This document shows positions 1 to 64,000 of a stretch of 64,000 nucleotides of DNA, in pieces. Within the stretch, counting starts at the first letter, position 1; each line of letters starts with the position of its first letter. The notes under the pieces were generated by a model. It was not told the origin of the DNA and searched no databases. It worked only from the letters and a program-made list of their open reading frames with translations. Origin of the DNA: an uncultured virus (IMG/VR IMGVR_UViG_3300037294_000661) (lineage: Duplodnaviria; Heunggongvirae; Uroviricota; Caudoviricetes); the IMG/VR virus record IMGVR_UViG_3300037294_000661; one strand, written 5' to 3'. The position numbers and the translations under genes were made by a program.

Positions 1-120
1 TCCCGCCGCTTGGCTCAAAGACACGCTGGAAAAACTCCCCACCTGGCCCAACAGCCGCCTCGATGAACTGCTGCCGCTGGGCAGAATCGCCGAGTAAAGG
101 TGGGGCGGCTGGACGCTTAC
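1..120 (+). mobile_element. Right end of an IS66-family insertion sequence (tnpC 3' end plus terminal inverted repeat)
   Basis: 2..97 encodes PAAWLKDTLEKLPTWPNSRLDELLPLGRIAE*, typical of the IS66 TnpC C-terminus. 111..120 GGACGCTTAC is the reverse complement of the GTAAGCGTCC IS66-type end. Confidence 0.85.
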
Positions 121-372
121 CTTGATGTGCAGCGGGCCGTCGCTGATGTGGGCGGTGCCAAAATCGCGGCCGGAGTCGCGCAGTGCTGTGCGGCCCTGCT
201 CGCCGAAGCGTTGATCCAACGCAGCATCAAGTTTGGTGCGCGTTTTCTTGGCCCAATCGATCAGGTGATCAAGGTTGGCGTCAGCCTCAGCCAGCTGGGC
301 AGGCGGCAGGTTGGCCAGTTGGCTCACCGACATTTCGGCGAGGTCAGCGGGGAATACGGTCAGATCGCTCAT
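121..372 (-). pseudogene. 5' part of a phage-like hypothetical gene interrupted by IS66
   Basis: ATG at 372 reads MSDLTVFPADLAEMSVSQLANLPP...DFGTAHISDGPLHIK with no stop up to the IS end at 120. It follows the AlpA-like gene in the same direction. Confidence 0.7.
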
Positions 373-382
373 GGCCGCCCCC

Positions 383-646
383 TTACTGGTATGCCCGAGC
401 GAAGGTCGAGTAGCGCGAAACGCGCCGCTCGAAGGCTTCGACTTCGGAGATCAGGTAAGTGACACGGGCTCCCAGCTTGCAAAAGACTGGGCCCAAGGAC
501 TCTTGCCGCCAGCGGCGAAGAGTTTTGACTGAGAGCCCCCAGCGGGTGGCGAGCTCGTTTTCATCGATGGCGATGCGCGTGGCACCGTCTCGAACGTTCC
601 GGCGGTGTGGCCGACCGGATTCAACTGATGGGACTTGGTTTTGCAT
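383..646 (-). CDS. AlpA/excisionase-like HTH DNA-binding protein
   Basis: ELATRWGLSVKTLRRWRQESLGPVFCKLGARVTY motif; AGGAGG RBS upstream. Confidence 0.85.
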   Translation of the reverse strand: MQNQVPSVESGRPHRRNVRDGATRIAIDENELATRWGLSVKTLRRWRQESLGPVFCKLGARVTYLISEVEAFERRVSRYSTFARAYQ

Positions 647-731
647 TTCGATGTGCCTCCTTTATGAAATGGGCACATCGAAGTTTCCGCATGGATTTAT
701 GGGTGGTGTCTGGTTCCGTCTATGTGAAACT

Positions 732-1685
732 TTATGGGTTGCGACGCACCCGGTATCGGGCTCGACGCGCTTTTTCAATCACGTCACCTCGAGCCTCTCC
801 ACCACCGAAGGCATCGTCGAACGATTGATAGCCCGTGTTGGCCAGCCCATTGACCTCCGCCCACGACATTTCCGGCGGTGCCTTTCCGAGCTCGCCCCAC
901 ATCACCTTGATGATCTTTGCGCGCTCTGGAGCGAGCTCGCGCGACGTGACGAAATGCGGCAATTTCAAACGGTCGCCCTGAAGGAATTGGTCAGGCTCGG
1001 GGATGCCATTGATCGTCAAGAATCCACGCAAAACCCGGTCGAAGGCACTCGCGTCGAAAACGTCCTGCCCGTCTTCCACGCGAATGAAATCGTTCAGGCT
1101 GCGCATCACATGGTCGCGGGGCAGGTTGTCGCTGCTCGGTCGATGCCGAAGGAGCACACCACCGCGAGGCCATGCCGTGTCACACAGAACTGCCGTCGTA
1201 TCTGAGGTCGGTGCGCGCTCCCATAAACGACCGACAAACACCGGCGCGAAATCGTGGGTGCCAGCGATTCGCGCATTACCGAGGTGCCAGAGGTGATCTG
1301 GTATCCGGGTTCGCCGTTGCGATAGCTGTCGTGGCTCGATGCCGATCAGACTGCACAGATCGGTTAGCCACGTATCAATGCGCAGCGCGTAAAGCACGAT
1401 GTCAGAGAGCGGGCGCGTGACGATCCGAGATCGCTGTTGGGGGCTTCTGTATCGGAACACGCCAGCGTCCTCATCAATATCAGCCTCGACCTCTTCCTCC
1501 GAATCGAGGAAAGGCACCATCACACGGGTCAAGTGGCCATCCTCAACCATCCACCGGCGGCGAATAAATTCGGCGTGGTGGTGGCCGACGGTGGTGGCAA
1601 TCACGCGCGGCTCGACGCTGCGCACGCGCTCAATGGTGTTGAAATATTCCAAATACGCAGACATGGCGTGCTTCTCAGAATTCAC
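732..1685 (-). CDS. Hypothetical protein (317 aa)
   Basis: Long ORF overlapping the end of the upstream gene; no catalytic motif recognised. Confidence 0.75.
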   Translation of the reverse strand: MNSEKHAMSAYLEYFNTIERVRSVEPRVIATTVGHHHAEFIRRRWMVEDGHLTRVMVPFLDSEEEVEADIDEDAGVFRYRSPQQRSRIVTRPLSDIVLYALRIDTWLTDLCSLIGIEPRQLSQRRTRIPDHLWHLGNARIAGTHDFAPVFVGRLWERAPTSDTTAVLCDTAWPRGGVLLRHRPSSDNLPRDHVMRSLNDFIRVEDGQDVFDASAFDRVLRGFLTINGIPEPDQFLQGDRLKLPHFVTSRELAPERAKIIKVMWGELGKAPPEMSWAEVNGLANTGYQSFDDAFGGGEARGDVIEKARRARYRVRRNP

Positions 1686-3111
1686 ACAGGACGCCGATCC
1701 GCGCCAATTGCTCGATCACGCGCTTGCGGTCATCCTCGGTCTTGCTCTTGTCGTTCAACCCGTTGGGCGACGTGATCTGGACGGCCACGTTGTGGGCTTT
1801 GCGGTGCGGTTGCTTTGCCATCCGGAAAACCAGCTTCACCTGTGACAAGGCATAACCGGTCAGATCATCCATGCCGAAATCGTCATAGGCCACTTGGTAG
1901 ATGTGACGCGCATCGCGCCGATCTCGGCCAATCACCAGCGTGCTCGACAGGTTCTGGACAATGTCACGTCCATTGGCTTCATCGGTGGTGCTCTGCTCGA
2001 AGGGGCGTGCAATCTTCACTTGCAGGATCGAGATCTTCTCGACGCCGTCAACACGGTCCTGTTCAAGGCGCTTGAGCATGGCGTGCGTGGAAAAGCCCAG
2101 CAGATCGAACTCGCGCATTGGCATGTCATCAATTGCGCCATCGCAGGCCAGAACGACATCTCGGAAGATGGTGGCCAGCTCGCGGCGAAACTCCTTGTCC
2201 TCACAGAACACGCCGAGCGCACCGGTGCCGGGCTCCCAGGAGAAGTTTGCCGACATGGCGGCAGGCTCTTCGTGGTCAATGACCTCGCCGTCGGCGACTT
2301 GCTTGAAATGCGCCGTCGAGCCATTGAAGGTTGCCGTGAGTGTGTGCAGCAACACCGGCATCGTGTCCTCCGCATCCTCGCCGCCGCAGCGATCCGCGTG
2401 GGCAAGGTCGCGCCGAGTGAACTGCTCGATCAAAATCTGGTCGGGGGCCACCTTTGGGTAAAGGGCCGCAATTCGGGTGCGAAGCACCTCCTTCACGTCG
2501 GCATCAATTTTTGGTTCGATGCCTTTGGGCCCAAGGTAATGGCTGGAGAAGTTTTCGCTTTTCCACTGCCGATGCATCACCTGCAGACGCTCGGCGTGCT
2601 CAAAGCGGTGCTCGGCCTTGACGCCTGCCGATGGGAATTCCTGGAGAAGATGCAGGTACAACGCGCGGCTGTACCGGTCTGTCGGCGCGGCGAGCACCGC
2701 CGCGTCGTCTTCAACGTTTTCGTCGAGCAGGGACTGGACGGCTTGCGCACCGTACTCGTCGTCGAGCAACACTACCAGTTCGGCGGCATGTTCGATGCGT
2801 TGCTGCTTATCGAGCGGCAACTTGGCTACGATGTGGAACAGTGCCTTGCGCGCCGGAATCGGCAACACGCCTTTTGCGGCTTCGACCAGCGCGGCGACTT
2901 CCGGCAGCGTGGTATCGGCGGCGCGCTCGACCAACATCAAGAGGAGCGCCGGTCGCTTGGCCTTGCGCGCCAGGGTGACCAAATGCTCCAGGTAAGGGAG
3001 GACATCGGGGCCATCATCCGATTGCCGGTTGCGAGGTTTCTTTGATGTCTGCTGATCTGCAGCCGACTCTTTTTGTTTTGCGATGTTGTTTTGTTCGACT
3101 GCCGTCATCAT
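1675..3111 (-). CDS. Hypothetical protein (478 aa)
   Basis: Long ORF with an AAAGGA RBS; function not recognised. Confidence 0.8.
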   Translation of the reverse strand: MMTAVEQNNIAKQKESAADQQTSKKPRNRQSDDGPDVLPYLEHLVTLARKAKRPALLLMLVERAADTTLPEVAALVEAAKGVLPIPARKALFHIVAKLPLDKQQRIEHAAELVVLLDDEYGAQAVQSLLDENVEDDAAVLAAPTDRYSRALYLHLLQEFPSAGVKAEHRFEHAERLQVMHRQWKSENFSSHYLGPKGIEPKIDADVKEVLRTRIAALYPKVAPDQILIEQFTRRDLAHADRCGGEDAEDTMPVLLHTLTATFNGSTAHFKQVADGEVIDHEEPAAMSANFSWEPGTGALGVFCEDKEFRRELATIFRDVVLACDGAIDDMPMREFDLLGFSTHAMLKRLEQDRVDGVEKISILQVKIARPFEQSTTDEANGRDIVQNLSSTLVIGRDRRDARHIYQVAYDDFGMDDLTGYALSQVKLVFRMAKQPHRKAHNVAVQITSPNGLNDKSKTEDDRKRVIEQLARIGVLCEF

Positions 3112-3167
3112 GAATTTCCTTTACTGAACTAAGTGCGCGATTGCGCGAACGGTTAATTACTGGTTTC

Positions 3168-3192
3168 AAAAAATGCCGACACGAAGTCGGCA
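3168..3192 (-). terminator. Rho-independent terminator downstream of the immA-like gene
   Basis: A-tract followed by the hairpin TGCCGAC-acgaa-GTCGGCA on +, which reads stem-loop then U-tract on -. Confidence 0.65.
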
Positions 3193-3210
3193 GCTAGGTG
3201 AGAGCAAGGA

Positions 3211-4044
3211 TCAAGCGATACCTGCTCCCGGTGTCAGAAGGCCGTAGCGTTCCATCCGAACCTGGATGAATCGTCGGTGAACGCCGAAGCGTTTTGCCAA
3301 GGCCTTCTGCAGACACTCCATGTCGAAGAAGCCAATGTCACCATCGGCGGTCAGCCGCATCGTGGTGCCGGGCAACTCCGGATCGAGAGATGGACTACGG
3401 TGGATCGTCACACCGTGCTTCGGTGCCAGTACTTCAACCGCGCGGTACAAATGCTGTCGCGGCACAAGCAATGAGCCCATGAATTCATTAGCACGCAGCT
3501 CGGCAAAATGGATATTGCGCTCAAGCTCGCTGTTACGTACTGCGCTCGGCTCTGGCTGTTTTGCCAAGTGCTCGGCGTCACGAGTCTCGGTTCGGTAGGC
3601 CTTGCGTGCCAGCTCCGAAGGGTCGTCGAACAGGCCAGGGCCCTGAGCGGCGGCGGCAATCCAGCTCGGCGCATCAAAAATGGCGTGGCCAAGCTCGTGG
3701 GCAAAGGTACTGAGCACCAGCTCCTCGGATGCCGTGTCACTGATAGGCGAGACGGACAGCATGGTGGCATCCGGTGATGCCTCGGGATCAAACTCGCAAA
3801 CACCCAGTACCGGATTTCCCTGCTCGTCGTTGACGGCGTGCTCGGTGTCGACCCACAAGTCGAACTGGATGCCATTGATTTTCAGTCTGCTGATGTCGCG
3901 CAACACCGACAGCGAGATGGCATCGGTATTGGCATCAACCAGTTGCTGGCGAGCCAGCACTGCAATGCCTTCGACTTCAGAATGTTTGATGTAGCGAGGG
4001 AGTTTCCGGTCGCAGCACCGGTAGGCGAGAGTCAACTCCGGCAT
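3211..4044 (-). CDS. ImmA/IrrE-family zinc metallopeptidase
   Basis: TFAHELGH (HExxH) and ELRANEFMGSLLVP motifs; directly downstream of an XRE gene. Confidence 0.9.
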   Translation of the reverse strand: MPELTLAYRCCDRKLPRYIKHSEVEGIAVLARQQLVDANTDAISLSVLRDISRLKINGIQFDLWVDTEHAVNDEQGNPVLGVCEFDPEASPDATMLSVSPISDTASEELVLSTFAHELGHAIFDAPSWIAAAAQGPGLFDDPSELARKAYRTETRDAEHLAKQPEPSAVRNSELERNIHFAELRANEFMGSLLVPRQHLYRAVEVLAPKHGVTIHRSPSLDPELPGTTMRLTADGDIGFFDMECLQKALAKRFGVHRRFIQVRMERYGLLTPGAGIA

Positions 4045-4323
4045 TCATTTCTCTCCCGTCGCGCGTTTGCGATACATCCGAACGATATCTCCCACGTCCT
4101 CTCGCATGTCCGGCGGGAGGCGACTGGCTTCGATGAAGGCCTCGTCGGGGTTCTCACCAAGAATTTCTGCGGCTTTGCGGATCAGTTCGTCCTTGGGCGG
4201 CTTTTCCATCTCGCGCTCAATGCGCGACCAGTAGGCCGGTGAGATGTCGAGTTGGCGCGCGAAGTCGTTCATCGCAATACCCTTCGCGTCCCGTTTTTGT
4301 CTGATGTAGGTTCCAAAACCCAT
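4045..4323 (-). CDS. XRE-family HTH repressor
   Basis: FGTYIRQKR...FARQLDISPAYWSRIER HTH_3 pattern. Confidence 0.9.
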   Translation of the reverse strand: MGFGTYIRQKRDAKGIAMNDFARQLDISPAYWSRIEREMEKPPKDELIRKAAEILGENPDEAFIEASRLPPDMREDVGDIVRMYRKRATGEK

Positions 4324-4516
4324 GATGTAACCCAGTTGCGTGATTAGTTAATTTACTCAATCATAAAGGCAACAACCACGACCGTCAACTGTTTTGTTAA
4401 CGCGCAATCTACGAATCACTGCGACCGCAAGAAATGACCGCCATTACCCTGCGTTGCCATCCTCTTCGGAAGATCGCGCTCAATATTCATGACAGTTGCT
4501 ATTCCCCGGAGCCGTC

Positions 4517-4711
4517 ATGAACAACATCGAAATCAATCCTCCGTCAGAGATGTCGTCCAGCGCCCGCGCTGCCGAGATCACGACAATCCTTGCGGCCGCC
4601 ATCGTCCGCACCCAGCTTGTGCAGGCCGTCAAACAGAGAGATGTTGACCTTGGCTTACTGCCCGACCAGCGCGTTCATACAACCCCTTATCAAGAAAAGA
4701 GGTTGTCATGA
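4517..4711 (+). CDS. Small hypothetical protein heading the integration module
   Basis: GGAG RBS; ATGA overlap with the next gene. Confidence 0.55.
   Translation: MNNIEINPPSEMSSSARAAEITTILAAAIVRTQLVQAVKQRDVDLGLLPDQRVHTTPYQEKRLS
4649..4678 (+). promoter_or_regulatory. Bipartite motif CTTGGCTT-N10-CAGCGCGTTCAT, copy 1
   Basis: Exact motif ending 30 bp before the DUF2924 ATG; five more copies in the window. Confidence 0.7.
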
Positions 4712-5157
4712 ACGAAAAACAAGCATCCGTCGCCGCGCGCATCTCCGACCTGTCGTGCCTGCCGATGGCCGAGCTCTGGACACTGTGGGATCGGTACTTC
4801 ACCCGCCGACCGGCTTATCCAAACCGCACTCACGTTGAATCCCGCGTCGCTTACAAACTGCAGGAGGATGCATTCGGTGGCCTCGCTGTCGCCACCCGCC
4901 AGCGGCGGGAGGCCATTGGCGCGAAGCATTCCAAGATCAAGCAGCGTGCCAAGCCCCGCGAGTTCAACTTTGCACCGGGAACGGTGCTGTTACGCGAATG
5001 GGGCGAGAGGGAACACAAAGTCACGGTGTCTGCCACCGGCCAGTTTGAATACGAGGGTCGCCCCTTCAAGAGTCTGACCGCCGTGGCGCGGTACATCACC
5101 GGCGCGCGCTGGTCTGGGCCCTTGTTCTTTGGCTTGGCGAAAGGCGGTGCGAAATGA
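4708..5157 (+). CDS. DUF2924-family protein
   Basis: PGTVLLREW...F.YEGRPFKSLTAVARYITGARWSGPLFFGL signature; sits upstream of a serine recombinase. Confidence 0.85.
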   Translation: MNEKQASVAARISDLSCLPMAELWTLWDRYFTRRPAYPNRTHVESRVAYKLQEDAFGGLAVATRQRREAIGAKHSKIKQRAKPREFNFAPGTVLLREWGEREHKVTVSATGQFEYEGRPFKSLTAVARYITGARWSGPLFFGLAKGGAK

Positions 5158-6542
5158 ACGACCCTGTGCAAATCGCCAGCAGCAAGCCCCGCAAACGTTG
5201 CGCCGTCTACTGCCGGGTGTCATCAGACGAACGACTGGATCAGGAATTCAACTCCATCGATGCCCAGAGGGAGGCTGGTCACGCCTACGTTGCCAGCCAG
5301 CGAGCCGAGGGCTGGATTCCGGTGGCCGATGACTACGACGATCCCGGATTTTCCGGGGGCAACACGGATCGCCCCGGGCTGAAACGTTTGCTGGCCGACA
5401 TCCAGCGGGGTCTTGTCGACATCGTCGTGGTCTACAAGATCGACCGTCTCACGCGCAGCCTTGCCGACTTTTCCAAGATGGTCGAGGTGTTCGAGCGCCA
5501 CGGCGTCTCCTTCGTGTCGGTCACCCAGCAGTTCAACACCACCACCTCGATGGGGCGGCTCATGCTTAACGTGCTGCTGTCCTTCGCCCAGTTTGAGCGC
5601 GAGGTCACCGGCGAGCGCATCCGCGACAAAATCGCGGCGGCCAAACGCAAGGGGATGTGGATGGGCGGCGTGCCGACTCTTGGCTACAACGTCGAAAACC
5701 GCCTGCTGGTGATCAACGAAACCGAGGCGGCGGTGGTGCGGCGCATCTTCGAGGAGATGCTGACCATCGGCTCGCCGACGCAGATTGCCGCCAACCTGAC
5801 CGCCGAAGGCATCACCACCAAGGCGTGGACGACGCAAGATGGCCAGATCCGCAACGGGACGCAGATCGACAAAAAGTACCTGCACAAGCTGCTGCGCAAC
5901 CGCATCTTCCTTGGCGAGATTTCCCATAAAGGCAAGTGGTTCCCCGGCGTACACGCGGCCATCATTGAACCCACTCTGTGGGATCGCGTACACGAGGTGC
6001 TGGCCAAGGACGGTCACACCCGGTCGGTGGAAACCAAGATCCGGTCGCGCACCGACGCCTTGCTGCGCGGCCTGTTGTACGCGCCGTCTGGCGAGCGGAT
6101 GTACCCGACCTACTCGCGTAAGAACGGGCGCAAGTACCACTACTACGTGTCCAAGTCGGAGAGCCGCTTTGGCGCACCGGGCAAAACTTACGAGCGCCTG
6201 CCTGCTCCCGAGATTGAGGCGGCGGTGATCGGACAGATCCGCACCGTGCTGACCAGCCCGGAGTCCATTGCATCGGTGGTGCGCTTCATCCAGCGCAATG
6301 GGGCTCAGATTGACGAGGCAACCACGGTGATGGCGATGGGACGGCTGAACGACGTGTGGGAGCAACTGTTTCCGGCAGAGCACCATCGAATTGCAAATCT
6401 GATGATCGAGCGCATCGACCTTGTCCACACCGGTGAGGTTCAGGGCATCAAAGTGAAGTGGCGGGAGATTGGCTGGAATGCGCTGATCGAAGAATTCGCG
6501 CCGACCGGCATTGGTGCCGAATTGCTGGAGGTCGAAGCCTGA
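5154..6542 (+). CDS. Large serine recombinase (integrase) of element A
   Basis: CAVYCRVSS catalytic Ser motif, DRLTRS, FAQFEREV, and a recombinase domain. Confidence 0.95.
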   Translation: MNDPVQIASSKPRKRCAVYCRVSSDERLDQEFNSIDAQREAGHAYVASQRAEGWIPVADDYDDPGFSGGNTDRPGLKRLLADIQRGLVDIVVVYKIDRLTRSLADFSKMVEVFERHGVSFVSVTQQFNTTTSMGRLMLNVLLSFAQFEREVTGERIRDKIAAAKRKGMWMGGVPTLGYNVENRLLVINETEAAVVRRIFEEMLTIGSPTQIAANLTAEGITTKAWTTQDGQIRNGTQIDKKYLHKLLRNRIFLGEISHKGKWFPGVHAAIIEPTLWDRVHEVLAKDGHTRSVETKIRSRTDALLRGLLYAPSGERMYPTYSRKNGRKYHYYVSKSESRFGAPGKTYERLPAPEIEAAVIGQIRTVLTSPESIASVVRFIQRNGAQIDEATTVMAMGRLNDVWEQLFPAEHHRIANLMIERIDLVHTGEVQGIKVKWREIGWNALIEEFAPTGIGAELLEVEA

Positions 6543-6913
6543 TGGATGACTCACTGGAAACCTTCGTGCCCTTGGCGTTTCGCCGCAAGGGGGCACGTCG
6601 TGTGGTCACGGATGACCGGCACGTCCACGACGTGACGCTGCTGGAAGGAGTGGCGAGGGGCTTTTACTGGCAGCAACTGGTCGATACCGGGGCAATGGAA
6701 AGCGGGTCGGACATCGCTCGGGCAGAAGGCCTGCATCCGTCCGTACCCAACGAACTGATGCGCCTAACCTTGCTCGCGCCCGACATCATCGAACTGTTGA
6801 TGACCGGCAGGCAGCCGCGCCGAATGAATCTGATCTGGTTCCAGCGAAACCCGGTGCCGGTGGATTGGGTGGCTCAACGCCAGATCGTGGAACGCTTTGA
6901 GGAGGATGTATGA
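6542..6913 (+). CDS. Recombinase-associated hypothetical protein (HTH-like)
   Basis: TGATG coupling; ARGFYWQQLVD...IARAEG...LMRLTLLAPDII; paralogous to 6910..7383 and 22845..23315. Confidence 0.8.
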   Translation: MDDSLETFVPLAFRRKGARRVVTDDRHVHDVTLLEGVARGFYWQQLVDTGAMESGSDIARAEGLHPSVPNELMRLTLLAPDIIELLMTGRQPRRMNLIWFQRNPVPVDWVAQRQIVERFEEDV

Positions 6914-7383
6914 GCAAGAAACACCGGGGCCGTTACGAGGGTGACGCGGTCACCTACCAATTGCCGTCGCCCGCAGGCGGCGTCCAGTTGGAGACTTTCG
7001 TGCCCTGGACGCTGGTCAAACGGGGCTTGAGGAAGCAGATCATCACGCCATTAGATGCGCCGCAGGAATTCATGGAGGAGGCGCGCCGGGAGCGGCAGGC
7101 CCGCGAGTCAGCGCAGGACACCGCGTTGCTACGCGCCCTCGGGCTGGCCTATCACTGGCAGCGGCTGCTGGACGAACAGCGCATGGGGTCGGTGGCCGAG
7201 ATCGCTGAGGCCGAGGAGATCAACGTGACACAGGTGCGCCGCCTGATGCGGCTGACCTTGCTGGCCCCGGCGGTCGTCGAGCAGTTAGTCGGCACGTCGG
7301 AAACGGCGCTGGAACAATTGATGCGCTGCCCGTGGCCCACCGCGTGGAAAGACCAGATCAGGGTGCTCGCGCCCCCGGCGTGA
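6910..7383 (+). CDS. Recombinase-associated hypothetical protein (HTH-like)
   Basis: ALGLAYHWQRLLD...EIAEAE...LMRLTLLAP; ATGA overlap with the previous gene. Confidence 0.8.
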   Translation: MSKKHRGRYEGDAVTYQLPSPAGGVQLETFVPWTLVKRGLRKQIITPLDAPQEFMEEARRERQARESAQDTALLRALGLAYHWQRLLDEQRMGSVAEIAEAEEINVTQVRRLMRLTLLAPAVVEQLVGTSETALEQLMRCPWPTAWKDQIRVLAPPA

Positions 7384-7403
7384 ACCGACACACTTGTGCC
7401 AAC

Positions 7404-7426
7404 AGCCGCCTCCGGGCGGTTTTTTT
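7404..7426 (+). terminator. Rho-independent terminator of the recombinase operon
   Basis: AGCCGCC-tccg-GGCGGT followed by a T-tract. Confidence 0.8.
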
Positions 7427-7648
7427 ACGCCTTCTTGGTTCTCAGTCGCCGCCGGTACAGCAGTTGCCATTCACAACCCGCACCCCGCAAACCCGCATGA
7501 ATACTGGATACGGGGTCGAAAGCGCTCGCGAGGCAAACAGAGAAAACAGCGAGGAGAGAGGCTGAAAAAGTGCAGGAACTGGCGCAGTCGTGAAGGTGCC
7601 GCGCGCGAGGCAATGGCCCGGAACCGCGCCAACACTGGGGGAACGGGC

Positions 7649-7694
7649 AAAAAAAATCCCAACCGATAAGGGTTGGGATTTCAAATTATGGTGG
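7649..7694 (-). other. Probable right boundary of element A: minus-strand terminator next to TGGTGG (CCACCA on -)
   Basis: A8, the AATCCCAACC/GGTTGGGATT hairpin, then TGGTGG at 7689. The same layout occurs at 23536..23576. Confidence 0.55.
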
Positions 7695-7776
7695 CGTGTG
7701 GCTGACCAAGCTTTTTGTGGACTCCCAAGATTAAACGCAGTGGCGCGGGATTATGAGGAACGGCGCGGGTTTCGCG

Positions 7777-10152
7777 TCAATTTGTACCCATTTCGTCCGC
7801 TATCCGGTAGCCCATCGCCCGGTAACCGCGCTGGCGTTTTTCCCACATCCGCAGCAGCGCCGGGTGGCCGGTGTCCACGAAATCGATGATGCGCACGTCG
7901 GTCTTGGTGGCGTGTTCGCGGTGCAGTCGGCCTGCGTATTGCTGCAGCGTCCCCTTCCACGAAACAGGCATTGCCAGCACCAATGTGTCGAGCGGCGGAT
8001 GGTCGAATCCTTCACCAACCAGTTTGCCGGTTGCCAGCAGAACGCGTGGGGCGTCGGGCGGCAGCGCGTTGAGTTCTGCGATCAGTGTGGCGCGCTGCTT
8101 TTTGGCTATCCGTCCGTGCAGGACAAACAACGATAGCACCTTGTCGCCCAAGGCGGTTTGGATGGCATCGAGATGTTCGGTGCGCTCGGTCAGCACCAGC
8201 ACCTTGCGGCCTTGACCATAGGCTTTGATGACCTCGTCAGCAATCGCGTCGGTTCGGGCTTGATCGATAGCCAAGTGCCGGAACACCTCCTGAATCCCCG
8301 CCTCCTGCGGCAAGTCAATCCGCGAGTGCAAGGTGCGCGGCGTGACCGCCAGATCGTGCGGCGCACCCGTGGGCTTGGCGGCTGTGTGCCGAATCGGCCC
8401 GCACTGCATGAAAATAATCGGCTGCTGGCCATCACGGCGAATCGGTGTGGCAGTCAGACCGAGTACATATTTGGCTTTGGCCTGCTTCAGAATCGCATCG
8501 AACGACGCTGCGCCGACGTGATGGCATTCGTCCACAATCAGGTGACCGTAGTTTTCGACCAGCGAATTCACTTCGCCCTGCCGCGACATTGATTGCATCA
8601 CTGCGATATCAATCTTGCCTGTCGGCTTGGCTTTGCCGCCACCGATGGTGCCGACCACTCCCTTGCCAACGCCCAGGAATGATTGCAGGCGTTCTTGCCA
8701 CTGCTTGAGCAGTTCGGTTCGATGCACCAGCACCAACGTGTTCACACCACGGTGCGCAATCATCGCAGCAGCCGTAACCGTTTTGCCAAATGCCGTCGGT
8801 GCGCACAGGACGCCCGCATCGTGATGCAACATGGCGGCCACAGCGAATTCTTGATCCAGCCGCAAAGTACCTGCAAAAGCCACGTCCAGCGGCGAGCCTG
8901 CATATCGCTCGTCGATCAGTTCGCAGCCAATGGCATTGTCCCGAAGGAGTTCCAGCGCGGCATCCAGGCAGCCACGCGGCAAGGCAATGTGATTCGCATA
9001 GTTTTCGGCGCAGCCGATGACGCGCGGCTCATCCCACACTGAAAATCGCATCGCCTGTTTCTTGTAAAACTCCGGGTTCTGGAAGGCCGCCAAACGAATC
9101 AGTCGGTTGGCCAGTGACTGCGGGAGTTGTGCCTTTTCAAAATAGATCAGGTTGGCCAGTATCACCGTGAGCGACTTCGGCATTGGCCCGACCAGCTTTT
9201 TGCTGACCGACGCGGATCGTTTCCACGGCTCCTTTTGATCCTCCTCATCGATGAACGTGACATCGAGTGGGTGCGCATTGCCCGTCGCCCGCAGGATAGT
9301 GGGCTCGATATCGTGTGCAGGCATTGGCAGGATGGAGGCCAGGAACCCCCACTGATCCCGGTAAGGCCGCAAATCAGCATCGACGAACACGCTACATCCG
9401 TTTTCACGCGGATGCTTCTGCAGTGGCAGCGCGATCAGGTTGCCAAAGCCGCCTTTGGGCATCGAATCCTGATTGGGGAACAGCCGATCATAGGATTCGA
9501 GTTTGAGTTGGCGAGTCCGGGCGCAAGTGTGGCTGATGATGGCCGTGCCGAGTCGGCGCGCATCCCGAGCCGATACGCTGCCGGAGAAGAAAACCCAGGC
9601 GTGCGCACCATTGCCGGAGCGTGATATTTCAAGGGCGACCGGCACGCCCAACTCGTGGCACGACTGGCAAAACGCCTTGGCATCCTCTCGCCATTCCGCC
9701 TCGTCGAAATCGGCGGCGAGAAAATGGCAGGTGTCATCGGCCAGCAGTGGATAGACGCCAATAGTGCGCTTGCCTGCGAGGTGCTCGTAGATCACCTGAT
9801 CCGATAACGGAATCAGCAGACGGTTGTTGCATTCACCGCATTTGATGCGCGGCTTTTCGCAAAAACCCGCCAGCCACTCATTGCCACAGGCCGGTGAGTA
9901 GCCAGATTTGCCGGTGGTTTTGCTTTCCCAGCGGATTGGGTAGACATCGGTGCGCCCACGAAACAGCCGACGAAACAGCGCCACCTTTTCAGCGGTGGAA
10001 AGTCGTGATGGTTCTGGCTCCGTGACGGGTGGCGATGGTTCAGTTGGGGTTGGCTCCGGCGGCAAACGCCATTCGATGCCGTGACCTTCCAGCAGCGCGA
10101 TCAGGCGGGCGTTTTCGCCATGCAGTGCGGCCAACTGATCGCGTTCACTCAT
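7777..10152 (-). CDS. Archaeo-eukaryotic primase-like (TOTE-type) domain fused to an SF2 DExH helicase
   Basis: N-terminal FLAADFD, EISRSGNGAHAW and GNLIALPLQ (AEP-like). C-terminal APTAFGKT, DECHH, GLTATP and QYAGRLHR. Likely start MSERDQ at 10152. Confidence 0.85.
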   Translation of the reverse strand: MSERDQLAALHGENARLIALLEGHGIEWRLPPEPTPTEPSPPVTEPEPSRLSTAEKVALFRRLFRGRTDVYPIRWESKTTGKSGYSPACGNEWLAGFCEKPRIKCGECNNRLLIPLSDQVIYEHLAGKRTIGVYPLLADDTCHFLAADFDEAEWREDAKAFCQSCHELGVPVALEISRSGNGAHAWVFFSGSVSARDARRLGTAIISHTCARTRQLKLESYDRLFPNQDSMPKGGFGNLIALPLQKHPRENGCSVFVDADLRPYRDQWGFLASILPMPAHDIEPTILRATGNAHPLDVTFIDEEDQKEPWKRSASVSKKLVGPMPKSLTVILANLIYFEKAQLPQSLANRLIRLAAFQNPEFYKKQAMRFSVWDEPRVIGCAENYANHIALPRGCLDAALELLRDNAIGCELIDERYAGSPLDVAFAGTLRLDQEFAVAAMLHHDAGVLCAPTAFGKTVTAAAMIAHRGVNTLVLVHRTELLKQWQERLQSFLGVGKGVVGTIGGGKAKPTGKIDIAVMQSMSRQGEVNSLVENYGHLIVDECHHVGAASFDAILKQAKAKYVLGLTATPIRRDGQQPIIFMQCGPIRHTAAKPTGAPHDLAVTPRTLHSRIDLPQEAGIQEVFRHLAIDQARTDAIADEVIKAYGQGRKVLVLTERTEHLDAIQTALGDKVLSLFVLHGRIAKKQRATLIAELNALPPDAPRVLLATGKLVGEGFDHPPLDTLVLAMPVSWKGTLQQYAGRLHREHATKTDVRIIDFVDTGHPALLRMWEKRQRGYRAMGYRIADEMGTN

Positions 10153-10690
10153 CGGCCCCGTACTCGGCAAGCAAGTCGTCCATATCGTCGCCGACGCCAT
10201 AGCCGAAGGTGTGACAAGTATCGCGCACATCATCAAGCCGATCCCACATGATGTCGCATTGCGCCTCAGGTAAGCTGACCACAATTTTTAATGCTTGCTC
10301 GAACATACGCACCAGCGCGTCGAAGTAGCCGCCATCGTCAAGGCCGACGGCATTACTGAAACCCGCTGCCCGCTCGCAATAAAACACCATCAATTCGGCT
10401 ACATCTTCAGGTTTTCCAATGGCTTTCTTGTAGTCTGCGATGGCTTTTTTTGCTTTGGCGACCGAGGTGTCCTGATTCTTGAACACATCGGGCCACAACC
10501 AGCGGTCGATGGTGAGCTTGTACGGTTTGAGCACATCGTCGCCCAGACTGAGGCGGGCGTGCAGGAAGACTTGGTTATCCTTGCTGGCCGCGTACAGGTC
10601 TTGCAGCAGCCCGAGCAAGCCAGCGCGATCAAAGTCAACGAGCTTGGTCTTGACGTCGCTCCAACTGGGCACGTTCTTCTTCGTGGCCAT
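10145..10690 (-). CDS. Hypothetical helical protein (181 aa)
   Basis: Overlaps the helicase start; GGAG RBS. Confidence 0.75.
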   Translation of the reverse strand: MATKKNVPSWSDVKTKLVDFDRAGLLGLLQDLYAASKDNQVFLHARLSLGDDVLKPYKLTIDRWLWPDVFKNQDTSVAKAKKAIADYKKAIGKPEDVAELMVFYCERAAGFSNAVGLDDGGYFDALVRMFEQALKIVVSLPEAQCDIMWDRLDDVRDTCHTFGYGVGDDMDDLLAEYGADE

Positions 10691-10695
10691 CTCCG

Positions 10696-11823
10696 CTATT
10701 CCTCGGCGATGTCCGGTTGGCTGCCGGACTCAAGCCGCTTGATCACCCGATCAAAATCACTCTCAAACAAGCGGTCTTGCACGATGCGGTATTTCTCGAA
10801 CTCGCTCATCGCGTGGGCCTTGGCGATTTCTGCTGTCACTTTGCCTGCGTCCTGCAGCACTTCCCGGTCGGTCGCCTCAATGAAACGGTTCAGGCGTGTT
10901 TCCCAGTCATGCATGGTCATGGGTATCTTGCGCTGTGCCATATCCTCGGCCACATCGAGATAGGCCGACACCAGCCGCTGCAACTGGGCCATCTCGTGTT
11001 CGGTCAGGTAATTCTTGGCGACCACCACATCGAACTTCTGAATCTTTCCTTGCGGACCGTCCCTCCAAGATGTTAGCCCCATATGGTCTTTGTCGGCATC
11101 AGCGCGGTGGTAGATAACTTCTGCAGCCGTCTGGCCATGAATGGCCCAGTGCAGCTTGTTTTGGACTGTGGCATAAAAACGTTTGGTCGCCTGCGCGGTG
11201 ACGTCGTAGTCCAGCGAGGTGGCGTAAATGTCGGTGATCTTCTGGTAAAACTTGCGCTCGGAAAGGCGGATTTCCCGGACTTTTTCGAGCTGCCGCTCAA
11301 AGAATTCATCTGTCATGATGCTGCCGCCCCCTTTAAGGCGCTCCGCATCCATAACCCACCCTTGTATCGTGTAATCCTTGACGATTTGGTTGGCCCACTT
11401 GCGGAACTGCACCGCGCGCTCGTTTTCGATCTTGAAGCCGACGGCAATGATGGCCTGCAGGCTGTAGTGGTCCACCTTGCGCTGAACTTCGCGCTCGCCC
11501 TCGGTTTGAACCATTAAGTACTGCTTAACAGTTGCCTCGCGCTCCAGCTCGTTGTCGGCATAGATGCGCTTCAAATGTTGGCTGACGGCTGGCACCGACA
11601 CGTCGTAGAGCGTGGCCATCATCTTCTGCGTGAGCCAGAGATTTTCATCTTCGTAGCGCATTTCCACGCTGCTTTGCGCATTGCCGGTTGCGGCCACAAA
11701 AGTCAGATATTCAGCCGCTGAGGAACGAGCGGGGGATACCTCGGTTTTTTTGGGAATTTTCGGCTGCATTTTCAAGCGGCCATCTTTTCCTTGTGAGCGG
11801 ACCGGTTTTTTATCTTCGCTCAT
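10696..11823 (-). CDS. rhuM: RhuM/virulence-family protein
   Basis: ENLWLTQKMMATLY, YSLQAIIAVG, QFRKWA, REIRLSERKFYQKITDIYATS and VQNKLHWAIHGQTAAE motifs. Confidence 0.85.
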   Translation of the reverse strand: MSEDKKPVRSQGKDGRLKMQPKIPKKTEVSPARSSAAEYLTFVAATGNAQSSVEMRYEDENLWLTQKMMATLYDVSVPAVSQHLKRIYADNELEREATVKQYLMVQTEGEREVQRKVDHYSLQAIIAVGFKIENERAVQFRKWANQIVKDYTIQGWVMDAERLKGGGSIMTDEFFERQLEKVREIRLSERKFYQKITDIYATSLDYDVTAQATKRFYATVQNKLHWAIHGQTAAEVIYHRADADKDHMGLTSWRDGPQGKIQKFDVVVAKNYLTEHEMAQLQRLVSAYLDVAEDMAQRKIPMTMHDWETRLNRFIEATDREVLQDAGKVTAEIAKAHAMSEFEKYRIVQDRLFESDFDRVIKRLESGSQPDIAEE

Positions 11824-13265
11824 GGCGCAACCCCACTGGCGCACTTCGATTTGATGAATTCAAACAAAGGATGAAATATCGCGAAATGCACAGCATCAAT
11901 CGTCGGAACAACATCTCTGGCGAATGGCACCTTTTGGCTGTCGCTGACGAACTTTATAAATCCATCTGTGCGCTCAGTATCAACCGTGAAATAGGCGTCA
12001 AGACCACCAATGCCATGAAATAGCAGCTCTATTGTCAGCAGCGATTTATTGCCGAAATTGCCGCCGGTGCGAGGGTTGATTACCTGTTGATGAATTTGAC
12101 CGGTTGCAGGAACAGGAAGGAGAAGAGCGTAACTTTCACTGGCAGCCCGCTTTTTTGCCAAGCACAGGGCAGGATCGGTCTGAACATCTTGGCCGAGCTG
12201 GTTCCAGTCGTTATATGCCTCGTCAAAATCGAAAAGCGAAAAGAACGTCCTGCCCGGATGGTTCTGATACAGCACGTTATTTTGAACAAGAACGCGCTGG
12301 AAGCCGCAGCTAAATGCGTTTTGTATCTCGAAGGGTCGCGTCACTGTCGGATACAGTTTCTGCCAGGCAGTTTCAAGGATCATTTCATCCGTGATGCCCT
12401 CTGTGAAGAGTACAGGCCCACTCGTGTTCTTCAGTACGTGCTGAATGTTCAGCCGCGCTTCACTCTCAGAAAAAGTAATCAAGCCTGCGGATAACGATTT
12501 GATGATGTCGGCCTTGTGCACCTTGGTCAGCGCCACCTTCTCGCCGTCGAACTCGAACAAGTTGATAACGCTATCGTTGGCGCAGGTAATTGTTGACGCG
12601 CTGTGGCTACTCATCAAAACATGGCTAGTCTTGGCTGCCGCATCAGTGATGTCGAATACTTGCCGCAGAAAATCAAACTGCCATTCCGGATGAAGGAATG
12701 CATCCGGTTCATCCAGCAAGATTAAGCAATTTCGATCTTTAAATAGCTCGACAATCGAGTAGATGTAAACTGATTGAAACTGACCGTCGCTGAAGTGGCT
12801 AACATTTCCTTCTGAGCCTGAAGTAAGGCGAAGCGGCACGGAAATGGCGTCCAGCATTCCCAGTGTTTTCAGGTTGTCGAACTGGCGAAACAATTCCTGC
12901 CACTTGCCGACGAACCGCTCTTGTAATTTGCAGATGGACAGGTACAGAACGTAGCGATCATCATTGGGGAAATAGCCCTCTGTGACCGTTAGTTTCTCTG
13001 TGTTGTCCCAAATGCAAGCGCTCAACGTATCGAGAAAATCCTTTGTGATGCCGACCGGTCGCCAATAGCGGGTGGCGGTATCGACAGAGTCGATGTCGTA
13101 TTTCTCTTTTTCACTACCTCGTGCGTAGTCTGGCCGCTGCAAATCGACTCTAAGCACAGGCTCAGAAACGTCGTCAGTGCCGGGTTTAGTAATCCCAAGC
13201 CTGTCGATCCCGAGTTTTTGACGAATGAACGTGTGAGCTCTGCAATCTGCAGGTTGTACCAGCAA
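11820..13265 (-). pseudogene. 5'-truncated ABC-ATPase + Toprim (OLD-like) nuclease
   Basis: Signature SDGQ, Walker B LLDEPDAFLHP, H-loop SSHS and Toprim TEGITD/DFD are present. Walker A and a proper start are missing. Confidence 0.7.
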
Positions 13266-14451
13266 TACTGCTTGAATTCAGGCGCTGATTGTAGATGCGA
13301 TCCTCAATTTCGTTGCCGTGCTTATCGAGCATGCCCTTGTCTGGACGCCAGCCGGTAAGGTCTTTGTCCAGATCAATGCGCACCACCTTGTACGGGGCCA
13401 AAAAACCGTCATCAATACCCTGGCGCAGTGAGTAGGTGTAAATCGGCTCACCGAAGTAATCAATATTGGAGATTTCTTTGGTTTCTTTGGGTGTGGCGGT
13501 CAGGCCGATTTGGGTGGCTGACGAAAAATACTCAAGAATCTCCCGCCAGGCAGAGTCGGCTGCGGCACTGCCACGATGACATTCGTCGATCACGATCAGG
13601 TCGAAGAAATCGCGGCTGAATTGCTTGTAGATATTGCGTTCTTCTTCTGTACCAGTGACTGCTTGATACAAGGACAGGTAAATTTCATACGATTTATTGG
13701 CCTGCCGTTTCTGAATTTTGGTCATGGCCGAGCCAAACGGCTTGAAGTCGTTGGTCATTGTCTGATCGACCAAGATGTTGCGATCCGTCAGAAACAAAAT
13801 GCGTTTTTTGGCTTTTGACTTCCACAAGCGCCAAATTATCTGGAATGCGGTGTAGGTTTTTCCAGTGCCAGTGGCCATGACCAGCAGGATGCGATTCTGC
13901 CCCTTGGCAATGGCTTCGATGGTTTTGTTGATGGCGAGCAATTGGTAGTAGCGTGGCGATTTATTGCTGCCGTCGCTGTAATAATCCTGAGAAACCAGCG
14001 CGCTCTGTGCGAGGTTCAGACCAAGGTATTCAGACCACCATTGCCACAGCGTGTCGGGACTGGGTATCTCGTGAAGCGCCAATTCCCGTTCGATGACGCC
14101 ATCCTTGGCAATCTTGTTGTGGAACAGGAAACCGTCGCCGTTACTGCTGAACACAAAGGGCACCTGCAACATTTCGGCGTAGCCCAGCCCCTGCTGCATG
14201 CCGTCGCCCAGCGAGTGTTTATTGTCCTTGGCCTCTATGACCGCGATCGGCATATTGGGTCGATGAAACAGCACATAGTCAGCACGCTTATTCTTGGCGC
14301 GAGTGTGCAACTTGCCACGGACGATGATGCGGCCCTTGGTCAGCGGAAATTCTTCACGCACATGAGTTGCAATATCCCACCCCGCCTTTTCCAATGCGGG
14401 GGTGATGAACTTGGTGCAGATATCACGCTCGGTGAGCTGGCGTTTATCCAT
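13186..14451 (-). pseudogene. hsdR: 3'-truncated type I restriction subunit R (EcoAI-like)
   Basis: RADYVL..IEAKD nuclease motif, [14 protein letters not shown] and GLTATP. Homology stops after IEDRIYNQ (~13285); no hsdM or hsdS follow. Confidence 0.85.
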
Positions 14452-14452
14452 A

Positions 14453-14662
14453 TCAGATGGCTTCCCCATTTTCGCGGTCTTGTTCTTCATCGGCCCCGCC
14501 CGCACGCACCCATTCATCCACTTCAGACAGCTGGAATTTCCACAGCCGCCCGATCTTGTGCGCAGGCAGGCCCTTGCGCTCGCGCCAGCGGTAAACGGTG
14601 TCTTTCACCACGCCCAAGTGCTGGGCAACTTGTTCGGCTGTAACCCACGGTTCGGTGTTCAT
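14453..14662 (-). CDS. Excisionase-like HTH_17 regulator heading the RM operon
   Basis: [21 protein letters not shown]...[21 protein letters not shown]. Confidence 0.85.
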
Positions 14663-14779
14663 GGCATTGGCGCTCAAGCGTTGACCTTTTTAATCGTCTT
14701 AAATCGTTGAAAGTCTATCAGAGTGCCGGCTTTGTGGCTATGAAAACTACATGACGTGCGCACTATTTGCCTGCTTTGT

Positions 14780-14809
14780 CTTGGCTTCCTGATCAAACAG
14801 CGCGTTCAT
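14780..14809 (+). promoter_or_regulatory. Bipartite motif, copy 2
   Basis: CTTGGCTT-cctgatcaaa-CAGCGCGTTCAT, 33 bp before ATG 14842. Confidence 0.7.
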
Positions 14810-14841
14810 AGTGGTGTCGTCAATCAACCACGGAGCCCACG

Positions 14842-15045
14842 ATGAACACCCAACAAACCGCCCTCGACGCCTACCTTCCCCGCGCCGCAGCCATCCACGC
14901 CAAGCTGGTACAGCTGCAGCAACTGGCCGACGATCACTTTGGCCACGACCCGGATGCCATCAACTGGGGCCACGTTGGCGATCTCGGGCGAGTGGATTCC
15001 GCGCTCGACGACCTGCTGGCGATCTTTGGCGGCGAAGATGAGTGA
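14842..15045 (+). CDS. Small hypothetical protein
   Basis: GGAG RBS; downstream of the motif; DAINWGHVGDL. Confidence 0.7.
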   Translation: MNTQQTALDAYLPRAAAIHAKLVQLQQLADDHFGHDPDAINWGHVGDLGRVDSALDDLLAIFGGEDE

Positions 15046-15523
15046 GGCGATGAGCATGATCATCCTGCAAACACTCACTCCGACCCAGTCGACAATCATC
15101 CGATCCGCTGCCCGACACCCCGAAGGCAGGATCGCCGTGCCTGCCACGCTGCAAGGCGGCGCGCGTACCAAGACACTCAAGGGGCTGTTGATGCGTGGCT
15201 GGATCGTCGAGGCGGGCGACGGACACCTGCTGACGGACGCTGGATACGCCACCATTGGACAGCAACGACCGGCCCCGCCGCCAATCAACGACACCACTGC
15301 GCGCGATAGTGTTCAGCCGTTTCGCCGCGGCACCAAGCTGGCGAAGGTGGTGGCAGTCTTGCAGAACCCCGACGGCGCGACGATTTTCCAGTTGATGTGC
15401 TGCACGGGCTGGCAACCGCACACGATCCGGGGCGCGTTGTCCGGAATGGTGAGAAAGAAGCTCGGGCTCAACGTGGTGTCCACCAAGGCCGCCGGTGGTG
15501 AGCGGATCTATCGCATCGCCTGA
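15038..15523 (+). CDS. DUF3489-family protein
   Basis: GTKLAKVVAVL..PDGATI...TGWQPHTIRGALSG...KKLGL...GERIYRIA; paralogue of 60051..60566. Confidence 0.85.
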   Translation: MSEAMSMIILQTLTPTQSTIIRSAARHPEGRIAVPATLQGGARTKTLKGLLMRGWIVEAGDGHLLTDAGYATIGQQRPAPPPINDTTARDSVQPFRRGTKLAKVVAVLQNPDGATIFQLMCCTGWQPHTIRGALSGMVRKKLGLNVVSTKAAGGERIYRIA

Positions 15524-15702
15524 CGGGCGACTGCGCAAAGGGTGTCCGTTCAATTGACGCTCTTTTCTTTAGTCAAATTTCTCCGTGGCCGTTTTGCCCG
15601 TTTTCGGCATCAAAATCGCCGGCAATCCGCGCCAGCATTGGCTTTGCAAGGGGCGGCCGTTTTCAGGGCAAAGGGGGTGAATTCAACTCCCGCCCCTTGC
15701 CA

Positions 15703-15810
15703 GGGTGCAAACCGCAAACCCTGCAAACCTCGGTTTGCACCCTGACGGTAGCGCAATGCCGCGCTGTCGCCTCCCGTATTGGAATCTCGCCAGGAAGGAC
15801 CCCTTTCGCC
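15703..15810 (-). other. Lambda-type cos packaging site in the satellite-like element
   Basis: On -: GGGTCCT (cosQ-like; 15796..15802), 20 bp, GGGAGGCGACAG (cosN-like; 15764..15775), CGCGG, then GCAAACC repeats. Near-identical to 63831..63938. Confidence 0.75.
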
Positions 15811-15820
15811 TGTGCGAGAC

Positions 15821-16150
15821 TCAGAGGGTCTCGGGCTCCTGCATCCGCGCCGGGATGTCGCGTTGGCTGTGCAGCACGCGCCAGACATCAATGTGCTCTG
15901 GGCGCTCGACATAAAACACAAGGTGGGGATAGTGTGCCAGCGGCCAGAAACGCAGGCCGGGCAGGTTCAATTCGTGGGCATAGCGTGGCGATCCGGTCGC
16001 CGGATGGCGAGCGATGTGCGCATAAGCTTGCTCCAAGGCGTCAATGAAGCCGAACGCCGCTTGCTCTGCACCTTCGCTGAGATAGTAGGCAATCGCGTCA
16101 TCAATGTCCCGGTTGGCCAGCTCACGCGGAACGACTGGCTTGGCCGTCAC
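15821..16150 (-). CDS. parE: ParE/RelE-family toxin
   Basis: ANRDIDDAIAYY...HPATGSPRY...YPHLVFY...IDVWRVLHSQRDI. Confidence 0.85.
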   Translation of the reverse strand: MTAKPVVPRELANRDIDDAIAYYLSEGAEQAAFGFIDALEQAYAHIARHPATGSPRYAHELNLPGLRFWPLAHYPHLVFYVERPEHIDVWRVLHSQRDIPARMQEPETL

Positions 16151-16398
16151 CCGCGAGCGCCTACCTTGGCCTCTTTACGCACCCGGTCACGCAGCCCTTC
16201 AAAGTAGGCCGGATCGGCCGGGGCTGCCGGTGCAGACGCCGCGCCCGCGAGCAGGAGACCGCGCAGGTGCAGGCGATCCTGATCCTTGCGAATCAGCTCA
16301 CGCACGTACTCGCTGCTGGTGCCGTAGCTGCCTTGATTGACCTGCTCATCCACAAAGGACTTGAGCGTATCGGGTAGGGATATGTTCATTGTGCTCAT
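16147..16398 (-). CDS. parD: ParD-family RHH antitoxin
   Basis: MNISLPDTLKSFVDEQV..GSYGTSSEYVRELIR; 4-bp overlap with the toxin gene. Confidence 0.85.
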   Translation of the reverse strand: MSTMNISLPDTLKSFVDEQVNQGSYGTSSEYVRELIRKDQDRLHLRGLLLAGAASAPAAPADPAYFEGLRDRVRKEAKVGARG

Positions 16399-16520
16399 AA
16401 CTCAAGCTTAGTCCGTTTGGCAAAATTTGGCAAGATTCAGGTTTGTGTCTGACCGACCAGATCAACCAAGTCGAGTGAGATGAGCATTCCCAATGCTCAC
16501 TCTCTCTTTAGAGAGCCCCC

Positions 16521-16700
16521 GTCGGGAACCGGGAAAGCACCGTAGACACTGGGTTTCATCGTTCCCACCCCGTCGCCGGGAACGATAGCGACCGGGAACG
16601 ATTCAACCCGCATGGAGTCTGGCTTCAATCGTTCCCAGAGGGGTATTCGTTCCCGGTCGGGAACCGGGAAGCCGGGAACGATTGCTGAGGTCTGGGAATG
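16521..16700. repeat. GGGAAC iteron cluster, putative replication origin
   Basis: GGGAAC at 16524, 16578, 16594, 16659 and 16674; GTTCCC at 16561, 16631 and 16649; plus variants. Lies immediately 3' of the primase gene. Confidence 0.7.
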
Positions 16701-16701
16701 A

Positions 16702-18855
16702 TCACGCACCATCTTTCATCCCGGGCTGGGAGCGGCTCAGATGCCCGGTGATGAACACGGCCTCGCCACGCGCGACCGGCCCATCCCGCACGTCCAGCCA
16801 TTTGACCAGCTTCGAGCCCTCGGCCATCGCCATCACCAGTTCCTCACGGTCGAGCAGCATGCCCACCCACTCGGCCAACCGATGCTTGCCAATGCTATGG
16901 AAGGCTTCCGGTAGTTCATGCCGTCGCTCATAAACGCCGTTGCCGCCAGTCTTGGTGTAGGGCCGCCCCTCGACAGCGGCTCGGGCAGTGGCGATCTTGA
17001 GTGCGGGGTGCAAGTCTGCGTCGGGCTGACTGGCGCGCACCAGTTCGTGGCTGCGATCCACCAACAGGCCCCGCGTGTCGCGCAAAAAGGTGGCGACCTT
17101 GAGATTGGCGCGACCGTTGGCCTTGACCACGCCGCCCATCACCACACGGCCACGCTCGAAGGACTCGCCCAGCGTTTTGCAGATGGTCTTGGCATCCATC
17201 TCCTTCGGGTTCCACAAGGCATAGACCGAGCGTACGCCATCGACCAACCCGCCCGTGCCACGAATGGCTTCACGTGCTTGCTCAGGTGTGGAGGCCTCGC
17301 GCTTGGCAAAGTGGTGCGACACGATCACCGAGGCACCGGTACTGGCCGCCAGCGCAGCCAGACGCGAGCAGACGAACTGCGCATTCTCCGGCACGTTCAG
17401 ATCCAGCGCACACAGCGGTTGCAGCGGGTCGAGGACGACCAGTATCAGCCCAGCCATCGATTTCAATTGCTGTTCCAGCGCGGCCCATGCGGTGGTGACG
17501 GACGGGCCGCGCGTCGCCGGATCGGGAGCAAACAGCGCGACGGCACCACCAGCATCGGGCAGCGGCAGCACGTATAGCCGTTCCGGAATCGGCCCCAGTG
17601 CATTGAGGCGGTTATGGACTTCGATAGCGTCGTCCTCTGCCGTGACGTAAATCGCCACACCGTGACCGGTCAGCGTGCCACCGAACAGCATCGGCGCATT
17701 GAGCCACGAACCATCGAACGCGGACACCTCGCGTGACAAGGCCAGCAGCAGGAAGGATTTGCCGACGCCACCGCCCGCAGCTACCAGCGCGGCTTGCGCC
17801 AGCGGAAACACGCCTTCGACCAGCCAGCGCCGGGGTTTGGGTTCGCCGGTGAAACGTTCGGCAGCGCGCCACTGGGTGACGTCGAATGGCTGGCTGGCTT
17901 TGCTGCTTACTCGGGGCGATGCGGCAAGCAAGGCCGCGACATCGAAGCCTTCGGTCACCGCATCGGCAGCATCCCATTTCTTAGGCTTATCCATCGGCAC
18001 CGTGACACGCCTTGCCTGCGCTCCGATGCTGCGCAACTTGGCGATGACCGCATCGGCATATTTTGCTCCGGCCTCATCGTGATCGGGCCAGACGGCAACG
18101 GTTTTACCTGTCAGCGGCGACCAGTCGGTCTTGTCGATAATGGTGGCCGCGCCGCCCATCGCAGTGGTGGCGACGATGCCGACACGCATCAGGGCATCGG
18201 CGCATTTTTCACCCTCGACCAGCACGACTACATCGACCCCGCTGACCGCAGGCAGGTTGTACAGCGGTCGCGGTTCCGGCATGCGCATCGAACGCGTCCT
18301 GACATCCCAAGGCCGGTATTGCTTGCCATTCGGTGAGTCGTAGCGATAGACGCAGGCCAGTAGGTCACCGTCAGCGCTCAAATAGTCCCACTTGCCGCTG
18401 TGCTGGCCGAGATTGTCATGGGCAACACCGGGCTTGGTGCTACTTGCAGCGATGGGACGCGGCACCGCCAGCCAGTCGCCTAAGTCATTCAACAGATCAC
18501 CAAAGTCGCGCGGCAAGGTAAATCCGCGCACGGCGGCCCACAATGCCAGCAGGTCGCCGGATTCGCCGGTGGCGAAATCAATCCAGATGCCGCGCTTGGG
18601 CCCCTCCAGCTCAATGACCAGGCTGTCGCCGGGATCGCCTTGCAAGTTCCCGACTACAAAGTGCGACCCCTGGCGTTTGCCGTGCGGGAACAGATAAACG
18701 AGAACCACCTCCAGCCGATCCAGCAGGCGCGCACGCAGATCATCTTTGTCGTGGTGCCGTATTTGGGCAAGGTCGGGCGCGCCATCGACTGCATCGTTGA
18801 AGTCGAAATAAGCGTGAGGCAGTTGAACGGTAATTACAGGCATGGCATCCGTCAT
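16702..18855 (-). CDS. Toprim primase fused to an AAA_25/RepA-like helicase
   Basis: VLVEGEKCADAL and WPDHDEAG (Toprim); AAGGGVGKS Walker A, VVLDP Walker B, SHH and RGTGGLVDGVR. Confidence 0.9.
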   Translation of the reverse strand: MTDAMPVITVQLPHAYFDFNDAVDGAPDLAQIRHHDKDDLRARLLDRLEVVLVYLFPHGKRQGSHFVVGNLQGDPGDSLVIELEGPKRGIWIDFATGESGDLLALWAAVRGFTLPRDFGDLLNDLGDWLAVPRPIAASSTKPGVAHDNLGQHSGKWDYLSADGDLLACVYRYDSPNGKQYRPWDVRTRSMRMPEPRPLYNLPAVSGVDVVVLVEGEKCADALMRVGIVATTAMGGAATIIDKTDWSPLTGKTVAVWPDHDEAGAKYADAVIAKLRSIGAQARRVTVPMDKPKKWDAADAVTEGFDVAALLAASPRVSSKASQPFDVTQWRAAERFTGEPKPRRWLVEGVFPLAQAALVAAGGGVGKSFLLLALSREVSAFDGSWLNAPMLFGGTLTGHGVAIYVTAEDDAIEVHNRLNALGPIPERLYVLPLPDAGGAVALFAPDPATRGPSVTTAWAALEQQLKSMAGLILVVLDPLQPLCALDLNVPENAQFVCSRLAALAASTGASVIVSHHFAKREASTPEQAREAIRGTGGLVDGVRSVYALWNPKEMDAKTICKTLGESFERGRVVMGGVVKANGRANLKVATFLRDTRGLLVDRSHELVRASQPDADLHPALKIATARAAVEGRPYTKTGGNGVYERRHELPEAFHSIGKHRLAEWVGMLLDREELVMAMAEGSKLVKWLDVRDGPVARGEAVFITGHLSRSQPGMKDGA

Positions 18856-19097
18856 TGGGTCTGCTCCTGGTCGAGCCGTGCCTTGAACCAACTGCCATCG
18901 GCGCGCACGCAATAGAACTCGCGGCCAGCGCCCCGGTATTTGCTATCCGGCACGATCCACAGCTTTTCTTGTTCGTCGTAACGCCATTCTGTCGCGCCGA
19001 ACAGGCGGGACAGCATTGATTCGATGCCGTTGCTGGCAATCGCTTGCTGCAGTTGTCGGGTGATGCGGTGGCGCTGACGGCGCTCGCTGCGGTTCAT
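18852..19097 (-). CDS. Small hypothetical protein
   Basis: Translationally coupled on both sides (TGATG and ATGA overlaps). Confidence 0.65.
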   Translation of the reverse strand: MNRSERRQRHRITRQLQQAIASNGIESMLSRLFGATEWRYDEQEKLWIVPDSKYRGAGREFYCVRADGSWFKARLDQEQTQ

Positions 19098-19324
19098 CAC
19101 GCCCACACCTCGGCGGCGGGCTGCTTGCCAGCGGTGCATTGGCGGGTGCGCTTGAGCTCGTGCGCTTCAACTTCAGCGACCTGATACAGCACGCGACCAC
19201 CGAGTTTCAGAAACACCGGGCCGCTGCCGAGCATGCGCCAGCGCTCCAGTGTTTTTTCGCTCAAGCCCCAGCGGGCTGCGAGTTGGCGTGGGGTGAGTAG
19301 TTGCGGTTGAGGAACAGTATTCAT
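19097..19324 (-). CDS. AlpA-like HTH protein
   Basis: LAARWGLSEKTLERWRMLGSGPVFLKLGGRVLY; paralogue of 383..646. Confidence 0.85.
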   Translation of the reverse strand: MNTVPQPQLLTPRQLAARWGLSEKTLERWRMLGSGPVFLKLGGRVLYQVAEVEAHELKRTRQCTAGKQPAAEVWA

Positions 19325-19663
19325 GGCGATTTCTCCGATCAGTTCGGCATGCCCTTGCTGTCCGTCAATGGGGCTCAGTGGCACGCGATGAACGAGATTT
19401 TTCTCGGCTTTTCACCGGCGGGCAAGCAGGTGAAATGGCCGAATTATGGAAAGCGAGGACTCTGGACGGAGGCATTGCTCTCTTTGGCCTAGGAATTCGG
19501 AAGCTCACACGTAAAAAGCTGCCCGCGTCAGCAAGAACGGTCAAACGCCCTCAACTCCCTGATCGACCAAACCAGTCTCTGTTGTCACCATTTGACGGTG
19601 TGCAAACCAGTCGCTGTTTGCGTGATTTCGGCCCCCGAATCATTAACCCTTGGAGAACCATCG

Positions 19664-20512
19664 ATGAAACTGAACCCCTTTCGCAAAAAGACGAGCGGCT
19701 ACTATGACGCCATCAAGGCCAAGTTCGACGACACCCATCGCGAGCTTGATGCCACACAAAATGAACTGGCCAAAGCACAGGCTGAGTACCACAAGGAGAA
19801 CACCAGTTACCAGCAGGTCCGTGATGCGGCGAGCTGTTACGCCCTCAGTAACACCGAGAAGCAAAGCCGTCAGCACAAGGTCGTGTCCGAATGCTTCAAC
19901 CGAGTTAACCAGCTGGAAAGCGACGTCAGCCAGATCCAGTCGCGACTGCAGCCGCTACGCCGGATCGTTGACGCGCCGCAGCGCTATGACGAAACGCAGG
20001 CAACACTGCTGCGTTTGGTCGAGCAGCGCCGGTCGCTGGCGGCCCAACACAACAAGGCCGAGGCCTTGATCGCCAAGGTAGATAAACGGCTGGTCGATGT
20101 CGAAACCCGAATGGCGGCAGAAACGAATGCCGCGTCCCGGCAGATGATCGCCACCGACGGTGATTTCGTCGTCCCAGAGTCACTGACCCGGCTTGAAGTT
20201 GAATTGCGCCTGACCCATGCATCGATGGTCAATTTGCAGCAGCAGCACGAAGCGGTTGCCGTTCAGAACAAGGAATTGCCTGCACAGATCAGGGACGCCG
20301 AGCGCGCTTTCATTCACGCCCGTGCCGTGATCGCAGAGATTGAACTTCACGAGCAGTTGATGCCGGTCATGAGCCTGTTCGCACGAGCCGCCGCAACTCG
20401 GCACCAGAACAGCCGCCGCCACGAGGACGAATACAAATTCAACATCGAGATTCCGCACGAGTTGCTTGAGTCTGCCCGATCTGAGCTGGCTGCCGAGGTG
20501 CCAAGCGCCTGA
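19664..20512 (+). CDS. Coiled-coil hypothetical protein (~282 aa)
   Basis: GGAG RBS; heptad-rich, all-helical sequence. Confidence 0.75.
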   Translation: MKLNPFRKKTSGYYDAIKAKFDDTHRELDATQNELAKAQAEYHKENTSYQQVRDAASCYALSNTEKQSRQHKVVSECFNRVNQLESDVSQIQSRLQPLRRIVDAPQRYDETQATLLRLVEQRRSLAAQHNKAEALIAKVDKRLVDVETRMAAETNAASRQMIATDGDFVVPESLTRLEVELRLTHASMVNLQQQHEAVAVQNKELPAQIRDAERAFIHARAVIAEIELHEQLMPVMSLFARAAATRHQNSRRHEDEYKFNIEIPHELLESARSELAAEVPSA

Positions 20513-20726
20513 GGATGAAGGGGCGAACGGCGGGCAGTCGTGGCACATCCGCCTCCAACCCGGGCGTGGCCTTGGATCATTCGATGCGCCCACTCTGCCG
20601 ATGCCACGTAATGCCCGTCGGCGCTGACCGTGAAAGGCATCGCGGAAAGCCGACACCCACCCCAAAACCTGCGCCGAGCTTGGTGCGGCTGAGTGTCCCA
20701 GTGCCGCGACAAATAGCAAAGTTTGA

Positions 20727-20756
20727 CTTGGCTTGTGCCCGCCACAGCGCGTTCAT
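20727..20756 (+). promoter_or_regulatory. Bipartite motif, copy 3
   Basis: CTTGGCTT-gtgcccgcca-CAGCGCGTTCAT, 37 bp before ATG 20793. Confidence 0.7.
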
Positions 20757-20792
20757 GGAGGTCCGCAAACCACTCTCAACAAGGAGATTTCA

Positions 20793-21041
20793 ATGAGCAC
20801 AATTACCAGCCTTCGGGCGCAGGTGACGGACGCCAACCACCGCCCGCGCGGAATGATGAGCATCGAGTTCGATGGCGATGCCCACGGCCCGTATCGAGTT
20901 ACCCACGACGGGCGCACCTATTGGTACACCGGCAAATCGGGCAGCAACCGCGCGACAGGATTGCCCGTGCGCGAAATGGCCACCGAGGACGACTGCCGTC
21001 TGTGGATCACGCTGGGCGGCACCGCCGTGTGGGAGGACTGA
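20793..21041 (+). CDS. Small hypothetical protein
   Basis: AAGGAG RBS; TGATG coupling to the DUF2924 gene. Confidence 0.7.
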   Translation: MSTITSLRAQVTDANHRPRGMMSIEFDGDAHGPYRVTHDGRTYWYTGKSGSNRATGLPVREMATEDDCRLWITLGGTAVWED

Positions 21042-21511
21042 TGCTGCAGCCAAGCCAGCAAACCAGTATCGCCGCACAACTGGCGGCGCTGCCCAATACA
21101 CCGATGAAGGCATTGTGGCTGCTCTGGGACGAGCACTTTCCCCGACGGCCCACCCACACCAATCGCAGATACATCGAATCCCGCATCGCCTACCGGATAC
21201 AAGAACTGGCCTACGGGGAGTTGCCCGCAGGTGTCCGCCGCCATCTGGCCGATTGCGGTGCCAAACATTCGAAGATCGCCATCGCCAAGAAAGGCGGGCG
21301 TGGCACGGAATTCCATCTAATGCCCGGCACCGCGTTGGTTCGTGAATGGGATGAGCGCGAATACCGCGTCACCGTCACGCCTGCCGGTTTGTACGAACTG
21401 GATGGGCAACTGTTCAAAAGCCTGTCGGCGGCAGCGCGCCACATCACCGGTACGCAGTGGTCAGGGCCGAAGTTCTTCGGGCTCATCGATAGCAAAGGAG
21501 TGCCGCGATGA
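21041..21511 (+). CDS. DUF2924-family protein
   Basis: PGTALVREW...FKSLSAAARHITGTQWSGPKFFGL. Confidence 0.85.
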   Translation: MLQPSQQTSIAAQLAALPNTPMKALWLLWDEHFPRRPTHTNRRYIESRIAYRIQELAYGELPAGVRRHLADCGAKHSKIAIAKKGGRGTEFHLMPGTALVREWDEREYRVTVTPAGLYELDGQLFKSLSAAARHITGTQWSGPKFFGLIDSKGVPR

Positions 21512-22848
21512 GTGCGCCAATTCTCGTTACCCCCAAACACTGCGCCGTCTACTGCAGGGTATCCAGCGACGAACGGCTCGATCAGTCCTTCAATTCCATC
21601 GATGCCCAAAAGGAGGCAGGGCTCGCCTTCATAAAAAGCCAGACCCACGAAGGCTGGATTCCGGTGCCCGACCATTACGATGATGGTGGTTTTTCCGGCG
21701 GCAATATGGATCGACCCGCCTTGCGCCGCCTGATGGCAGATATCGAGGCAGGCAAGGTAGATATCGTGGTCGTCTACAAAATTGACCGGCTATCGCGGTC
21801 GCTGGCCGACTTTGCGCGGATGGTGGAAACCTTTGACCGTTGCCGGGTCAGTTTCAGCGCCGTGACGCAGCAGATCAATTCTGCAACCTCAATGGGCAGG
21901 CTGATGCTGAACGTGTTGCTGTCCTTCGCACAGTTCGAACGCGAGGTCACCGGAGAGCGCATCCGCGACAAGATCGCGGCCAGCAAGGCCAAGGGGATGT
22001 GGATGGGCGGGCCGTTGCCGCTGGGCTACGACGTGGACAACCGGCTGCTGATCATCAACGAGCGCGAGGCCGCCATCGTCCGGCGTATTTTCGACGACTT
22101 CGTGACCGTGCGTTCGGCCACGATGATGGTGCGCAACTACGCCGCCGAAGGTGTCGTCACCAAGAGCGGCAAGGCTTTCTGCAAGCAGACCATCTACAAG
22201 ATGCTGTACAACCGGATGTACCGGGGCGAGATCGTCCACAAGGGGCAAAGTCATCCCGGCCAGCATCAGGCCATCGTCACGCAGGCGCAGTGGGATGCGG
22301 CGCATGCGCTCATCGCGTCCGATCCCCAAGGGCGGCGGCAGGACACGAAGAACCGCGACAAAGAACCGGTCTTGCTGCGCGGCCTGTTGTTCACGCCCGA
22401 TGGGGAGCGGCTGATGCCGACCTACACGATCAAAAAGGGCAAGCCCTACCGCTATTACACTCCCAGCCGGGATCGTCGCTTTGGCGCGTGGGCCAGTCGG
22501 TTTGGCTCGCTGCCCGCCGAGCCCATCGAGGAACTGGTGGTGACGCAGGTGCAGGATGCGCTGTCGGCACCTCACGTCGTGCAGGCGGTTTGGGGTCTGA
22601 TCAAAACGCAGCACCCAGGAATTTCTGAACCCGAGGTGGTGTTGCCGATGCGCCAACTGGCGACGATGTGGCCGCAGTTGTTCCCGGCAGAACAGTGCCG
22701 CTTGGTGCAATTGCTGATCGAGCGAATCGTGCTCGGTAACACCGGGATGGAAATCATCTGGCGTGACAGCGGCTGGCAGGCACTGGCCTGCGAATTAATA
22801 CCCGGCACCATCGGTGCTGAATTGGCTGAACTGGAGGTGGCGGTATGA
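21508..22848 (+). CDS. Large serine recombinase of element B
   Basis: CAVYCRVSSDERLDQ; N-terminal half close to 5154..6542, C-terminal half more diverged. Confidence 0.95.
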   Translation: MSAPILVTPKHCAVYCRVSSDERLDQSFNSIDAQKEAGLAFIKSQTHEGWIPVPDHYDDGGFSGGNMDRPALRRLMADIEAGKVDIVVVYKIDRLSRSLADFARMVETFDRCRVSFSAVTQQINSATSMGRLMLNVLLSFAQFEREVTGERIRDKIAASKAKGMWMGGPLPLGYDVDNRLLIINEREAAIVRRIFDDFVTVRSATMMVRNYAAEGVVTKSGKAFCKQTIYKMLYNRMYRGEIVHKGQSHPGQHQAIVTQAQWDAAHALIASDPQGRRQDTKNRDKEPVLLRGLLFTPDGERLMPTYTIKKGKPYRYYTPSRDRRFGAWASRFGSLPAEPIEELVVTQVQDALSAPHVVQAVWGLIKTQHPGISEPEVVLPMRQLATMWPQLFPAEQCRLVQLLIERIVLGNTGMEIIWRDSGWQALACELIPGTIGAELAELEVAV

Positions 22849-23315
22849 CACGTATTCGAACAACCGGCGCGCCGGTCTCAATGCGGCGGCGGGAGGATGG
22901 CATAGTAAAACTGTCGACCTTCATCCCGCTGAAAATCAGGAAACGTGGCGTCAGCAAGATGATCGTGCGGCCCGAAGTTGCGGCGTCCGGTGATGGTGCT
23001 GTGCTGGGTCACGGGAACAGCGGCGGCAGTCAGCACGACAACCCGTTGCAGGTGGCGTTGTCGCGGGCATTTCACTGGCAACGGTTGATCGATGACGGAC
23101 GGGTCGGCAGCGGCAGCGAGATCGCCAAGTTGGAAGGCTTGCACCACTCGACGGTTAACGAACTGCTGCGCCTGACGCTGCTGGAGCCCGCCACCATCCA
23201 GAGCATTCTGGCCGGTAAGCAGCCCCGCTGCATGAGTCTGCTGTGGTTCCAACGCAATCCGCTGCCGCTGGATTGGGCCCTGCAACGCCAAGTGGTCGAG
23301 GGGTTCGATGCCTGA
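22845..23315 (+). CDS. Recombinase-associated hypothetical protein
   Basis: ALSRAFHWQRLID...EIAKLEG...LLRLTLLEP...WFQRNPLP. Confidence 0.8.
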   Translation: MTRIRTTGAPVSMRRREDGIVKLSTFIPLKIRKRGVSKMIVRPEVAASGDGAVLGHGNSGGSQHDNPLQVALSRAFHWQRLIDDGRVGSGSEIAKLEGLHHSTVNELLRLTLLEPATIQSILAGKQPRCMSLLWFQRNPLPLDWALQRQVVEGFDA

Positions 23316-23574
23316 TCACTTTGACGCAACAAGGCAACCGGTCGGGTTGGTTGACAGCGAACCCGCAGAGCCAAACCCGCGTAAAACCGGGGTTCTCAGC
23401 AGCGACTACCCGCAGGACAAACAGAGAAAAGAGACTGGGGGGGTGCGGAAAACGCCCATTTCGTCAGCTTCTGCCAAGGCGTCACCCGCAGCACGGTAGG
23501 CCGGAACCCCGCGTGGTGTGGGGATTTCAGGCAAGAAAAAGGGCCCGGAGATTATCCGAGCCCTTCAATTTGGT

Positions 23575-23604
23575 GGTGGAACACGGAACCGAACCCGCGT
23601 CCGC
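23575..23604. repeat. 30-bp direct repeat, copy 1 (att-like, tmRNA 3'-end-like on -)
   Basis: GGTGGAACACGGAACCGAACCCGCGTCCGC; one mismatch to 25382..25411. Confidence 0.8.
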
Positions 23605-23848
23605 TTTCTGAACAAAAGTCCGTCCGTAAGAACAGAGTCCCTGTTTTGAATCATTTGGCCGTTTTGGCAGACAACTGCCGGAATGAGAGGACAGTCTGGC
23701 TCGCGGCGTTCGACGTGGTTACTGGTAGCCAATCACCCCCTGAAACTCCCGGTAGGATGGCAATAATCTCAGGCAATGCACGTGCATTGACTTGACAAGG
23801 CGATTGCATTACCATGTAAGACATACACATCTTTGACCGGAGCGCGCC

Positions 23849-24178
23849 ATGCCCACCATCCTCGACGTCGAATCCACTCTGACCGACCGCTACCAGACCA
23901 CCGTACCGGAGACTGTGCGTCGCGCCCTTCGGCTCGGCAAGCGCGACAAGATCCACTACACCATCCGCCCCACCGGCGAGGTGGTGCTAACCCGCGTAGA
24001 GGCCTCCGAGGCAGACGACCCGGTACTCGGACAGTTCCTTGGGTTCCTGGTGCGCGACATTGCCAACCACCCCGAGCGCCTACAGGCTGTAGATGCTGGC
24101 TTCGTCCAACGCCTGCAGTCGCTGACCGCTGGCGTCGAAGTCGATCTCAATGCCGTCCTATCGGCAGACGATGAATGA
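23849..24178 (+). CDS. prlF: PrlF/SohA antitoxin
   Basis: ESTLTDRYQTTVPETVRRAL (AbrB fold), DDPVLGQFL.FL..DI..HP, GVEVDL. Confidence 0.9.
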   Translation: MPTILDVESTLTDRYQTTVPETVRRALRLGKRDKIHYTIRPTGEVVLTRVEASEADDPVLGQFLGFLVRDIANHPERLQAVDAGFVQRLQSLTAGVEVDLNAVLSADDE

Positions 24179-24681
24179 GTGCAAGCAAACCCGCGCCTCT
24201 GGTCATCCACGGCTGGACGGTTTTTGCGCACCCGCTGTTCCTCGCACAGATTGAAGCGCTGGCACGGCAGGTCGAGACCTTTAAACAGAAAGACCCCGTC
24301 GGGTACGTGAAGAAAAACGCCAGCAAGCGACTGGCGGCTATCACGAAGCTGGCCTTCGATGTCGTCCCGCAAGATCCGGCACGACCGGAATACCGGCAAG
24401 GCGGCACGCTCGGCGACGATCACAAGCACTGGTTCCGGGCGAAGTTCTTCCAGCAGTACCGACTGTTCTTCCGCTACCACGCGCCCAGCAAAGTGATCGT
24501 GTTCGCGTGGGTCAATGATGAGGACACAAAGCGCGCCTACGAGAGCAGCGACGACGCCTACCGGGTATTCCGCAAGATGCTGGAAAGCGGCCATCCTCCA
24601 GACGACTGGAACCAGTTGTTGGCCGAGGCTCGGGCCGAGGGCCAGAGACTGCAGCAGTTCGCTGCAGACCTCACACCGTAG
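24175..24681 (+). CDS. yhaV: YhaV toxin (RNase)
   Basis: GWTVFAHPLF, WFRAKFFQQYRLFFRY, AWVNDEDTKRAY and GHPPDDW motifs. Confidence 0.9.
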   Translation: MSASKPAPLVIHGWTVFAHPLFLAQIEALARQVETFKQKDPVGYVKKNASKRLAAITKLAFDVVPQDPARPEYRQGGTLGDDHKHWFRAKFFQQYRLFFRYHAPSKVIVFAWVNDEDTKRAYESSDDAYRVFRKMLESGHPPDDWNQLLAEARAEGQRLQQFAADLTP

Positions 24682-24738
24682 GGCTTGGCTTCTATGGCGA
24701 ACAGCGTTGTCATGGGGTCATCAGTCTTGGAGAAGAAG

Positions 24739-25320
24739 ATGCACTACCCTGTGATGACCGAAAGGCAGGTCGCCGTCCGATGGAAGGTCAGCCTAAAAAC
24801 CTTGCGGCGCTGGCGCCTCGATAACGAAGGGCCGATCTGGCACAAACTGTTTCACCACGTTCGCTACCACGGGGCGGAAATATTCGAGTTTGAACGCCAG
24901 AGCGCGCAGCACTGGATGGCGATCCTCGGTGACGGTGAGCGTATCCCGCGCGCCGTCACGCACCCGCCGAAGAATATTGACGATCCTCAGTTGCCGGATG
25001 CCGCCGGGCCCGAGGTGCAGTACGTCAGCGCGAAGGAGGTCGTCGAGGCAACGGGACTTCCCGCGAGCCTGTTCAACGACCGAGTTGAACGGGAGCGTAA
25101 GCGCATTCCGCATCTACTGCTGGTCAGGAATCTACGCTTTTCGCTGGAGGCCATCCTGCAGTGGGAGCTGGAAAACAGCGTTCGGGGCGATGTACAGGAA
25201 CAGGCATTTCAACCCGCTGCATCCGAACAGGACTGTCAACCGGCAGTCCCGGTTCGCGTGCCGCGCTGGCACGAGCTAGTGAGCGAGCAAGACAGAGAAC
25301 AGTGCGATTCCGCGCCTTAG
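24739..25320 (+). CDS. Protein with two tandem AlpA/Xis-like HTH domains
   Basis: VAVRWKVSLKTLRRWR..GPIW.K, then a second unit YVSAKEVVEATGLP...RIPH...LRFSL..ILQWE. Confidence 0.7.
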   Translation: MHYPVMTERQVAVRWKVSLKTLRRWRLDNEGPIWHKLFHHVRYHGAEIFEFERQSAQHWMAILGDGERIPRAVTHPPKNIDDPQLPDAAGPEVQYVSAKEVVEATGLPASLFNDRVERERKRIPHLLLVRNLRFSLEAILQWELENSVRGDVQEQAFQPAASEQDCQPAVPVRVPRWHELVSEQDREQCDSAP

Positions 25321-25381
25321 CCTAAACAAATGTCCCCGCTTTTGGCCGAAAGTCCACCATTTCGGCCATTTGTCCACGAGA

Positions 25382-25411
25382 GGTGGAACACGGAACTGAA
25401 CCCGCGTCCGC
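25382..25411. repeat. 30-bp direct repeat, copy 2
   Basis: GGTGGAACACGGAACTGAACCCGCGTCCGC. Confidence 0.8.
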
Positions 25412-25742
25412 ATCCCGACAAGGATAGCAATGTTTTGGCCTTGAGGGCGTGAATTCGAGTATTTGGCCGAATTCAATCCGTCCACGCCTAGCGTGTGAGC
25501 GCGCACCGTCCCGCGAAACTTGGGCTGCCACGACCCAATCGTCTAGCGCAAATTCGATCCCGGTTTCACTCCCAAACTCCCGTTCGCCTCATCTGCCCCC
25601 TCCTGGTCGAGCCGCCTGAGAGCGCAGGCTCACCCTAGGAGCCACCAGTTCTGCACAATCGCTCAAAATCCAGCCAATTGTCATTGCTGCTTTGAAAATT
25701 TTGCACTATGCTGTCGTTGTTTGCCCTAAATTGGCCATCACC

Positions 25743-25997
25743 ATGTCTAAAAGTACCAGCGAGGGCGAGATCCTCACCATCAAGCAGGTCGCCGACTACC
25801 TGAAGGTCACGGAGCGGACGATCTACAGGTTGGCGGCTGCCAAGCAGATCCCTGCCTTCAAGGTGGGCGGGAGCTGGCGGTTCTCGCGGGCGGACATCGA
25901 TAGCTGGATCAAGCAGCAGTCGATGGAGGGACTCGAAACCAGCCGTGAACAAGATGGTGACGCCACTGGCCAACCGAACAATGGGGAGCGAAAGTAA
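25743..25997 (+). CDS. Excisionase-like HTH_17 regulator heading the defence operon
   Basis: ILTIKQVADYLKVTERTIYRL....IPAFKVGGSWRF; TAATG coupling to the ATPase gene. Confidence 0.9.
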   Translation: MSKSTSEGEILTIKQVADYLKVTERTIYRLAAAKQIPAFKVGGSWRFSRADIDSWIKQQSMEGLETSREQDGDATGQPNNGERK

Positions 25998-28741
25998 TGC
26001 TTGGACTGACTCTACGAGAAGAATTTCGAGGCAAGCGCCTCAAAGGGACAGCCATTGAGCTCTCCAACGACACGAACACCGGTGCGACCCAAATCGCTGC
26101 GAAGGAGTTTCTGGAGATCACCTATCCCACGCACGATCTGCTGAAGGGGATCGAGGCGGTCGGCCCGAACCAAGGCCGTCCGGTGGTGGTGATCGGTGAG
26201 CGCGGCCTCGGCAAGTCTCACTTGATGGCCGCGCTGTACCACGCGGTGAACGATGCGACCTCGACTGGTGCGTGGCTGAATTCGTGGGCAACCACCTTGA
26301 GTGATCCACAGATCGGCAAGATCGGGCTGCGCAGCGGAATGACGGTGATCGGCGAGAGCCTGCACCGGCAGCGCTACAAGTTTCTATGGGACTTGCTGTT
26401 CGAGCGCCATCCCCACGGCACCTACATCAAGGGCAAGTGGGAGGGCATGGGCGCGGCCAAGACTGACATCCCGTCTGACAAGCTGATCCTCGAGCTGTTG
26501 CAGCACACGCCGACGATGCTGCTGCTGGACGAATTCCAGACTTGGTACGACGGCCTGACCAACACCAAGCAGTACCCCTGGAAGAACTGGGCGTTCAACT
26601 TTATCCAGATCCTTTCCGAGATCGCCAAGGAGCATCCGGAGTTGCTGGTGCTTGTGATCTCGGTTCGCAACGGTGGCAGCGACGCCTATCAGCAAGTGCA
26701 TCGCGTCAACCCGGTCGCTATCGACTTCATGGCGGGCGGCAATCCCGAGCGGGTACAGCAGGATCGCCGCCGGATGCTGTTGCACCGCTTGTTCACCAAC
26801 CGGCTGCAGATCACCAAGCCCCAGATCGCGTCGCTCATCGAAACGCACGTGACCGAGAGCTTGCGCTTGATGGAGGTGCCCACCGCTGAGCATGAGCGCA
26901 AACGCAAGGAATTCCTGGTCTCGTGGCCGTTTGCCCCGCACCTGTTGCGCCTACTTGAAGAGCAGGTTCTGATCGCCACCGACGCGCAGGAAACGCGCGA
27001 CATGATTCGCATCCTGGCCAACCTTTACAAGAGCCAAGGCGAAGTAGCACCGGTGCTGACAGCGGCAGATTTCCGGCTGGATGACGATGCGTCGGGTATT
27101 GGTGCGCTGCTGGATTCGGTGTCAAACGAGCATCACCGCACGCTGCGCGCGAAGGCTCAGCAGAACATCATCTCGGTCACCGAAGCCGTGACCAACCACG
27201 CCAGTCTTGCGCCGCATCTGCAGGAGATCGTTGGCGCTTTGTGGCTGCGATCCATTGCTGTCGGCAATTTGGCTGGTGCCGAACCGGCAACGCTGCAGGT
27301 CGACATCACGCGCAACAAGGCCGTCGATGACAACGCGTTCCAAGTGGAGCTGGCGACCATCGTCGAGAACAGTTTCAACATCCACCAGGACGGCCCCCGG
27401 CTGGTTTTCAAGGAGGAAGAGAACCCTCGCGCCAAGCTGATGGCTTGTGCTCGCAATGACAAGCTGTTCACCGACGGGTCCGACCAAGCCCAGCTTGCCA
27501 AGCAGGTTCGCTACGTGATCGGTGGCACCGACGAGGTCGCCAAGACCTGCCGTGTGATCGCGCTGCCCAAGGCTTGGCAGACCGAGCCTTGGGTCAGTCT
27601 GGATGAAGCCGAGCAGCCGGAGCGTTGGGACGACCGCCTGCCCATCCTGGTGCTGCCAGAGGAACCGGACAACATCGACCAGCGTCTTGGCCGCTGGATC
27701 AAAGATCACCTGCAGAAGCGCCGCAACACCATCCGCTTCCTGCTGCCGCGATCCGGCTCCACCAATGCTTTCCAAGATCGCGACCTGCTGATCCTCGCGC
27801 GTGCCGAGATGAAGGCGCAGGAATGGAGCGGCCAGAACCCCGAGTACAAGAAGCTGCACACCGAGTATCAGGGTGCCCTGCGCGACATCTTGAAAAAGCG
27901 CTTCGACCGTTTTGCGGTGCTGCATCGCTGGAATTTCGCCGACCCGAACCAGTGCGTATTCAGCGTCGAGAGCCTGAAGAAGCAAGGTGCCCAGATCCCC
28001 GAAGGCATCGAGGAGGCGTTGACCAACGACCTGTTCGTGCCGGAGGACTTTGAAGACCTCGTGTTCGAAGCCGCCGCCGACAACTCGGCGGTTGGCAAGC
28101 TGCTGCGCGAGCTGCAAGAGCCTCGCCCAGCTGGTCAAGACTGCATTCCTTGGCTCGGCGAAACCGCAATGAAGGAACGCATCCTTCGCCTGTGCGCACG
28201 GGGCAAGATCGCCATCAATCTGCGCGGCCTTGAATACCTGCAGACCCAGCCCGGCGAGGATGAAGACTCAGCCTGGAAACGCCTGCGTCCCAAGCTGTCC
28301 TACACCGGCCGCCAGCTCGATGAAGTGTTCCTGATGGAACCCTCGGCGGTGCCGACTACGGGTGGCACCACGCCCCCTGCGCCTCAGCCGCCGACTGGCG
28401 GTGGCGAAGGCGGTGGGCTGTGGGGTGGCGGCACAACGCCACCGCCGCCCCCACCGGGCGGTGACACGACACCGGGGGGTGGCATGCCGCCGCCGGGTGG
28501 CGGAATCTTCGGCGGTGGCTCCAGCACTGGCGGCAAGCCCCGCATCCCACTGAGTAACCCGGCCACCTCCCCCTTGAATCTGATCGGCAAGCTCGAAGGC
28601 TGGGGCATTGGCCCGGCCACGCCAGTCGCCGAAGTCTCGATCAAGGTATCAGCGGCAACCGGAGCGCAACTCAAGGAACTGCTCAAGAAGCTGCCCGACG
28701 GTATGACCTTCGAGCTCAGTCTCGAAAAGGACGACAACTAA
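25997..28741 (+). CDS. DUF499-like / BrxC-related AAA+ ATPase
   Basis: FLEITYPT, Walker A GERGLGKSH, Walker B LLLDE, SWPFAP and QETRDMIRILA. Pro/Gly linker near the C-terminus. Confidence 0.8.
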   Translation: MLGLTLREEFRGKRLKGTAIELSNDTNTGATQIAAKEFLEITYPTHDLLKGIEAVGPNQGRPVVVIGERGLGKSHLMAALYHAVNDATSTGAWLNSWATTLSDPQIGKIGLRSGMTVIGESLHRQRYKFLWDLLFERHPHGTYIKGKWEGMGAAKTDIPSDKLILELLQHTPTMLLLDEFQTWYDGLTNTKQYPWKNWAFNFIQILSEIAKEHPELLVLVISVRNGGSDAYQQVHRVNPVAIDFMAGGNPERVQQDRRRMLLHRLFTNRLQITKPQIASLIETHVTESLRLMEVPTAEHERKRKEFLVSWPFAPHLLRLLEEQVLIATDAQETRDMIRILANLYKSQGEVAPVLTAADFRLDDDASGIGALLDSVSNEHHRTLRAKAQQNIISVTEAVTNHASLAPHLQEIVGALWLRSIAVGNLAGAEPATLQVDITRNKAVDDNAFQVELATIVENSFNIHQDGPRLVFKEEENPRAKLMACARNDKLFTDGSDQAQLAKQVRYVIGGTDEVAKTCRVIALPKAWQTEPWVSLDEAEQPERWDDRLPILVLPEEPDNIDQRLGRWIKDHLQKRRNTIRFLLPRSGSTNAFQDRDLLILARAEMKAQEWSGQNPEYKKLHTEYQGALRDILKKRFDRFAVLHRWNFADPNQCVFSVESLKKQGAQIPEGIEEALTNDLFVPEDFEDLVFEAAADNSAVGKLLRELQEPRPAGQDCIPWLGETAMKERILRLCARGKIAINLRGLEYLQTQPGEDEDSAWKRLRPKLSYTGRQLDEVFLMEPSAVPTTGGTTPPAPQPPTGGGEGGGLWGGGTTPPPPPPGGDTTPGGGMPPPGGGIFGGGSSTGGKPRIPLSNPATSPLNLIGKLEGWGIGPATPVAEVSIKVSAATGAQLKELLKKLPDGMTFELSLEKDDN

Positions 28742-29742
28742 TGCCGCTCGACGCCGGGGTACTGAACAGCCTGACCAAAGGCTCTGCCGAGGACGCGTGG
28801 CGCGTCATCATCAACAACGCCGTTGAGATTGCGTCGAAGCCGCTGGCTGCAGGCAACGCGTCCAGCGAGGTGATCAAGCGCGACCGCGAAATCGGCACAC
28901 TTGATCACTTCCTGTCCTCCACCGGCTGGGACTTGTGGCAAGCCTTCGGCGACACCGTCGAACGCACCTCGGATCGACTGGCGCGCTGGTGGAACGAGCC
29001 CTACAGCGCCAAAGCGGTGCTGGTACTGGATGGCCTGTCCCTGCGTGAACTGCCTTGGCTGCTACAAGGTGCCAAGGAGCGCGGTTTCACCCTACACGAG
29101 GTGTCTGCCAATGCTTCTGAACTGCCGGGGGAGACCAATGAATTCGCGCGAGCCTTGGGCTTCGGGAGCCGCAGCCAGCTTCAGAACAACGGCGGAGGCC
29201 TTGCGCACAAGCTGCAACCGGCGCACACCGAGTGTGTCGATATGCCTTGGAAGGATTGTGCTGGCCTGATCAACGGCACGCCGAACTGGGTGTTCTGGCA
29301 CCAATGGCCCGACAGCAAACTTCACGACGGCGCTGGCGCAGGCCAAGGACTCGACACGCTGACCCGCGACGTTGCCGATCAACTCAGCAGCGATGAATTC
29401 TGGGCATTCGTCGAGCAATTGGCCACCGGACGGCGGCTGGTCATCACCTCCGACCACGGTTACGCCGCCACGGGCTACTTCCCCGACGCCGATGGCGAGG
29501 TGGGCCAGTTCCTCAAGAAAACGTTCGCCAGCGGTCGCAGCGCCAAGGGCACCGGTCTCTCTGCAAAAGACTGCGGCCCCTTCGTGCCACCGGTGGCACT
29601 GCAGATCAATAGCCCGCACGGCGCTCACCTTCTGGCCGTCGGCCGCTGGAAGTGGAAAAGCCAGGGCGGCTACCCGACGTTGACTCACGGCGGCCTCTCA
29701 TTGCTTGAGGTGCTGTCGCCCTTCGTCGAACTCACAAAATAA
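28741..29742 (+). CDS. PglZ-like alkaline-phosphatase-fold protein
   Basis: VLDGLS, ITSDHGY and THGGLSLLEVLSP are PglZ core motifs. Confidence 0.85.
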   Translation: MPLDAGVLNSLTKGSAEDAWRVIINNAVEIASKPLAAGNASSEVIKRDREIGTLDHFLSSTGWDLWQAFGDTVERTSDRLARWWNEPYSAKAVLVLDGLSLRELPWLLQGAKERGFTLHEVSANASELPGETNEFARALGFGSRSQLQNNGGGLAHKLQPAHTECVDMPWKDCAGLINGTPNWVFWHQWPDSKLHDGAGAGQGLDTLTRDVADQLSSDEFWAFVEQLATGRRLVITSDHGYAATGYFPDADGEVGQFLKKTFASGRSAKGTGLSAKDCGPFVPPVALQINSPHGAHLLAVGRWKWKSQGGYPTLTHGGLSLLEVLSPFVELTK

Positions 29743-29754
29743 GGAACTTGCTGT

Positions 29755-32700
29755 ATGGCAACCAAAAAAGAACAACTAGCGCACGAAATTGCTCGCGTAG
29801 TGAGCGCCGGAAAACCAATTTCCGTAGAAACGGTTGACTTTAATGATCCGGATCGACCAAAGACCTGCTTGGAAGTAGATTTCCCCCTGCTTCCAATCAA
29901 CGAAATCGCAAAGATCGAAAGCTCGTCGGGAGCTGGTCGAAAGCCTGTTTATACAATGAGCAAATGGTGGGCCCGTCGCCCATCCAGTGTTTTTCGGTCA
30001 CTACTTATTGCAGCCGCAACTAAGGCGCCAGAGGACAAAGCTCAATCGGCAAGACTCGTGTGGGATAGTTATTACAACAACCACCAGCAGAAGGGAAACT
30101 TCTCCAATCTGAACGTTGCTGACATCTTTATGGGTGGCGGTACAACGTTGGTTGAAGGGGCAAGACTTGGCTTCAACATGGTCGGCAATGACTTGAACCC
30201 AGTGGCATGGTTCGTTGTAAAAAACGAGGTTGCCTCAGTCGATTCTGAGGAAGTCCGAGCGCTACTCGATGATATTGAACGAGAAGTGAAGCCGCAGATT
30301 GCGCCATTTATCGCTTGTGACGGCCCTGGCGGTGAGAAAGGCAAATGGACTCATACTCCGACAAACAGAGTAATGCCGTCAGATTTCGATCCACTTAGTC
30401 TGAATCCAAATCAACGATGTGAGTACCACTACGACGGACCCGAAATAATTTACACCTTTTGGTCAAAGCATGGTCCCTGCCAAGTGACCAGCTGTGGCCA
30501 TCGAACGCCGATTATGCAAAGTCCGGTCATAGCGGTGAAAACCTTAACAATCAAACACTGGGAGCACGAGTGCAGCAAATGCGGGAGTGAATTTCACATT
30601 GAAGATGGATCTGCACGCATGGCCCCCGACGTTCCGCTATTCGTGGCTCCCAATGAGTACCCATATTCGGTGATTGATCCCAAAAAGGGAATCATTTGCC
30701 CAAGCTGCGGACACTCGTCAGTTATCAAACTGGACAAGGGCAAAAGTAAAAAAATTGAACTATCTCTTCTGATTCATCCCGAGTGGATGGCTGGGAACTC
30801 CAAAACTGGGGTGAACGGGGAACCATTGGGTGGTACTGCACAAGACTCGCCAAAGTATACGAAGCTCTGGAACACCGAGCGAGCAAAACATATACGCTTG
30901 CTTGAAGTTCGAGGAAGCTTGCCTGATTCAGTCACCTGCCCTGAAACGGGTGTGACCTTCAACTCAAAGATCGGCACCGTACCAAAACGATCAAACTATG
31001 CCTGCGGATCCTGCGGCACTGTTCAAGATGTACTTACAACGGTCAAGGCATCGGGTAAAACGGGACCAGTGGCTGGATATGCAGTACAGGGTTACGCACC
31101 CAAATACGATGCGAGCGGAGCTCCTTACAGGGGACGGTTTTTTGCTCCTTTCACTGAAAAACAAGCAACTCAATTCAACAAAGCCTGTGATGAGTGGTCG
31201 GAGCGCAAGGAAGGGGATCTAGCGGATTATTGGCCGCGACAAGGCATCCCTTTCGGGTTTATGACGGGTATGGCGAATGGAGATATTCGCGAGGGTCATG
31301 GATTCACGCATTGGTGGACGATGTTTAACCCTAGACAAATGTTGATCCTCGCTCAGCTTTTGCGTGCGATCGTTGTGGCTGGTGGTGATCGTCATAGTTG
31401 GCAGGTGCGCGAATATGTGCTCGGAGCTTTTCATCGATATCTTCAGCACCAAAATATGTTCTGCTTCTGGGATATCCAGCAAGATTGTGTAGCGCCAAGC
31501 CTGAGTAATGCAAACTATCATCCAAAATCATCTTTGGTTGAAAATAGCGTTTTTGCGAGCCTCGGTCGAGGGAACTGGCGATCTTCAGTCGGGAACTTAT
31601 TCGAGACCATTGAATGGCTGAAAAATCCATGGGACTTGGTCAGCAATCAACGTCTAATTGCATTAGAGCCAAAGCTTGCCGGGAAAGTATCAGGAAAATC
31701 GGAAAAAGCTTTTCTTGGGGATCGAATAAAGAAGACGCCACGTATTGAATGTGGCTCATCGACTGAGCTCAATCACATTGAAACCAACTCTATAGACTTG
31801 GTAATCACCGACCCTCCCTTTGGCGGGCTACTGCACTACTCAGAGCTTGCGGATTTCTTTTATGTTTGGTTGAGGCTTGCACTCAAGGGCAAGTATCCAA
31901 ATATTTTTTCTGCAGAGTTAACACCAAAGGCACTGGAGGTTGTGGCCAACAAGGCCCGCGAGCCAGAAGATGCAGACGGTTTCTATCAACGATTACTGAC
32001 GCAATGCTGGCGCGAGGCACATCGAATCCTAAAGCCCGGTGGAATACTCGCATTTACATTCCACCACAGCGAAGATGATCCGTGGGTTGCTGTACTGGAA
32101 TCGTTGTTTGATGCGGGTTATTACCTTGAGGCGACGTATCCGATCCGCTCGGATGAGTCCAAGGGCGAAGGTGAGTTTGGATCAAAGAGCATTGAGTACG
32201 ACATCATTCACGTCTGTCGAAAACGCACTGAAGAACCCAAGCCGGTGAGCTGGGGCCGGATGCGCCGTGAGGTGTTGGCTGATGTACGGCAATTGCAGGC
32301 AATGCTGGAGAACCACGCCAAGGAAGGCTTGCCTGCCGCTGATATTCAGGTAATCCGGCGCGGCAAGGCGCTGGAGTACTTTTCACGCCACTATGGCAAG
32401 GTGTACGTGGATGAGGGTCGTACGATATCCGTCAAGGATGCATTGGTTGGTATTAATCAACTGATCGATGAAGACGGTAAAGGCGGCCTTGAGCCACCCC
32501 CTGTAAATGCAGAGCCGATCTCCCGGCAGTTCCTGCGAGTTTTTGACGGAAAGACTGAACTGCCACGTGATCAGCTTCAGAAGTTTCTGCGCGGAACTGG
32601 CATGGCCCCAGACGAGTTTGAACAACGCGGATGGTGCTCAGAAAAAAGCAAAGTCTTCACACGAGTAAATCCATTGGACTTTGCTCGCGAGTGGTCGGGC

Positions 32701-32979
32701 AAGCACAAGCGCCGCTTGACCTCGGATTTGGATCAGGCGCTGGTGCTGATCGGTGCGTGCTTTGATGGCAGCGGCATCAACGCGTCCGACACGCTGAAGA
32801 ACGACAACTTCAAGCCCCACGTGGCGCTCAAGTCCTTGCTCGAATGGCTGCACAAGAAAAGTCCTGATCAGGCCAGTCGGAATGCGGCCTCGCGCGCGGT
32901 CTCGATCTACAACGGCTGGGCTGCGACGCAAGCGGTCAAGCCAACGCAGGGCTCGCTTTTTGAGGAGTACGAGCTATGA
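29755..32979 (+). CDS. DUF1156-like amino-DNA methyltransferase with Zn-ribbon inserts
   Basis: KWWARRP, DIFMGGGT (motif I), ITDPPF (motif IV) and several CxxC pairs. Confidence 0.9.
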   Translation: MATKKEQLAHEIARVVSAGKPISVETVDFNDPDRPKTCLEVDFPLLPINEIAKIESSSGAGRKPVYTMSKWWARRPSSVFRSLLIAAATKAPEDKAQSARLVWDSYYNNHQQKGNFSNLNVADIFMGGGTTLVEGARLGFNMVGNDLNPVAWFVVKNEVASVDSEEVRALLDDIEREVKPQIAPFIACDGPGGEKGKWTHTPTNRVMPSDFDPLSLNPNQRCEYHYDGPEIIYTFWSKHGPCQVTSCGHRTPIMQSPVIAVKTLTIKHWEHECSKCGSEFHIEDGSARMAPDVPLFVAPNEYPYSVIDPKKGIICPSCGHSSVIKLDKGKSKKIELSLLIHPEWMAGNSKTGVNGEPLGGTAQDSPKYTKLWNTERAKHIRLLEVRGSLPDSVTCPETGVTFNSKIGTVPKRSNYACGSCGTVQDVLTTVKASGKTGPVAGYAVQGYAPKYDASGAPYRGRFFAPFTEKQATQFNKACDEWSERKEGDLADYWPRQGIPFGFMTGMANGDIREGHGFTHWWTMFNPRQMLILAQLLRAIVVAGGDRHSWQVREYVLGAFHRYLQHQNMFCFWDIQQDCVAPSLSNANYHPKSSLVENSVFASLGRGNWRSSVGNLFETIEWLKNPWDLVSNQRLIALEPKLAGKVSGKSEKAFLGDRIKKTPRIECGSSTELNHIETNSIDLVITDPPFGGLLHYSELADFFYVWLRLALKGKYPNIFSAELTPKALEVVANKAREPEDADGFYQRLLTQCWREAHRILKPGGILAFTFHHSEDDPWVAVLESLFDAGYYLEATYPIRSDESKGEGEFGSKSIEYDIIHVCRKRTEEPKPVSWGRMRREVLADVRQLQAMLENHAKEGLPAADIQVIRRGKALEYFSRHYGKVYVDEGRTISVKDALVGINQLIDEDGKGGLEPPPVNAEPISRQFLRVFDGKTELPRDQLQKFLRGTGMAPDEFEQRGWCSEKSKVFTRVNPLDFAREWSGKHKRRLTSDLDQALVLIGACFDGSGINASDTLKNDNFKPHVALKSLLEWLHKKSPDQASRNAASRAVSIYNGWAATQAVKPTQGSLFEEYEL

Positions 32980-33476
32980 AGCAACTGCTCGACACGGTTT
33001 GGCAGCGGCGCGGCACCAGCTGGGTATGGGACGAAGAGGCTCGCAATCAGGTGTGCGCGGCCAGCGAGGTGTGGAGCCTGCGACAGTTCTTGCAGGCGGC
33101 GGGCCATTGGCCCGACGACTTGCCCAGCAATGGCAACAACACACTCGTTGTCGCAGGGCTGGAAGGCGGCCTCGATCTGCTGACGCCCGAGGACGCCGAG
33201 ACTTGGCTAAGCGATGGGGTCAAGGATGCGATCTTGTCGTTTCAGTCCTACTACGAGGGTGAAGCGTCCTTGATTTTTTGGCTGCCATCAGGTCTCGGAA
33301 GGATCAAGTTTCATCCCGCCACCGACTCGGTTGAGTGGCGCTGCGCAGCACCGCACAGCGACCGCCTGCTCGCGTTCGGCCGCATTCTGTGGGGTGAAGC
33401 CAACGAGTATCCGCAGGAGATCCTGCTCCGTGAGGGCAGCAAGCCTGCTGGCTTGTTTCATTTGCGGATCACCTGA
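32976..33476 (+). CDS. Hypothetical protein in the defence operon (possibly a degenerate P-loop/BrxB-like fold)
   Basis: ATGA overlap with the methylase gene; LVVAGLE resembles a degenerate Walker B (speculative). Confidence 0.75.
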   Translation: MKQLLDTVWQRRGTSWVWDEEARNQVCAASEVWSLRQFLQAAGHWPDDLPSNGNNTLVVAGLEGGLDLLTPEDAETWLSDGVKDAILSFQSYYEGEASLIFWLPSGLGRIKFHPATDSVEWRCAAPHSDRLLAFGRILWGEANEYPQEILLREGSKPAGLFHLRIT

Positions 33477-33485
33477 GGACAGCGC

Positions 33486-36260
33486 GTGGAAGTAAAGACT
33501 CAGCTCCAACCCGGCGAACGGATCACCCATCACGAATTCGGCCAAGGCGTAGTTCTTGATCCGGCGCGCGACGGCTACCTGCGCGCGTTCTTCGGCGTGG
33601 GCGAGCGCCGGGTGCCGGTTGGCTCGGTTCACCGCCAGCTCTCCCGCACCGAACGCATCTTGCGAGCAGTGGACGGCAACGCCGACCGCGCACGCAAGGC
33701 GTGGCTGTCCTATGAGGCGCACGCGCTACCAGTGATGGAAAGCGCGTCGGCGCTGACCTCGGCCAAGATCGACCTGCTGCCTCACCAAGTGGTGCTGACG
33801 CACCGCATCGCCACGGCATCGCCACGGCGCTATCTCATCGCGGACGAGGTCGGGCTGGGCAAGACCATCGAGACGGCACTCATCCTGCGCGAGCTGGCCA
33901 GCAGGGGTGAATTGACCCGGGCGCTGATGGTGGTTCCAGCGGGTCTGGTGAACAACTGGCACCGCGAGCTGAACGAAGTGTTCAACCTCGACTTCGAGGT
34001 GTTCGGCTCCGAGGGCGACATCACCGACCGAAAAACCAACGCCTTCGCCAAGCACGACCGGCTGATCGCCAGCATCGACACACTAAAGCGCCCGGCACGC
34101 ATCAAGCGCCTGCTGGACGCGCCGCGCTGGGATTTGGTGGTGTTCGACGAAGCGCATCACCTCACCGCTTACCGCAATGGCGGCAAGGTGAGAAAGACAG
34201 AGAACTACAAGCTGGCCGAGGCATTGAAGGATCACTCGCGTGACCTGATGCTGCTCTCTGCCACGCCGCACCAGGGCAATCACTTCCAGTTCTGGATGCT
34301 GGCGCAACTGCTGAACCCGACGCTATTCAGCAGCCCCGAGGAAATGCTGGAACACCGGCACCGCCTGAACACGGTGATGTTCCGTCGTACGAAAGCAGAC
34401 GCCTGTCAGCCGGATGGCTCGCCGCTGTTTGCACGGCGCTGGGTGCATACCGAGTCCTTCCTGATGGGCCCGGAGGAGCGCCTCTTCTACGAGAAGCTGC
34501 GCGAGTACCTGGAGGATGGTTTCGACCTTGCGCGTCGCCAGGGCGGCCAGGGGCGAGCGCTCGGCTTCTTGATGGCGATCTTCCAGAAGATTGCTGCATC
34601 GAGTTTCGCTGCTGTGCGGCGAACCATGAAACGCCGTCTGCTGATGCTGACGCTGCACGAGGCATTCCTGCGGGATAAAGACCTCGACATTGAAGGCCGC
34701 GAGCGGCTGACCGAGGAGGCCCGAGAACTGATCCACGAGGAGTTCAAACTTGCACGCGACAGCATCGGGCGCAGTGAGGTGGATCGTGTGCTGGCCGATC
34801 TCAAGTATCGACTGGTCAAGAAGCTAGACGAGGAAGCGCTGGAGCTGGCCTCCGACCCTTACGGCAGCGAATATGGAGCCGCCCACGCGGAAGAAGCCGC
34901 GTCGGCTGTCGTGGAACTGCATCTGCCCGAAGAACGACTGCGCATCGGAGATCTGCTCAAGGTCTTTCCACAGCAGCGTGAGACCAAAGCGCAGAAGCTC
35001 CTGGATGGCCTTGGCATTCTGTGGCGGCAGAACCCGAACGAGAAGATCGTCGTGTTTGCCACCTACCTCGGCACGGTGGACTTGATTGCGAGGGAGATCG
35101 AGCAGACCTTCCCCGGCCAGGGCGTGGCGGTGCTGCGTGGTGGTGATCACGGTGCCAAGCTTGCCGCAGAGCGCCGCTTCCGTCAGAAGGACGGCCCGCG
35201 CGTGTTGGTCTGTACAGCGGCTGGCCGTGAAGGCATCAACCTGCAGTTCGCGCGCATATTGTTCAATTTTGATTTGCCGTGGAACCCGATGGATATCGAG
35301 CAGCGCATCGGGCGCATCCATCGATACGGACAAAACCACACAGCGCAGGTCTACAACCTTGTGCTGTCGGACACCATCGAGGGCCGCATCTTCCTGATGC
35401 TGGACGAAAAGCTGATCGAGATTGCCAAGACAGTCGGCAAGGTCGATGACCAAGGCAACGTCGCCGAAGACCTGCGTGCACAGATTCTTGGACAACTCTC
35501 CGAGCGACTGAACTACGACCGCCTCTACCAAGAAGCGCTGTCAGACCCCGAGCTCAAGCGGACAAAGGTGGAACTGGAAGCTGCCCTGTCCAATTCGCGC
35601 GAAGCACGGCAGGTCGTATTCGACCTTTTCCAAGACCTCAATGGCTTTAGCCTCGATGACTACAAACCCTTTTCCGACGTGTCCTCGGGGCTGGATCGCT
35701 TGGTGCGGTTCATGTCCGCAGCGGTGGCAGATCGGCAGCAGCGGCTCGTCAAGGTGGACGACGAGACCTATGACCTTGTGACGGCCGATGGTGCGCGCAA
35801 GGCCCGGTTTACTTTGAATCGAGAGACGGCCACGAGTAACGACAACGTGGAGCTGATGGGGCTGGATCACCCGCTGGTGCAGGAAGAGCTTGGTCGCTGG
35901 CGTATCGTACCGCCGGAAGATCTCGGAATTGCCGTTGCAGCTGATGTCGACGACCCAGTACTGCTGTCGTTTTGGATGGTCGAGGCCTCCGGCAAAAATG
36001 GAGAGCGCCGCGTGGTGGTTCAGCCGATTGCGGTCAAGCAGGACGGCACGCGTGTGCCTGCGGTGGAGCGGCAATGTGAACGCTACCTGCAGGCCCCGAC
36101 AGCCACGCCCAAATTCTCAGCGGATCAGCGGCTCGATCTATTTTCACACGCTGTCGAGCCTACGCTGCAGCGTGAGCTCAAGCACAAAGGCGCGGCAAAT
36201 GGCGACGGCAGCTACTCGGCCGAGTTGATCGGCTACGTCGAAATCGTGGCGAAGGGGTAA
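33486..36260 (+). CDS. SNF2-family helicase/translocase
   Basis: LIADEVGLGKT, DEAHH, LSATPH, EGINLQ and QRIGRIHRYGQ motifs. Confidence 0.95.
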   Translation: MEVKTQLQPGERITHHEFGQGVVLDPARDGYLRAFFGVGERRVPVGSVHRQLSRTERILRAVDGNADRARKAWLSYEAHALPVMESASALTSAKIDLLPHQVVLTHRIATASPRRYLIADEVGLGKTIETALILRELASRGELTRALMVVPAGLVNNWHRELNEVFNLDFEVFGSEGDITDRKTNAFAKHDRLIASIDTLKRPARIKRLLDAPRWDLVVFDEAHHLTAYRNGGKVRKTENYKLAEALKDHSRDLMLLSATPHQGNHFQFWMLAQLLNPTLFSSPEEMLEHRHRLNTVMFRRTKADACQPDGSPLFARRWVHTESFLMGPEERLFYEKLREYLEDGFDLARRQGGQGRALGFLMAIFQKIAASSFAAVRRTMKRRLLMLTLHEAFLRDKDLDIEGRERLTEEARELIHEEFKLARDSIGRSEVDRVLADLKYRLVKKLDEEALELASDPYGSEYGAAHAEEAASAVVELHLPEERLRIGDLLKVFPQQRETKAQKLLDGLGILWRQNPNEKIVVFATYLGTVDLIAREIEQTFPGQGVAVLRGGDHGAKLAAERRFRQKDGPRVLVCTAAGREGINLQFARILFNFDLPWNPMDIEQRIGRIHRYGQNHTAQVYNLVLSDTIEGRIFLMLDEKLIEIAKTVGKVDDQGNVAEDLRAQILGQLSERLNYDRLYQEALSDPELKRTKVELEAALSNSREARQVVFDLFQDLNGFSLDDYKPFSDVSSGLDRLVRFMSAAVADRQQRLVKVDDETYDLVTADGARKARFTLNRETATSNDNVELMGLDHPLVQEELGRWRIVPPEDLGIAVAADVDDPVLLSFWMVEASGKNGERRVVVQPIAVKQDGTRVPAVERQCERYLQAPTATPKFSADQRLDLFSHAVEPTLQRELKHKGAANGDGSYSAELIGYVEIVAKG

Positions 36261-36262
36261 AT

Positions 36263-37129
36263 GTGGCGACAACAATAATTCAGAGCTTTCTGCAATTGAA
36301 AGCGAATCTTGAAATCACCGGACTGCAACAGCAAATGGTTTCCACGCGCCAGCAGAATGTCCGTGATGCCGTTACTACTGATCTGACAGTGTTGGATACG
36401 TTCCTGACGGGGTCGTACCGGCGCAGCACGATGATTGCTCCGCTCAAAGACGCAGATATCGATGTGTTAGTCGTCCTTGATGCGTCCTATTTCAAACAGG
36501 ATGGGCAAGCATGGTTGCTCGACAAGGTAAAAACCACGCTCAAGAAGACGTATCCGTCAACACCGAAAATAAGCCGAAACGGGCAAGCAGTCACCATCAC
36601 GTTTACCGACTTCACTGTTGACGTGGTTCCAGCATTCAATCGACAGGGTGGTGGCTATCTGATTGCGGACTCCGTCAATGCGCGCTGGATTGCCACTGAT
36701 CCCAAAAAGCACGTTGACATATGGTCGGCTGCTAACGCTACGCATCAGGGTAACTTGGTTCCCTTGATAAAAATGCTCAAGGGATGGAACAGACAGAACG
36801 GTGCCTTGCTGCGGTCATTCCATCTCGAAGCCGTGATCCTTGGAATCCTGAACAATGTGACGATTAATGATTTCTCATCCGGAGCTAGATTCGTCTTTGA
36901 CAAGGCGCGACAAACGGTAAGAAGCGCGACATATGATCCTTCCGGCTACGGTGGAAACTTGGCGGACTATCTCAACTCACAACAGAAGATCAATGACGTG
37001 GTCAGTAGGCTGGAGTCGGCATACAACCGAGCCGTTGAGGCTGAAAGTCTCGACAAGCTGGGCAAGACTTCGCAGGCTGTTGATAAATGGCGTTTGATCT
37101 TTGGAGACTATTTTCCTGCTTATGGCTAA
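36263..37129 (+). CDS. CD-NTase (SMODS/cGAS-DncV-like cyclase)
   Basis: FLTGSYRRSTMI..LKDADIDV, VDVVPAF, W..TDP, LIKMLKGWN, SFHLE and W..IFG.YFP. Confidence 0.9.
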   Translation: MATTIIQSFLQLKANLEITGLQQQMVSTRQQNVRDAVTTDLTVLDTFLTGSYRRSTMIAPLKDADIDVLVVLDASYFKQDGQAWLLDKVKTTLKKTYPSTPKISRNGQAVTITFTDFTVDVVPAFNRQGGGYLIADSVNARWIATDPKKHVDIWSAANATHQGNLVPLIKMLKGWNRQNGALLRSFHLEAVILGILNNVTINDFSSGARFVFDKARQTVRSATYDPSGYGGNLADYLNSQQKINDVVSRLESAYNRAVEAESLDKLGKTSQAVDKWRLIFGDYFPAYG

Positions 37130-37904
37130 TCAACCGTCCAAAATCGACCCGATCCGAAAGCGCTACTACCGACCGCTCGAAATAGCTGAGTCATCTTCAG
37201 ATTGGCTTTTCTTGCTGGTGGCTGCGCTTTCCATTTTGGCCTTGGCAGTAGAGCGTACAACGTACCCAAGACTTTACGATCTTGTACAAGGGGCCTTCGT
37301 CGTCGGCGTATTGGTTCTATTCTTTCTTGGGCTTGGTATCAGGCTGTACTGGACGCCGCGCGCTGACGACAAACGCCGGCAGGATTTGCTCTCGAATTCC
37401 TTTGCTGTTGCTCTCACGCACGAACAGACGTCCGGGTACTACAACAACGACCAGACCAATCCCCTGAGACGGCTTTGCGCGTCATTACTTGAGAACAGTT
37501 TTTTCAGTAAGAACGTGACCTTGAAAATGGCGCACGGCGAGCGCATCAGAGTGGCCGTGTACGCACTGATTTGGATTGTCGCGCTATTGAATCGCGCCAC
37601 TGACCTTGCTCTTGCCGCTGCAATGGCTCAGGCCGTTTTCAGCGAGCAAATTATCTCCAGGTGGGTTCGTTTGGAATGGCTTCGGATGCGGTTTGAACGC
37701 GTCTATGAGCATCTGTATCGGCTTGTCCAAACGACGACAAATTTTAATAAGGAGGAGTTTCGTGTCCGCGTGTTGGAAGCGTTTGGGGAATACGAAACTG
37801 GTAAGGGGTACGGCGGCATCACCCTGTCCGCAAGAATATTTGAACGCCTTAACCCGTCGCTATCATTGGAATGGGCAGAGATTCGGAAATCGCTGAACAT
37901 TTAG
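37122..37904 (+). CDS. Multi-TM CBASS effector (S-4TM-like)
   Basis: Two pairs of hydrophobic segments; overlaps the cyclase stop by 8 bp. Confidence 0.75.
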   Translation: MANQPSKIDPIRKRYYRPLEIAESSSDWLFLLVAALSILALAVERTTYPRLYDLVQGAFVVGVLVLFFLGLGIRLYWTPRADDKRRQDLLSNSFAVALTHEQTSGYYNNDQTNPLRRLCASLLENSFFSKNVTLKMAHGERIRVAVYALIWIVALLNRATDLALAAAMAQAVFSEQIISRWVRLEWLRMRFERVYEHLYRLVQTTTNFNKEEFRVRVLEAFGEYETGKGYGGITLSARIFERLNPSLSLEWAEIRKSLNI

Positions 37905-38365
37905 TCCGATTTCTTGAGCAGATTTATCTCGGCTTCTCGACGTGCCACAAGTCCTGGCAAGACATTCCCCCCACCATAGACCCATCTTCGCAATTCCTGC
38001 GCGGCAGTTGGCCAGTCCCGCTGGTTGATCCGCCGCCGCAGCGTCGAGGTCTGTAAGCGACCTGCGCCAAGGTTGAACGTGAAGTCCACGATGGCCGCAA
38101 GCCGTCCCTCGGATTCGGTGGCCAGCACTGGGCAGTAGCGCAGCGTGGCATTCAGTGCTTTGACGAGGTCTAGCGCCAGATAGGCTTCGGCTTCCTCCAG
38201 CGTGATCGGCAGGTGATCTGGCGCGCAGAGATGACCGTAGCCAATCGTCCAGAATCCTGCCGGACACACGTAGGGGATGGCGGCAATCTCGGTACCGCGT
38301 TTCACCCGTCGCTCGAACCCTTCGAAGCGCTTGGCCAGTTCGATGGCGGCTTTCGGCACCATCAC
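37901..38365 (-). CDS. Phage lysozyme (GH24 endolysin)
   Basis: KRFEG...PYVCPAGFWTIGYGH, DFTFNLG and LPGLVARREAE. Confidence 0.95.
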   Translation of the reverse strand: MMVPKAAIELAKRFEGFERRVKRGTEIAAIPYVCPAGFWTIGYGHLCAPDHLPITLEEAEAYLALDLVKALNATLRYCPVLATESEGRLAAIVDFTFNLGAGRLQTSTLRRRINQRDWPTAAQELRRWVYGGGNVLPGLVARREAEINLLKKSD

Positions 38366-38838
38366 GACCGCACCCGATCAAACACGCGCCCCAAGAACCA
38401 GAAATTCAGTACCCCGGCCCACAAGGCTTGGTCTGCTTCCGTCCACGCGTGCAGGATTGCCACGCCATAACCAGCGCCAGCGGTCACGGCAGCCGCGAAC
38501 CCTGCCGTCTTGGCCGCGCAGTACAGCGCCATGAACCAGTAGGTGATCACGGGCCGAACGCTACTGGAGAGCGCATCGGCCCAACGCACGCCGGTTTTCT
38601 CACCTTGGGTGCGCACCGCCTCGCGCAGTGTTTCGATGGCACCAACATTCCACGCGGCGTCGGCACCTGCGCCGATCTCGTCCATTCGTTGCGCGCCGCG
38701 AATCTTCTCGAATTCCAGCGCCTTGTCCTGCATCGCCAGTTCGTGGCCACGCTCGCCCTTGCGGTCGAGCCACTTGAGGAATTCGGGGGCAAGGCGGAAT
38801 GCGCCGCCCAGCAGGCCACCAAGTAATGTCTCGATCAT
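38362..38838 (-). CDS. Holin-like membrane protein
   Basis: SSVRPVITY...TM segments...FWFLGR; adjacent to the lysozyme gene. Confidence 0.7.
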   Translation of the reverse strand: MIETLLGGLLGGAFRLAPEFLKWLDRKGERGHELAMQDKALEFEKIRGAQRMDEIGAGADAAWNVGAIETLREAVRTQGEKTGVRWADALSSSVRPVITYWFMALYCAAKTAGFAAAVTAGAGYGVAILHAWTEADQALWAGVLNFWFLGRVFDRVRS

Positions 38839-39125
38839 TGCCCACCTCCGAACACCTTGAGCTTGATGAGCGCGCCCGCAACCAGGGCCAGCAGGAAACT
38901 GGTGGTGATCAACTTGATCACCGTCTGCCACGCAGTGTGCTTGGCGGTGTTGAAGGCCTCCAACAAGCCGCGCAGCTCGCGAATGTCGTTCGCGGCGTTT
39001 TCGCCGTCGAGGCCAACATCGGACAGGGCCGCACGCGCGCCGCGCTCGGCAACACGTTCCAGCAGTTCTTCGAATTCATCCTTTGGCATGGTGACCATGC
39101 CCTCCGTCACAGTGGGTGCATTCAT
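38835..39125 (-). CDS. DUF6127-like membrane protein (lysis cluster)
   Basis: AERGARAAL..VGL...DIRELRGLL with a C-terminal TM segment. Confidence 0.7.
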   Translation of the reverse strand: MNAPTVTEGMVTMPKDEFEELLERVAERGARAALSDVGLDGENAANDIRELRGLLEAFNTAKHTAWQTVIKLITTSFLLALVAGALIKLKVFGGGQ

Positions 39126-39144
39126 TTGCGTTCTCCAGAAATGC

Positions 39145-39169
39145 GAAACCCGCCTCGTGGGCGGGTTTC
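39145..39169. terminator. Stem-loop between the tail and lysis genes
   Basis: GAAACCCGCC-tcgtg-GGCGGGTTTC. Confidence 0.6.
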
Positions 39170-39188
39170 ATTGGTAAAGATTGTCGAT

Positions 39189-39539
39189 TCAGATGGCGAT
39201 ACCGGCGCTCCAGCCAGTTGCCTTGAAGGCCGAGAGCTTGGCCTCGTCCTCGATGTAGCAAAGCCAGCCGATCTTGGGCACGTGAAATTCCCAGACATCG
39301 GCGATGCGGGCGGCGATCTGGCTGGTCTTGCCAGTCCACACACCGGTGGCAGCGGCAGGCACGATGTAGCGGTCGCCATTGGCGGGGCTGGCGGGTGGCG
39401 TGGTCAGGTCGCGGTCTTTCACGGATAGACCGAACACTGCGCCGAGGCGCTTGAGGTTGGCGTCCATACCGCTATCCCAGCCGCTCTCGCCGAGCGTCCA
39501 GCCGTAGTTGAGTCCAAGATTCGGGTCGGTTGATGACAT
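39189..39539 (-). CDS. DUF2793-like phage protein
   Basis: TTPPASPANGDRYIV..AATGVW.G....IA.....WEF..PKIGW. Confidence 0.8.
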   Translation of the reverse strand: MSSTDPNLGLNYGWTLGESGWDSGMDANLKRLGAVFGLSVKDRDLTTPPASPANGDRYIVPAAATGVWTGKTSQIAARIADVWEFHVPKIGWLCYIEDEAKLSAFKATGWSAGIAI

Positions 39540-39542
39540 GGT

Positions 39543-40139
39543 TTATCTCCAGAGATTCGATGTTTGGCGAATGCGCCGGACAGCGTCCGGATCGCCGGTG
39601 CGGTGGCTTTGTTGCGGATGCTGCCGCCAATGACGCCCAACGATGGGCAGGTAGAGCACGCCACCGCGCTTGGCCACCAGTAGGGTCAACAGCCAGTCGG
39701 CAAAGTTGTGGATGTCGGTGGTTTCCTTCAGCACGGCTTCCACTGCGGATCGGCGCATCACGATCAGGCCGTGGACGTGGCTGGCGCTGTTGGCGTGCTG
39801 CCAGCGGCTGTAGGCCAGACGCCGAACGGCGATGTCGCGGCCAGACTCGTCCGTCAACGCCTCATCGGTGTAGGCCATCACGGCTTGCGGGCAGGCATCC
39901 AGTGCATCGGCCAACTGCGCAAAGGCGCTGGCTTCGTACAGATCATCTGGATCGACGAAGGACACCAGCGGCAACGTGCCTTGTGCATATCCCGCCGCGC
40001 GTGCTTCACCGATGCGGGCCGGGATGCCCGGCAGCACGTGCAGCTGGATCGGCGCTCCTTCGAGACTGCCAATGCACGCCTCGCGCCATTCGGCAGACTC
40101 GTTCAAGGTGAGTAGATGAACATCAATGCGCGGCTCCAT
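39543..40139 (-). CDS. Glycosyltransferase family 2-like protein within the tail operon
   Basis: ARAAGY..GT.PLVSFVDPDD (DxD motif) and ADWLL; TGATG-coupled to the tail gene. Confidence 0.8.
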   Translation of the reverse strand: MEPRIDVHLLTLNESAEWREACIGSLEGAPIQLHVLPGIPARIGEARAAGYAQGTLPLVSFVDPDDLYEASAFAQLADALDACPQAVMAYTDEALTDESGRDIAVRRLAYSRWQHANSASHVHGLIVMRRSAVEAVLKETTDIHNFADWLLTLLVAKRGGVLYLPIVGRHWRQHPQQSHRTGDPDAVRRIRQTSNLWR

Positions 40140-42412
40140 CACACACCTCCCCAATATTGACCCCAGCGCAGGCCGTAACCTGTCCGTTCCATGCCCCGTA
40201 CCTGCGGCTGCCAACTGCTCAAGCCATCACGTTCGGCAGTGATTTCCACAGTGATTCGGTCACCCAGCGCACCGGCCTCAGCGGCGGCAACTGCTGTGCT
40301 CCAGATGAAGGTGGTTCCGATCAGACCGGGTTCGGTGTGCACCGCGCTGCCGACGCGATTGCGGATGCGCACGGTGTAGCTCACGCCCAACTCCGGCCCG
40401 ATATCGCCCTCGTCTTGCTGCACCACGTAGGCGGTTTGCTGCGTGCGGTCACGGTGGGCCCACACCAAGGTGATGTCGCCAGAAACCGTTGCTGGATCGA
40501 TGTCGCCATTGATTCGAATGCGACCGGGTGGATACGGCAGCGCCTGCCGACCGACCAGCGCGAGCGGCTGACCATTGCTGGCCAGAACCGGATCACCCTG
40601 ATCGGTCGACGTGCGCGGAATCGCTCCCACGAACACAGACTCACCGGGCGCGCGCTCGGCACTCTCCGATGCCAGCCAATCACCGACGCCAACCAGGCGT
40701 GTTCCAAGTGCGTGGGACTGAGGCGTGGTGTCGAGTACGCCCCGCGCCAAACCAATGGTTGCATTGCCCGTGTCGAAGGCCAGGATCGCCACGGCCTCAA
40801 TCAGTGCTCCGCTGGCATCCACCAGATAGGCGTAGTCGCCAACGGCAAGTCGCTCTGGTTGGCTGACGGCGGTCACCGGCACTGCCACCGCATCGAACTC
40901 GGTCGCAGGCAAGGCCGCGTCGAGCGTTAGCAACGGTGCATAGTCCTCACCAACGACTGCGGCGATGTCGCCGCTCGATACCCCGGTGGCCAGTTGCCAG
41001 TTCAGTTGTCCGGTGCCGCCTGCCGCAGCCAGTGCGCCAAGATAGGTGTCCGTGTCGGTCAAATAGGCCAGATCCGCACGCGATAGCCTCCGCGCCAGTT
41101 CCCAGTACGGGATTTCGACGGCGAGTACCAACGCTGGCGGCAGTGGCTCAATGATGGGTTCCTTGATGCGTGGCGGCGGTGGCGACAGCACAGTGTTGCT
41201 CATGCCGAAAACGTCCTCGATGGCCTCGATACGCCACTCGGCAGCGCCCAGCTTGCCGGTGTCGATGCCAGTCACGCGCACCACCATCTGATCGATGCTC
41301 AAGCGAGGCCAATTCAGCAGAAATACATCGCCCGGCAGCGGTGGGCGCTCCAGTGTTTCGCGTGCCACCGTCAGACTGAGCCGGGCCAAAGGGGAACCCA
41401 ATGCTCGCAGATCGCGCAAAGCCAGCCGCGCGGCCAGTGGACCGTAGTTGACGCCAGGATAGTCACGGCGCTGGTTGATCACGCCGCCCTGCAACTGAAT
41501 GGCGGCGAGATTCTCCACCGTGACGGTGGTGTCCCCGCCCGTTTGCCAGTCCGAGTAGATCACGGTCAATTCGTTGGGCAGCTCGCCCCATTGGGCACGT
41601 TCAAAGCGTTCGAGACGCACGATCTCGTCGGGGCCCAACTTCGGCAGGCTATCGATCCAGTAATCGTCGCGCAGCAACTTGAGCTCGAAGGTGCCTTGCT
41701 CGGGATCGGTGTAAAGAATGCCGCCAATGTGGTCGATTACCTGACCGATGAAGCTCTCGATGGACTGCTGGCGGGTCCAGACCAGATTGAGGCCGAAGCC
41801 CTCGTTGGACAGTGCCGACGCCGCGTTCCAAAAACTCCAACCTATGGAGTCTTGCGGATAGCCCATGCCCCAGTGCGGGTCGGTGAGGCATTGCACCAGG
41901 ATGTGGGCCGGGTTCATGCCCACGCTGATGTCCTGGCCTTCGTCGTCATCCCAGACACGCACCTCGGCGTTCCACTCCATCCACGCTTGACCATGCCAGC
42001 CCGCAGTAAAGCGGCGCACGCGCACGGCCCACGGTTTGATGTACGGGTTGTTGGCCGCGAACAAAATCTTGCGGGCAACCAACGACAGCACGCCCCTGAA
42101 AGCCGGGATGGCACTGCCCAGTCGGCCCATCAGGTAGTCGTTGCGACCTTGGCCCGCACCACCTGCGAGCACGTCGATATTTCCGACCACGCCGCCTTCG
42201 TGTGAATCACCCCCAAAAAGATCGGGCTTGTTGATGCTGATGCTGGTCAGACCGTGCCCGCTGGACAGGACGCCTCGGTCAGCATCGCCCCACGCGGTAC
42301 GGTCACCCATCTGGATTTCCTGCACGGCATCGACCGGCCCTTGGCATAAGGCCAGATGCAGACCCATGCGATAGCGGTAGCCGACCGTCTGAGATTTGCT
42401 GCTGCCACCCAT
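40139..42412 (-). CDS. Tail tip / host-specificity (central tail hub) protein
   Basis: GYRYRMGLHLALC, MNPAHIL and GTFELKLLRDDY; expected position in the tail module. Confidence 0.85.
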   Translation of the reverse strand: MGGSSKSQTVGYRYRMGLHLALCQGPVDAVQEIQMGDRTAWGDADRGVLSSGHGLTSISINKPDLFGGDSHEGGVVGNIDVLAGGAGQGRNDYLMGRLGSAIPAFRGVLSLVARKILFAANNPYIKPWAVRVRRFTAGWHGQAWMEWNAEVRVWDDDEGQDISVGMNPAHILVQCLTDPHWGMGYPQDSIGWSFWNAASALSNEGFGLNLVWTRQQSIESFIGQVIDHIGGILYTDPEQGTFELKLLRDDYWIDSLPKLGPDEIVRLERFERAQWGELPNELTVIYSDWQTGGDTTVTVENLAAIQLQGGVINQRRDYPGVNYGPLAARLALRDLRALGSPLARLSLTVARETLERPPLPGDVFLLNWPRLSIDQMVVRVTGIDTGKLGAAEWRIEAIEDVFGMSNTVLSPPPPRIKEPIIEPLPPALVLAVEIPYWELARRLSRADLAYLTDTDTYLGALAAAGGTGQLNWQLATGVSSGDIAAVVGEDYAPLLTLDAALPATEFDAVAVPVTAVSQPERLAVGDYAYLVDASGALIEAVAILAFDTGNATIGLARGVLDTTPQSHALGTRLVGVGDWLASESAERAPGESVFVGAIPRTSTDQGDPVLASNGQPLALVGRQALPYPPGRIRINGDIDPATVSGDITLVWAHRDRTQQTAYVVQQDEGDIGPELGVSYTVRIRNRVGSAVHTEPGLIGTTFIWSTAVAAAEAGALGDRITVEITAERDGLSSWQPQVRGMERTGYGLRWGQYWGGV

Positions 42413-42639
42413 CAGTCTTGCTCCTGCTGGATACGTTGCTTGCAAGCGTGCGCTTGTGCGTAATCCACCACGCGCCTTGCCATTGCATCGCCGGTGGCCA
42501 GCAAGGTGTCAGCATCGAGCCCGTCCCGCAGGAAACCCCGGAAATTTAGGTCGTGACGCGCGAACCATGTGCGCGTGCCGTTCACACACAGGCCAACGGC
42601 ACGCACGTGATCGATGGTGATGACAGTCTCAGTGCTCAT
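42412..42639 (-). CDS. Small tail-module protein
   Basis: ITIDHVRAVGLCVNGTRTWF; coupled on both sides. Confidence 0.75.
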   Translation of the reverse strand: MSTETVITIDHVRAVGLCVNGTRTWFARHDLNFRGFLRDGLDADTLLATGDAMARRVVDYAQAHACKQRIQQEQD

Positions 42640-42863
42640 TTCTTGCCGCCTTTCTTCTTGATTGGGTCGGCTTCCAGATCGCCATACCAGACGACGTTGG
42701 CTCCGCGTAGCAGCACCGTGCCGAACACGACAGGAATCGGTCGGCCTTCTTCTGCTGTGGGAGCATCGATGTCGGAAAGCGATGCAGGTTTGGGTTCGGG
42801 TGGTTTGGGTGCGAGCGCGACAGAGACGAGCGCGGCGACGATGATGACGACGAGGTACCACAT
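42636..42863 (-). CDS. Small tail assembly protein
   Basis: PTAEEGRPIPVVFGT....NVVWYGD. Confidence 0.8.
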   Translation of the reverse strand: MWYLVVIIVAALVSVALAPKPPEPKPASLSDIDAPTAEEGRPIPVVFGTVLLRGANVVWYGDLEADPIKKKGGKK

Positions 42864-42872
42864 GGACAGTCC

Positions 42873-43661
42873 TCAAAAAACGCCCGTAGAGAACGGGTTC
42901 TTGCTTGGGATGGCGGGAAATCCGCCGTAGTTGTCGAGGTTGTCGAAGCGCGACTCACAGGTCGCCGTGCTGTGATCGCAGCCGACGGTCAGTTGCACCT
43001 CGGTGCCCGTTTCGATGGCAACGGGATAGAGCAACTCCACGCCGCTGCCGTAATCGCTGACGATCATGTGGCGCGCCCCTTCCGGGGTTTGCAGCCAGCC
43101 TCCGGCTACGCCGCCACTCACGCCTGCTGGAACACCGCCGTCGAGTTCCACGTTGCGGCCATTGGTGTTGGCCACAAAGGCGCTGGCGGAAATCTGCGAT
43201 GCACCGCAGGCACTCGAATACAGGACGTGCGAGCATTTGCGGCTGTAAAGCCGACGCAGGCCGATGCGTTTGAGGCTGACCTGTGCGCTTTCGCAGCGAA
43301 TACGCGCAGCATCCTCTGCGATCTCGACGCCCAGCACCCGACCCATCCAGCGTGTGCCCGACAGCCACCAGTAGTCGCCCCAGGTATCGCGCCGTCCGAT
43401 CCGCAAGGTGATCGATGTGGTTTCTCCGGTCAGGGAGGTGGCGAGCAGATGGCGCACGAGATCGCAGTCGGGTGGCAGTTTGAGCTCCAGCGCCGACTTG
43501 GCCGCTTCGGCACCCAGCGCCAGTTCGTTTCGCTCAATGGATACGCTGGAGTACAGATTGCCATCGAGATTGACGTCGAATTCGTGCGGCGTCAGATAAA
43601 ACTGCACGCTGCTGCTGGCGAAAGCGTAAAGCTCGACTTCCATCAGTGGTTGGTTGCTCAT
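42873..43661 (-). CDS. BR0599/DUF2163-like tail protein
   Basis: CSHVLY...C and GCDHS...C..RFDNLDNYGGFP Cys cluster. Confidence 0.85.
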   Translation of the reverse strand: MSNQPLMEVELYAFASSSVQFYLTPHEFDVNLDGNLYSSVSIERNELALGAEAAKSALELKLPPDCDLVRHLLATSLTGETTSITLRIGRRDTWGDYWWLSGTRWMGRVLGVEIAEDAARIRCESAQVSLKRIGLRRLYSRKCSHVLYSSACGASQISASAFVANTNGRNVELDGGVPAGVSGGVAGGWLQTPEGARHMIVSDYGSGVELLYPVAIETGTEVQLTVGCDHSTATCESRFDNLDNYGGFPAIPSKNPFSTGVF

Positions 43662-45226
43662 GCCGCGTACTCTCCATAGGTTTCTCGGTCGTTGCCGCGT
43701 GGCTCGGGCAATTGGCGCGCGGTCAGCGTGATCTCCACCAGCGTCGGGCTATGCCAGTACAGATCGATGGCATCGTGGTCGAGGCGGCAGCGCACGAGGC
43801 GAAACACCCGGCTGCCCTCAGGCACGAATTCGTCGATACCAGATCGCAAGACCAGCACGCCGCCTTGATCGAAGTGGCAGGTAGAGGTCAACGCGTACTG
43901 TTGATAGCCGTCCGGATGGGTGATTACGCAGGCAGCAGGTCGATGCCAGAAGGCCGACACGTCGTCACCGCTGACGCGCAGGTAACCATCGTCAGGCGAA
44001 GCCTCACTCGTGACCCACAACACTGGAGCCAAACCATCGGGCAGCCAGAAGGCTTCCAGCCGACCTTGGGTGCGCCACAACCGGGAACGCCAAACCTCGA
44101 TCTCCTCAAGGTTGCTGGCCAGATAGCGCCGTTGGAAGCTGCTCACCGGCCAAGGGTCGTCCCGACGAATCCACGGATCAGCGGGCGAAAAATCCTGGCG
44201 CGCGATGACGCCCGCCACATTTGCCGTGGGATCGTCGCGCCAGTTACCATCAGGCCAGACCGGGATCTCGTCCAGCCACGGATCATCGACGGCATCCATG
44301 TCCGGAGCTTTTGCAGGCGTGATGTTGGCCGTGGCGTTGCCACCAACCACCCCCGGCACCCACTGTGTCAATGCTGTCGGATCGACAGCGGTTCCCCACA
44401 GCAGCGGCATCACGGTCGTACCAGCCGCAGCGGCACGTGCTAACGGTTCAGAGAGCCACAGCAGATCACTCTCGACGTCAGTCAGTTGAGCCACTTGCCA
44501 ACCATCGGCAGCGCAAATCACCACCCAACGATCTTCGCCTTGCCAGCCCTGCAGGCCGTCGTAGGACAGTTGCAATTCCGCTCCAGATGGCCCGAAAGTC
44601 CGCCAGTTAGCATCCGTCACTTCGAGAGCCAGCGCGCCACGTTCTGCAGCTTGGGTCAAGTGAACGGCGTACTGTGGCAGTGGCCACAGCGCGGGTTTTC
44701 CAAAATGGTCGGCCAGCCAGTCAGCGACCAAGGCGTCGGTCTGACGGGCGTTTCCGATCCGGTACGAGAGCAATCTGCGGGGCACGCGACGTCGGGCCTG
44801 ACGCGATTCGTTGCCACTGGCCAGTCGCACTACGGTGGTTTGCCACTCCAGACGTTCTACCAGCGGTTCAGACCAATCGTGGCGGAAGGCAAACACGCCG
44901 CGTTGGGCGGTAGGCCAGGGCTGATCGCCAAACGCATCCATGCCGGTCGCGGCAATGCCGCTGGCAGCAGTATCCCGACGCAGCACCTCGACCAGAAATG
45001 TCGGCGCATTAATGGGTGGCCACGGTTCAGCCAGTGACTCGGCCAGCCAAACTGCAGCCGAATTGGGCGGCTGCGGCGCTGTCGAGGTTTCCACCTGCAA
45101 GGCGGCTGTAATTGCCCCGAACGATGCGCGAGACAGCACCTCACCTTGGAAAACCGGCAGTGCGGCCCCGGGCGTGGGTTTGCTGGAAACCTCCGCGACT
45201 TCGCGGTCAACAACGCGATCCGTCAC
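43658..45226 (-). CDS. Tail-module protein (distal tail-like)
   Basis: DWSEPLVERLEWQT and GRLEAFWLP; lies after the tape measure gene. Confidence 0.75.
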   Translation of the reverse strand: MTDRVVDREVAEVSSKPTPGAALPVFQGEVLSRASFGAITAALQVETSTAPQPPNSAAVWLAESLAEPWPPINAPTFLVEVLRRDTAASGIAATGMDAFGDQPWPTAQRGVFAFRHDWSEPLVERLEWQTTVVRLASGNESRQARRRVPRRLLSYRIGNARQTDALVADWLADHFGKPALWPLPQYAVHLTQAAERGALALEVTDANWRTFGPSGAELQLSYDGLQGWQGEDRWVVICAADGWQVAQLTDVESDLLWLSEPLARAAAAGTTVMPLLWGTAVDPTALTQWVPGVVGGNATANITPAKAPDMDAVDDPWLDEIPVWPDGNWRDDPTANVAGVIARQDFSPADPWIRRDDPWPVSSFQRRYLASNLEEIEVWRSRLWRTQGRLEAFWLPDGLAPVLWVTSEASPDDGYLRVSGDDVSAFWHRPAACVITHPDGYQQYALTSTCHFDQGGVLVLRSGIDEFVPEGSRVFRLVRCRLDHDAIDLYWHSPTLVEITLTARQLPEPRGNDRETYGEYAA

Positions 45227-46281
45227 GCCGATTCCACCCCAAACTCAGCCGCGTTGAAGGCGGCCTCCGTCCACTGCACGCTGCCGTTCGGATTGCGCTC
45301 GAACAGCGTGCTCTGCCACGCCAGTTGCTCCTGCAAGATGATGTCGGCGCTGGTGGCCGTCTGCGCGCCACTGACCACAAGGCCTTTGACCTTGCCCAGA
45401 CCCGCATCGGTCTTGCGCGCCAGCATGGTCAGTTGCACGCCGTAGATGGCGGGCGTGGCCATCACCGGCAAAGGCACCACGTCGAAGGACTGACGCAAAC
45501 CGGCGCTGGGCGCGCTGATGGCGGTGGACTCGTCCTCATCGCTGACGGTTTCCCACGCGGCTGTACCGACCGGGCTCGCCGTCCACTGATTCAAGCTGCC
45601 ATCGGCCTGCGCCTGCAAGACATCGACGCGCACGTCGCCAAGGAAGGTGTTGTTGATCGTGCCGGTCGTATCGGCGATGTAAAAGTCATCGACGTCGATG
45701 GTCAGCGGGCAACTCTGGCCGGGAACCGCGCCGATAAATGCGGTAAGCAGTTGGCCGCCACCTTGAATAGTGTTTTGCGCGGCCATCTGGATCGCCAGGA
45801 TGCCGTTGACGCGTACCGACAGCACACCGTTGCTGGTGCCTTGCGTGACCTGCAGTTCAACGTAGTGCCAGCCGCGTGCCGGGGCGGTGGCTACCGAGGT
45901 CGAGATCAATTGGTCGTAGCCGTACTGCCAGCGGTAGAGTTTCAGCCGCCCGTCCTCACCGATCTTGACGAGGTGGGCGACCTGCGAATTGGCATCGCGC
46001 ACACCGATCAGCAGCGGCTCGACACCCGTGTTCTGGAATGGCACCACGCGCACGGCTGCGCCCACGATCAGGCTGGTTTTGGTGGCATCGAGGTTCTTGA
46101 CGTAGCCGCCGCCCGATCCTTCCGGCAGACGCAGCGCGTAGGAGGACGGACGACGACCATTGATGCGGGTGGCCTGCGGCGAGAGATACGCCGCTTTGCC
46201 GCGTGCCAGCCACGGATCGCCAAAGGCGTCCACGGCTTGTGGGTCGTAGTGATCGAATCCGTCGATGAACAGTAATGCCAT
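45223..46281 (-). CDS. Virion protein (beta-rich)
   Basis: MALLFIDGFDHY..., WHYVE and FLGDVRV; directly after the tape measure gene. Confidence 0.7.
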   Translation of the reverse strand: MALLFIDGFDHYDPQAVDAFGDPWLARGKAAYLSPQATRINGRRPSSYALRLPEGSGGGYVKNLDATKTSLIVGAAVRVVPFQNTGVEPLLIGVRDANSQVAHLVKIGEDGRLKLYRWQYGYDQLISTSVATAPARGWHYVELQVTQGTSNGVLSVRVNGILAIQMAAQNTIQGGGQLLTAFIGAVPGQSCPLTIDVDDFYIADTTGTINNTFLGDVRVDVLQAQADGSLNQWTASPVGTAAWETVSDEDESTAISAPSAGLRQSFDVVPLPVMATPAIYGVQLTMLARKTDAGLGKVKGLVVSGAQTATSADIILQEQLAWQSTLFERNPNGSVQWTEAAFNAAEFGVESA

Positions 46282-46298
46282 GAGATTTCCCCTGAAAA

Positions 46299-49013
46299 CT
46301 AGCCCTGCAGCGCTGCGCGGATGGCCCGCGAATTGCGCCCGATGATGTTGACGATGACTTTTTCTCCGGCAGGCGACTGCAGGTGGTCGTGGGTGACGCC
46401 CGGATCGATGGCATTCACGATGCGCACCGATTGATTGACCTGCGGCTGTGCCAGTGGCACCCGCACTTCGGGCACCAAACCGCCTGCAGCGAAGGCCAGC
46501 TCACCACCCCGAAAACGTGGCCCAACCGACAGACCGTTGATCGAATCGAGGAAGGCCACGCCAACCTGGCGCACAGCAGCAGCACGCACAACGTACTCGC
46601 CCGCCGACAGGCGCGCCGGGATCGAATCGGATGTCGATGTGCCGGGGCCGGTGACCACGCCACCCACCAAGCCACCAGCGGCGAACTTGATTCCTCCCAT
46701 TAGCGCCGACACGGCAGCCACCATCGCCACCATTGCGGCAATGGCGAGCACCGGGCCTACATAGGGAATGGATGCCTGAGAGGCGGCGGCACCCGAACCT
46801 GCTTTGGCCGCATTCATCGATACCACGGTGGTGGTTTCGGCGGACTTCTGTGCGACCGTTGCCGCACCGGCGGCGGCGTCTGCGACTTGCTCTTGCTGGA
46901 TAAAGCCGAGCTTGAGCGCCAACATCCGGGCCTGCATGGCGATCCACTGCTGAAACGGCTGGATGACGATCTGCTGCAGGAAAGCATCGGCCACCTGCTG
47001 GAACAGGGTGGACATGGCACTACGCCATGTCTGCGCCCCGGTAATCATCCCGTTGAGAGCGCCGCCGAAGCTCTCGCCAATGCGGTTCCACAGCGGAGCC
47101 ATTTCATCCACTACCAGCTTGGTGCGCGCCAGTTCATTGCCCCACGCCTGCACGCGGATCACCGCATCCGGGCCGATGGCCTGCGCGGCCTGTTGCATCG
47201 TGGGAAGCAGGCGCTCCATCTCGGTGGCCGATTGCTGTTGCAGTGCCACGATTTGCGTTCTCGCCTGCGACTCGGTCAGCAGCCCGGCTTGTTGCTGGGT
47301 CTGGATCGCCTCCTGCGCATTGCGCATCCGCTCGGTGACCTGTCTCCACTGCGCTTCCAGCGCCGAGAGGTTGGCCTGCGCCGCTTTCACGTCGATCAGC
47401 CGGTCAACCAGCGAGACGCCTTGCGCGTCGTTCTCGGCCAGCAGTCGCGCCTTGAGGTCACGGTAGCTTCGTTCGATGGCGGCTTGGCGGTCGGCATCCG
47501 TGGCCGTGCTGGTGATCTGCGCCAGTTCTTCACGCGCCTGCGCCAGTGCATCCGTCAGTTCACGTTCGGCCTGAGCTGCCTTGCGGGCATTGGCCTGCTC
47601 AATGTCGGCTCGCCGGTTGTTGAGTGTGATCAGATCGGCTTCCGCCTTGGCCACCTCGGCCTTGGCGCGCAGACGGTCGTTCTCCGTCTTGCCGGTGGTG
47701 GTGATCTGCTGACTACGGGCCAGTTCGCTTTGCTTGCGCGCGATCTCGGCATCAATCTCGCGCTGCTCGATGGCCGTTTTTTGCGCGTAGTAACCGCGCG
47801 TTGAAATCAGCCGGTCTTCGAGGGCGGCATCCAGCGCAGTTTGCTGCCGTGTGAGGCCATCCTTGAGTAAGGTGAACTCGGCATCCAGCTGCGCCTTGAT
47901 CAGCGTGGTCTGGGCTGCTGTCGTATCTTGGTCAGGTTTGGACGTCTTGGGTTTGGTCAGCCGTTGCAGCAGTTCTGGATCAGCCTGAATTTTCGGAGCC
48001 TTGACCTCGATGGGTTTCGGATCAAAAAGGCTGTCGCGGAAGGACGCCAGTTCATCGAGCCGTTTGACCAGATTGCCTTTGAGATCGGCAATGATGGCCT
48101 TCGCTCCATCGGTATTGCCCTTGAGCGCTTCGACGGCGGCAGCGACACCCGCGCCAATGGCCTCGCCCAAAGCGACGAAGGCTTTGCCGACGGTGGCTGC
48201 GCCCAGCACCAGGATTTTGAGAACAAGCACCACGCCATCCAAAATCGTCCGCAGCGTACCGCCTTGCTTGGCCGACTCGACCATGCCACCGGCCATGCCG
48301 TTCAGTGCAGGCAGCAGTGAGGCGATGATCTGGTTGCCGATGCTCTTGGTGGCCTGATGCAGTTTGTCGAGGGCGTCGTTGAAGTTGCCCGCCTGCGCAG
48401 CCGTTTCGCTGCTCATCTGCACGCCGAGCGCCTGCATCTCGGCGGCGAGTTCGTTGATGCCGTCGCGCCCTTGGTTGAGGAACGGGATCAGTTCCGCACC
48501 AGACTTACCGAACAGTTGCACCGCCAGTGCAGTTTTTTCAGCGCCGTCAGGCATAGCCTTGAAGCGCTCGGCCAGATCAAGCAACACCTGATCGGTCGCA
48601 CGCAGCGTGCCGTCCTGGTTCTTGAATTCGACGCCCACAGCGGCGAAGTTGCGCGCTGCGTCCTCCGATCCGGTCGCCGCCTCCAGCATCGTGGTGGACA
48701 GCTTGCGTAACCCCTTCTCAAAGGACTCGCCGGACACGCCGGACTGCTCGGCCGCCGGTTTCCAGACCGACAAGGTTTCGACGCTGACGCCCACACGCTG
48801 CGACATCTCATCCAGCGCATCGCCGGTGTCGATAGCCGATTTCACCATCGCGGTCAGGCCCGCGACTGATACGGCCACGCCAAGATTGGCAAGGACACCA
48901 TTGATACCTTTGGCGGTGTCCGTCAGACCGCCCAAGCCGCGCTTGATCGAGTCGAAGGCGGTCTTGGTCTGGTCGACGGCACTGATCAGGATTTGCGCGC
49001 GGTTGTTTGCCAT
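46299..49013 (-). CDS. Tail tape measure protein
   Basis: Ala/Gln-rich helical 904 aa; C-terminal FAAGG..GPGTSTSDSIPARLS.GEYV. Confidence 0.95.
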   Translation of the reverse strand: MANNRAQILISAVDQTKTAFDSIKRGLGGLTDTAKGINGVLANLGVAVSVAGLTAMVKSAIDTGDALDEMSQRVGVSVETLSVWKPAAEQSGVSGESFEKGLRKLSTTMLEAATGSEDAARNFAAVGVEFKNQDGTLRATDQVLLDLAERFKAMPDGAEKTALAVQLFGKSGAELIPFLNQGRDGINELAAEMQALGVQMSSETAAQAGNFNDALDKLHQATKSIGNQIIASLLPALNGMAGGMVESAKQGGTLRTILDGVVLVLKILVLGAATVGKAFVALGEAIGAGVAAAVEALKGNTDGAKAIIADLKGNLVKRLDELASFRDSLFDPKPIEVKAPKIQADPELLQRLTKPKTSKPDQDTTAAQTTLIKAQLDAEFTLLKDGLTRQQTALDAALEDRLISTRGYYAQKTAIEQREIDAEIARKQSELARSQQITTTGKTENDRLRAKAEVAKAEADLITLNNRRADIEQANARKAAQAERELTDALAQAREELAQITSTATDADRQAAIERSYRDLKARLLAENDAQGVSLVDRLIDVKAAQANLSALEAQWRQVTERMRNAQEAIQTQQQAGLLTESQARTQIVALQQQSATEMERLLPTMQQAAQAIGPDAVIRVQAWGNELARTKLVVDEMAPLWNRIGESFGGALNGMITGAQTWRSAMSTLFQQVADAFLQQIVIQPFQQWIAMQARMLALKLGFIQQEQVADAAAGAATVAQKSAETTTVVSMNAAKAGSGAAASQASIPYVGPVLAIAAMVAMVAAVSALMGGIKFAAGGLVGGVVTGPGTSTSDSIPARLSAGEYVVRAAAVRQVGVAFLDSINGLSVGPRFRGGELAFAAGGLVPEVRVPLAQPQVNQSVRIVNAIDPGVTHDHLQSPAGEKVIVNIIGRNSRAIRAALQG

Positions 49014-49654
49014 CAGACTTTTTCCAGTTCTTTTTGAATCGCCTGCGCCAAGGCAGGCAAGGCGCGCTGTACGCCACCGACCAGATTCAGTCGGCGCTTG
49101 AGATCGACGCGCTTGACCAGCACGGCAATGGGAATCTCCTGGCCGCGTTTGATCTGCTTGGCACCGGTGCGCCCGCGCTCGGCACGTTTGAATCGCGTGA
49201 GTTGGGCCCCGTTTTCCTTGATGTTTTCAGCCATCAGCAGCACCCGTCCGTTTTTCTTGATGAAGTAGGCATTGCCCGAGCGCATCAGACTGTCGACGAT
49301 CTGCCGAAAGCGTTTTGGCCCGATCCGTCCGGGTAGCAACGGGATCAGCAAGTTGCCGGACACGCTGCCGCCTTTTTCATGCAGACCCAGCCAGGGAATC
49401 TTGCTGCCCACCAGCAACGCGGGCAGCTGATCCGGCTTCTTGTCGAACACCTTCACGCCCATGGACGAGACGAAGCTATTGCGCTTCACGGTGAAGGCGC
49501 TGCGCATTTCTGCGCGTGCGGCGTCGCGCACCTCGCGTCCGCCTGTTTGCATGCCTTTCGCCACGGCAGCGTGAATGGCGCGCCGCCGCTCGGCACTCCA
49601 CGCCGATAACTGGCGTGGGTCGAGCAAGCCGGTGGTGGTGAGGGTTAGTCGCAC
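49013..49654 (-). CDS. DUF6441-like basic phage protein
   Basis: Coupled to the tape measure gene; basic protein in the tail module. Confidence 0.7.
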   Translation of the reverse strand: MRLTLTTTGLLDPRQLSAWSAERRRAIHAAVAKGMQTGGREVRDAARAEMRSAFTVKRNSFVSSMGVKVFDKKPDQLPALLVGSKIPWLGLHEKGGSVSGNLLIPLLPGRIGPKRFRQIVDSLMRSGNAYFIKKNGRVLLMAENIKENGAQLTRFKRAERGRTGAKQIKRGQEIPIAVLVKRVDLKRRLNLVGGVQRALPALAQAIQKELEKV

Positions 49655-49657
49655 GTT

Positions 49658-49945
49658 TTAGTCCTTGAGCAGATCGCGTTGCAGTTGTTCAATGCCGCGC
49701 TTCTCCCCCTGCGAGGCCACGGCGACCACACCGACCAGTTGGGCGAGCTGCTGGCGCTCCAGTCGCCCATCGGCATCCAGAAAAGCTTGCGCCTGCGCCA
49801 GCGTGTAGCCCATCAGGTCACCGATGCGGTGACCTGCCCGGATCAGGCGGGCGACGGCGGCGTCCCATCCGATTTCGTCAGAGAGCGCAGCGTCGGTGCG
49901 AGCCGTTGGGCTGCGCCTTGAATCGCCGGGACGACGTGCGCCACG
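49658..49945 (-). CDS. -1 frameshift extension of the tail chaperone (gpT-like)
   Basis: The -1 frame is open from the slippery T TTT TTC (49945..49951) to TAA at 49658: ...WDAAVARLIRAGH...GYTLAQAQAFL. Confidence 0.7.
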   Translation of the reverse strand, partial: RGARRPGDSRRSPTARTDAALSDEIGWDAAVARLIRAGHRIGDLMGYTLAQAQAFLDADGRLERQQLAQLVGVVAVASQGEKRGIEQLQRDLLKD

Positions 49946-50247
49946 AAAAAATCCGCGTTCACCTCGAACACGGCGGCGGTCAGCAGCACGGCGTCCTCCA
50001 GCGACAGGTCACTGACCCATGCGCGCTCACGCCGCGTGGTGATCGCCAGCAGATCGAGTACGGATTCGCCGTGCCGCCCCAGCAGCGCGATCCAGTCAGG
50101 GTCGCCCACGAGCTCCTCGGCCATCGGCCGCACGACCGCCAGAAAACGTGGCAGTTCGCCCAGCCGGATCGGCGTCAGTTCCAGTGCGGTGCCCGCCAGC
50201 GTCACTACAACGGGCTCAGGCGGAAAGGTCTTGAAGCCGTCCATCAC
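49843..50247 (-). CDS. Tail assembly chaperone (gpG-like)
   Basis: Follows the tail tube gene; EVNADFF at the slippery site. Confidence 0.8.
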   Translation of the reverse strand: MMDGFKTFPPEPVVVTLAGTALELTPIRLGELPRFLAVVRPMAEELVGDPDWIALLGRHGESVLDLLAITTRRERAWVSDLSLEDAVLLTAAVFEVNADFFVAHVVPAIQGAAQRLAPTLRSLTKSDGTPPSPA

Positions 50248-50996
50248 AGCAGCACCAAGCGACCGAACTGACCAAGATCACCGCCGACCGGTTTGGACAG
50301 ATCGGCCAGCACCTGACCGGACAGCTCAAATTTCAGCAACTCGTCGGTGATGATCGATAGCTCCTTGGCAGGGTTGATGGCCACGCGGTAAAGATCGATC
50401 ACCACTTCACGGTTGCCATCGGCGGTGTTCAGACCCTCGAAGCGAATCCAGCGCTCGGGCAAGGGCTGGGTGAACATCGCAGTGACGTTGGCCGCGCCAT
50501 AGGCGTAGTCCAGGATGAATGGCTCGGTGTAGGGGCCGCCGCTGGTCGCATCCAGAATCACTACCGAGCCGTGTTTCGGGTTGACGTTGTACTGGGCGGT
50601 CGGCAGCGTCTTAGGCGTGGCATCCGAGTCCTGGATCTGCACAACAGATACGTTCTGAAAGGCCGTTGGATACAGGCTGCCGGGCGTCACCGGATTCGGC
50701 AGAATCTCGCCGGTCACCGTGCCGGGCGTCACCGTGGTCGTGGTGCCATACAGCGCCAGTTCCAGATTGATGGCGATCAGTTCCTCCAGCGTGCAGGCGA
50801 ATTCGCCTTTCTTGGTCTTGATGAGCTGCAGGTCGGTCAGGCGCTGACCTGACTGGGCCTCCTGGTGTTCGATGGTGTCCACCGACAGCGATACCTTGAG
50901 TTCGGGTACGTTGCCGACGAAGGTCAGCCCTGCAGGGTTGCCGTTGATGTCACGGCTGCCGACGAACACGCGGCCTTGTCCGGAAAAGTAAGCCAT
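50244..50996 (-). CDS. Major tail tube protein
   Basis: YFSGQGRV...VGNVPEL...RFEGLNTAD...FG. Confidence 0.85.
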   Translation of the reverse strand: MAYFSGQGRVFVGSRDINGNPAGLTFVGNVPELKVSLSVDTIEHQEAQSGQRLTDLQLIKTKKGEFACTLEELIAINLELALYGTTTTVTPGTVTGEILPNPVTPGSLYPTAFQNVSVVQIQDSDATPKTLPTAQYNVNPKHGSVVILDATSGGPYTEPFILDYAYGAANVTAMFTQPLPERWIRFEGLNTADGNREVVIDLYRVAINPAKELSIITDELLKFELSGQVLADLSKPVGGDLGQFGRLVLL

Positions 50997-50998
50997 GA

Positions 50999-51196
50999 TC
51001 AGTCTCCTTTAGTGAGTGGGGTGCCGGGAGTGGCGAGGTCGCGGCGGGCAGGCTTGGCTTCTGCTGCGCCTTCGACTTGTTTGGCGATGCCTTGCGCGAT
51101 CAGCCAGCGGGCGCTGGCCTCCGGCAGTTCAAGGCGATCACCCGCAATGCGGCGTTTGCCCGCGTGGGTGTGGGATTTCAGTAGTTCAATGGTCAT
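50999..51196 (-). CDS. Small phage protein
   Basis: IELLKSHTHAG....GDRLEL....ARWLIAQG. Confidence 0.7.
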   Translation of the reverse strand: MTIELLKSHTHAGKRRIAGDRLELPEASARWLIAQGIAKQVEGAAEAKPARRDLATPGTPLTKGD

Positions 51197-51200
51197 GGGT

Positions 51201-51626
51201 TCATCCTGCTTTGGTGAGATCAATGGCGTGGGTTCGGTAGCGGACTTCGTAGCGGGCGGGCAGCGCGATGGCCCCGGCATCGGCATTCTCGGCGTCCCAT
51301 TCGCAGTCGATCTCACGTACCGCAATGGCAAGTCCGCCAAGATTGGGATCGGCGAGCAGCGCGGCGTGGGCTACGACCAGCGTCCGATCTGCTTGATCGA
51401 AACCGTCGTCACCGCGAGCGACGACGGTCAAACGCAGGATCAGCATCCGGTCGACGAGGCTGTTGGCGTGCGCGGTGATGCTGTCGCCTTCGGCAAGCAT
51501 CAGGAGCGCCGGACTGGCTTCGCGCGTGACTGGCACGGTCGGATGCCGCAGCACCGGGACTGGCGCAACGGCAACCGACAGGCGTGCCAACACCTCCCGC
51601 AAGAGCCGCTCGCGGATTGAGTTCAT
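51201..51626 (-). CDS. Tail terminator / minor tail protein
   Basis: SIRERLL...ALLADPNLGGL; expected position. Confidence 0.7.
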   Translation of the reverse strand: MNSIRERLLREVLARLSVAVAPVPVLRHPTVPVTREASPALLMLAEGDSITAHANSLVDRMLILRLTVVARGDDGFDQADRTLVVAHAALLADPNLGGLAIAVREIDCEWDAENADAGAIALPARYEVRYRTHAIDLTKAG

Positions 51627-51637
51627 ACCGTGGGTTC

Positions 51638-51922
51638 CTAAAGCAGCGAGAGATCGGCGCGTCGCTCGGAGCCGTCACCGATTGCGCGCACGTCACGCAC
51701 CCGGTAGACAGCGCCGCCGATGGTCACTGTTTGGCCAGCCGCGAAGTCGGGCAGTCCGGATGACGGGAAGCGCATCGAGTAATCCGCAGAGCGTGCAAAA
51801 CCGTCGAGGACAGTTTCGTCAGGCGAGCGGAAGTCCACCGCGACGATATGGCCGCCAACTTCAGCCTCCACCAGCAGGCCCGCACTTGCAGCGGCTGCGT
51901 ACATATCCTCGACGCGCACCAT
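51638..51922 (-). CDS. Head-tail joining protein (FII-like)
   Basis: G.TVTIGG.VYRV......GDG; follows the capsid gene. Confidence 0.7.
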   Translation of the reverse strand: MVRVEDMYAAAASAGLLVEAEVGGHIVAVDFRSPDETVLDGFARSADYSMRFPSSGLPDFAAGQTVTIGGAVYRVRDVRAIGDGSERRADLSLL

Positions 51923-52923
51923 CAAACAGTGACCTTCACCAGCACCGCTGGACGATGGCACATCGGCAGCGGGTTGGATTGGGTGTGAATGTCGGTGCCA
52001 CGCTCGAACTTGCGCGGCTCCTGTTTGGCGTAGAGCGGTTGCCCCAGGGTATTGGCCGTCTCGTTGAAATCCGCAGGCGAGAAATAGGTGGCGAACGTGT
52101 CCACCGTGCCCAAGGGGAATGCGTGCCCCTCACCGGCTTCAATGAAGCGATGGACGTTGTCGTCGCCGTCGCTGGCTTCCCCGGCATATTCCTCGAAGGT
52201 AATACCCGCGAAGGTGAAGCCAGAACGCATATCAGAGCGCAGCGCGAAGCTGTCCTGCCAACGGTCGTAGGCGGCGACCACTTTCTCGTGGCTGGTGAAG
52301 GCGTCGAAGAATTCCTCGGAAACCAGACAGTGAACACCGTTCATTCGCTCGCCCTTGAGGTTCTTCTCGAGGTAGCGCTTGAGATCGAGGCACTTCTTTT
52401 TGATGTCCGTGGCGGCACTGCCAAGCTGGAAGTTGACCACTTTCGGCGTGATGTCGAACAGGTCAAAAAGGTTGTACAGCTCCGATCCGTCGGCATCGAG
52501 GATGATGCCTTTGAGCGCGCCCATGCGCAGGTGCTCCAGCGTAATGGCGTGCTTGTTGCGCATTGTTTGCAAGTGCTCGGCCATCACGGAAGCCACGGTC
52601 TGCAGTTCCGATTCCGAACCGAACGCCCGGATGCCCTGGACTTCTTCGGGCAGCACCACATCGTCGTGCGGGATGTGGGGGATGGCGAACGAGCGCAGCT
52701 TGCGCTTGCCACGTTTGCCCACCGTTCCGGGCGAGCCCACCGGCATCGTCGGCAGCAAGGTCAGGATGCCGTTTTTCTCTTCCACGACCACCGAGCGAAA
52801 GCGTACCGGCTTGGACGGGAACAGACCCATGCTGTCCATCAGACCGTAGTTGTTGGGCAGGATGTTGATGGCGGCGGTCAGCGCCGACATCGAGAACGCG
52901 GGATTTTCAAAGGGATTGTTCAT
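51922..52923 (-). CDS. Major capsid protein (lambda gpE family)
   Basis: FSMSALTAAIN, TLEHLRMGALKG and QSNPLPMCHRP. Confidence 0.95.
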   Translation of the reverse strand: MNNPFENPAFSMSALTAAINILPNNYGLMDSMGLFPSKPVRFRSVVVEEKNGILTLLPTMPVGSPGTVGKRGKRKLRSFAIPHIPHDDVVLPEEVQGIRAFGSESELQTVASVMAEHLQTMRNKHAITLEHLRMGALKGIILDADGSELYNLFDLFDITPKVVNFQLGSAATDIKKKCLDLKRYLEKNLKGERMNGVHCLVSEEFFDAFTSHEKVVAAYDRWQDSFALRSDMRSGFTFAGITFEEYAGEASDGDDNVHRFIEAGEGHAFPLGTVDTFATYFSPADFNETANTLGQPLYAKQEPRKFERGTDIHTQSNPLPMCHRPAVLVKVTV

Positions 52924-52925
52924 TT

Positions 52926-53303
52926 TCAGACTCCTTTACGAACGAGAACGCCGAGGCTCTTGAGTTGCAGAACGGCGGACTGCTTCTCGGCGAGCGTGAT
53001 GGCAACAGGCCAGACCAGCGCGTGGTCGGCAACGATGGCGTGACGCGCCACCATCAGTCCGTCCTCACGGTCGATGAGCGCCGCGTCACACGACTGCATC
53101 AACACCCCGGCGGCGTACTGGGTGCCATCAGTCGCAGAGGGATCGATCTGCTTGACCTTGCCGGTGGCAGTCACGATGGCGACCACCGCACCCAAGCGCA
53201 GCGTTTGGCCGGAGGCGACCGTGACTTGGTCGCGGGAATAGAGGTTCGGCGCTTCGTATTTCAAGAGGTCGCCGAGATTGAGTCCTTCGGTGATGGCGGT
53301 CAT
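52926..53303 (-). CDS. Head decoration protein (gpD-like)
   Basis: YSRDQVTVASG..L.LGAV...DGTQ.AAGVL; precedes the capsid gene. Confidence 0.85.
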   Translation of the reverse strand: MTAITEGLNLGDLLKYEAPNLYSRDQVTVASGQTLRLGAVVAIVTATGKVKQIDPSATDGTQYAAGVLMQSCDAALIDREDGLMVARHAIVADHALVWPVAITLAEKQSAVLQLKSLGVLVRKGV

Positions 53304-53304
53304 A

Positions 53305-54540
53305 TCAGTTCTCCTTGCCAGCACGGGCACGAGCGGCCATCACCAGCGGGTTTTCGTTGAGGGATTGGGGCGTGGAATGGGTCGCATCCGGCACGATCCG
53401 GCTGGTGATTTCCGGGCTGTCGGCGCGGGCGTGAAGCAGTTGGCTGCGCACCTTGGTCGGCATCGTGCGCGCTGCGAGGTAGGCAGCAGTGCGTTCAGGG
53501 CAACCGGCGAGCGCACACAGTTCGGCGACCTCCTGGGCGTCGTCGATGGTCATCAAAGGGGTGGGCGTCGCAGGATTAGCGCGATCAGGATCAGCGCCAC
53601 TCCCATCACCAACAGGGGTTCCGGGTTCATTCATGAAAGTCTCCAGTCTGAGTTGCGAAGAAATGCCCTGTGCGGCCGCAGACATCGGCAACACAAGACT
53701 TTGAGAAAGCGGGTTTTTAGAAAGTGATTGGGTGAACTCGGCCAGCACGTTGTCGAAGGTGCCGACCGCATCGGCCAGACCCGCAGCGACGGCATCGGCC
53801 CCGTAAAAAATGCTGGCTTCGGTAGCGCGCACGGCATCAGCCGAGACGCCGCGATTGCGGGCAACGGTCTCGACGAATAGGCCATAGACGCGCTCGACCT
53901 CGTTTTTGAGGAAGGCGTGCGCCTCATCGGAAATCGGTTCGTGCGGGTTGAGATCGTTCTTGCGTGCCCCGGCGAATACCGTTGTGTAGCGAACGCCATC
54001 TTTGGCATCCTTCACCGATTGGTCGGCGTGCATGGCAATGACACCGATAGAGCCCACACCGCCGGTGCGCGTGACGATGAAGCGACTGGCCGCCGAGCCG
54101 ATGGCATAGGCCGCAGAGAACGCCATATCGTTGGCCAGCGCCCAGACCGGCTTGCGCTTTGCAGCAGCCGCCACCCGGTCGGCCAAATCGAATACGCCGC
54201 CGGATTCACCTCCGGCGCTGTCAATGTCGAGCAGGATTGCGGCGACGTTCGGATCAGCGACCGCTGTATCCAGCATCGTCGCCAGCTCCTGGTAACTCGC
54301 CATTCCTGATTCGGCCTCAAGCCCGACAGTGCGGCGCACGAGCGTGCCGTAAATCGGAAGCACGGCAATGCCCGTTGCACCAGCCGGTGCAGAACGTGAC
54401 GGGATCGCATTGGCGGGCACGGCAGACTGAGCGAGTCCAATGCGCGGCCCGAGAACGGCAAGAATCACCTCAAGTTTCGGGCGATGGATCATCAGCGGCG
54501 CACCGAAGAGGCGCGCCGCCATATGTGGCAACAGGTTCAT
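53305..54540 (-). CDS. S49 prohead protease/scaffold (gpC/Nu3-like)
   Basis: LDIDSAGGE, AFSAAY, VGSIGV and VARNRG. Confidence 0.9.
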   Translation of the reverse strand: MNLLPHMAARLFGAPLMIHRPKLEVILAVLGPRIGLAQSAVPANAIPSRSAPAGATGIAVLPIYGTLVRRTVGLEAESGMASYQELATMLDTAVADPNVAAILLDIDSAGGESGGVFDLADRVAAAAKRKPVWALANDMAFSAAYAIGSAASRFIVTRTGGVGSIGVIAMHADQSVKDAKDGVRYTTVFAGARKNDLNPHEPISDEAHAFLKNEVERVYGLFVETVARNRGVSADAVRATEASIFYGADAVAAGLADAVGTFDNVLAEFTQSLSKNPLSQSLVLPMSAAAQGISSQLRLETFMNEPGTPVGDGSGADPDRANPATPTPLMTIDDAQEVAELCALAGCPERTAAYLAARTMPTKVRSQLLHARADSPEITSRIVPDATHSTPQSLNENPLVMAARARAGKEN

Positions 54541-54549
54541 GGGAATCTC

Positions 54550-56037
54550 TCAGGCAGGGGGTGTTGCAGGATCGGCAAGGGCAGCGTTGGGCTCAGCGCT
54601 GCCACCGTCCTTGGATGTGCGGCGAGGGTCGGAGTCGAAAATCAAACCCAGTTCATCCGCACGTGCGTTGTCGGCGGCGATCTCCCGGTCGACGTCCTCG
54701 GCATCCATGCCGAAGGCCGAGATGGCTTCCGAACGCGACATCAGGCCCGCGCGAATCGCCAGCAGCATCGCTTTGAATTCTTTCTCGGGATCGACCCACT
54801 GCCAGCCCTGTGCGATCCATTTGCAGGCGGCGTACTCGCGACGGCGCTGAGTGAATCCCGGCGCAGCGATGGTTCCTGACAGGACGGCCTGATCCAACCA
54901 CGCATTCCAGACAGGGCGGCACATCTGATGAACCAACACGCCGTGCTGGATGGCCTCCATTCGACGGCGAAATTCCAGCAGACCGGCACGAATCGATGAG
55001 TAGTTCACCCCGGACAGGTCGCCGGTCAGTTGTTCGTAGGTGACGCCGATGGCGGAAGCCACCGCACGAAACTGCGTGCGCAGAAACTCCCCGTAGGAGC
55101 CGCCGACATCGGCAGGCTCGGAGAATTTCACGTCCTCGCCGGGTTCCAGAATCTGCAGCGTGCCCGGTTCCAGCCCAGCGAGGGCGATGCCGTTGGGGTC
55201 GGAGAGTCCCTCGCCCATGAGGTTGTCCTCGGGCGACTGGCGGGTGATGAAACCGGCAAACATTGCGGCGGTTTTCTTGCGCACCAGCTCGGCATCATCG
55301 TACTGATCAAGCTCGTTCAGCTTCACCAGCGCGCGTGAGAGCCACGGCTCGCCGCGAATCTGGCCGGGGCGCAGCACACGATAGAGGTGCATGATTTCCT
55401 TCGCGGGGACACGCACCGTGTCTTGACCGCCTTGCGAGGACATCGGCGACAGGCGTCCATCCTCTGGGTGGGAGCGGTACAGGTGGTAGGCCACGCGCCG
55501 ACCCATCGCATCGAACTCGATGCCGGATCGGATAACGTTGCCTGATGGCAATTCGGTATTCAGCGTCAGCGGCAGGTGTTCGGCTTCCAGCAGTTGCAAC
55601 TGCAGCGGCACCACCAATCCATCCTCGGGACGGCGCGGGCGCAGGCGGATAAGACACTCACCGCCCTCGCACATCGCCCGTGCCGCCAGCGCTTGCAAGC
55701 CGTAAAAATCCGTCTGGCCGGTGGCGTCCGCTTCCTCCGTCCAGTCGCGCCACAGCGCCTGCACCGCGACGCGGAAGGTATCGTCCTGTGCCATTGATTG
55801 CGGTTTGATGCCGGTACCGACGGCATTGGCGACGAAGGCTTCGATGCCAGCATTCGCCCAAGCATTGCGGCGCACTAGATCCCGCGATTTCATCCGCAGC
55901 TCGTTGGATGTCGCCAGCATCGCAGCCACCGCGCCCGGGTTGCCGGGCATCCACGCCATTGCGCGCCGCCCACCGCCAGCGGCCTCATGGATAGGGGCCC
56001 CGCCGAACAGGGTGCGAATTTTCGTGACCCAGCTCAT
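54550..56037 (-). CDS. Portal protein (lambda gpB family)
   Basis: SRDLVRRN, RPGQIRG.P, NYSSIRAGLLE and WVDPEKE. Confidence 0.95.
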   Translation of the reverse strand: MSWVTKIRTLFGGAPIHEAAGGGRRAMAWMPGNPGAVAAMLATSNELRMKSRDLVRRNAWANAGIEAFVANAVGTGIKPQSMAQDDTFRVAVQALWRDWTEEADATGQTDFYGLQALAARAMCEGGECLIRLRPRRPEDGLVVPLQLQLLEAEHLPLTLNTELPSGNVIRSGIEFDAMGRRVAYHLYRSHPEDGRLSPMSSQGGQDTVRVPAKEIMHLYRVLRPGQIRGEPWLSRALVKLNELDQYDDAELVRKKTAAMFAGFITRQSPEDNLMGEGLSDPNGIALAGLEPGTLQILEPGEDVKFSEPADVGGSYGEFLRTQFRAVASAIGVTYEQLTGDLSGVNYSSIRAGLLEFRRRMEAIQHGVLVHQMCRPVWNAWLDQAVLSGTIAAPGFTQRRREYAACKWIAQGWQWVDPEKEFKAMLLAIRAGLMSRSEAISAFGMDAEDVDREIAADNARADELGLIFDSDPRRTSKDGGSAEPNAALADPATPPA

Positions 56038-56258
56038 CAGAAGCCCTTCCTGGTTGTGACCCGAATCTGCCTTGGCGCACCGGGCCACAGGCCGGTGGCG
56101 ACCGCTTGCTCGAAGATGTCGCGTTTGACGACGTCGATGGCTGCTTTGAGCTCATCGATAGTGCGGTACTCGACCGTTTTGTCGCCGAAGGTCACGCGCT
56201 TTTCGCCCTTTGCCAATGCGGCTTCGAGCGCATCGAGGTGTGCTTGTGTGTAGGCCAT
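56037..56258 (-). CDS. Head completion protein (gpW-like)
   Basis: LDALEAALAKG..RVTF..KTVEYR...EL. Confidence 0.85.
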   Translation of the reverse strand: MAYTQAHLDALEAALAKGEKRVTFGDKTVEYRTIDELKAAIDVVKRDIFEQAVATGLWPGAPRQIRVTTRKGF

Positions 56259-56650
56259 CAGCGGTGCACCGTGAGGTTGATTTCGGTGGAGTCGTCGAAC
56301 GATGCAGCAGTGGTTGCGCAACTAATATCGACGTACTGCGCGGTCTTTTGATCGGTGCTGGAGCGCACGATGGCAATCCGCTGCGTGCCGCTGTTGGTGC
56401 TACTGCGCGCCAAGGCTGTCCAGCAGTAGTTGGCATCCGGCATCGGCGCAGTAAATGTCACGCGGTAACGTCCAGCAGCTGTCCGCGTCACGCCAGCGAC
56501 GTTGTGCCCGGCACGCAGGACGACTTGGTTGCCGACATAACCAAAACACACCCACGCACGGGCGAGGCCCGGGTGGGTGGAATCGATCTTTGTCTTCACC
56601 TCAAGCCCGATGCGACTGGCCAGCGCGGTGATGCGCGAGGCGAGGCTCAT
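56258..56650 (-). CDS. Fibre/spike-like phage protein
   Basis: ARAWVCF....NV..VTR...GRYRVTF..PMPDANY, a pattern seen at phage fibre C-termini. Confidence 0.65.
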   Translation of the reverse strand: MSLASRITALASRIGLEVKTKIDSTHPGLARAWVCFGYVGNQVVLRAGHNVAGVTRTAAGRYRVTFTAPMPDANYCWTALARSSTNSGTQRIAIVRSSTDQKTAQYVDISCATTAASFDDSTEINLTVHR

Positions 56651-57141
56651 CAGACCAGCGCGCCTACAAAGACTGCGACAAAGTCGGTGTCGGTATTGCC
56701 AACATCCGTGGCTGCCACTGCGCCGATATTGGTACGGGCCTGTAGTTGCTCCGCGACGGTGAGTGACTGTGCTGCATCGAAGCGCACGCGGTTATTGACG
56801 GCAGCCAGTAGTGCATCGAGGCCGCTGGTGCCGTTCTGCAAAAGCTGCTGGATTTCCACCAGGGTGTCGTAGGCTGCATCAGCCCCACCGAGAATCTCGG
56901 TCTTGAGGGCATCGAGCAGCGTGACGATCTTGTTTGACGAGTAGGTGCTGGTGGTTGTGACCTGAGCATCGTCGATGACCGCCGACGACACGACAGCCGC
57001 CTTGAGTTCGTTGATGGCCGCCACCAGATTCGACTTGTCGGTAGTGGTGAGGCTGGCCAGATTGCCTGCCTTGGCGCGAACGTCGTTGAATTCTTGGGCA
57101 ACCCGGATGACCAGGCTCTCGATACGGGTGGAAAGACTCAT
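56650..57141 (-). CDS. Fibre-like phage protein
   Basis: GNLASLTTTDKSNLVAAINEL, DTLVEI and QARTNIGA repeat-like motifs. Confidence 0.7.
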   Translation of the reverse strand: MSLSTRIESLVIRVAQEFNDVRAKAGNLASLTTTDKSNLVAAINELKAAVVSSAVIDDAQVTTTSTYSSNKIVTLLDALKTEILGGADAAYDTLVEIQQLLQNGTSGLDALLAAVNNRVRFDAAQSLTVAEQLQARTNIGAVAATDVGNTDTDFVAVFVGALV

Positions 57142-57158
57142 GAAATGCTCCTTAAAGG

Positions 57159-59117
57159 TCAGGACAGCCAGCGACTTTTGATGACGCGCCGACCTGATTG
57201 ACGAGGCCCGGAAACAGCGAGGCCACCGCGTTGGGTGGCCTCGTCGTTGTGCGGGAGAGAAACGGAATCGGGTGGTGCCGCGATTCCGAGTTGACGTTCC
57301 AGTTCGCGCCAATGGCGCTCCTCGAAACGGTCGAGGCCCGCAGCCGATGCGGCGGCCCTCGCGTACACGTAACAGTCGAGCGCTTCATTGCGCTCGCGCA
57401 TCTTTTGCCACTCGCGGATGGCAAAGCCATTGCGGTCGCGGCGGGTAATCAGTTGCTCGGCGCACAGTTGCTGGATGAATTCGGCATCGACCTTTGGCAG
57501 ATGGACGAATCCGGCAGGAAAGGAGGTGGTCACGCCGTCCTCAAGCACGTCGGCAGCCTTGCGCAGGTTGTTGTAGAACTCCAGCTTGGCGATGCCCACC
57601 GCCACCGAGAACACCTTGATACCCCGGCGCAGCTTTTTGCCGCCCTGCGAGACATCCACCGCCGTTGGCGTGCCAATGAGTGCTGCGCCCCGAGCGACAC
57701 CCTTGACCGGCATCACCCGGGGGTCGCCACAGGCGCGCACGAAGGTGTAGGCCTCCTGCGTGGCAAAGCCGGTGTCGAGCGCAAAGCGCGCCAGTGGCAG
57801 CGCTGCACCCGACTCGTGCGTCCACGTCTGGGCGACCAGTTCGGCCAGACGTTTCCACACCGCGTCGCGGGCGGTGTCGCCCATCAGCACCCGGTGCTCG
57901 ACCAGCCACGATTCCTTGCTGCGGCCAAATGCCCAGATTGATGCCTCGATGCGATCCTTCTGCACGTCGGCACCGCCGACCAGCAGCAAACCGCCGTTGG
58001 GCACTGCGCCGATCCGGTAATCCTCCCGGCGCTCGACCAGACGTTGCCAGTCCGGCGCTTCGCCTTCCTCGACCCACGTTTCGCCAAGCTCGGTGTTTTT
58101 GAAGGTCTTGATGGCTGCCGCCGATCCCGATTCCTTGCTCACGGCGCTCTCCCACGCGGCGGCGATATCGCGCCAACTGCGCCAGCCCACCGGGCTGTAC
58201 AGCGACGAGAGGTGGAAGCCTGCGGTTTTGCCTGCGCCGTCAGTAACCATCGCACGCCACTCGCCGTGTTCCAGCATCCACGTCTTGTGGTGCTCGGCAA
58301 TCGGCTCATCGCAGGATTCACACACGTAGGCCGCCGTTTCAGGCTGACCTTTCTCCCAACGCAATTGTTCAAAGCGCATCCATTGCCGATGAGCGCAATG
58401 CGGGCACGGTACAAAGTAGCGCCGCTGGTCGGATGCTTCATATTCCCTCTCAATCGCCGAAGCCCCCGAGATCGTCGGAGTCGAGACAATGAAAATCTTT
58501 CGGCGCGCAAACGTGCGCGTCCGGGCTTCGGCCAGCGAAATCGCGTCGCCTTCGCCCTCTACATCAATCGGGTACCCATCCACCTCGTCCAGGAACAGAT
58601 AGCGCACCGGCATCGAACGCAGGCCCACCGCACTGTTGGCACCGGTCATCACCAGCACGCCACCCCGAAACTCTTTGGCGAGGATGGTGTTGCCCGAGTC
58701 GCGCGAGCGCGCTGGAGCGATCAGTTCGGACAGCGCCGCCGACTCCTCGATCAGAGGGTCGATACGCTGCTTTGAATTGCGCTTGGCCATATCCACTGTT
58801 GGCCACACGGCCATCATTGGCCCGGGCGCGTGGTGGATCACGTAGCCAATCCAGTTCGATCCCATCTCGGTCGCGCCGAGCTGGGCAGCCTTCATGAACG
58901 CCACGCGCTCGACCGGCGAGGTCGGCGACAGGCAGTCCATGATCGCTTTCAGGTACGGCGTGCGGCTGGTGCGCCAGCGTCCCGGCTCGGCGGATGCCTT
59001 GGAAGACAGCATCCGGTGCCGATCCGACCACTCCGATACGGTCAGCAGCGGATCTGGCGTCAGTCCCTCGCGCCAAGCACGCTCGATCTCGGCGGCTCCT
59101 TCGTAGTCCATTTCCAT
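57159..59117 (-). CDS. Terminase large subunit (lambda gpA family)
   Basis: KAAQLGATE, FLDEVD, STPT, CPHC and NEALDC. Confidence 0.95.
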   Translation of the reverse strand: MEMDYEGAAEIERAWREGLTPDPLLTVSEWSDRHRMLSSKASAEPGRWRTSRTPYLKAIMDCLSPTSPVERVAFMKAAQLGATEMGSNWIGYVIHHAPGPMMAVWPTVDMAKRNSKQRIDPLIEESAALSELIAPARSRDSGNTILAKEFRGGVLVMTGANSAVGLRSMPVRYLFLDEVDGYPIDVEGEGDAISLAEARTRTFARRKIFIVSTPTISGASAIEREYEASDQRRYFVPCPHCAHRQWMRFEQLRWEKGQPETAAYVCESCDEPIAEHHKTWMLEHGEWRAMVTDGAGKTAGFHLSSLYSPVGWRSWRDIAAAWESAVSKESGSAAAIKTFKNTELGETWVEEGEAPDWQRLVERREDYRIGAVPNGGLLLVGGADVQKDRIEASIWAFGRSKESWLVEHRVLMGDTARDAVWKRLAELVAQTWTHESGAALPLARFALDTGFATQEAYTFVRACGDPRVMPVKGVARGAALIGTPTAVDVSQGGKKLRRGIKVFSVAVGIAKLEFYNNLRKAADVLEDGVTTSFPAGFVHLPKVDAEFIQQLCAEQLITRRDRNGFAIREWQKMRERNEALDCYVYARAAASAAGLDRFEERHWRELERQLGIAAPPDSVSLPHNDEATQRGGLAVSGPRQSGRRVIKSRWLS

Positions 59118-59644
59118 CAATCCACCCTCGGACGCAGCTCGCCCAATTCCTGCAAGTGCTCGCGCACGGCAGCCTCCAGGGCCACGTGCATCGCGTGCGG
59201 ATCGATGCCGAGCTTCGCTGCCATCTGTGCCGAGACGCGCGCTGGCCAGTTGAGCCACGCGTCGCGTTCCGACCGCGCCAGCTTGAAAACGTGGGCGATG
59301 GCCTGCGGCCGATCCACCAGTTCGCCCTTAAGGCGGGCCAGACGCACCTTGTTCGTCTGCGCCTTGACGACCTCGTTGACGGTGCGGGCCTGAAGCAACG
59401 ACGTGCCGCCCGAAGGCAGCGCGGCGGTCTGCTCCCCGGCGTTCTCTCGTACCGCGACGCTCTCTGCGCGCTGTTGCGTTCCCTTTTTTGGGGTGTCCGT
59501 GTTGCGTGCCCACTCGCGGTCGGCACGGTCAGGATCAATGGTGCCGTCAGCCTCGGGCGTCACCCGACCGGCACGAATCGCCTTGTGCACGGCGGTGTCG
59601 GTGACCCCACGGTGACGGGCGTAAGCGCGTATCGAAATTCCCAT
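59117..59644 (-). CDS. Terminase small subunit (Nu1-like)
   Basis: N-terminal HTH (SIRAYARHRGV...VHKAI) and RLKGELVDR; coupled to terL. Confidence 0.85.
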   Translation of the reverse strand: MGISIRAYARHRGVTDTAVHKAIRAGRVTPEADGTIDPDRADREWARNTDTPKKGTQQRAESVAVRENAGEQTAALPSGGTSLLQARTVNEVVKAQTNKVRLARLKGELVDRPQAIAHVFKLARSERDAWLNWPARVSAQMAAKLGIDPHAMHVALEAAVREHLQELGELRPRVD

Positions 59645-59685
59645 TGGCCTCTTCAATCATTTGTTCGTCATTCACGTGGATTCAG

Positions 59686-59715
59686 CTTGGCTTCCATCTG
59701 GAACAGCGCGTTCAT
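59686..59715 (+). promoter_or_regulatory. Bipartite motif, copy 4
   Basis: CTTGGCTT-ccatctggaa-CAGCGCGTTCAT, 35 bp before ATG 59750. Confidence 0.7.
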
Positions 59716-59749
59716 ACGTTCGTCATCCACTTTTTCAAAGGACACGGAA

Positions 59750-59956
59750 ATGAGCCAGATCGAAACCATCCTCACCCTGATCGCACAGAAGCACCTCGGC
59801 ATGGAGACCCTGGAAACGCGCAAGTCGGACAGCCTCGACTTCCACGACACAGCGGTCTGGTGCATCCGCGACGCCCTCGAAGCCGCATTCAAAGCGGGTG
59901 CCGAATTCGGCGCATCGTTGCCAAAAGCCACGGAGTCAGAGATTGCCAACAGCTGA
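59750..59956 (+). CDS. DUF6900-like small protein
   Basis: IAQKHLGMETLETRKSDSLDFHD.AVW.IRDALEAAF.AG. Confidence 0.8.
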   Translation: MSQIETILTLIAQKHLGMETLETRKSDSLDFHDTAVWCIRDALEAAFKAGAEFGASLPKATESEIANS

Positions 59957-59986
59957 TCGAAAGGCATTGAAGCCAAGCACGAAATG

Positions 59987-60016
59987 CTTGGCTTCAGTCC
60001 CGAACAGCGCGTTCAT
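59987..60016 (+). promoter_or_regulatory. Bipartite motif, copy 5
   Basis: CTTGGCTT-cagtcccgaa-CAGCGCGTTCAT; its left half lies in the hairpin GAAGCCAAGCA-cgaaa-TGCTTGGCTTC. Confidence 0.7.
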
Positions 60017-60050
60017 CACATCGCCATCAACCAATACGAAGGAGTACCAA

Positions 60051-60566
60051 ATGACCACCACCCAACTCACCGCCAGCCAGCACGCAGTCCTTGCCCACGC
60101 CATTCATCACGGCGACGGAAAACTCGACTGGTTCCCGGACAACATCAAAGGCGGCGCACGGAAGAAAGTCCTCGACGGACTGTTCAACCGCGCCCTCATC
60201 ACCACCAACGGCAGCGACTGGTTCGTTGCCGCCGAGGGCTACGACGCCCTTGGTTGCGCACGTCCAGCGCCAGCGCCCTTGGCCTCAGACCCCGAGATCG
60301 AGGCCGCCGTGACGGCCGCAGAGGCCACGTGGGCGCAAGAGCGCACCGACACCAAACCCCGCACCCGCGAGAACAGTAAGCAGGCCACCGTGATCCAGAT
60401 GCTGCGGCGTTCCGAGGGCGCAACGGTGCGTCAGATCTGCGAGACCACCGGCTGGCAAGCGCACACCGTGCGCGGCACTTTCGCCGGAGCCTTCAAGAAG
60501 AAACTTGGGCTCGCCATCCTCTCGGACAAGACCGACGGCGGCGAGCGGGTGTACCGGATCGCGTGA
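60051..60566 (+). CDS. DUF3489-family protein
   Basis: SKQATVIQML.R.EGAT...TGWQAHTVRG...KKKLGL...GERVYRIA. Confidence 0.85.
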   Translation: MTTTQLTASQHAVLAHAIHHGDGKLDWFPDNIKGGARKKVLDGLFNRALITTNGSDWFVAAEGYDALGCARPAPAPLASDPEIEAAVTAAEATWAQERTDTKPRTRENSKQATVIQMLRRSEGATVRQICETTGWQAHTVRGTFAGAFKKKLGLAILSDKTDGGERVYRIA

Positions 60567-60597
60567 TCCAGAAAGATTGAAAATGAGGCCATGATCG

Positions 60598-60627
60598 CTT
60601 GGCTTCTCAATCGAACAGCGCGTTACT
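60598..60627 (+). promoter_or_regulatory. Bipartite motif, copy 6 (variant)
   Basis: CTTGGCTT-ctcaatcgaa-CAGCGCGTTACT, 37 bp before ATG 60664. Confidence 0.65.
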
Positions 60628-60663
60628 ACGGGTGTCGCAACGATCAACCCCAAGGAGCCAACG

Positions 60664-61032
60664 ATGAACACCACCAACCAAATCCCCGCCACCCAGAACC
60701 AAGACTGGGGCTTTTGGGGCTCGATGAACGAGAACGCCAGCGCAGCGTGGCCACTGGCGATGACCGCGATCTCGGACGCCACCTGCCAGCCACTCGAATC
60801 GGTCAGACTTTTCCTCGACAGCCGCCACGGACGTCACTTTGCGGATGGCGTCCGCAACCAACTGCACGCAGGCCAGGCACTGGACGACGCGATCCACGCG
60901 GCAACAACGCAGTGGATGACTTGGAAGATCAACCGCCATACCGCCAAGGACTATGGCATCCCACGCGGCTTGCCCTACCTAACGGGCTTTGTGATTCACT
61001 GCGAGATCACCGACGAATCGCTAGCTGCCTGA
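60664..61032 (+). CDS. Hypothetical protein (122 aa)
   Basis: AAGGAG RBS; WGFWG and FLDSRHGRHFAD. Confidence 0.75.
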   Translation: MNTTNQIPATQNQDWGFWGSMNENASAAWPLAMTAISDATCQPLESVRLFLDSRHGRHFADGVRNQLHAGQALDDAIHAATTQWMTWKINRHTAKDYGIPRGLPYLTGFVIHCEITDESLAA

Positions 61033-62267
61033 GCATCGAATGCCACGCCATCCGACTCGCGGGTGGCTTGCTTGCCCGTCCAGTCCTGCCAGCGGCGCAC
61101 GATCACATCGACGTACTTGGGGTCGAGTTCGATCAAGCGCGCCAACCGTCCTGATTTCTCAGCGGCGATCAACGTCGTGCCGGAGCCCCCGAAGGGGTCA
61201 AGCACCACGTTGCCCGGGCGACTCGAATTGCGAATGGCTCGCTCCACCAGTTCCACCGGCTTCATTGTTGGGTGCAGATCGTTTTTGTGCGGCTTCTTGA
61301 TCTGCCAGACGTCGCTCTGGTCGCGATCCCCGCACCAATGGCGCGTCGCGCCTTCGGGCCATCCGTAGAGGATCGGCTCGTACTGTCGCTGGTAGTCGGA
61401 TCGGCCCAGAGTGAAAGTGTTCTTGGCCCAGATCACGAAGGTCGACCACTTGCCACCTGCCTCGCGGAAGGCTGACTGCAGCACATCCAGTTCACTGGAG
61501 GACATCGCCACGTAGATACCACCCCGGCAGTTGGCGATGGTCGGCGTTAACGCCGCCAGCAGGAAATCGTAGAAGCCATCCCCGAGGTTGTCGTTCAGGA
61601 TCGCGCGGTTGGTGCCGCGCATCTTGTCTTTGGCCGTGTTGGCGTAGTTCACGTTGTACGGCGGGTCGGTGAACACCATGTCCACCTGTGCGCCCTGGAG
61701 TAGTTGCTCGAAGCACTCTGCTTTTGTCGAGTCGCCGCACAGCAGGCGGTGGCCACCCAGCACCCAGACATCGCCCGGACGGGAGATTGGCGTCTCGGTA
61801 ATCTCGGGCACGGCATCGTCGTCAGTCTCACCGTCACCGTTGCCATCCTCATCGGCCAGCAAATCTGCCAACGCATCCGCGTCGAAGCCGGTCAGCGACA
61901 CATCGAAGTCGTCGTCCTGCAGCGTCACCAATTCGATGCGCAGCATCGCCTCGTCCCAGCCCGCGTTCTCGGCGATCCGGTTATCAGCTATCACCAGCGC
62001 ACGCCGCTGGGTGGGGCTCAGGTGTTCCAGCACCACGACCGGCACCAGTGTCAGTCCAAGCTTGTGGGCGGCGGCCAGTCGTCCGTGACCAGCGACGATC
62101 ACGCCATCGGCCCCGGCCAGAATCGGGTTGGTGAAACCAAATTCGGCAATCGAGGCAGCAATCTGCGCGACCTGTTCATCCGAGTGTGTCCGCGCATTGC
62201 GGGCGTAGGGCAGCAGTTTGGCGGTCGGCCACTGCTCGATTTTGTCGGCAAGCCAGGACGCGCTCAT
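60996..62267 (-). CDS. ParB-N / N6-N4 DNA methyltransferase fusion
   Basis: PYARNARTH..FGFTNPIL..GHGRL (ParB); TDPPY, HPTMKP and DPFGGSGTT. Confidence 0.95.
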   Translation of the reverse strand: MSASWLADKIEQWPTAKLLPYARNARTHSDEQVAQIAASIAEFGFTNPILAGADGVIVAGHGRLAAAHKLGLTLVPVVVLEHLSPTQRRALVIADNRIAENAGWDEAMLRIELVTLQDDDFDVSLTGFDADALADLLADEDGNGDGETDDDAVPEITETPISRPGDVWVLGGHRLLCGDSTKAECFEQLLQGAQVDMVFTDPPYNVNYANTAKDKMRGTNRAILNDNLGDGFYDFLLAALTPTIANCRGGIYVAMSSSELDVLQSAFREAGGKWSTFVIWAKNTFTLGRSDYQRQYEPILYGWPEGATRHWCGDRDQSDVWQIKKPHKNDLHPTMKPVELVERAIRNSSRPGNVVLDPFGGSGTTLIAAEKSGRLARLIELDPKYVDVIVRRWQDWTGKQATRESDGVAFDAQAASDSSVISQ

Positions 62268-63679
62268 GGCGACACCGCCGCGCCTGCCAGTCGTTCGGCG
62301 GCCACGACCTCGAAGGTCTGGCCCGTGCTTTCTCCAACGCCCAGCAGCGTCACCGGCACATCCGGGAAATTCTGCCGGAAGCGCTTGATCGCAACGTCCA
62401 CGTATTCGGGAGCAATCTCGACCACGCGGCACCGGCGACCCGTGCGCTCGGCGGCCAGCATCGTCGTACCACTACCGCCGAACGGCTCGAACACAATGTC
62501 GCCGCTGTCCGAGTAGGCGTCGAGAATGAACTCCGGCAGCGCCACCGGGAATACGGCGGGGTGGTCGATGTCCTGACCAATCTTGCCTTTGTGCCGCATC
62601 ACCCGGATCACCGAGTCGGGAATCCGCTTGTCCTGCGTGGGCTGGCCTGCGTGCGTCCAGCCGCCAACCTCGCCATCCTTGCCGCGCATCGCTGTCGACG
62701 AGCCATCAGCGCGCAGATGCGAATCCTGTCCCGCGTGCTTGCAGGGCACGATCTTGTTGGGCTTGCGGTTTTGCCGGTTGAAGTGAAAAACGAATTCAAA
62801 GCTCGGGGCCAGCCGCCCCTGCCAGTCGCCGGGCATCCCCGGCCCTTGATCCCAGACGTACCACGCGAAGCGCCGCCAACCCTGTGTGCGCATCCAGCCG
62901 AGCCAGCCGTCCCAATACGGGATGAATTCGTTGTCGCGATGGATCAGTCCGAGGTTAACCAGCACCTGCGCGTCCTCGGCCATCGGCACGTTGCCGAACA
63001 CGCCGCGCATCAGGCCATCCCAATCGGTAATGCCACCGCTGGCGTAGTCACGCTGGTTGCCGTAGGGCGGCGAGGTGAAGCAGAGCTTGGCTTGCTCGCC
63101 CCGCATCAGACTGGCGATCACGGACGGGTCGGCGGCGTCGCCGCAAATCAGGCGGTGCTGACCCAGTACCCACACATCACCAGTGCGAGACACCGGAGTC
63201 GTCGGAGTGTCGGGTACGTCGTCGGCAGTATCTGGCTCGTCGGCGTCCTGCTCCTGGTCGCCATCACCATCACCGAGCTCATCGGCCAGCAGTGCTTCGA
63301 TCTCGGCATCCTCGAAACCGGTGAGTGCGAGGTCGAACCCGGCTTCTGACAACTCAGCCAACTCCAGCGCCAACATCGCGTCATCCCATCCGGCATCCAG
63401 CGCGAGGCGGTTGTCGGAGATCACGTAGGCACGCTTTTGCGTCGGCGACAGATGCGCCAGTTCAATCACCGGCACCTCGGACAGGCCCAGCTTGTGCGCG
63501 GCGGCGAGCCGACCGTGGCCTGCGATGATGCCGTTGTCGCCATCCACCAGCACCGGATTTGTCCAACCGTACTCGACGATGCTGGCGGCGATCTTGGCCA
63601 CCTGTTCGTCGTTGTGCGTTCTTGGATTCCGGGCGTAGGGGATCAGCGCCTCGACCTTGCGGTACTCGACGTTGAGCAT
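62264..63679 (-). CDS. ParB-N / DNA methyltransferase fusion (SPPY, probably N4-C)
   Basis: ParB N-terminus; TSPPY, HPAVFP and EPFGGSGTT. Confidence 0.95.
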   Translation of the reverse strand: MLNVEYRKVEALIPYARNPRTHNDEQVAKIAASIVEYGWTNPVLVDGDNGIIAGHGRLAAAHKLGLSEVPVIELAHLSPTQKRAYVISDNRLALDAGWDDAMLALELAELSEAGFDLALTGFEDAEIEALLADELGDGDGDQEQDADEPDTADDVPDTPTTPVSRTGDVWVLGQHRLICGDAADPSVIASLMRGEQAKLCFTSPPYGNQRDYASGGITDWDGLMRGVFGNVPMAEDAQVLVNLGLIHRDNEFIPYWDGWLGWMRTQGWRRFAWYVWDQGPGMPGDWQGRLAPSFEFVFHFNRQNRKPNKIVPCKHAGQDSHLRADGSSTAMRGKDGEVGGWTHAGQPTQDKRIPDSVIRVMRHKGKIGQDIDHPAVFPVALPEFILDAYSDSGDIVFEPFGGSGTTMLAAERTGRRCRVVEIAPEYVDVAIKRFRQNFPDVPVTLLGVGESTGQTFEVVAAERLAGAAVSP

Positions 63680-63830
63680 ATTCAGTTCGTGTCTCTCAAA
63701 AAGAAGCGGCCCGGACGGGTAAGGAGGGAACCCCGTCGCGGGCCGCGAGCGTCGCTGCTGCGTTGAAATGAAAAAACCCGCCGACGTTCAGACCGTGGGC
63801 GGGTTTCGTAATGCGTGCTGGATGGTGGCG

Positions 63831-63938
63831 GGGTGCAAACTGCAAACCCTGCAAACCTCGGTTTGCAGTCGGACGCTAGCGCAATGCCGCGCTGTCGCCT
63901 CCCGCATACGATTTTGGGAAAGAAGGACCCCTTTTGCC
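63831..63938 (-). other. Prophage cos site (cosQ/cosN/cosB-like)
   Basis: On -: GGGTCCT (63924..63930), 20 bp, GGGAGGCGACAG (63892..63903), CGCGG, then GCAAAC repeats. Lies upstream of the packaging operon of a gpA-type terminase phage. Confidence 0.75.
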
Positions 63939-64000
63939 TTGGGTCACTTCCTATATCGTCACCGCTGTCCAGAAGATAGCCGAAATACTACCCCCAAACC

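Follow-up and report, generated by a model that had tools for sequence, protein, structure and literature searches.

Introduction

Type I CBASS operons are generally autonomous two-gene units, and Type 3 BREX systems comprise BrxF, BrxC, PglXI, BrxHII, PglZ and BrxA. The Type-3 DUF499-centred BREX-Related (BR) system was defined by Rakesh & Krishnan (Nucleic Acids Res 2026, PMC12839542) and, in the accessible part of that paper, consists of five separate genes in one locus, encoding a DUF499 ATPase, a stand-alone PglZ, a DUF1156 methylase that bears a Cys-rich insert, a small protein of P-loop-like type and an SNF2 protein that resembles BrxHII/RapA and lacks a fused nuclease. The auxiliary effectors in the accessible main text are of the nuclease type only, and CBASS, SMODS and CD-NTase are not mentioned there. 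The literature searched yielded no experimental test of any Type-3 BR system.

Hma, or Type-1 BR (PADLOC, Payne et al. 2021; Halomonas HmaABC, Liu et al. 2024, PMC11232893), has an ATPase-methylase-SNF2 triad. The available parts of its descriptions show a C-terminal PD-(D/E)XK (NOV_C/DUF3883) nuclease on HmaA, no PglZ, and operons that often house guest defence genes (Septu, PARIS, Ppl, GmrSD-like). The sole mechanistic model available for the family is that of MANTIS, also called Gao_RL or Type-2 BR (Shaw et al., bioRxiv 10.64898/2026.09.23.753747), in which, according to the portion of the preprint at hand, an AAA+ ATPase acts with a small co-regulator in loading a DUF1156-type methylase, and a helicase-type effector, a helicase-nuclease fusion, restricts unmodified DNA.

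Here we describe a 64,000-nucleotide stretch of DNA (the window) from an uncultured Caudoviricetes virus (IMG/VR IMGVR_UViG_3300037294_000661), in which a Type-3 BR core and a type I CBASS probably share one transcription unit within a prophage, the CBASS most likely being a lodger.

Results

Eight co-oriented genes in a prophage

The original prediction described eight co-oriented, tightly packed genes carried as prophage cargo, and both parts hold. When the open reading frames of the window were checked, all eight were found on the + strand between 25743 and 37904 (Table 1), with junctions of -1, -1, +12, -4, +9, +2 and -8 bp in order, and Pfam and PHROG matches identified phage genes on both sides of the block. 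These prophage genes include integrase, toxin-antitoxin, lysis, tail, head and terminase genes; the block lies between a serine-integrase/toxin-antitoxin module on one side and lysis and tail genes on the other.

Table 1 Features of the operon and its borders in the window
Feature	Coordinates	Strand	Evidence
Upstream stretch	25321..25742		~420 bp non-coding, the sole sizeable gap
HTH_17 (excisionase/MerR-like) MAD1-like DNA-binding protein	25743..25997	+	Pfam HTH_17 2.1e-19
DUF499 AAA+ ATPase (BrxC/MtsA-like), 914 aa	25997..28741	+	Pfam DUF499 and AAA_16
Predicted stand-alone PglZ (alkaline-phosphatase/NPP superfamily), 333 aa	28741..29742	+	Profile of relatives
DUF1156 N6-adenine DNA methyltransferase, 1074 aa	29755..32979	+	Pfam DUF1156, N6_N4_Mtase
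Small protein, 166 aa, P-loop-like alpha/beta fold without Walker A	32976..33476	+	Predicted model
Swi2/Snf2 helicase (BrxHII/RapA-like), 924 aa	33486..36260	+	Pfam SNF2-rel_dom, Helicase_C
CD-NTase (CBASS oligonucleotide cyclase), 288 aa	36263..37129	+	Pfam SMODS 2.2e-27
S-4TM membrane effector of CBASS	37122..37904	+	PADLOC effector 4TM PDLC00719 1.9e-105
Phage lysozyme (endolysin)	37901..38365	-	Pfam Phage_lysozyme 2e-31; phrog_7 endolysin

The promoter and operator of the operon presumably lie in the upstream stretch; a scan of the + strand from 25000 to 38600, which covered sigma-70-type sites only, returned no promoter-like site. At the other end, the lysozyme gene is convergent with the 4TM gene, the two stop codons overlapping by 4 bp, and marks the right boundary of the cargo slot. 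Lysozyme homologues also stand 3' of the Type-3 BR operon in six related loci (L004, L011, L025, L027, L161, L164), and one stands immediately 3' of the 4TM gene in L083, with a remnant in L090.

Genes 1 to 6 are predicted to form a Type-3 BR system with its regulator

Judged from their sequences, genes 1 to 6 appear to be an HTH regulator and a complete Type-3 BR system, the five-gene core matching the published one gene for gene as far as the accessible text describes it (PMC12839542). The HTH protein, probably the operon regulator, scores 83.9 bits against NCBIfam antiphage_MADS1 (cut-off 80; PADLOC mad1, 2e-8); a longer form with a TTG start is possible from 25692, and the end of the gene shares 1 bp with the start of the ATPase gene. 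The ATPase falls within DUF499 (PF04465, 34.7 bits, cut-off 23), as in Type-3 BR, and carries a Walker A motif GERGLGKS at residue 67 and a Walker B motif MLLLDE at 174; it also has a Gly/Pro-rich linker and a small domain at its C terminus. It is 77-98% identical across 70 related loci.

The 333-aa protein alone gave no direct Pfam match. A profile built from its 37 relatives matches a solved PglZ, 9nv3_C (E 1.9e-7), and PorX (E 2e-3), and the alignment pairs the motifs TSDHGYA and HGGLSLLE; Pfam PglZ (PF08665) is matched by 8 of the 37 relatives and is borne by the atlas neighbours. D97, S100, D238 and G240 are invariant, H239 and H316-G318 at least nearly so, in keeping with the metal-site residues of a Type-3 BR PglZ. 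The structure model has a low pLDDT of 46.7 and is too poor to confirm the fold. From the profile evidence we assign the protein as a stand-alone PglZ, the form found in Type-3 BR, and as a candidate effector.

The methylase matches both PF06634 (DUF1156, 26.4 bits, cut-off 24) and PF01555 (N6_N4_Mtase, 35.7 bits, cut-off 26.7) as well as PADLOC HmaB (1.8e-41) and PglXI (7.5e-26). It has a DPPF motif at residue 686 and a Cys-rich insert (CxxC at 273, 315 and 417) with a weak Zn ribbon match, as in the DUF1156 methylase with a Zn-finger insert of Type-3 BR. Its G+C content is low (~0.49 across 29700-32000), and it is the most divergent core gene, with 63-74% identity to relatives.

The 166-aa protein matched no family in Pfam, PADLOC or NCBIfam, and its model (pLDDT 64, pTM 0.65) gave no Foldseek match at E <=0.001. 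Its structural matches are weak (Z <=5.1); nearly all are RecA, KaiC, AAA+ or Rad51-paralogue folds, and the list includes the STAND protein Avs4 (Z 3.6). The gene occupies the same position in 58 loci. With its P-loop-like modelled fold, the protein may be an iSTAND/BrxB-like or MtsB-like partner.

The SNF2 protein (SNF2-rel_dom 2.5e-21, Helicase_C 6.4e-18, PADLOC BrxHI|BrxHII 2.5e-101) has RapA as its best solved relative (3e-41) and bears GLGKT at residue 123 and DEAH at 221. It had been predicted to lack a nuclease domain; in agreement, family profiles gave no nuclease match at E <=0.01, although the C-terminal 260 residues may still harbour a cryptic or degenerate nuclease fold. Searches of all eight proteins against Pfam, PADLOC and NCBIfam likewise found no nuclease family and neither BrxA nor BrxL, the two BREX proteins whose absence had been noted.

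The gene content agrees with that given in the original prediction, whereas the idea of a new hybrid of BREX and a restriction-like system does not stand for the core, which matches the published Type-3 BR: the five-gene core is already known and the CBASS appendage is new. Compared with the accessible description of Type-3 BR, the window copy differs in the MAD1-like HTH in front and the type I CBASS behind. Hma shares the ATPase-methylase-SNF2 triad and the habit of housing guests. Membership in Hma was rejected: the HmaA profile is matched only at positions 71-652 of 1176, a PglZ gene is present, and the ATPase matches HmaC only at E 0.0014. The fused effector described for MANTIS is replaced here by a helicase without a nuclease match and a separate PglZ, and the small subunits of the two are not of one family, as far as the preprint text at hand shows. 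Type 3 BREX resembles the locus in the PglXI-like methylase, the BrxHII-like helicase and the PglZ chemistry; the window, however, has no BrxA, its PglZ is a bare 333-aa domain instead of a long multidomain protein, and its ATPase is of the DUF499 and not of the BrxC clade. Membership in BREX types 1-6 was rejected on the size of PglZ and on the lack of BrxA, BrxL and PglW matches in the eight proteins. The methylation-associated defence system (MADS, mad1-mad8) resembles the locus in gene 1, which exceeds the MAD1 equivalog cut-off; this candidate was also rejected, only mad1 matching well and the mad2 (1.1e-7, methylase core) and mad8 (0.0023) matches being to generic cores.

A type I CBASS directly behind the SNF2 gene

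The cyclase aligns over residues 1-288 with the 285 positions of PADLOC PDLC00823 (2e-102) and scores 208.6 bits against NCBIfam CBASS_cyclase_b (cut-off 200). By eye we located GS at 49-50, DADID at 63-67 and D120, which we take to be the CD-NTase active-site residues; the active site therefore appears intact, as in a type I CBASS cyclase. The 4TM reading frame is open from 37101 and has an ATG at 37122, which gives an overlap of 8 bp with the end of the cyclase gene; the profile match begins at residue 13 of the long frame, which has four hydrophobic segments. None of the eight proteins matched a CBASS accessory family, and the next gene is the convergent lysozyme. With a single effector and neither Cap2/Cap3 nor HORMA/TRIP13, genes 7 and 8 are by these matches an intact type I CBASS. 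The overlapping cyclase-effector unit is that of type I CBASS with an S-4TM effector, and both proteins are full-length against profiles of free-standing systems, with no extra domain.

In contrast to the usual arrangement, this CBASS lacks its own upstream region: the cyclase begins with GTG 2 bp past the stop of another system's last gene, as read directly from the sequence, and an SD-like AAGGGG lies within the last SNF2 codons. Neither a promoter-like site (sigma-70-type scan) nor a terminator-like site was found at the junction. Because of the 2-bp spacer, the SD-like sequence and the lack of such sites, we infer that the SNF2 and CBASS genes are co-transcribed by read-through. None of the contigs in RNA libraries spans 36260/36263; they are only ~245 nt and internal to the cyclase. 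The G+C content of the CBASS is about 0.50-0.51 (cyclase 0.51) against 0.60-0.62 in the flanks, which suggests a foreign origin.

The slot behind related cores holds various guests

The core gene order is identical in all 80 genome loci and in 4 viral loci, the latter on IMG/VR viral contigs. Sequence extends 1500 bp or more past the SNF2 gene in 44 loci, of which 43 lack this CBASS; in the remaining one, L008, the cyclase is cut after about residue 99 beside an intact core. A core found mostly without CBASS had been named beforehand as a result that would speak against a hybrid, and in this direction of the survey that is the result.

The same slot contains PD-T7-3 (L004), PDC-M19B (L011, L025), GmrSD (L027, L061), DRT8 (L029) or LmuA/LmuC-like Lamassu-like genes (L044). 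Inserts of >300 bp also occur in inner slots between core genes (24/73, 5/63 and 7/57 loci), with guests that include SIR2-HerA, IetAS, Ppl, HEC-01 and Schlafen. The SNF2 gene nearest to that of the window is in L004 (dS 0.385), which has PD-T7-3 and no CBASS, and the 3' end of SNF2 is conserved coding sequence in loci without CBASS.

The CBASS clade resides mostly behind DUF499-type operons

In the reverse direction, we defined the clade by cyclases at least 80% identical, giving nine distinct lineages (the window, L008, L081/L082, L083, L084, L085, L086, L089 and L090). Eight of the nine lie directly 3' of a DUF499-type operon, six behind a Type-3 BR SNF2 gene and two (L083, L085) behind a canonical HmaC, with at least three different junctions, while more distant cyclases do so in none of 46 loci (>1000 bp upstream). 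This result goes against what a random lodger would predict and is beyond chance neighbourhood; near-confinement to such 3' ends also sets the clade apart from type I CBASS with S-4TM in general. The literature searched contained no mention of it.

The cyclase is under purifying selection within groups (dN/dS 0.04-0.22), and since synonymous divergence between the three groups has reached saturation, the association is either old or has arisen repeatedly. L008, L081 and L082 share the junction of the window, and cyclase copies behind SNF2 start with GTG or TTG. Outside BR operons, L084 and L098/L099 (70% cyclase identity) have an ATG start and their own upstream non-coding stretch.

Discussion

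We propose, by analogy with MANTIS (Type-2), that the DUF499 ATPase would act with its small partner to bring the DUF1156 methylase to short asymmetric sites, and that methylation would mark host and prophage DNA as self. The SNF2 translocase would engage incoming DNA that lacks the mark, and the stand-alone PglZ would attack this DNA, substituting for the helicase-fused nuclease of Types 1 and 2; this whole Type-3 mechanism is inferred. As expected from family membership, the CD-NTase would respond to infection by making a cyclic oligonucleotide, upon which the S-4TM effector would damage the membrane and abort the infection. The CBASS would have been captured in the variable slot between SNF2 and the phage lysis gene, would have lost its own promoter region and would now depend on transcription that continues out of the BR operon. 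Sensing and action are probably independent in the two modules, which would form a restriction-like first line and a second, abortive one under one control, and no molecular cross-talk would be required. We see the CBASS as a lodger and not a signalling partner because the core is nearly always without it and the slot holds other guests. Of the two relations first proposed, a core backed up by CBASS remains plausible as layered defence since the clade lives almost only behind DUF499-type operons, whereas a core that signals to CBASS is unsupported, both proteins being full-length without an added domain.

The window copy, of a type known so far from cataloguing, is compact, intact, prophage-borne and suited to cloning. 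Because sibling phages put CBASS, PD-T7-3, GmrSD, DRT8 or PDC-M19B in the same slot, the locus is a natural experiment on layered immunity, and it raises the question how a restriction-like first line and a second, abortive one relate when both depend on one promoter: their effects may add up or be synergistic, or the two may be wired to each other. That the clade lives almost exclusively behind two different DUF499-type operons is a reason to seek cross-talk.

Such cross-talk would exist if this CBASS lineage were the dedicated second stage of DUF499-type systems, which we consider unlikely. The BR complex (ATPase, methylase or helicase) on unmodified DNA might activate the cyclase, or the stand-alone PglZ phosphodiesterase might hydrolyse the cyclic signal and set the threshold for suicide; the PorX PglZ domain is reported, in the accessible text of PMC12839542, to cut cyclic and linear oligonucleotides. 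The reverse survey (eight of nine lineages against 0/46), the purifying selection on attached cyclases and the tight coupling with GTG/TTG starts argue for it. Against it stand the 43 loci without CBASS, the L008 core that outlived its CBASS, the unrelated systems in the same slot and the end-to-end matches to free-standing profiles. Hma, moreover, has neither PglZ nor the 166-aa protein, so that a common partner must be the ATPase, methylase or helicase, and the lysozyme adjoins the 4TM gene in three loci (the window, L083 and the L090 remnant), so the association may partly reflect one phage hotspot. A stronger form, rather improbable in our estimate, is that a minimal CBASS lineage gave up autonomy, being expressed only via its host operon and gated by the BR machinery as an abortive second stage, either through cyclase activation by a complex stalled on unmodified DNA or through cleavage of the signal by PglZ. 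It would be the first wired link from a methylation-based discriminator to cyclic-oligonucleotide signalling.

A further alternative to the lodger reading is that the two systems are mere neighbours, with a CBASS promoter hidden in the SNF2 3' end and an accidental tight spacing. The distinct G+C content, the usual autonomy of type I CBASS and a scan that detects the sigma-70 consensus only are consistent with this, but we find it very doubtful given the empty + strand scan, the 2-bp spacer with a ribosome-binding-like sequence inside SNF2 and a GTG start, the same junction in L008, L081 and L082, and an SNF2 3' end that is conserved coding sequence even without CBASS.

Finally, it is highly improbable that the block mainly excludes rival phages for the prophage with a functional CBASS-lysozyme pairing, e.g. 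timed lysis help, as the overlapping 4TM and lysozyme stops, the adjacency in L083 and L090 and the core on four viral contigs might suggest, because in L081, L085, L086 and L089 no lysozyme accompanies the CBASS, and the lysozyme together with p189 also follows the CBASS-less operons with other guests in the six loci given above.

Gene content of the defence operon

Eight ORFs on the + strand fill positions 25743-37904, with junctions of -1, -1, +12, -4, +9, +2 and -8 bp, so the tight, co-oriented packing described in the original prediction was seen again. The 2-bp gap from the SNF2 stop codon at 36258-36260 to the GTG of the cyclase was also read directly, as claimed, and the final SNF2 codons contain AAGGGG ahead of this GTG. 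The effector most likely starts at its ATG at 37122, giving an 8-bp overlap with the cyclase stop. The window proteins retain their Walker, DPPF and DEAH motifs, and the cyclase its active-site residues. The ATPase also has a Gly/Pro-rich low-complexity linker of ~60 residues (28200-28650, G+C 0.70) followed by a small C-terminal domain.

Features of the defence operon and its surroundings in the window
Feature	Position	Strand	Match or remark
Second serine integrase and small recombinase pair, adjoining helicase/primase	5154-7383, 7777-10284
Low-G+C stretch	10000-14000		G+C 0.50-0.55
DUF2924, serine integrase, small recombinase	20723-23315		left of operon
PrlF/YhaV toxin-antitoxin pair, intact	23849-24681		between integrase module and defence operon; 2.1e-45, 1e-62
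HTH protein	24685-25320		left of operon
Gene 1, HTH_17 protein		+	83.9 bits, passing the NCBIfam MAD1 equivalog cut-off of 80
Gene 2, ATPase		+	DUF499/AAA_16
Gene 3, 333-aa protein		+	no match in family scans
Gene 4, methylase		+	DUF1156 + N6_N4_Mtase
Gene 5, 166-aa protein		+	no match in family scans
Gene 6, SNF2	33486-36260	+	SNF2-rel_dom/Helicase_C; top PADLOC match BrxHI|BrxHII 2.5e-101
Gene 7, SMODS cyclase	36263-37129	+	PADLOC 2e-102; NCBIfam CBASS_cyclase_b 208.6 vs 200 bits cut-off
Gene 8, 4TM CBASS effector	37122-37904	+	PADLOC 1.9e-105
Lysozyme, then tail, head, portal, terminase genes	to 59258	convergent	right of operon
Two adjacent ParB-domain DNA methyltransferases	60996-63679		prophage far end; phrog_498 1.6e-166, 1.9e-113

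The 333-aa protein had been labelled a PglZ-fold protein. Its relatives at E ≤ 0.001 number more than 2673, the best 120 being 83-93% identical and belonging to records named Burkholderia, Methylococcus, Sinorhizobium, Magnetococcales and Caldimonas. The close-relative profile A2 (28 members) found no PglZ among PDB sequences, and 0/28 of its members match Pfam PglZ; an AlphaFold2 model from 28 close relatives (at least 73% identity) was unfit for fold search at a pLDDT of 46.7. A search of 1.84 billion representatives gave 410 relatives. The profile A4, built from 37 relatives that are full length and 29-60% identical, matches the solved PglZ 9nv3_C (E 1.9e-7; positions 168-329 against residues 573-739), aligning the motifs TSDHGYA and HGGLSLLE, and it also matches PorX response regulators (E ~2e-3). 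Pfam PglZ is present in 8/37 of these relatives and Phosphodiest in 5/37. The A4 profile, the Pfam PglZ matches and the Atlas neighbours, which are consistent with PglZ, together argue at the sequence level that the label stands.

For the 166-aa protein, the predicted model (pLDDT 64) has weak structural neighbours (Z ≤ 5.1), nearly all of them RecA, KaiC, AAA+ or Rad51-paralogue folds, and the protein contains no Walker A. The model is consistent with, though not proof of, the literature's 'iSTAND'.

The core is a Type-3 BREX-Related system

The main text of Rakesh & Krishnan (NAR 2026, PMC12839542) defines a Type-3 DUF499-centred BREX-Related (BR) system in 569 taxa, consisting of a DUF499 ATPase, a DUF1156 methylase (which has two Zn fingers in some members), a stand-alone PglZ, iSTAND and a BrxHII-like helicase whose nuclease fusion has been lost. 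The window core corresponds to this gene set, its 166-aa protein being the candidate iSTAND and its SNF2 giving no nuclease family hit, and it is therefore a member of this catalogued family rather than a new BREX/restriction hybrid. Our literature search found no experimental test of any Type-3 BR system, and the sole mechanistic model in the accessible accounts of the family is that of MANTIS, a Type-2 BR relative.

The CBASS as a probable lodger in a guest slot

To survey the core, we took the best 80 of 157 genome stretches encoding a relative of the 333-aa protein. In every one of them, as far as the DNA reaches, the ATPase is followed by PglZ, methylase, small protein and SNF2 in that order. 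Inserts of more than 300 bp between neighbouring core genes occur in 24/73 of these loci at the PglZ/methylase gap, 5/63 at the methylase/small-protein gap and 7/57 at the small-protein/SNF2 gap, and in 0/76 at the ATPase/PglZ gap; the BR operon has lodging slots. The inner-slot guests, identified in representative loci (the other loci have ORFs of equal length), are SIR2-HerA (L012), IetAS (L022; L031 by Pfam only), Ppl (L028), a MazF-like gene (L001), PDC-M24B (L042), HEC-01/PARIS-like genes (L008, L033) and a Schlafen/HATPase protein (L064). The genes that come next after SNF2 in the same orientation include PD-T7-3 (L004), PDC-M19B (L011, L025), GmrSD (L027, L061), DRT8 (L029), LmuA/LmuC-like genes (L044) and, in L010, a HipA-like gene, PDC-M66A.

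Among 41 of the best 80 of 157 genome loci and 3 viral loci, all with at least 1500 bp beyond SNF2, the window's CBASS follows SNF2 in L008 only (1/44). The core is thus usually found without it (43/44), an outcome that the original prediction had named in advance, together with independent protection by each module, as counting against a joint system. In L008 a remnant (19233-19733) keeps the window's junction, and the cyclase homology ends after ~residue 99, followed by unrelated DNA; the cyclase frame runs for 166 codons and an FAD-binding monooxygenase gene then lies on the other strand. A CD-NTase encoded on the opposite strand in L074 is unrelated (28% identity). Sibling prophages with lysozyme and p189 (L004, L011, L025, L027) carry other guests in the same slot, and L004 has the SNF2 nearest to the window's (dS 0.385), but its guest is PD-T7-3. 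The CBASS genes have a G+C of 0.51, against 0.60-0.62 on either side. The survey counts, the range of genes found in the slot, the differing G+C and the fact that L008 lost its CBASS together point to the CBASS as an exchangeable lodger, expressed by read-through from the BR operon.

The methylase is the most divergent core gene, with 63-74% identity over 62 relatives, compared with 77-98% (ATPase) and 80-97% (SNF2). It forms a low-G+C patch in the window (29700-32000, ~0.49 vs 0.61), and its G+C is below its flanks in most loci (mean difference 0.028 over 49 loci). Its divergence and low G+C suggest frequent swapping of specificity alleles.

The CBASS clade and DUF499-type operons

In the reverse survey, covering the best 80 of 201 metagenome stretches encoding a cyclase relative, 8 have at least 80% identity to the window cyclase. 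Two of them, L081 and L082, are identical and have the window's 2-bp junction, L082 with 37 bp upstream only. In L086, L089 and L090 the cyclase follows a Type-3 BR SNF2 after a spacer of 13-18 nt with a GGAGG-like site, unlike in the window. In L085 it follows canonical HmaB and HmaC genes of the Type-1 BR system Hma (3.6e-244; 1565 bits) with a gap of 8 bp, and in L083 an ORF 84% identical to the L085 HmaC tail; in L084 it lies after a DUF4062 gene, with a second cyclase behind the CBASS. Counting the window and L008, 8/9 distinct lineages with cyclases at or above 80% are at the 3' end of a DUF499-type operon, against 0/46 with a Type-3 BR/Hma gene upstream among those of the 72 loci at 52-70% identity that have more than 1000 bp there, counts that are not independent trials because the lineages are related. 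Next to the 4TM gene, the window and L083 both have a lysozyme homologue and L090 retains a remnant of one; part of the association may therefore come from one phage hotspot.

Within groups the cyclase dN/dS is 0.04-0.22; between groups dS is saturated, and the tree does not resolve their branching order. No cyclase relative was found in IMG/VR viral contigs, the best plasmid relative is 61% identical and phage records gave one partial 30% match only. When the window is compared with L081, the cyclase has a lower dS than SNF2, but cassette transfer, considered on that ground, was too strong a reading, the SNF2 gene being simply mosaic (78-99% identity in 150-nt windows). The CBASS relative in L084 (4838-7306) is free-standing, its cyclase 82% identical to the window's, and a different CD-NTase (PDLC00769, 2.9e-104) directly follows the 4TM gene.

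From the reverse survey, this CBASS clade appears to favour DUF499-type operons markedly, and to have done so for a long time. We think it probable that the CBASS is a co-transcribed, functionally independent second line. Real cross-talk with the BR core is unlikely. That the CBASS is driven by a separate hidden promoter seems slightly less likely still; a + strand promoter and terminator scan, which detects sigma-70-type promoters, gave nothing useful. We can only infer co-transcription, because RNA libraries X1-X3 yielded only ~245-nt contigs within 36495-36941 and one diverged SNF2 piece, none of which bridges the SNF2/cyclase junction.

That BREX, BR and Hma operons can harbour guests is already published, but in the accessible texts a CBASS is not among these guests. 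CBASS, SMODS and CD-NTase are nowhere mentioned in the NAR 2026 main text (PMC12839542), whose separate supplements may list CD-NTase neighbours, and the accessible part of the Hma paper (PMC11232893) names CBASS in general remarks only. Literature searches on CBASS with BREX, Hma or DUF499 operons found no such arrangement. The core is of a known kind, and the CBASS appendage and its clade's fidelity to DUF499 operons are new within the accessible literature.

Prophage surroundings

The proposal that the operon is prophage cargo is supported by the phage genes flanking both sides and by four IMG/VR viral contigs with the same core. In two of these contigs the same lysozyme and p189 lie to the right; to the left, one contig has the integrase module and one the HTH211 gene. 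A mainly phage-serving role for the block is improbable. The stops of the 4TM and convergent lysozyme genes overlap by 4 bp (window 37901-37904; L083 1908-1911), leaving no room for a terminator between them, and this back-to-back arrangement recurs in L083 behind an Hma operon. Beside PD-T7-3 in L004 (11873-12102), the lysozyme matches the window's in two short pieces only (residues 1-41, 109-151) and thus appears disrupted.

The second integrase set parallels the defence-side set (20723-23315, 16702-18912), and the duplication may reflect two elements integrated in tandem. The ParB-domain methyltransferases may be phage self-protection methylases.
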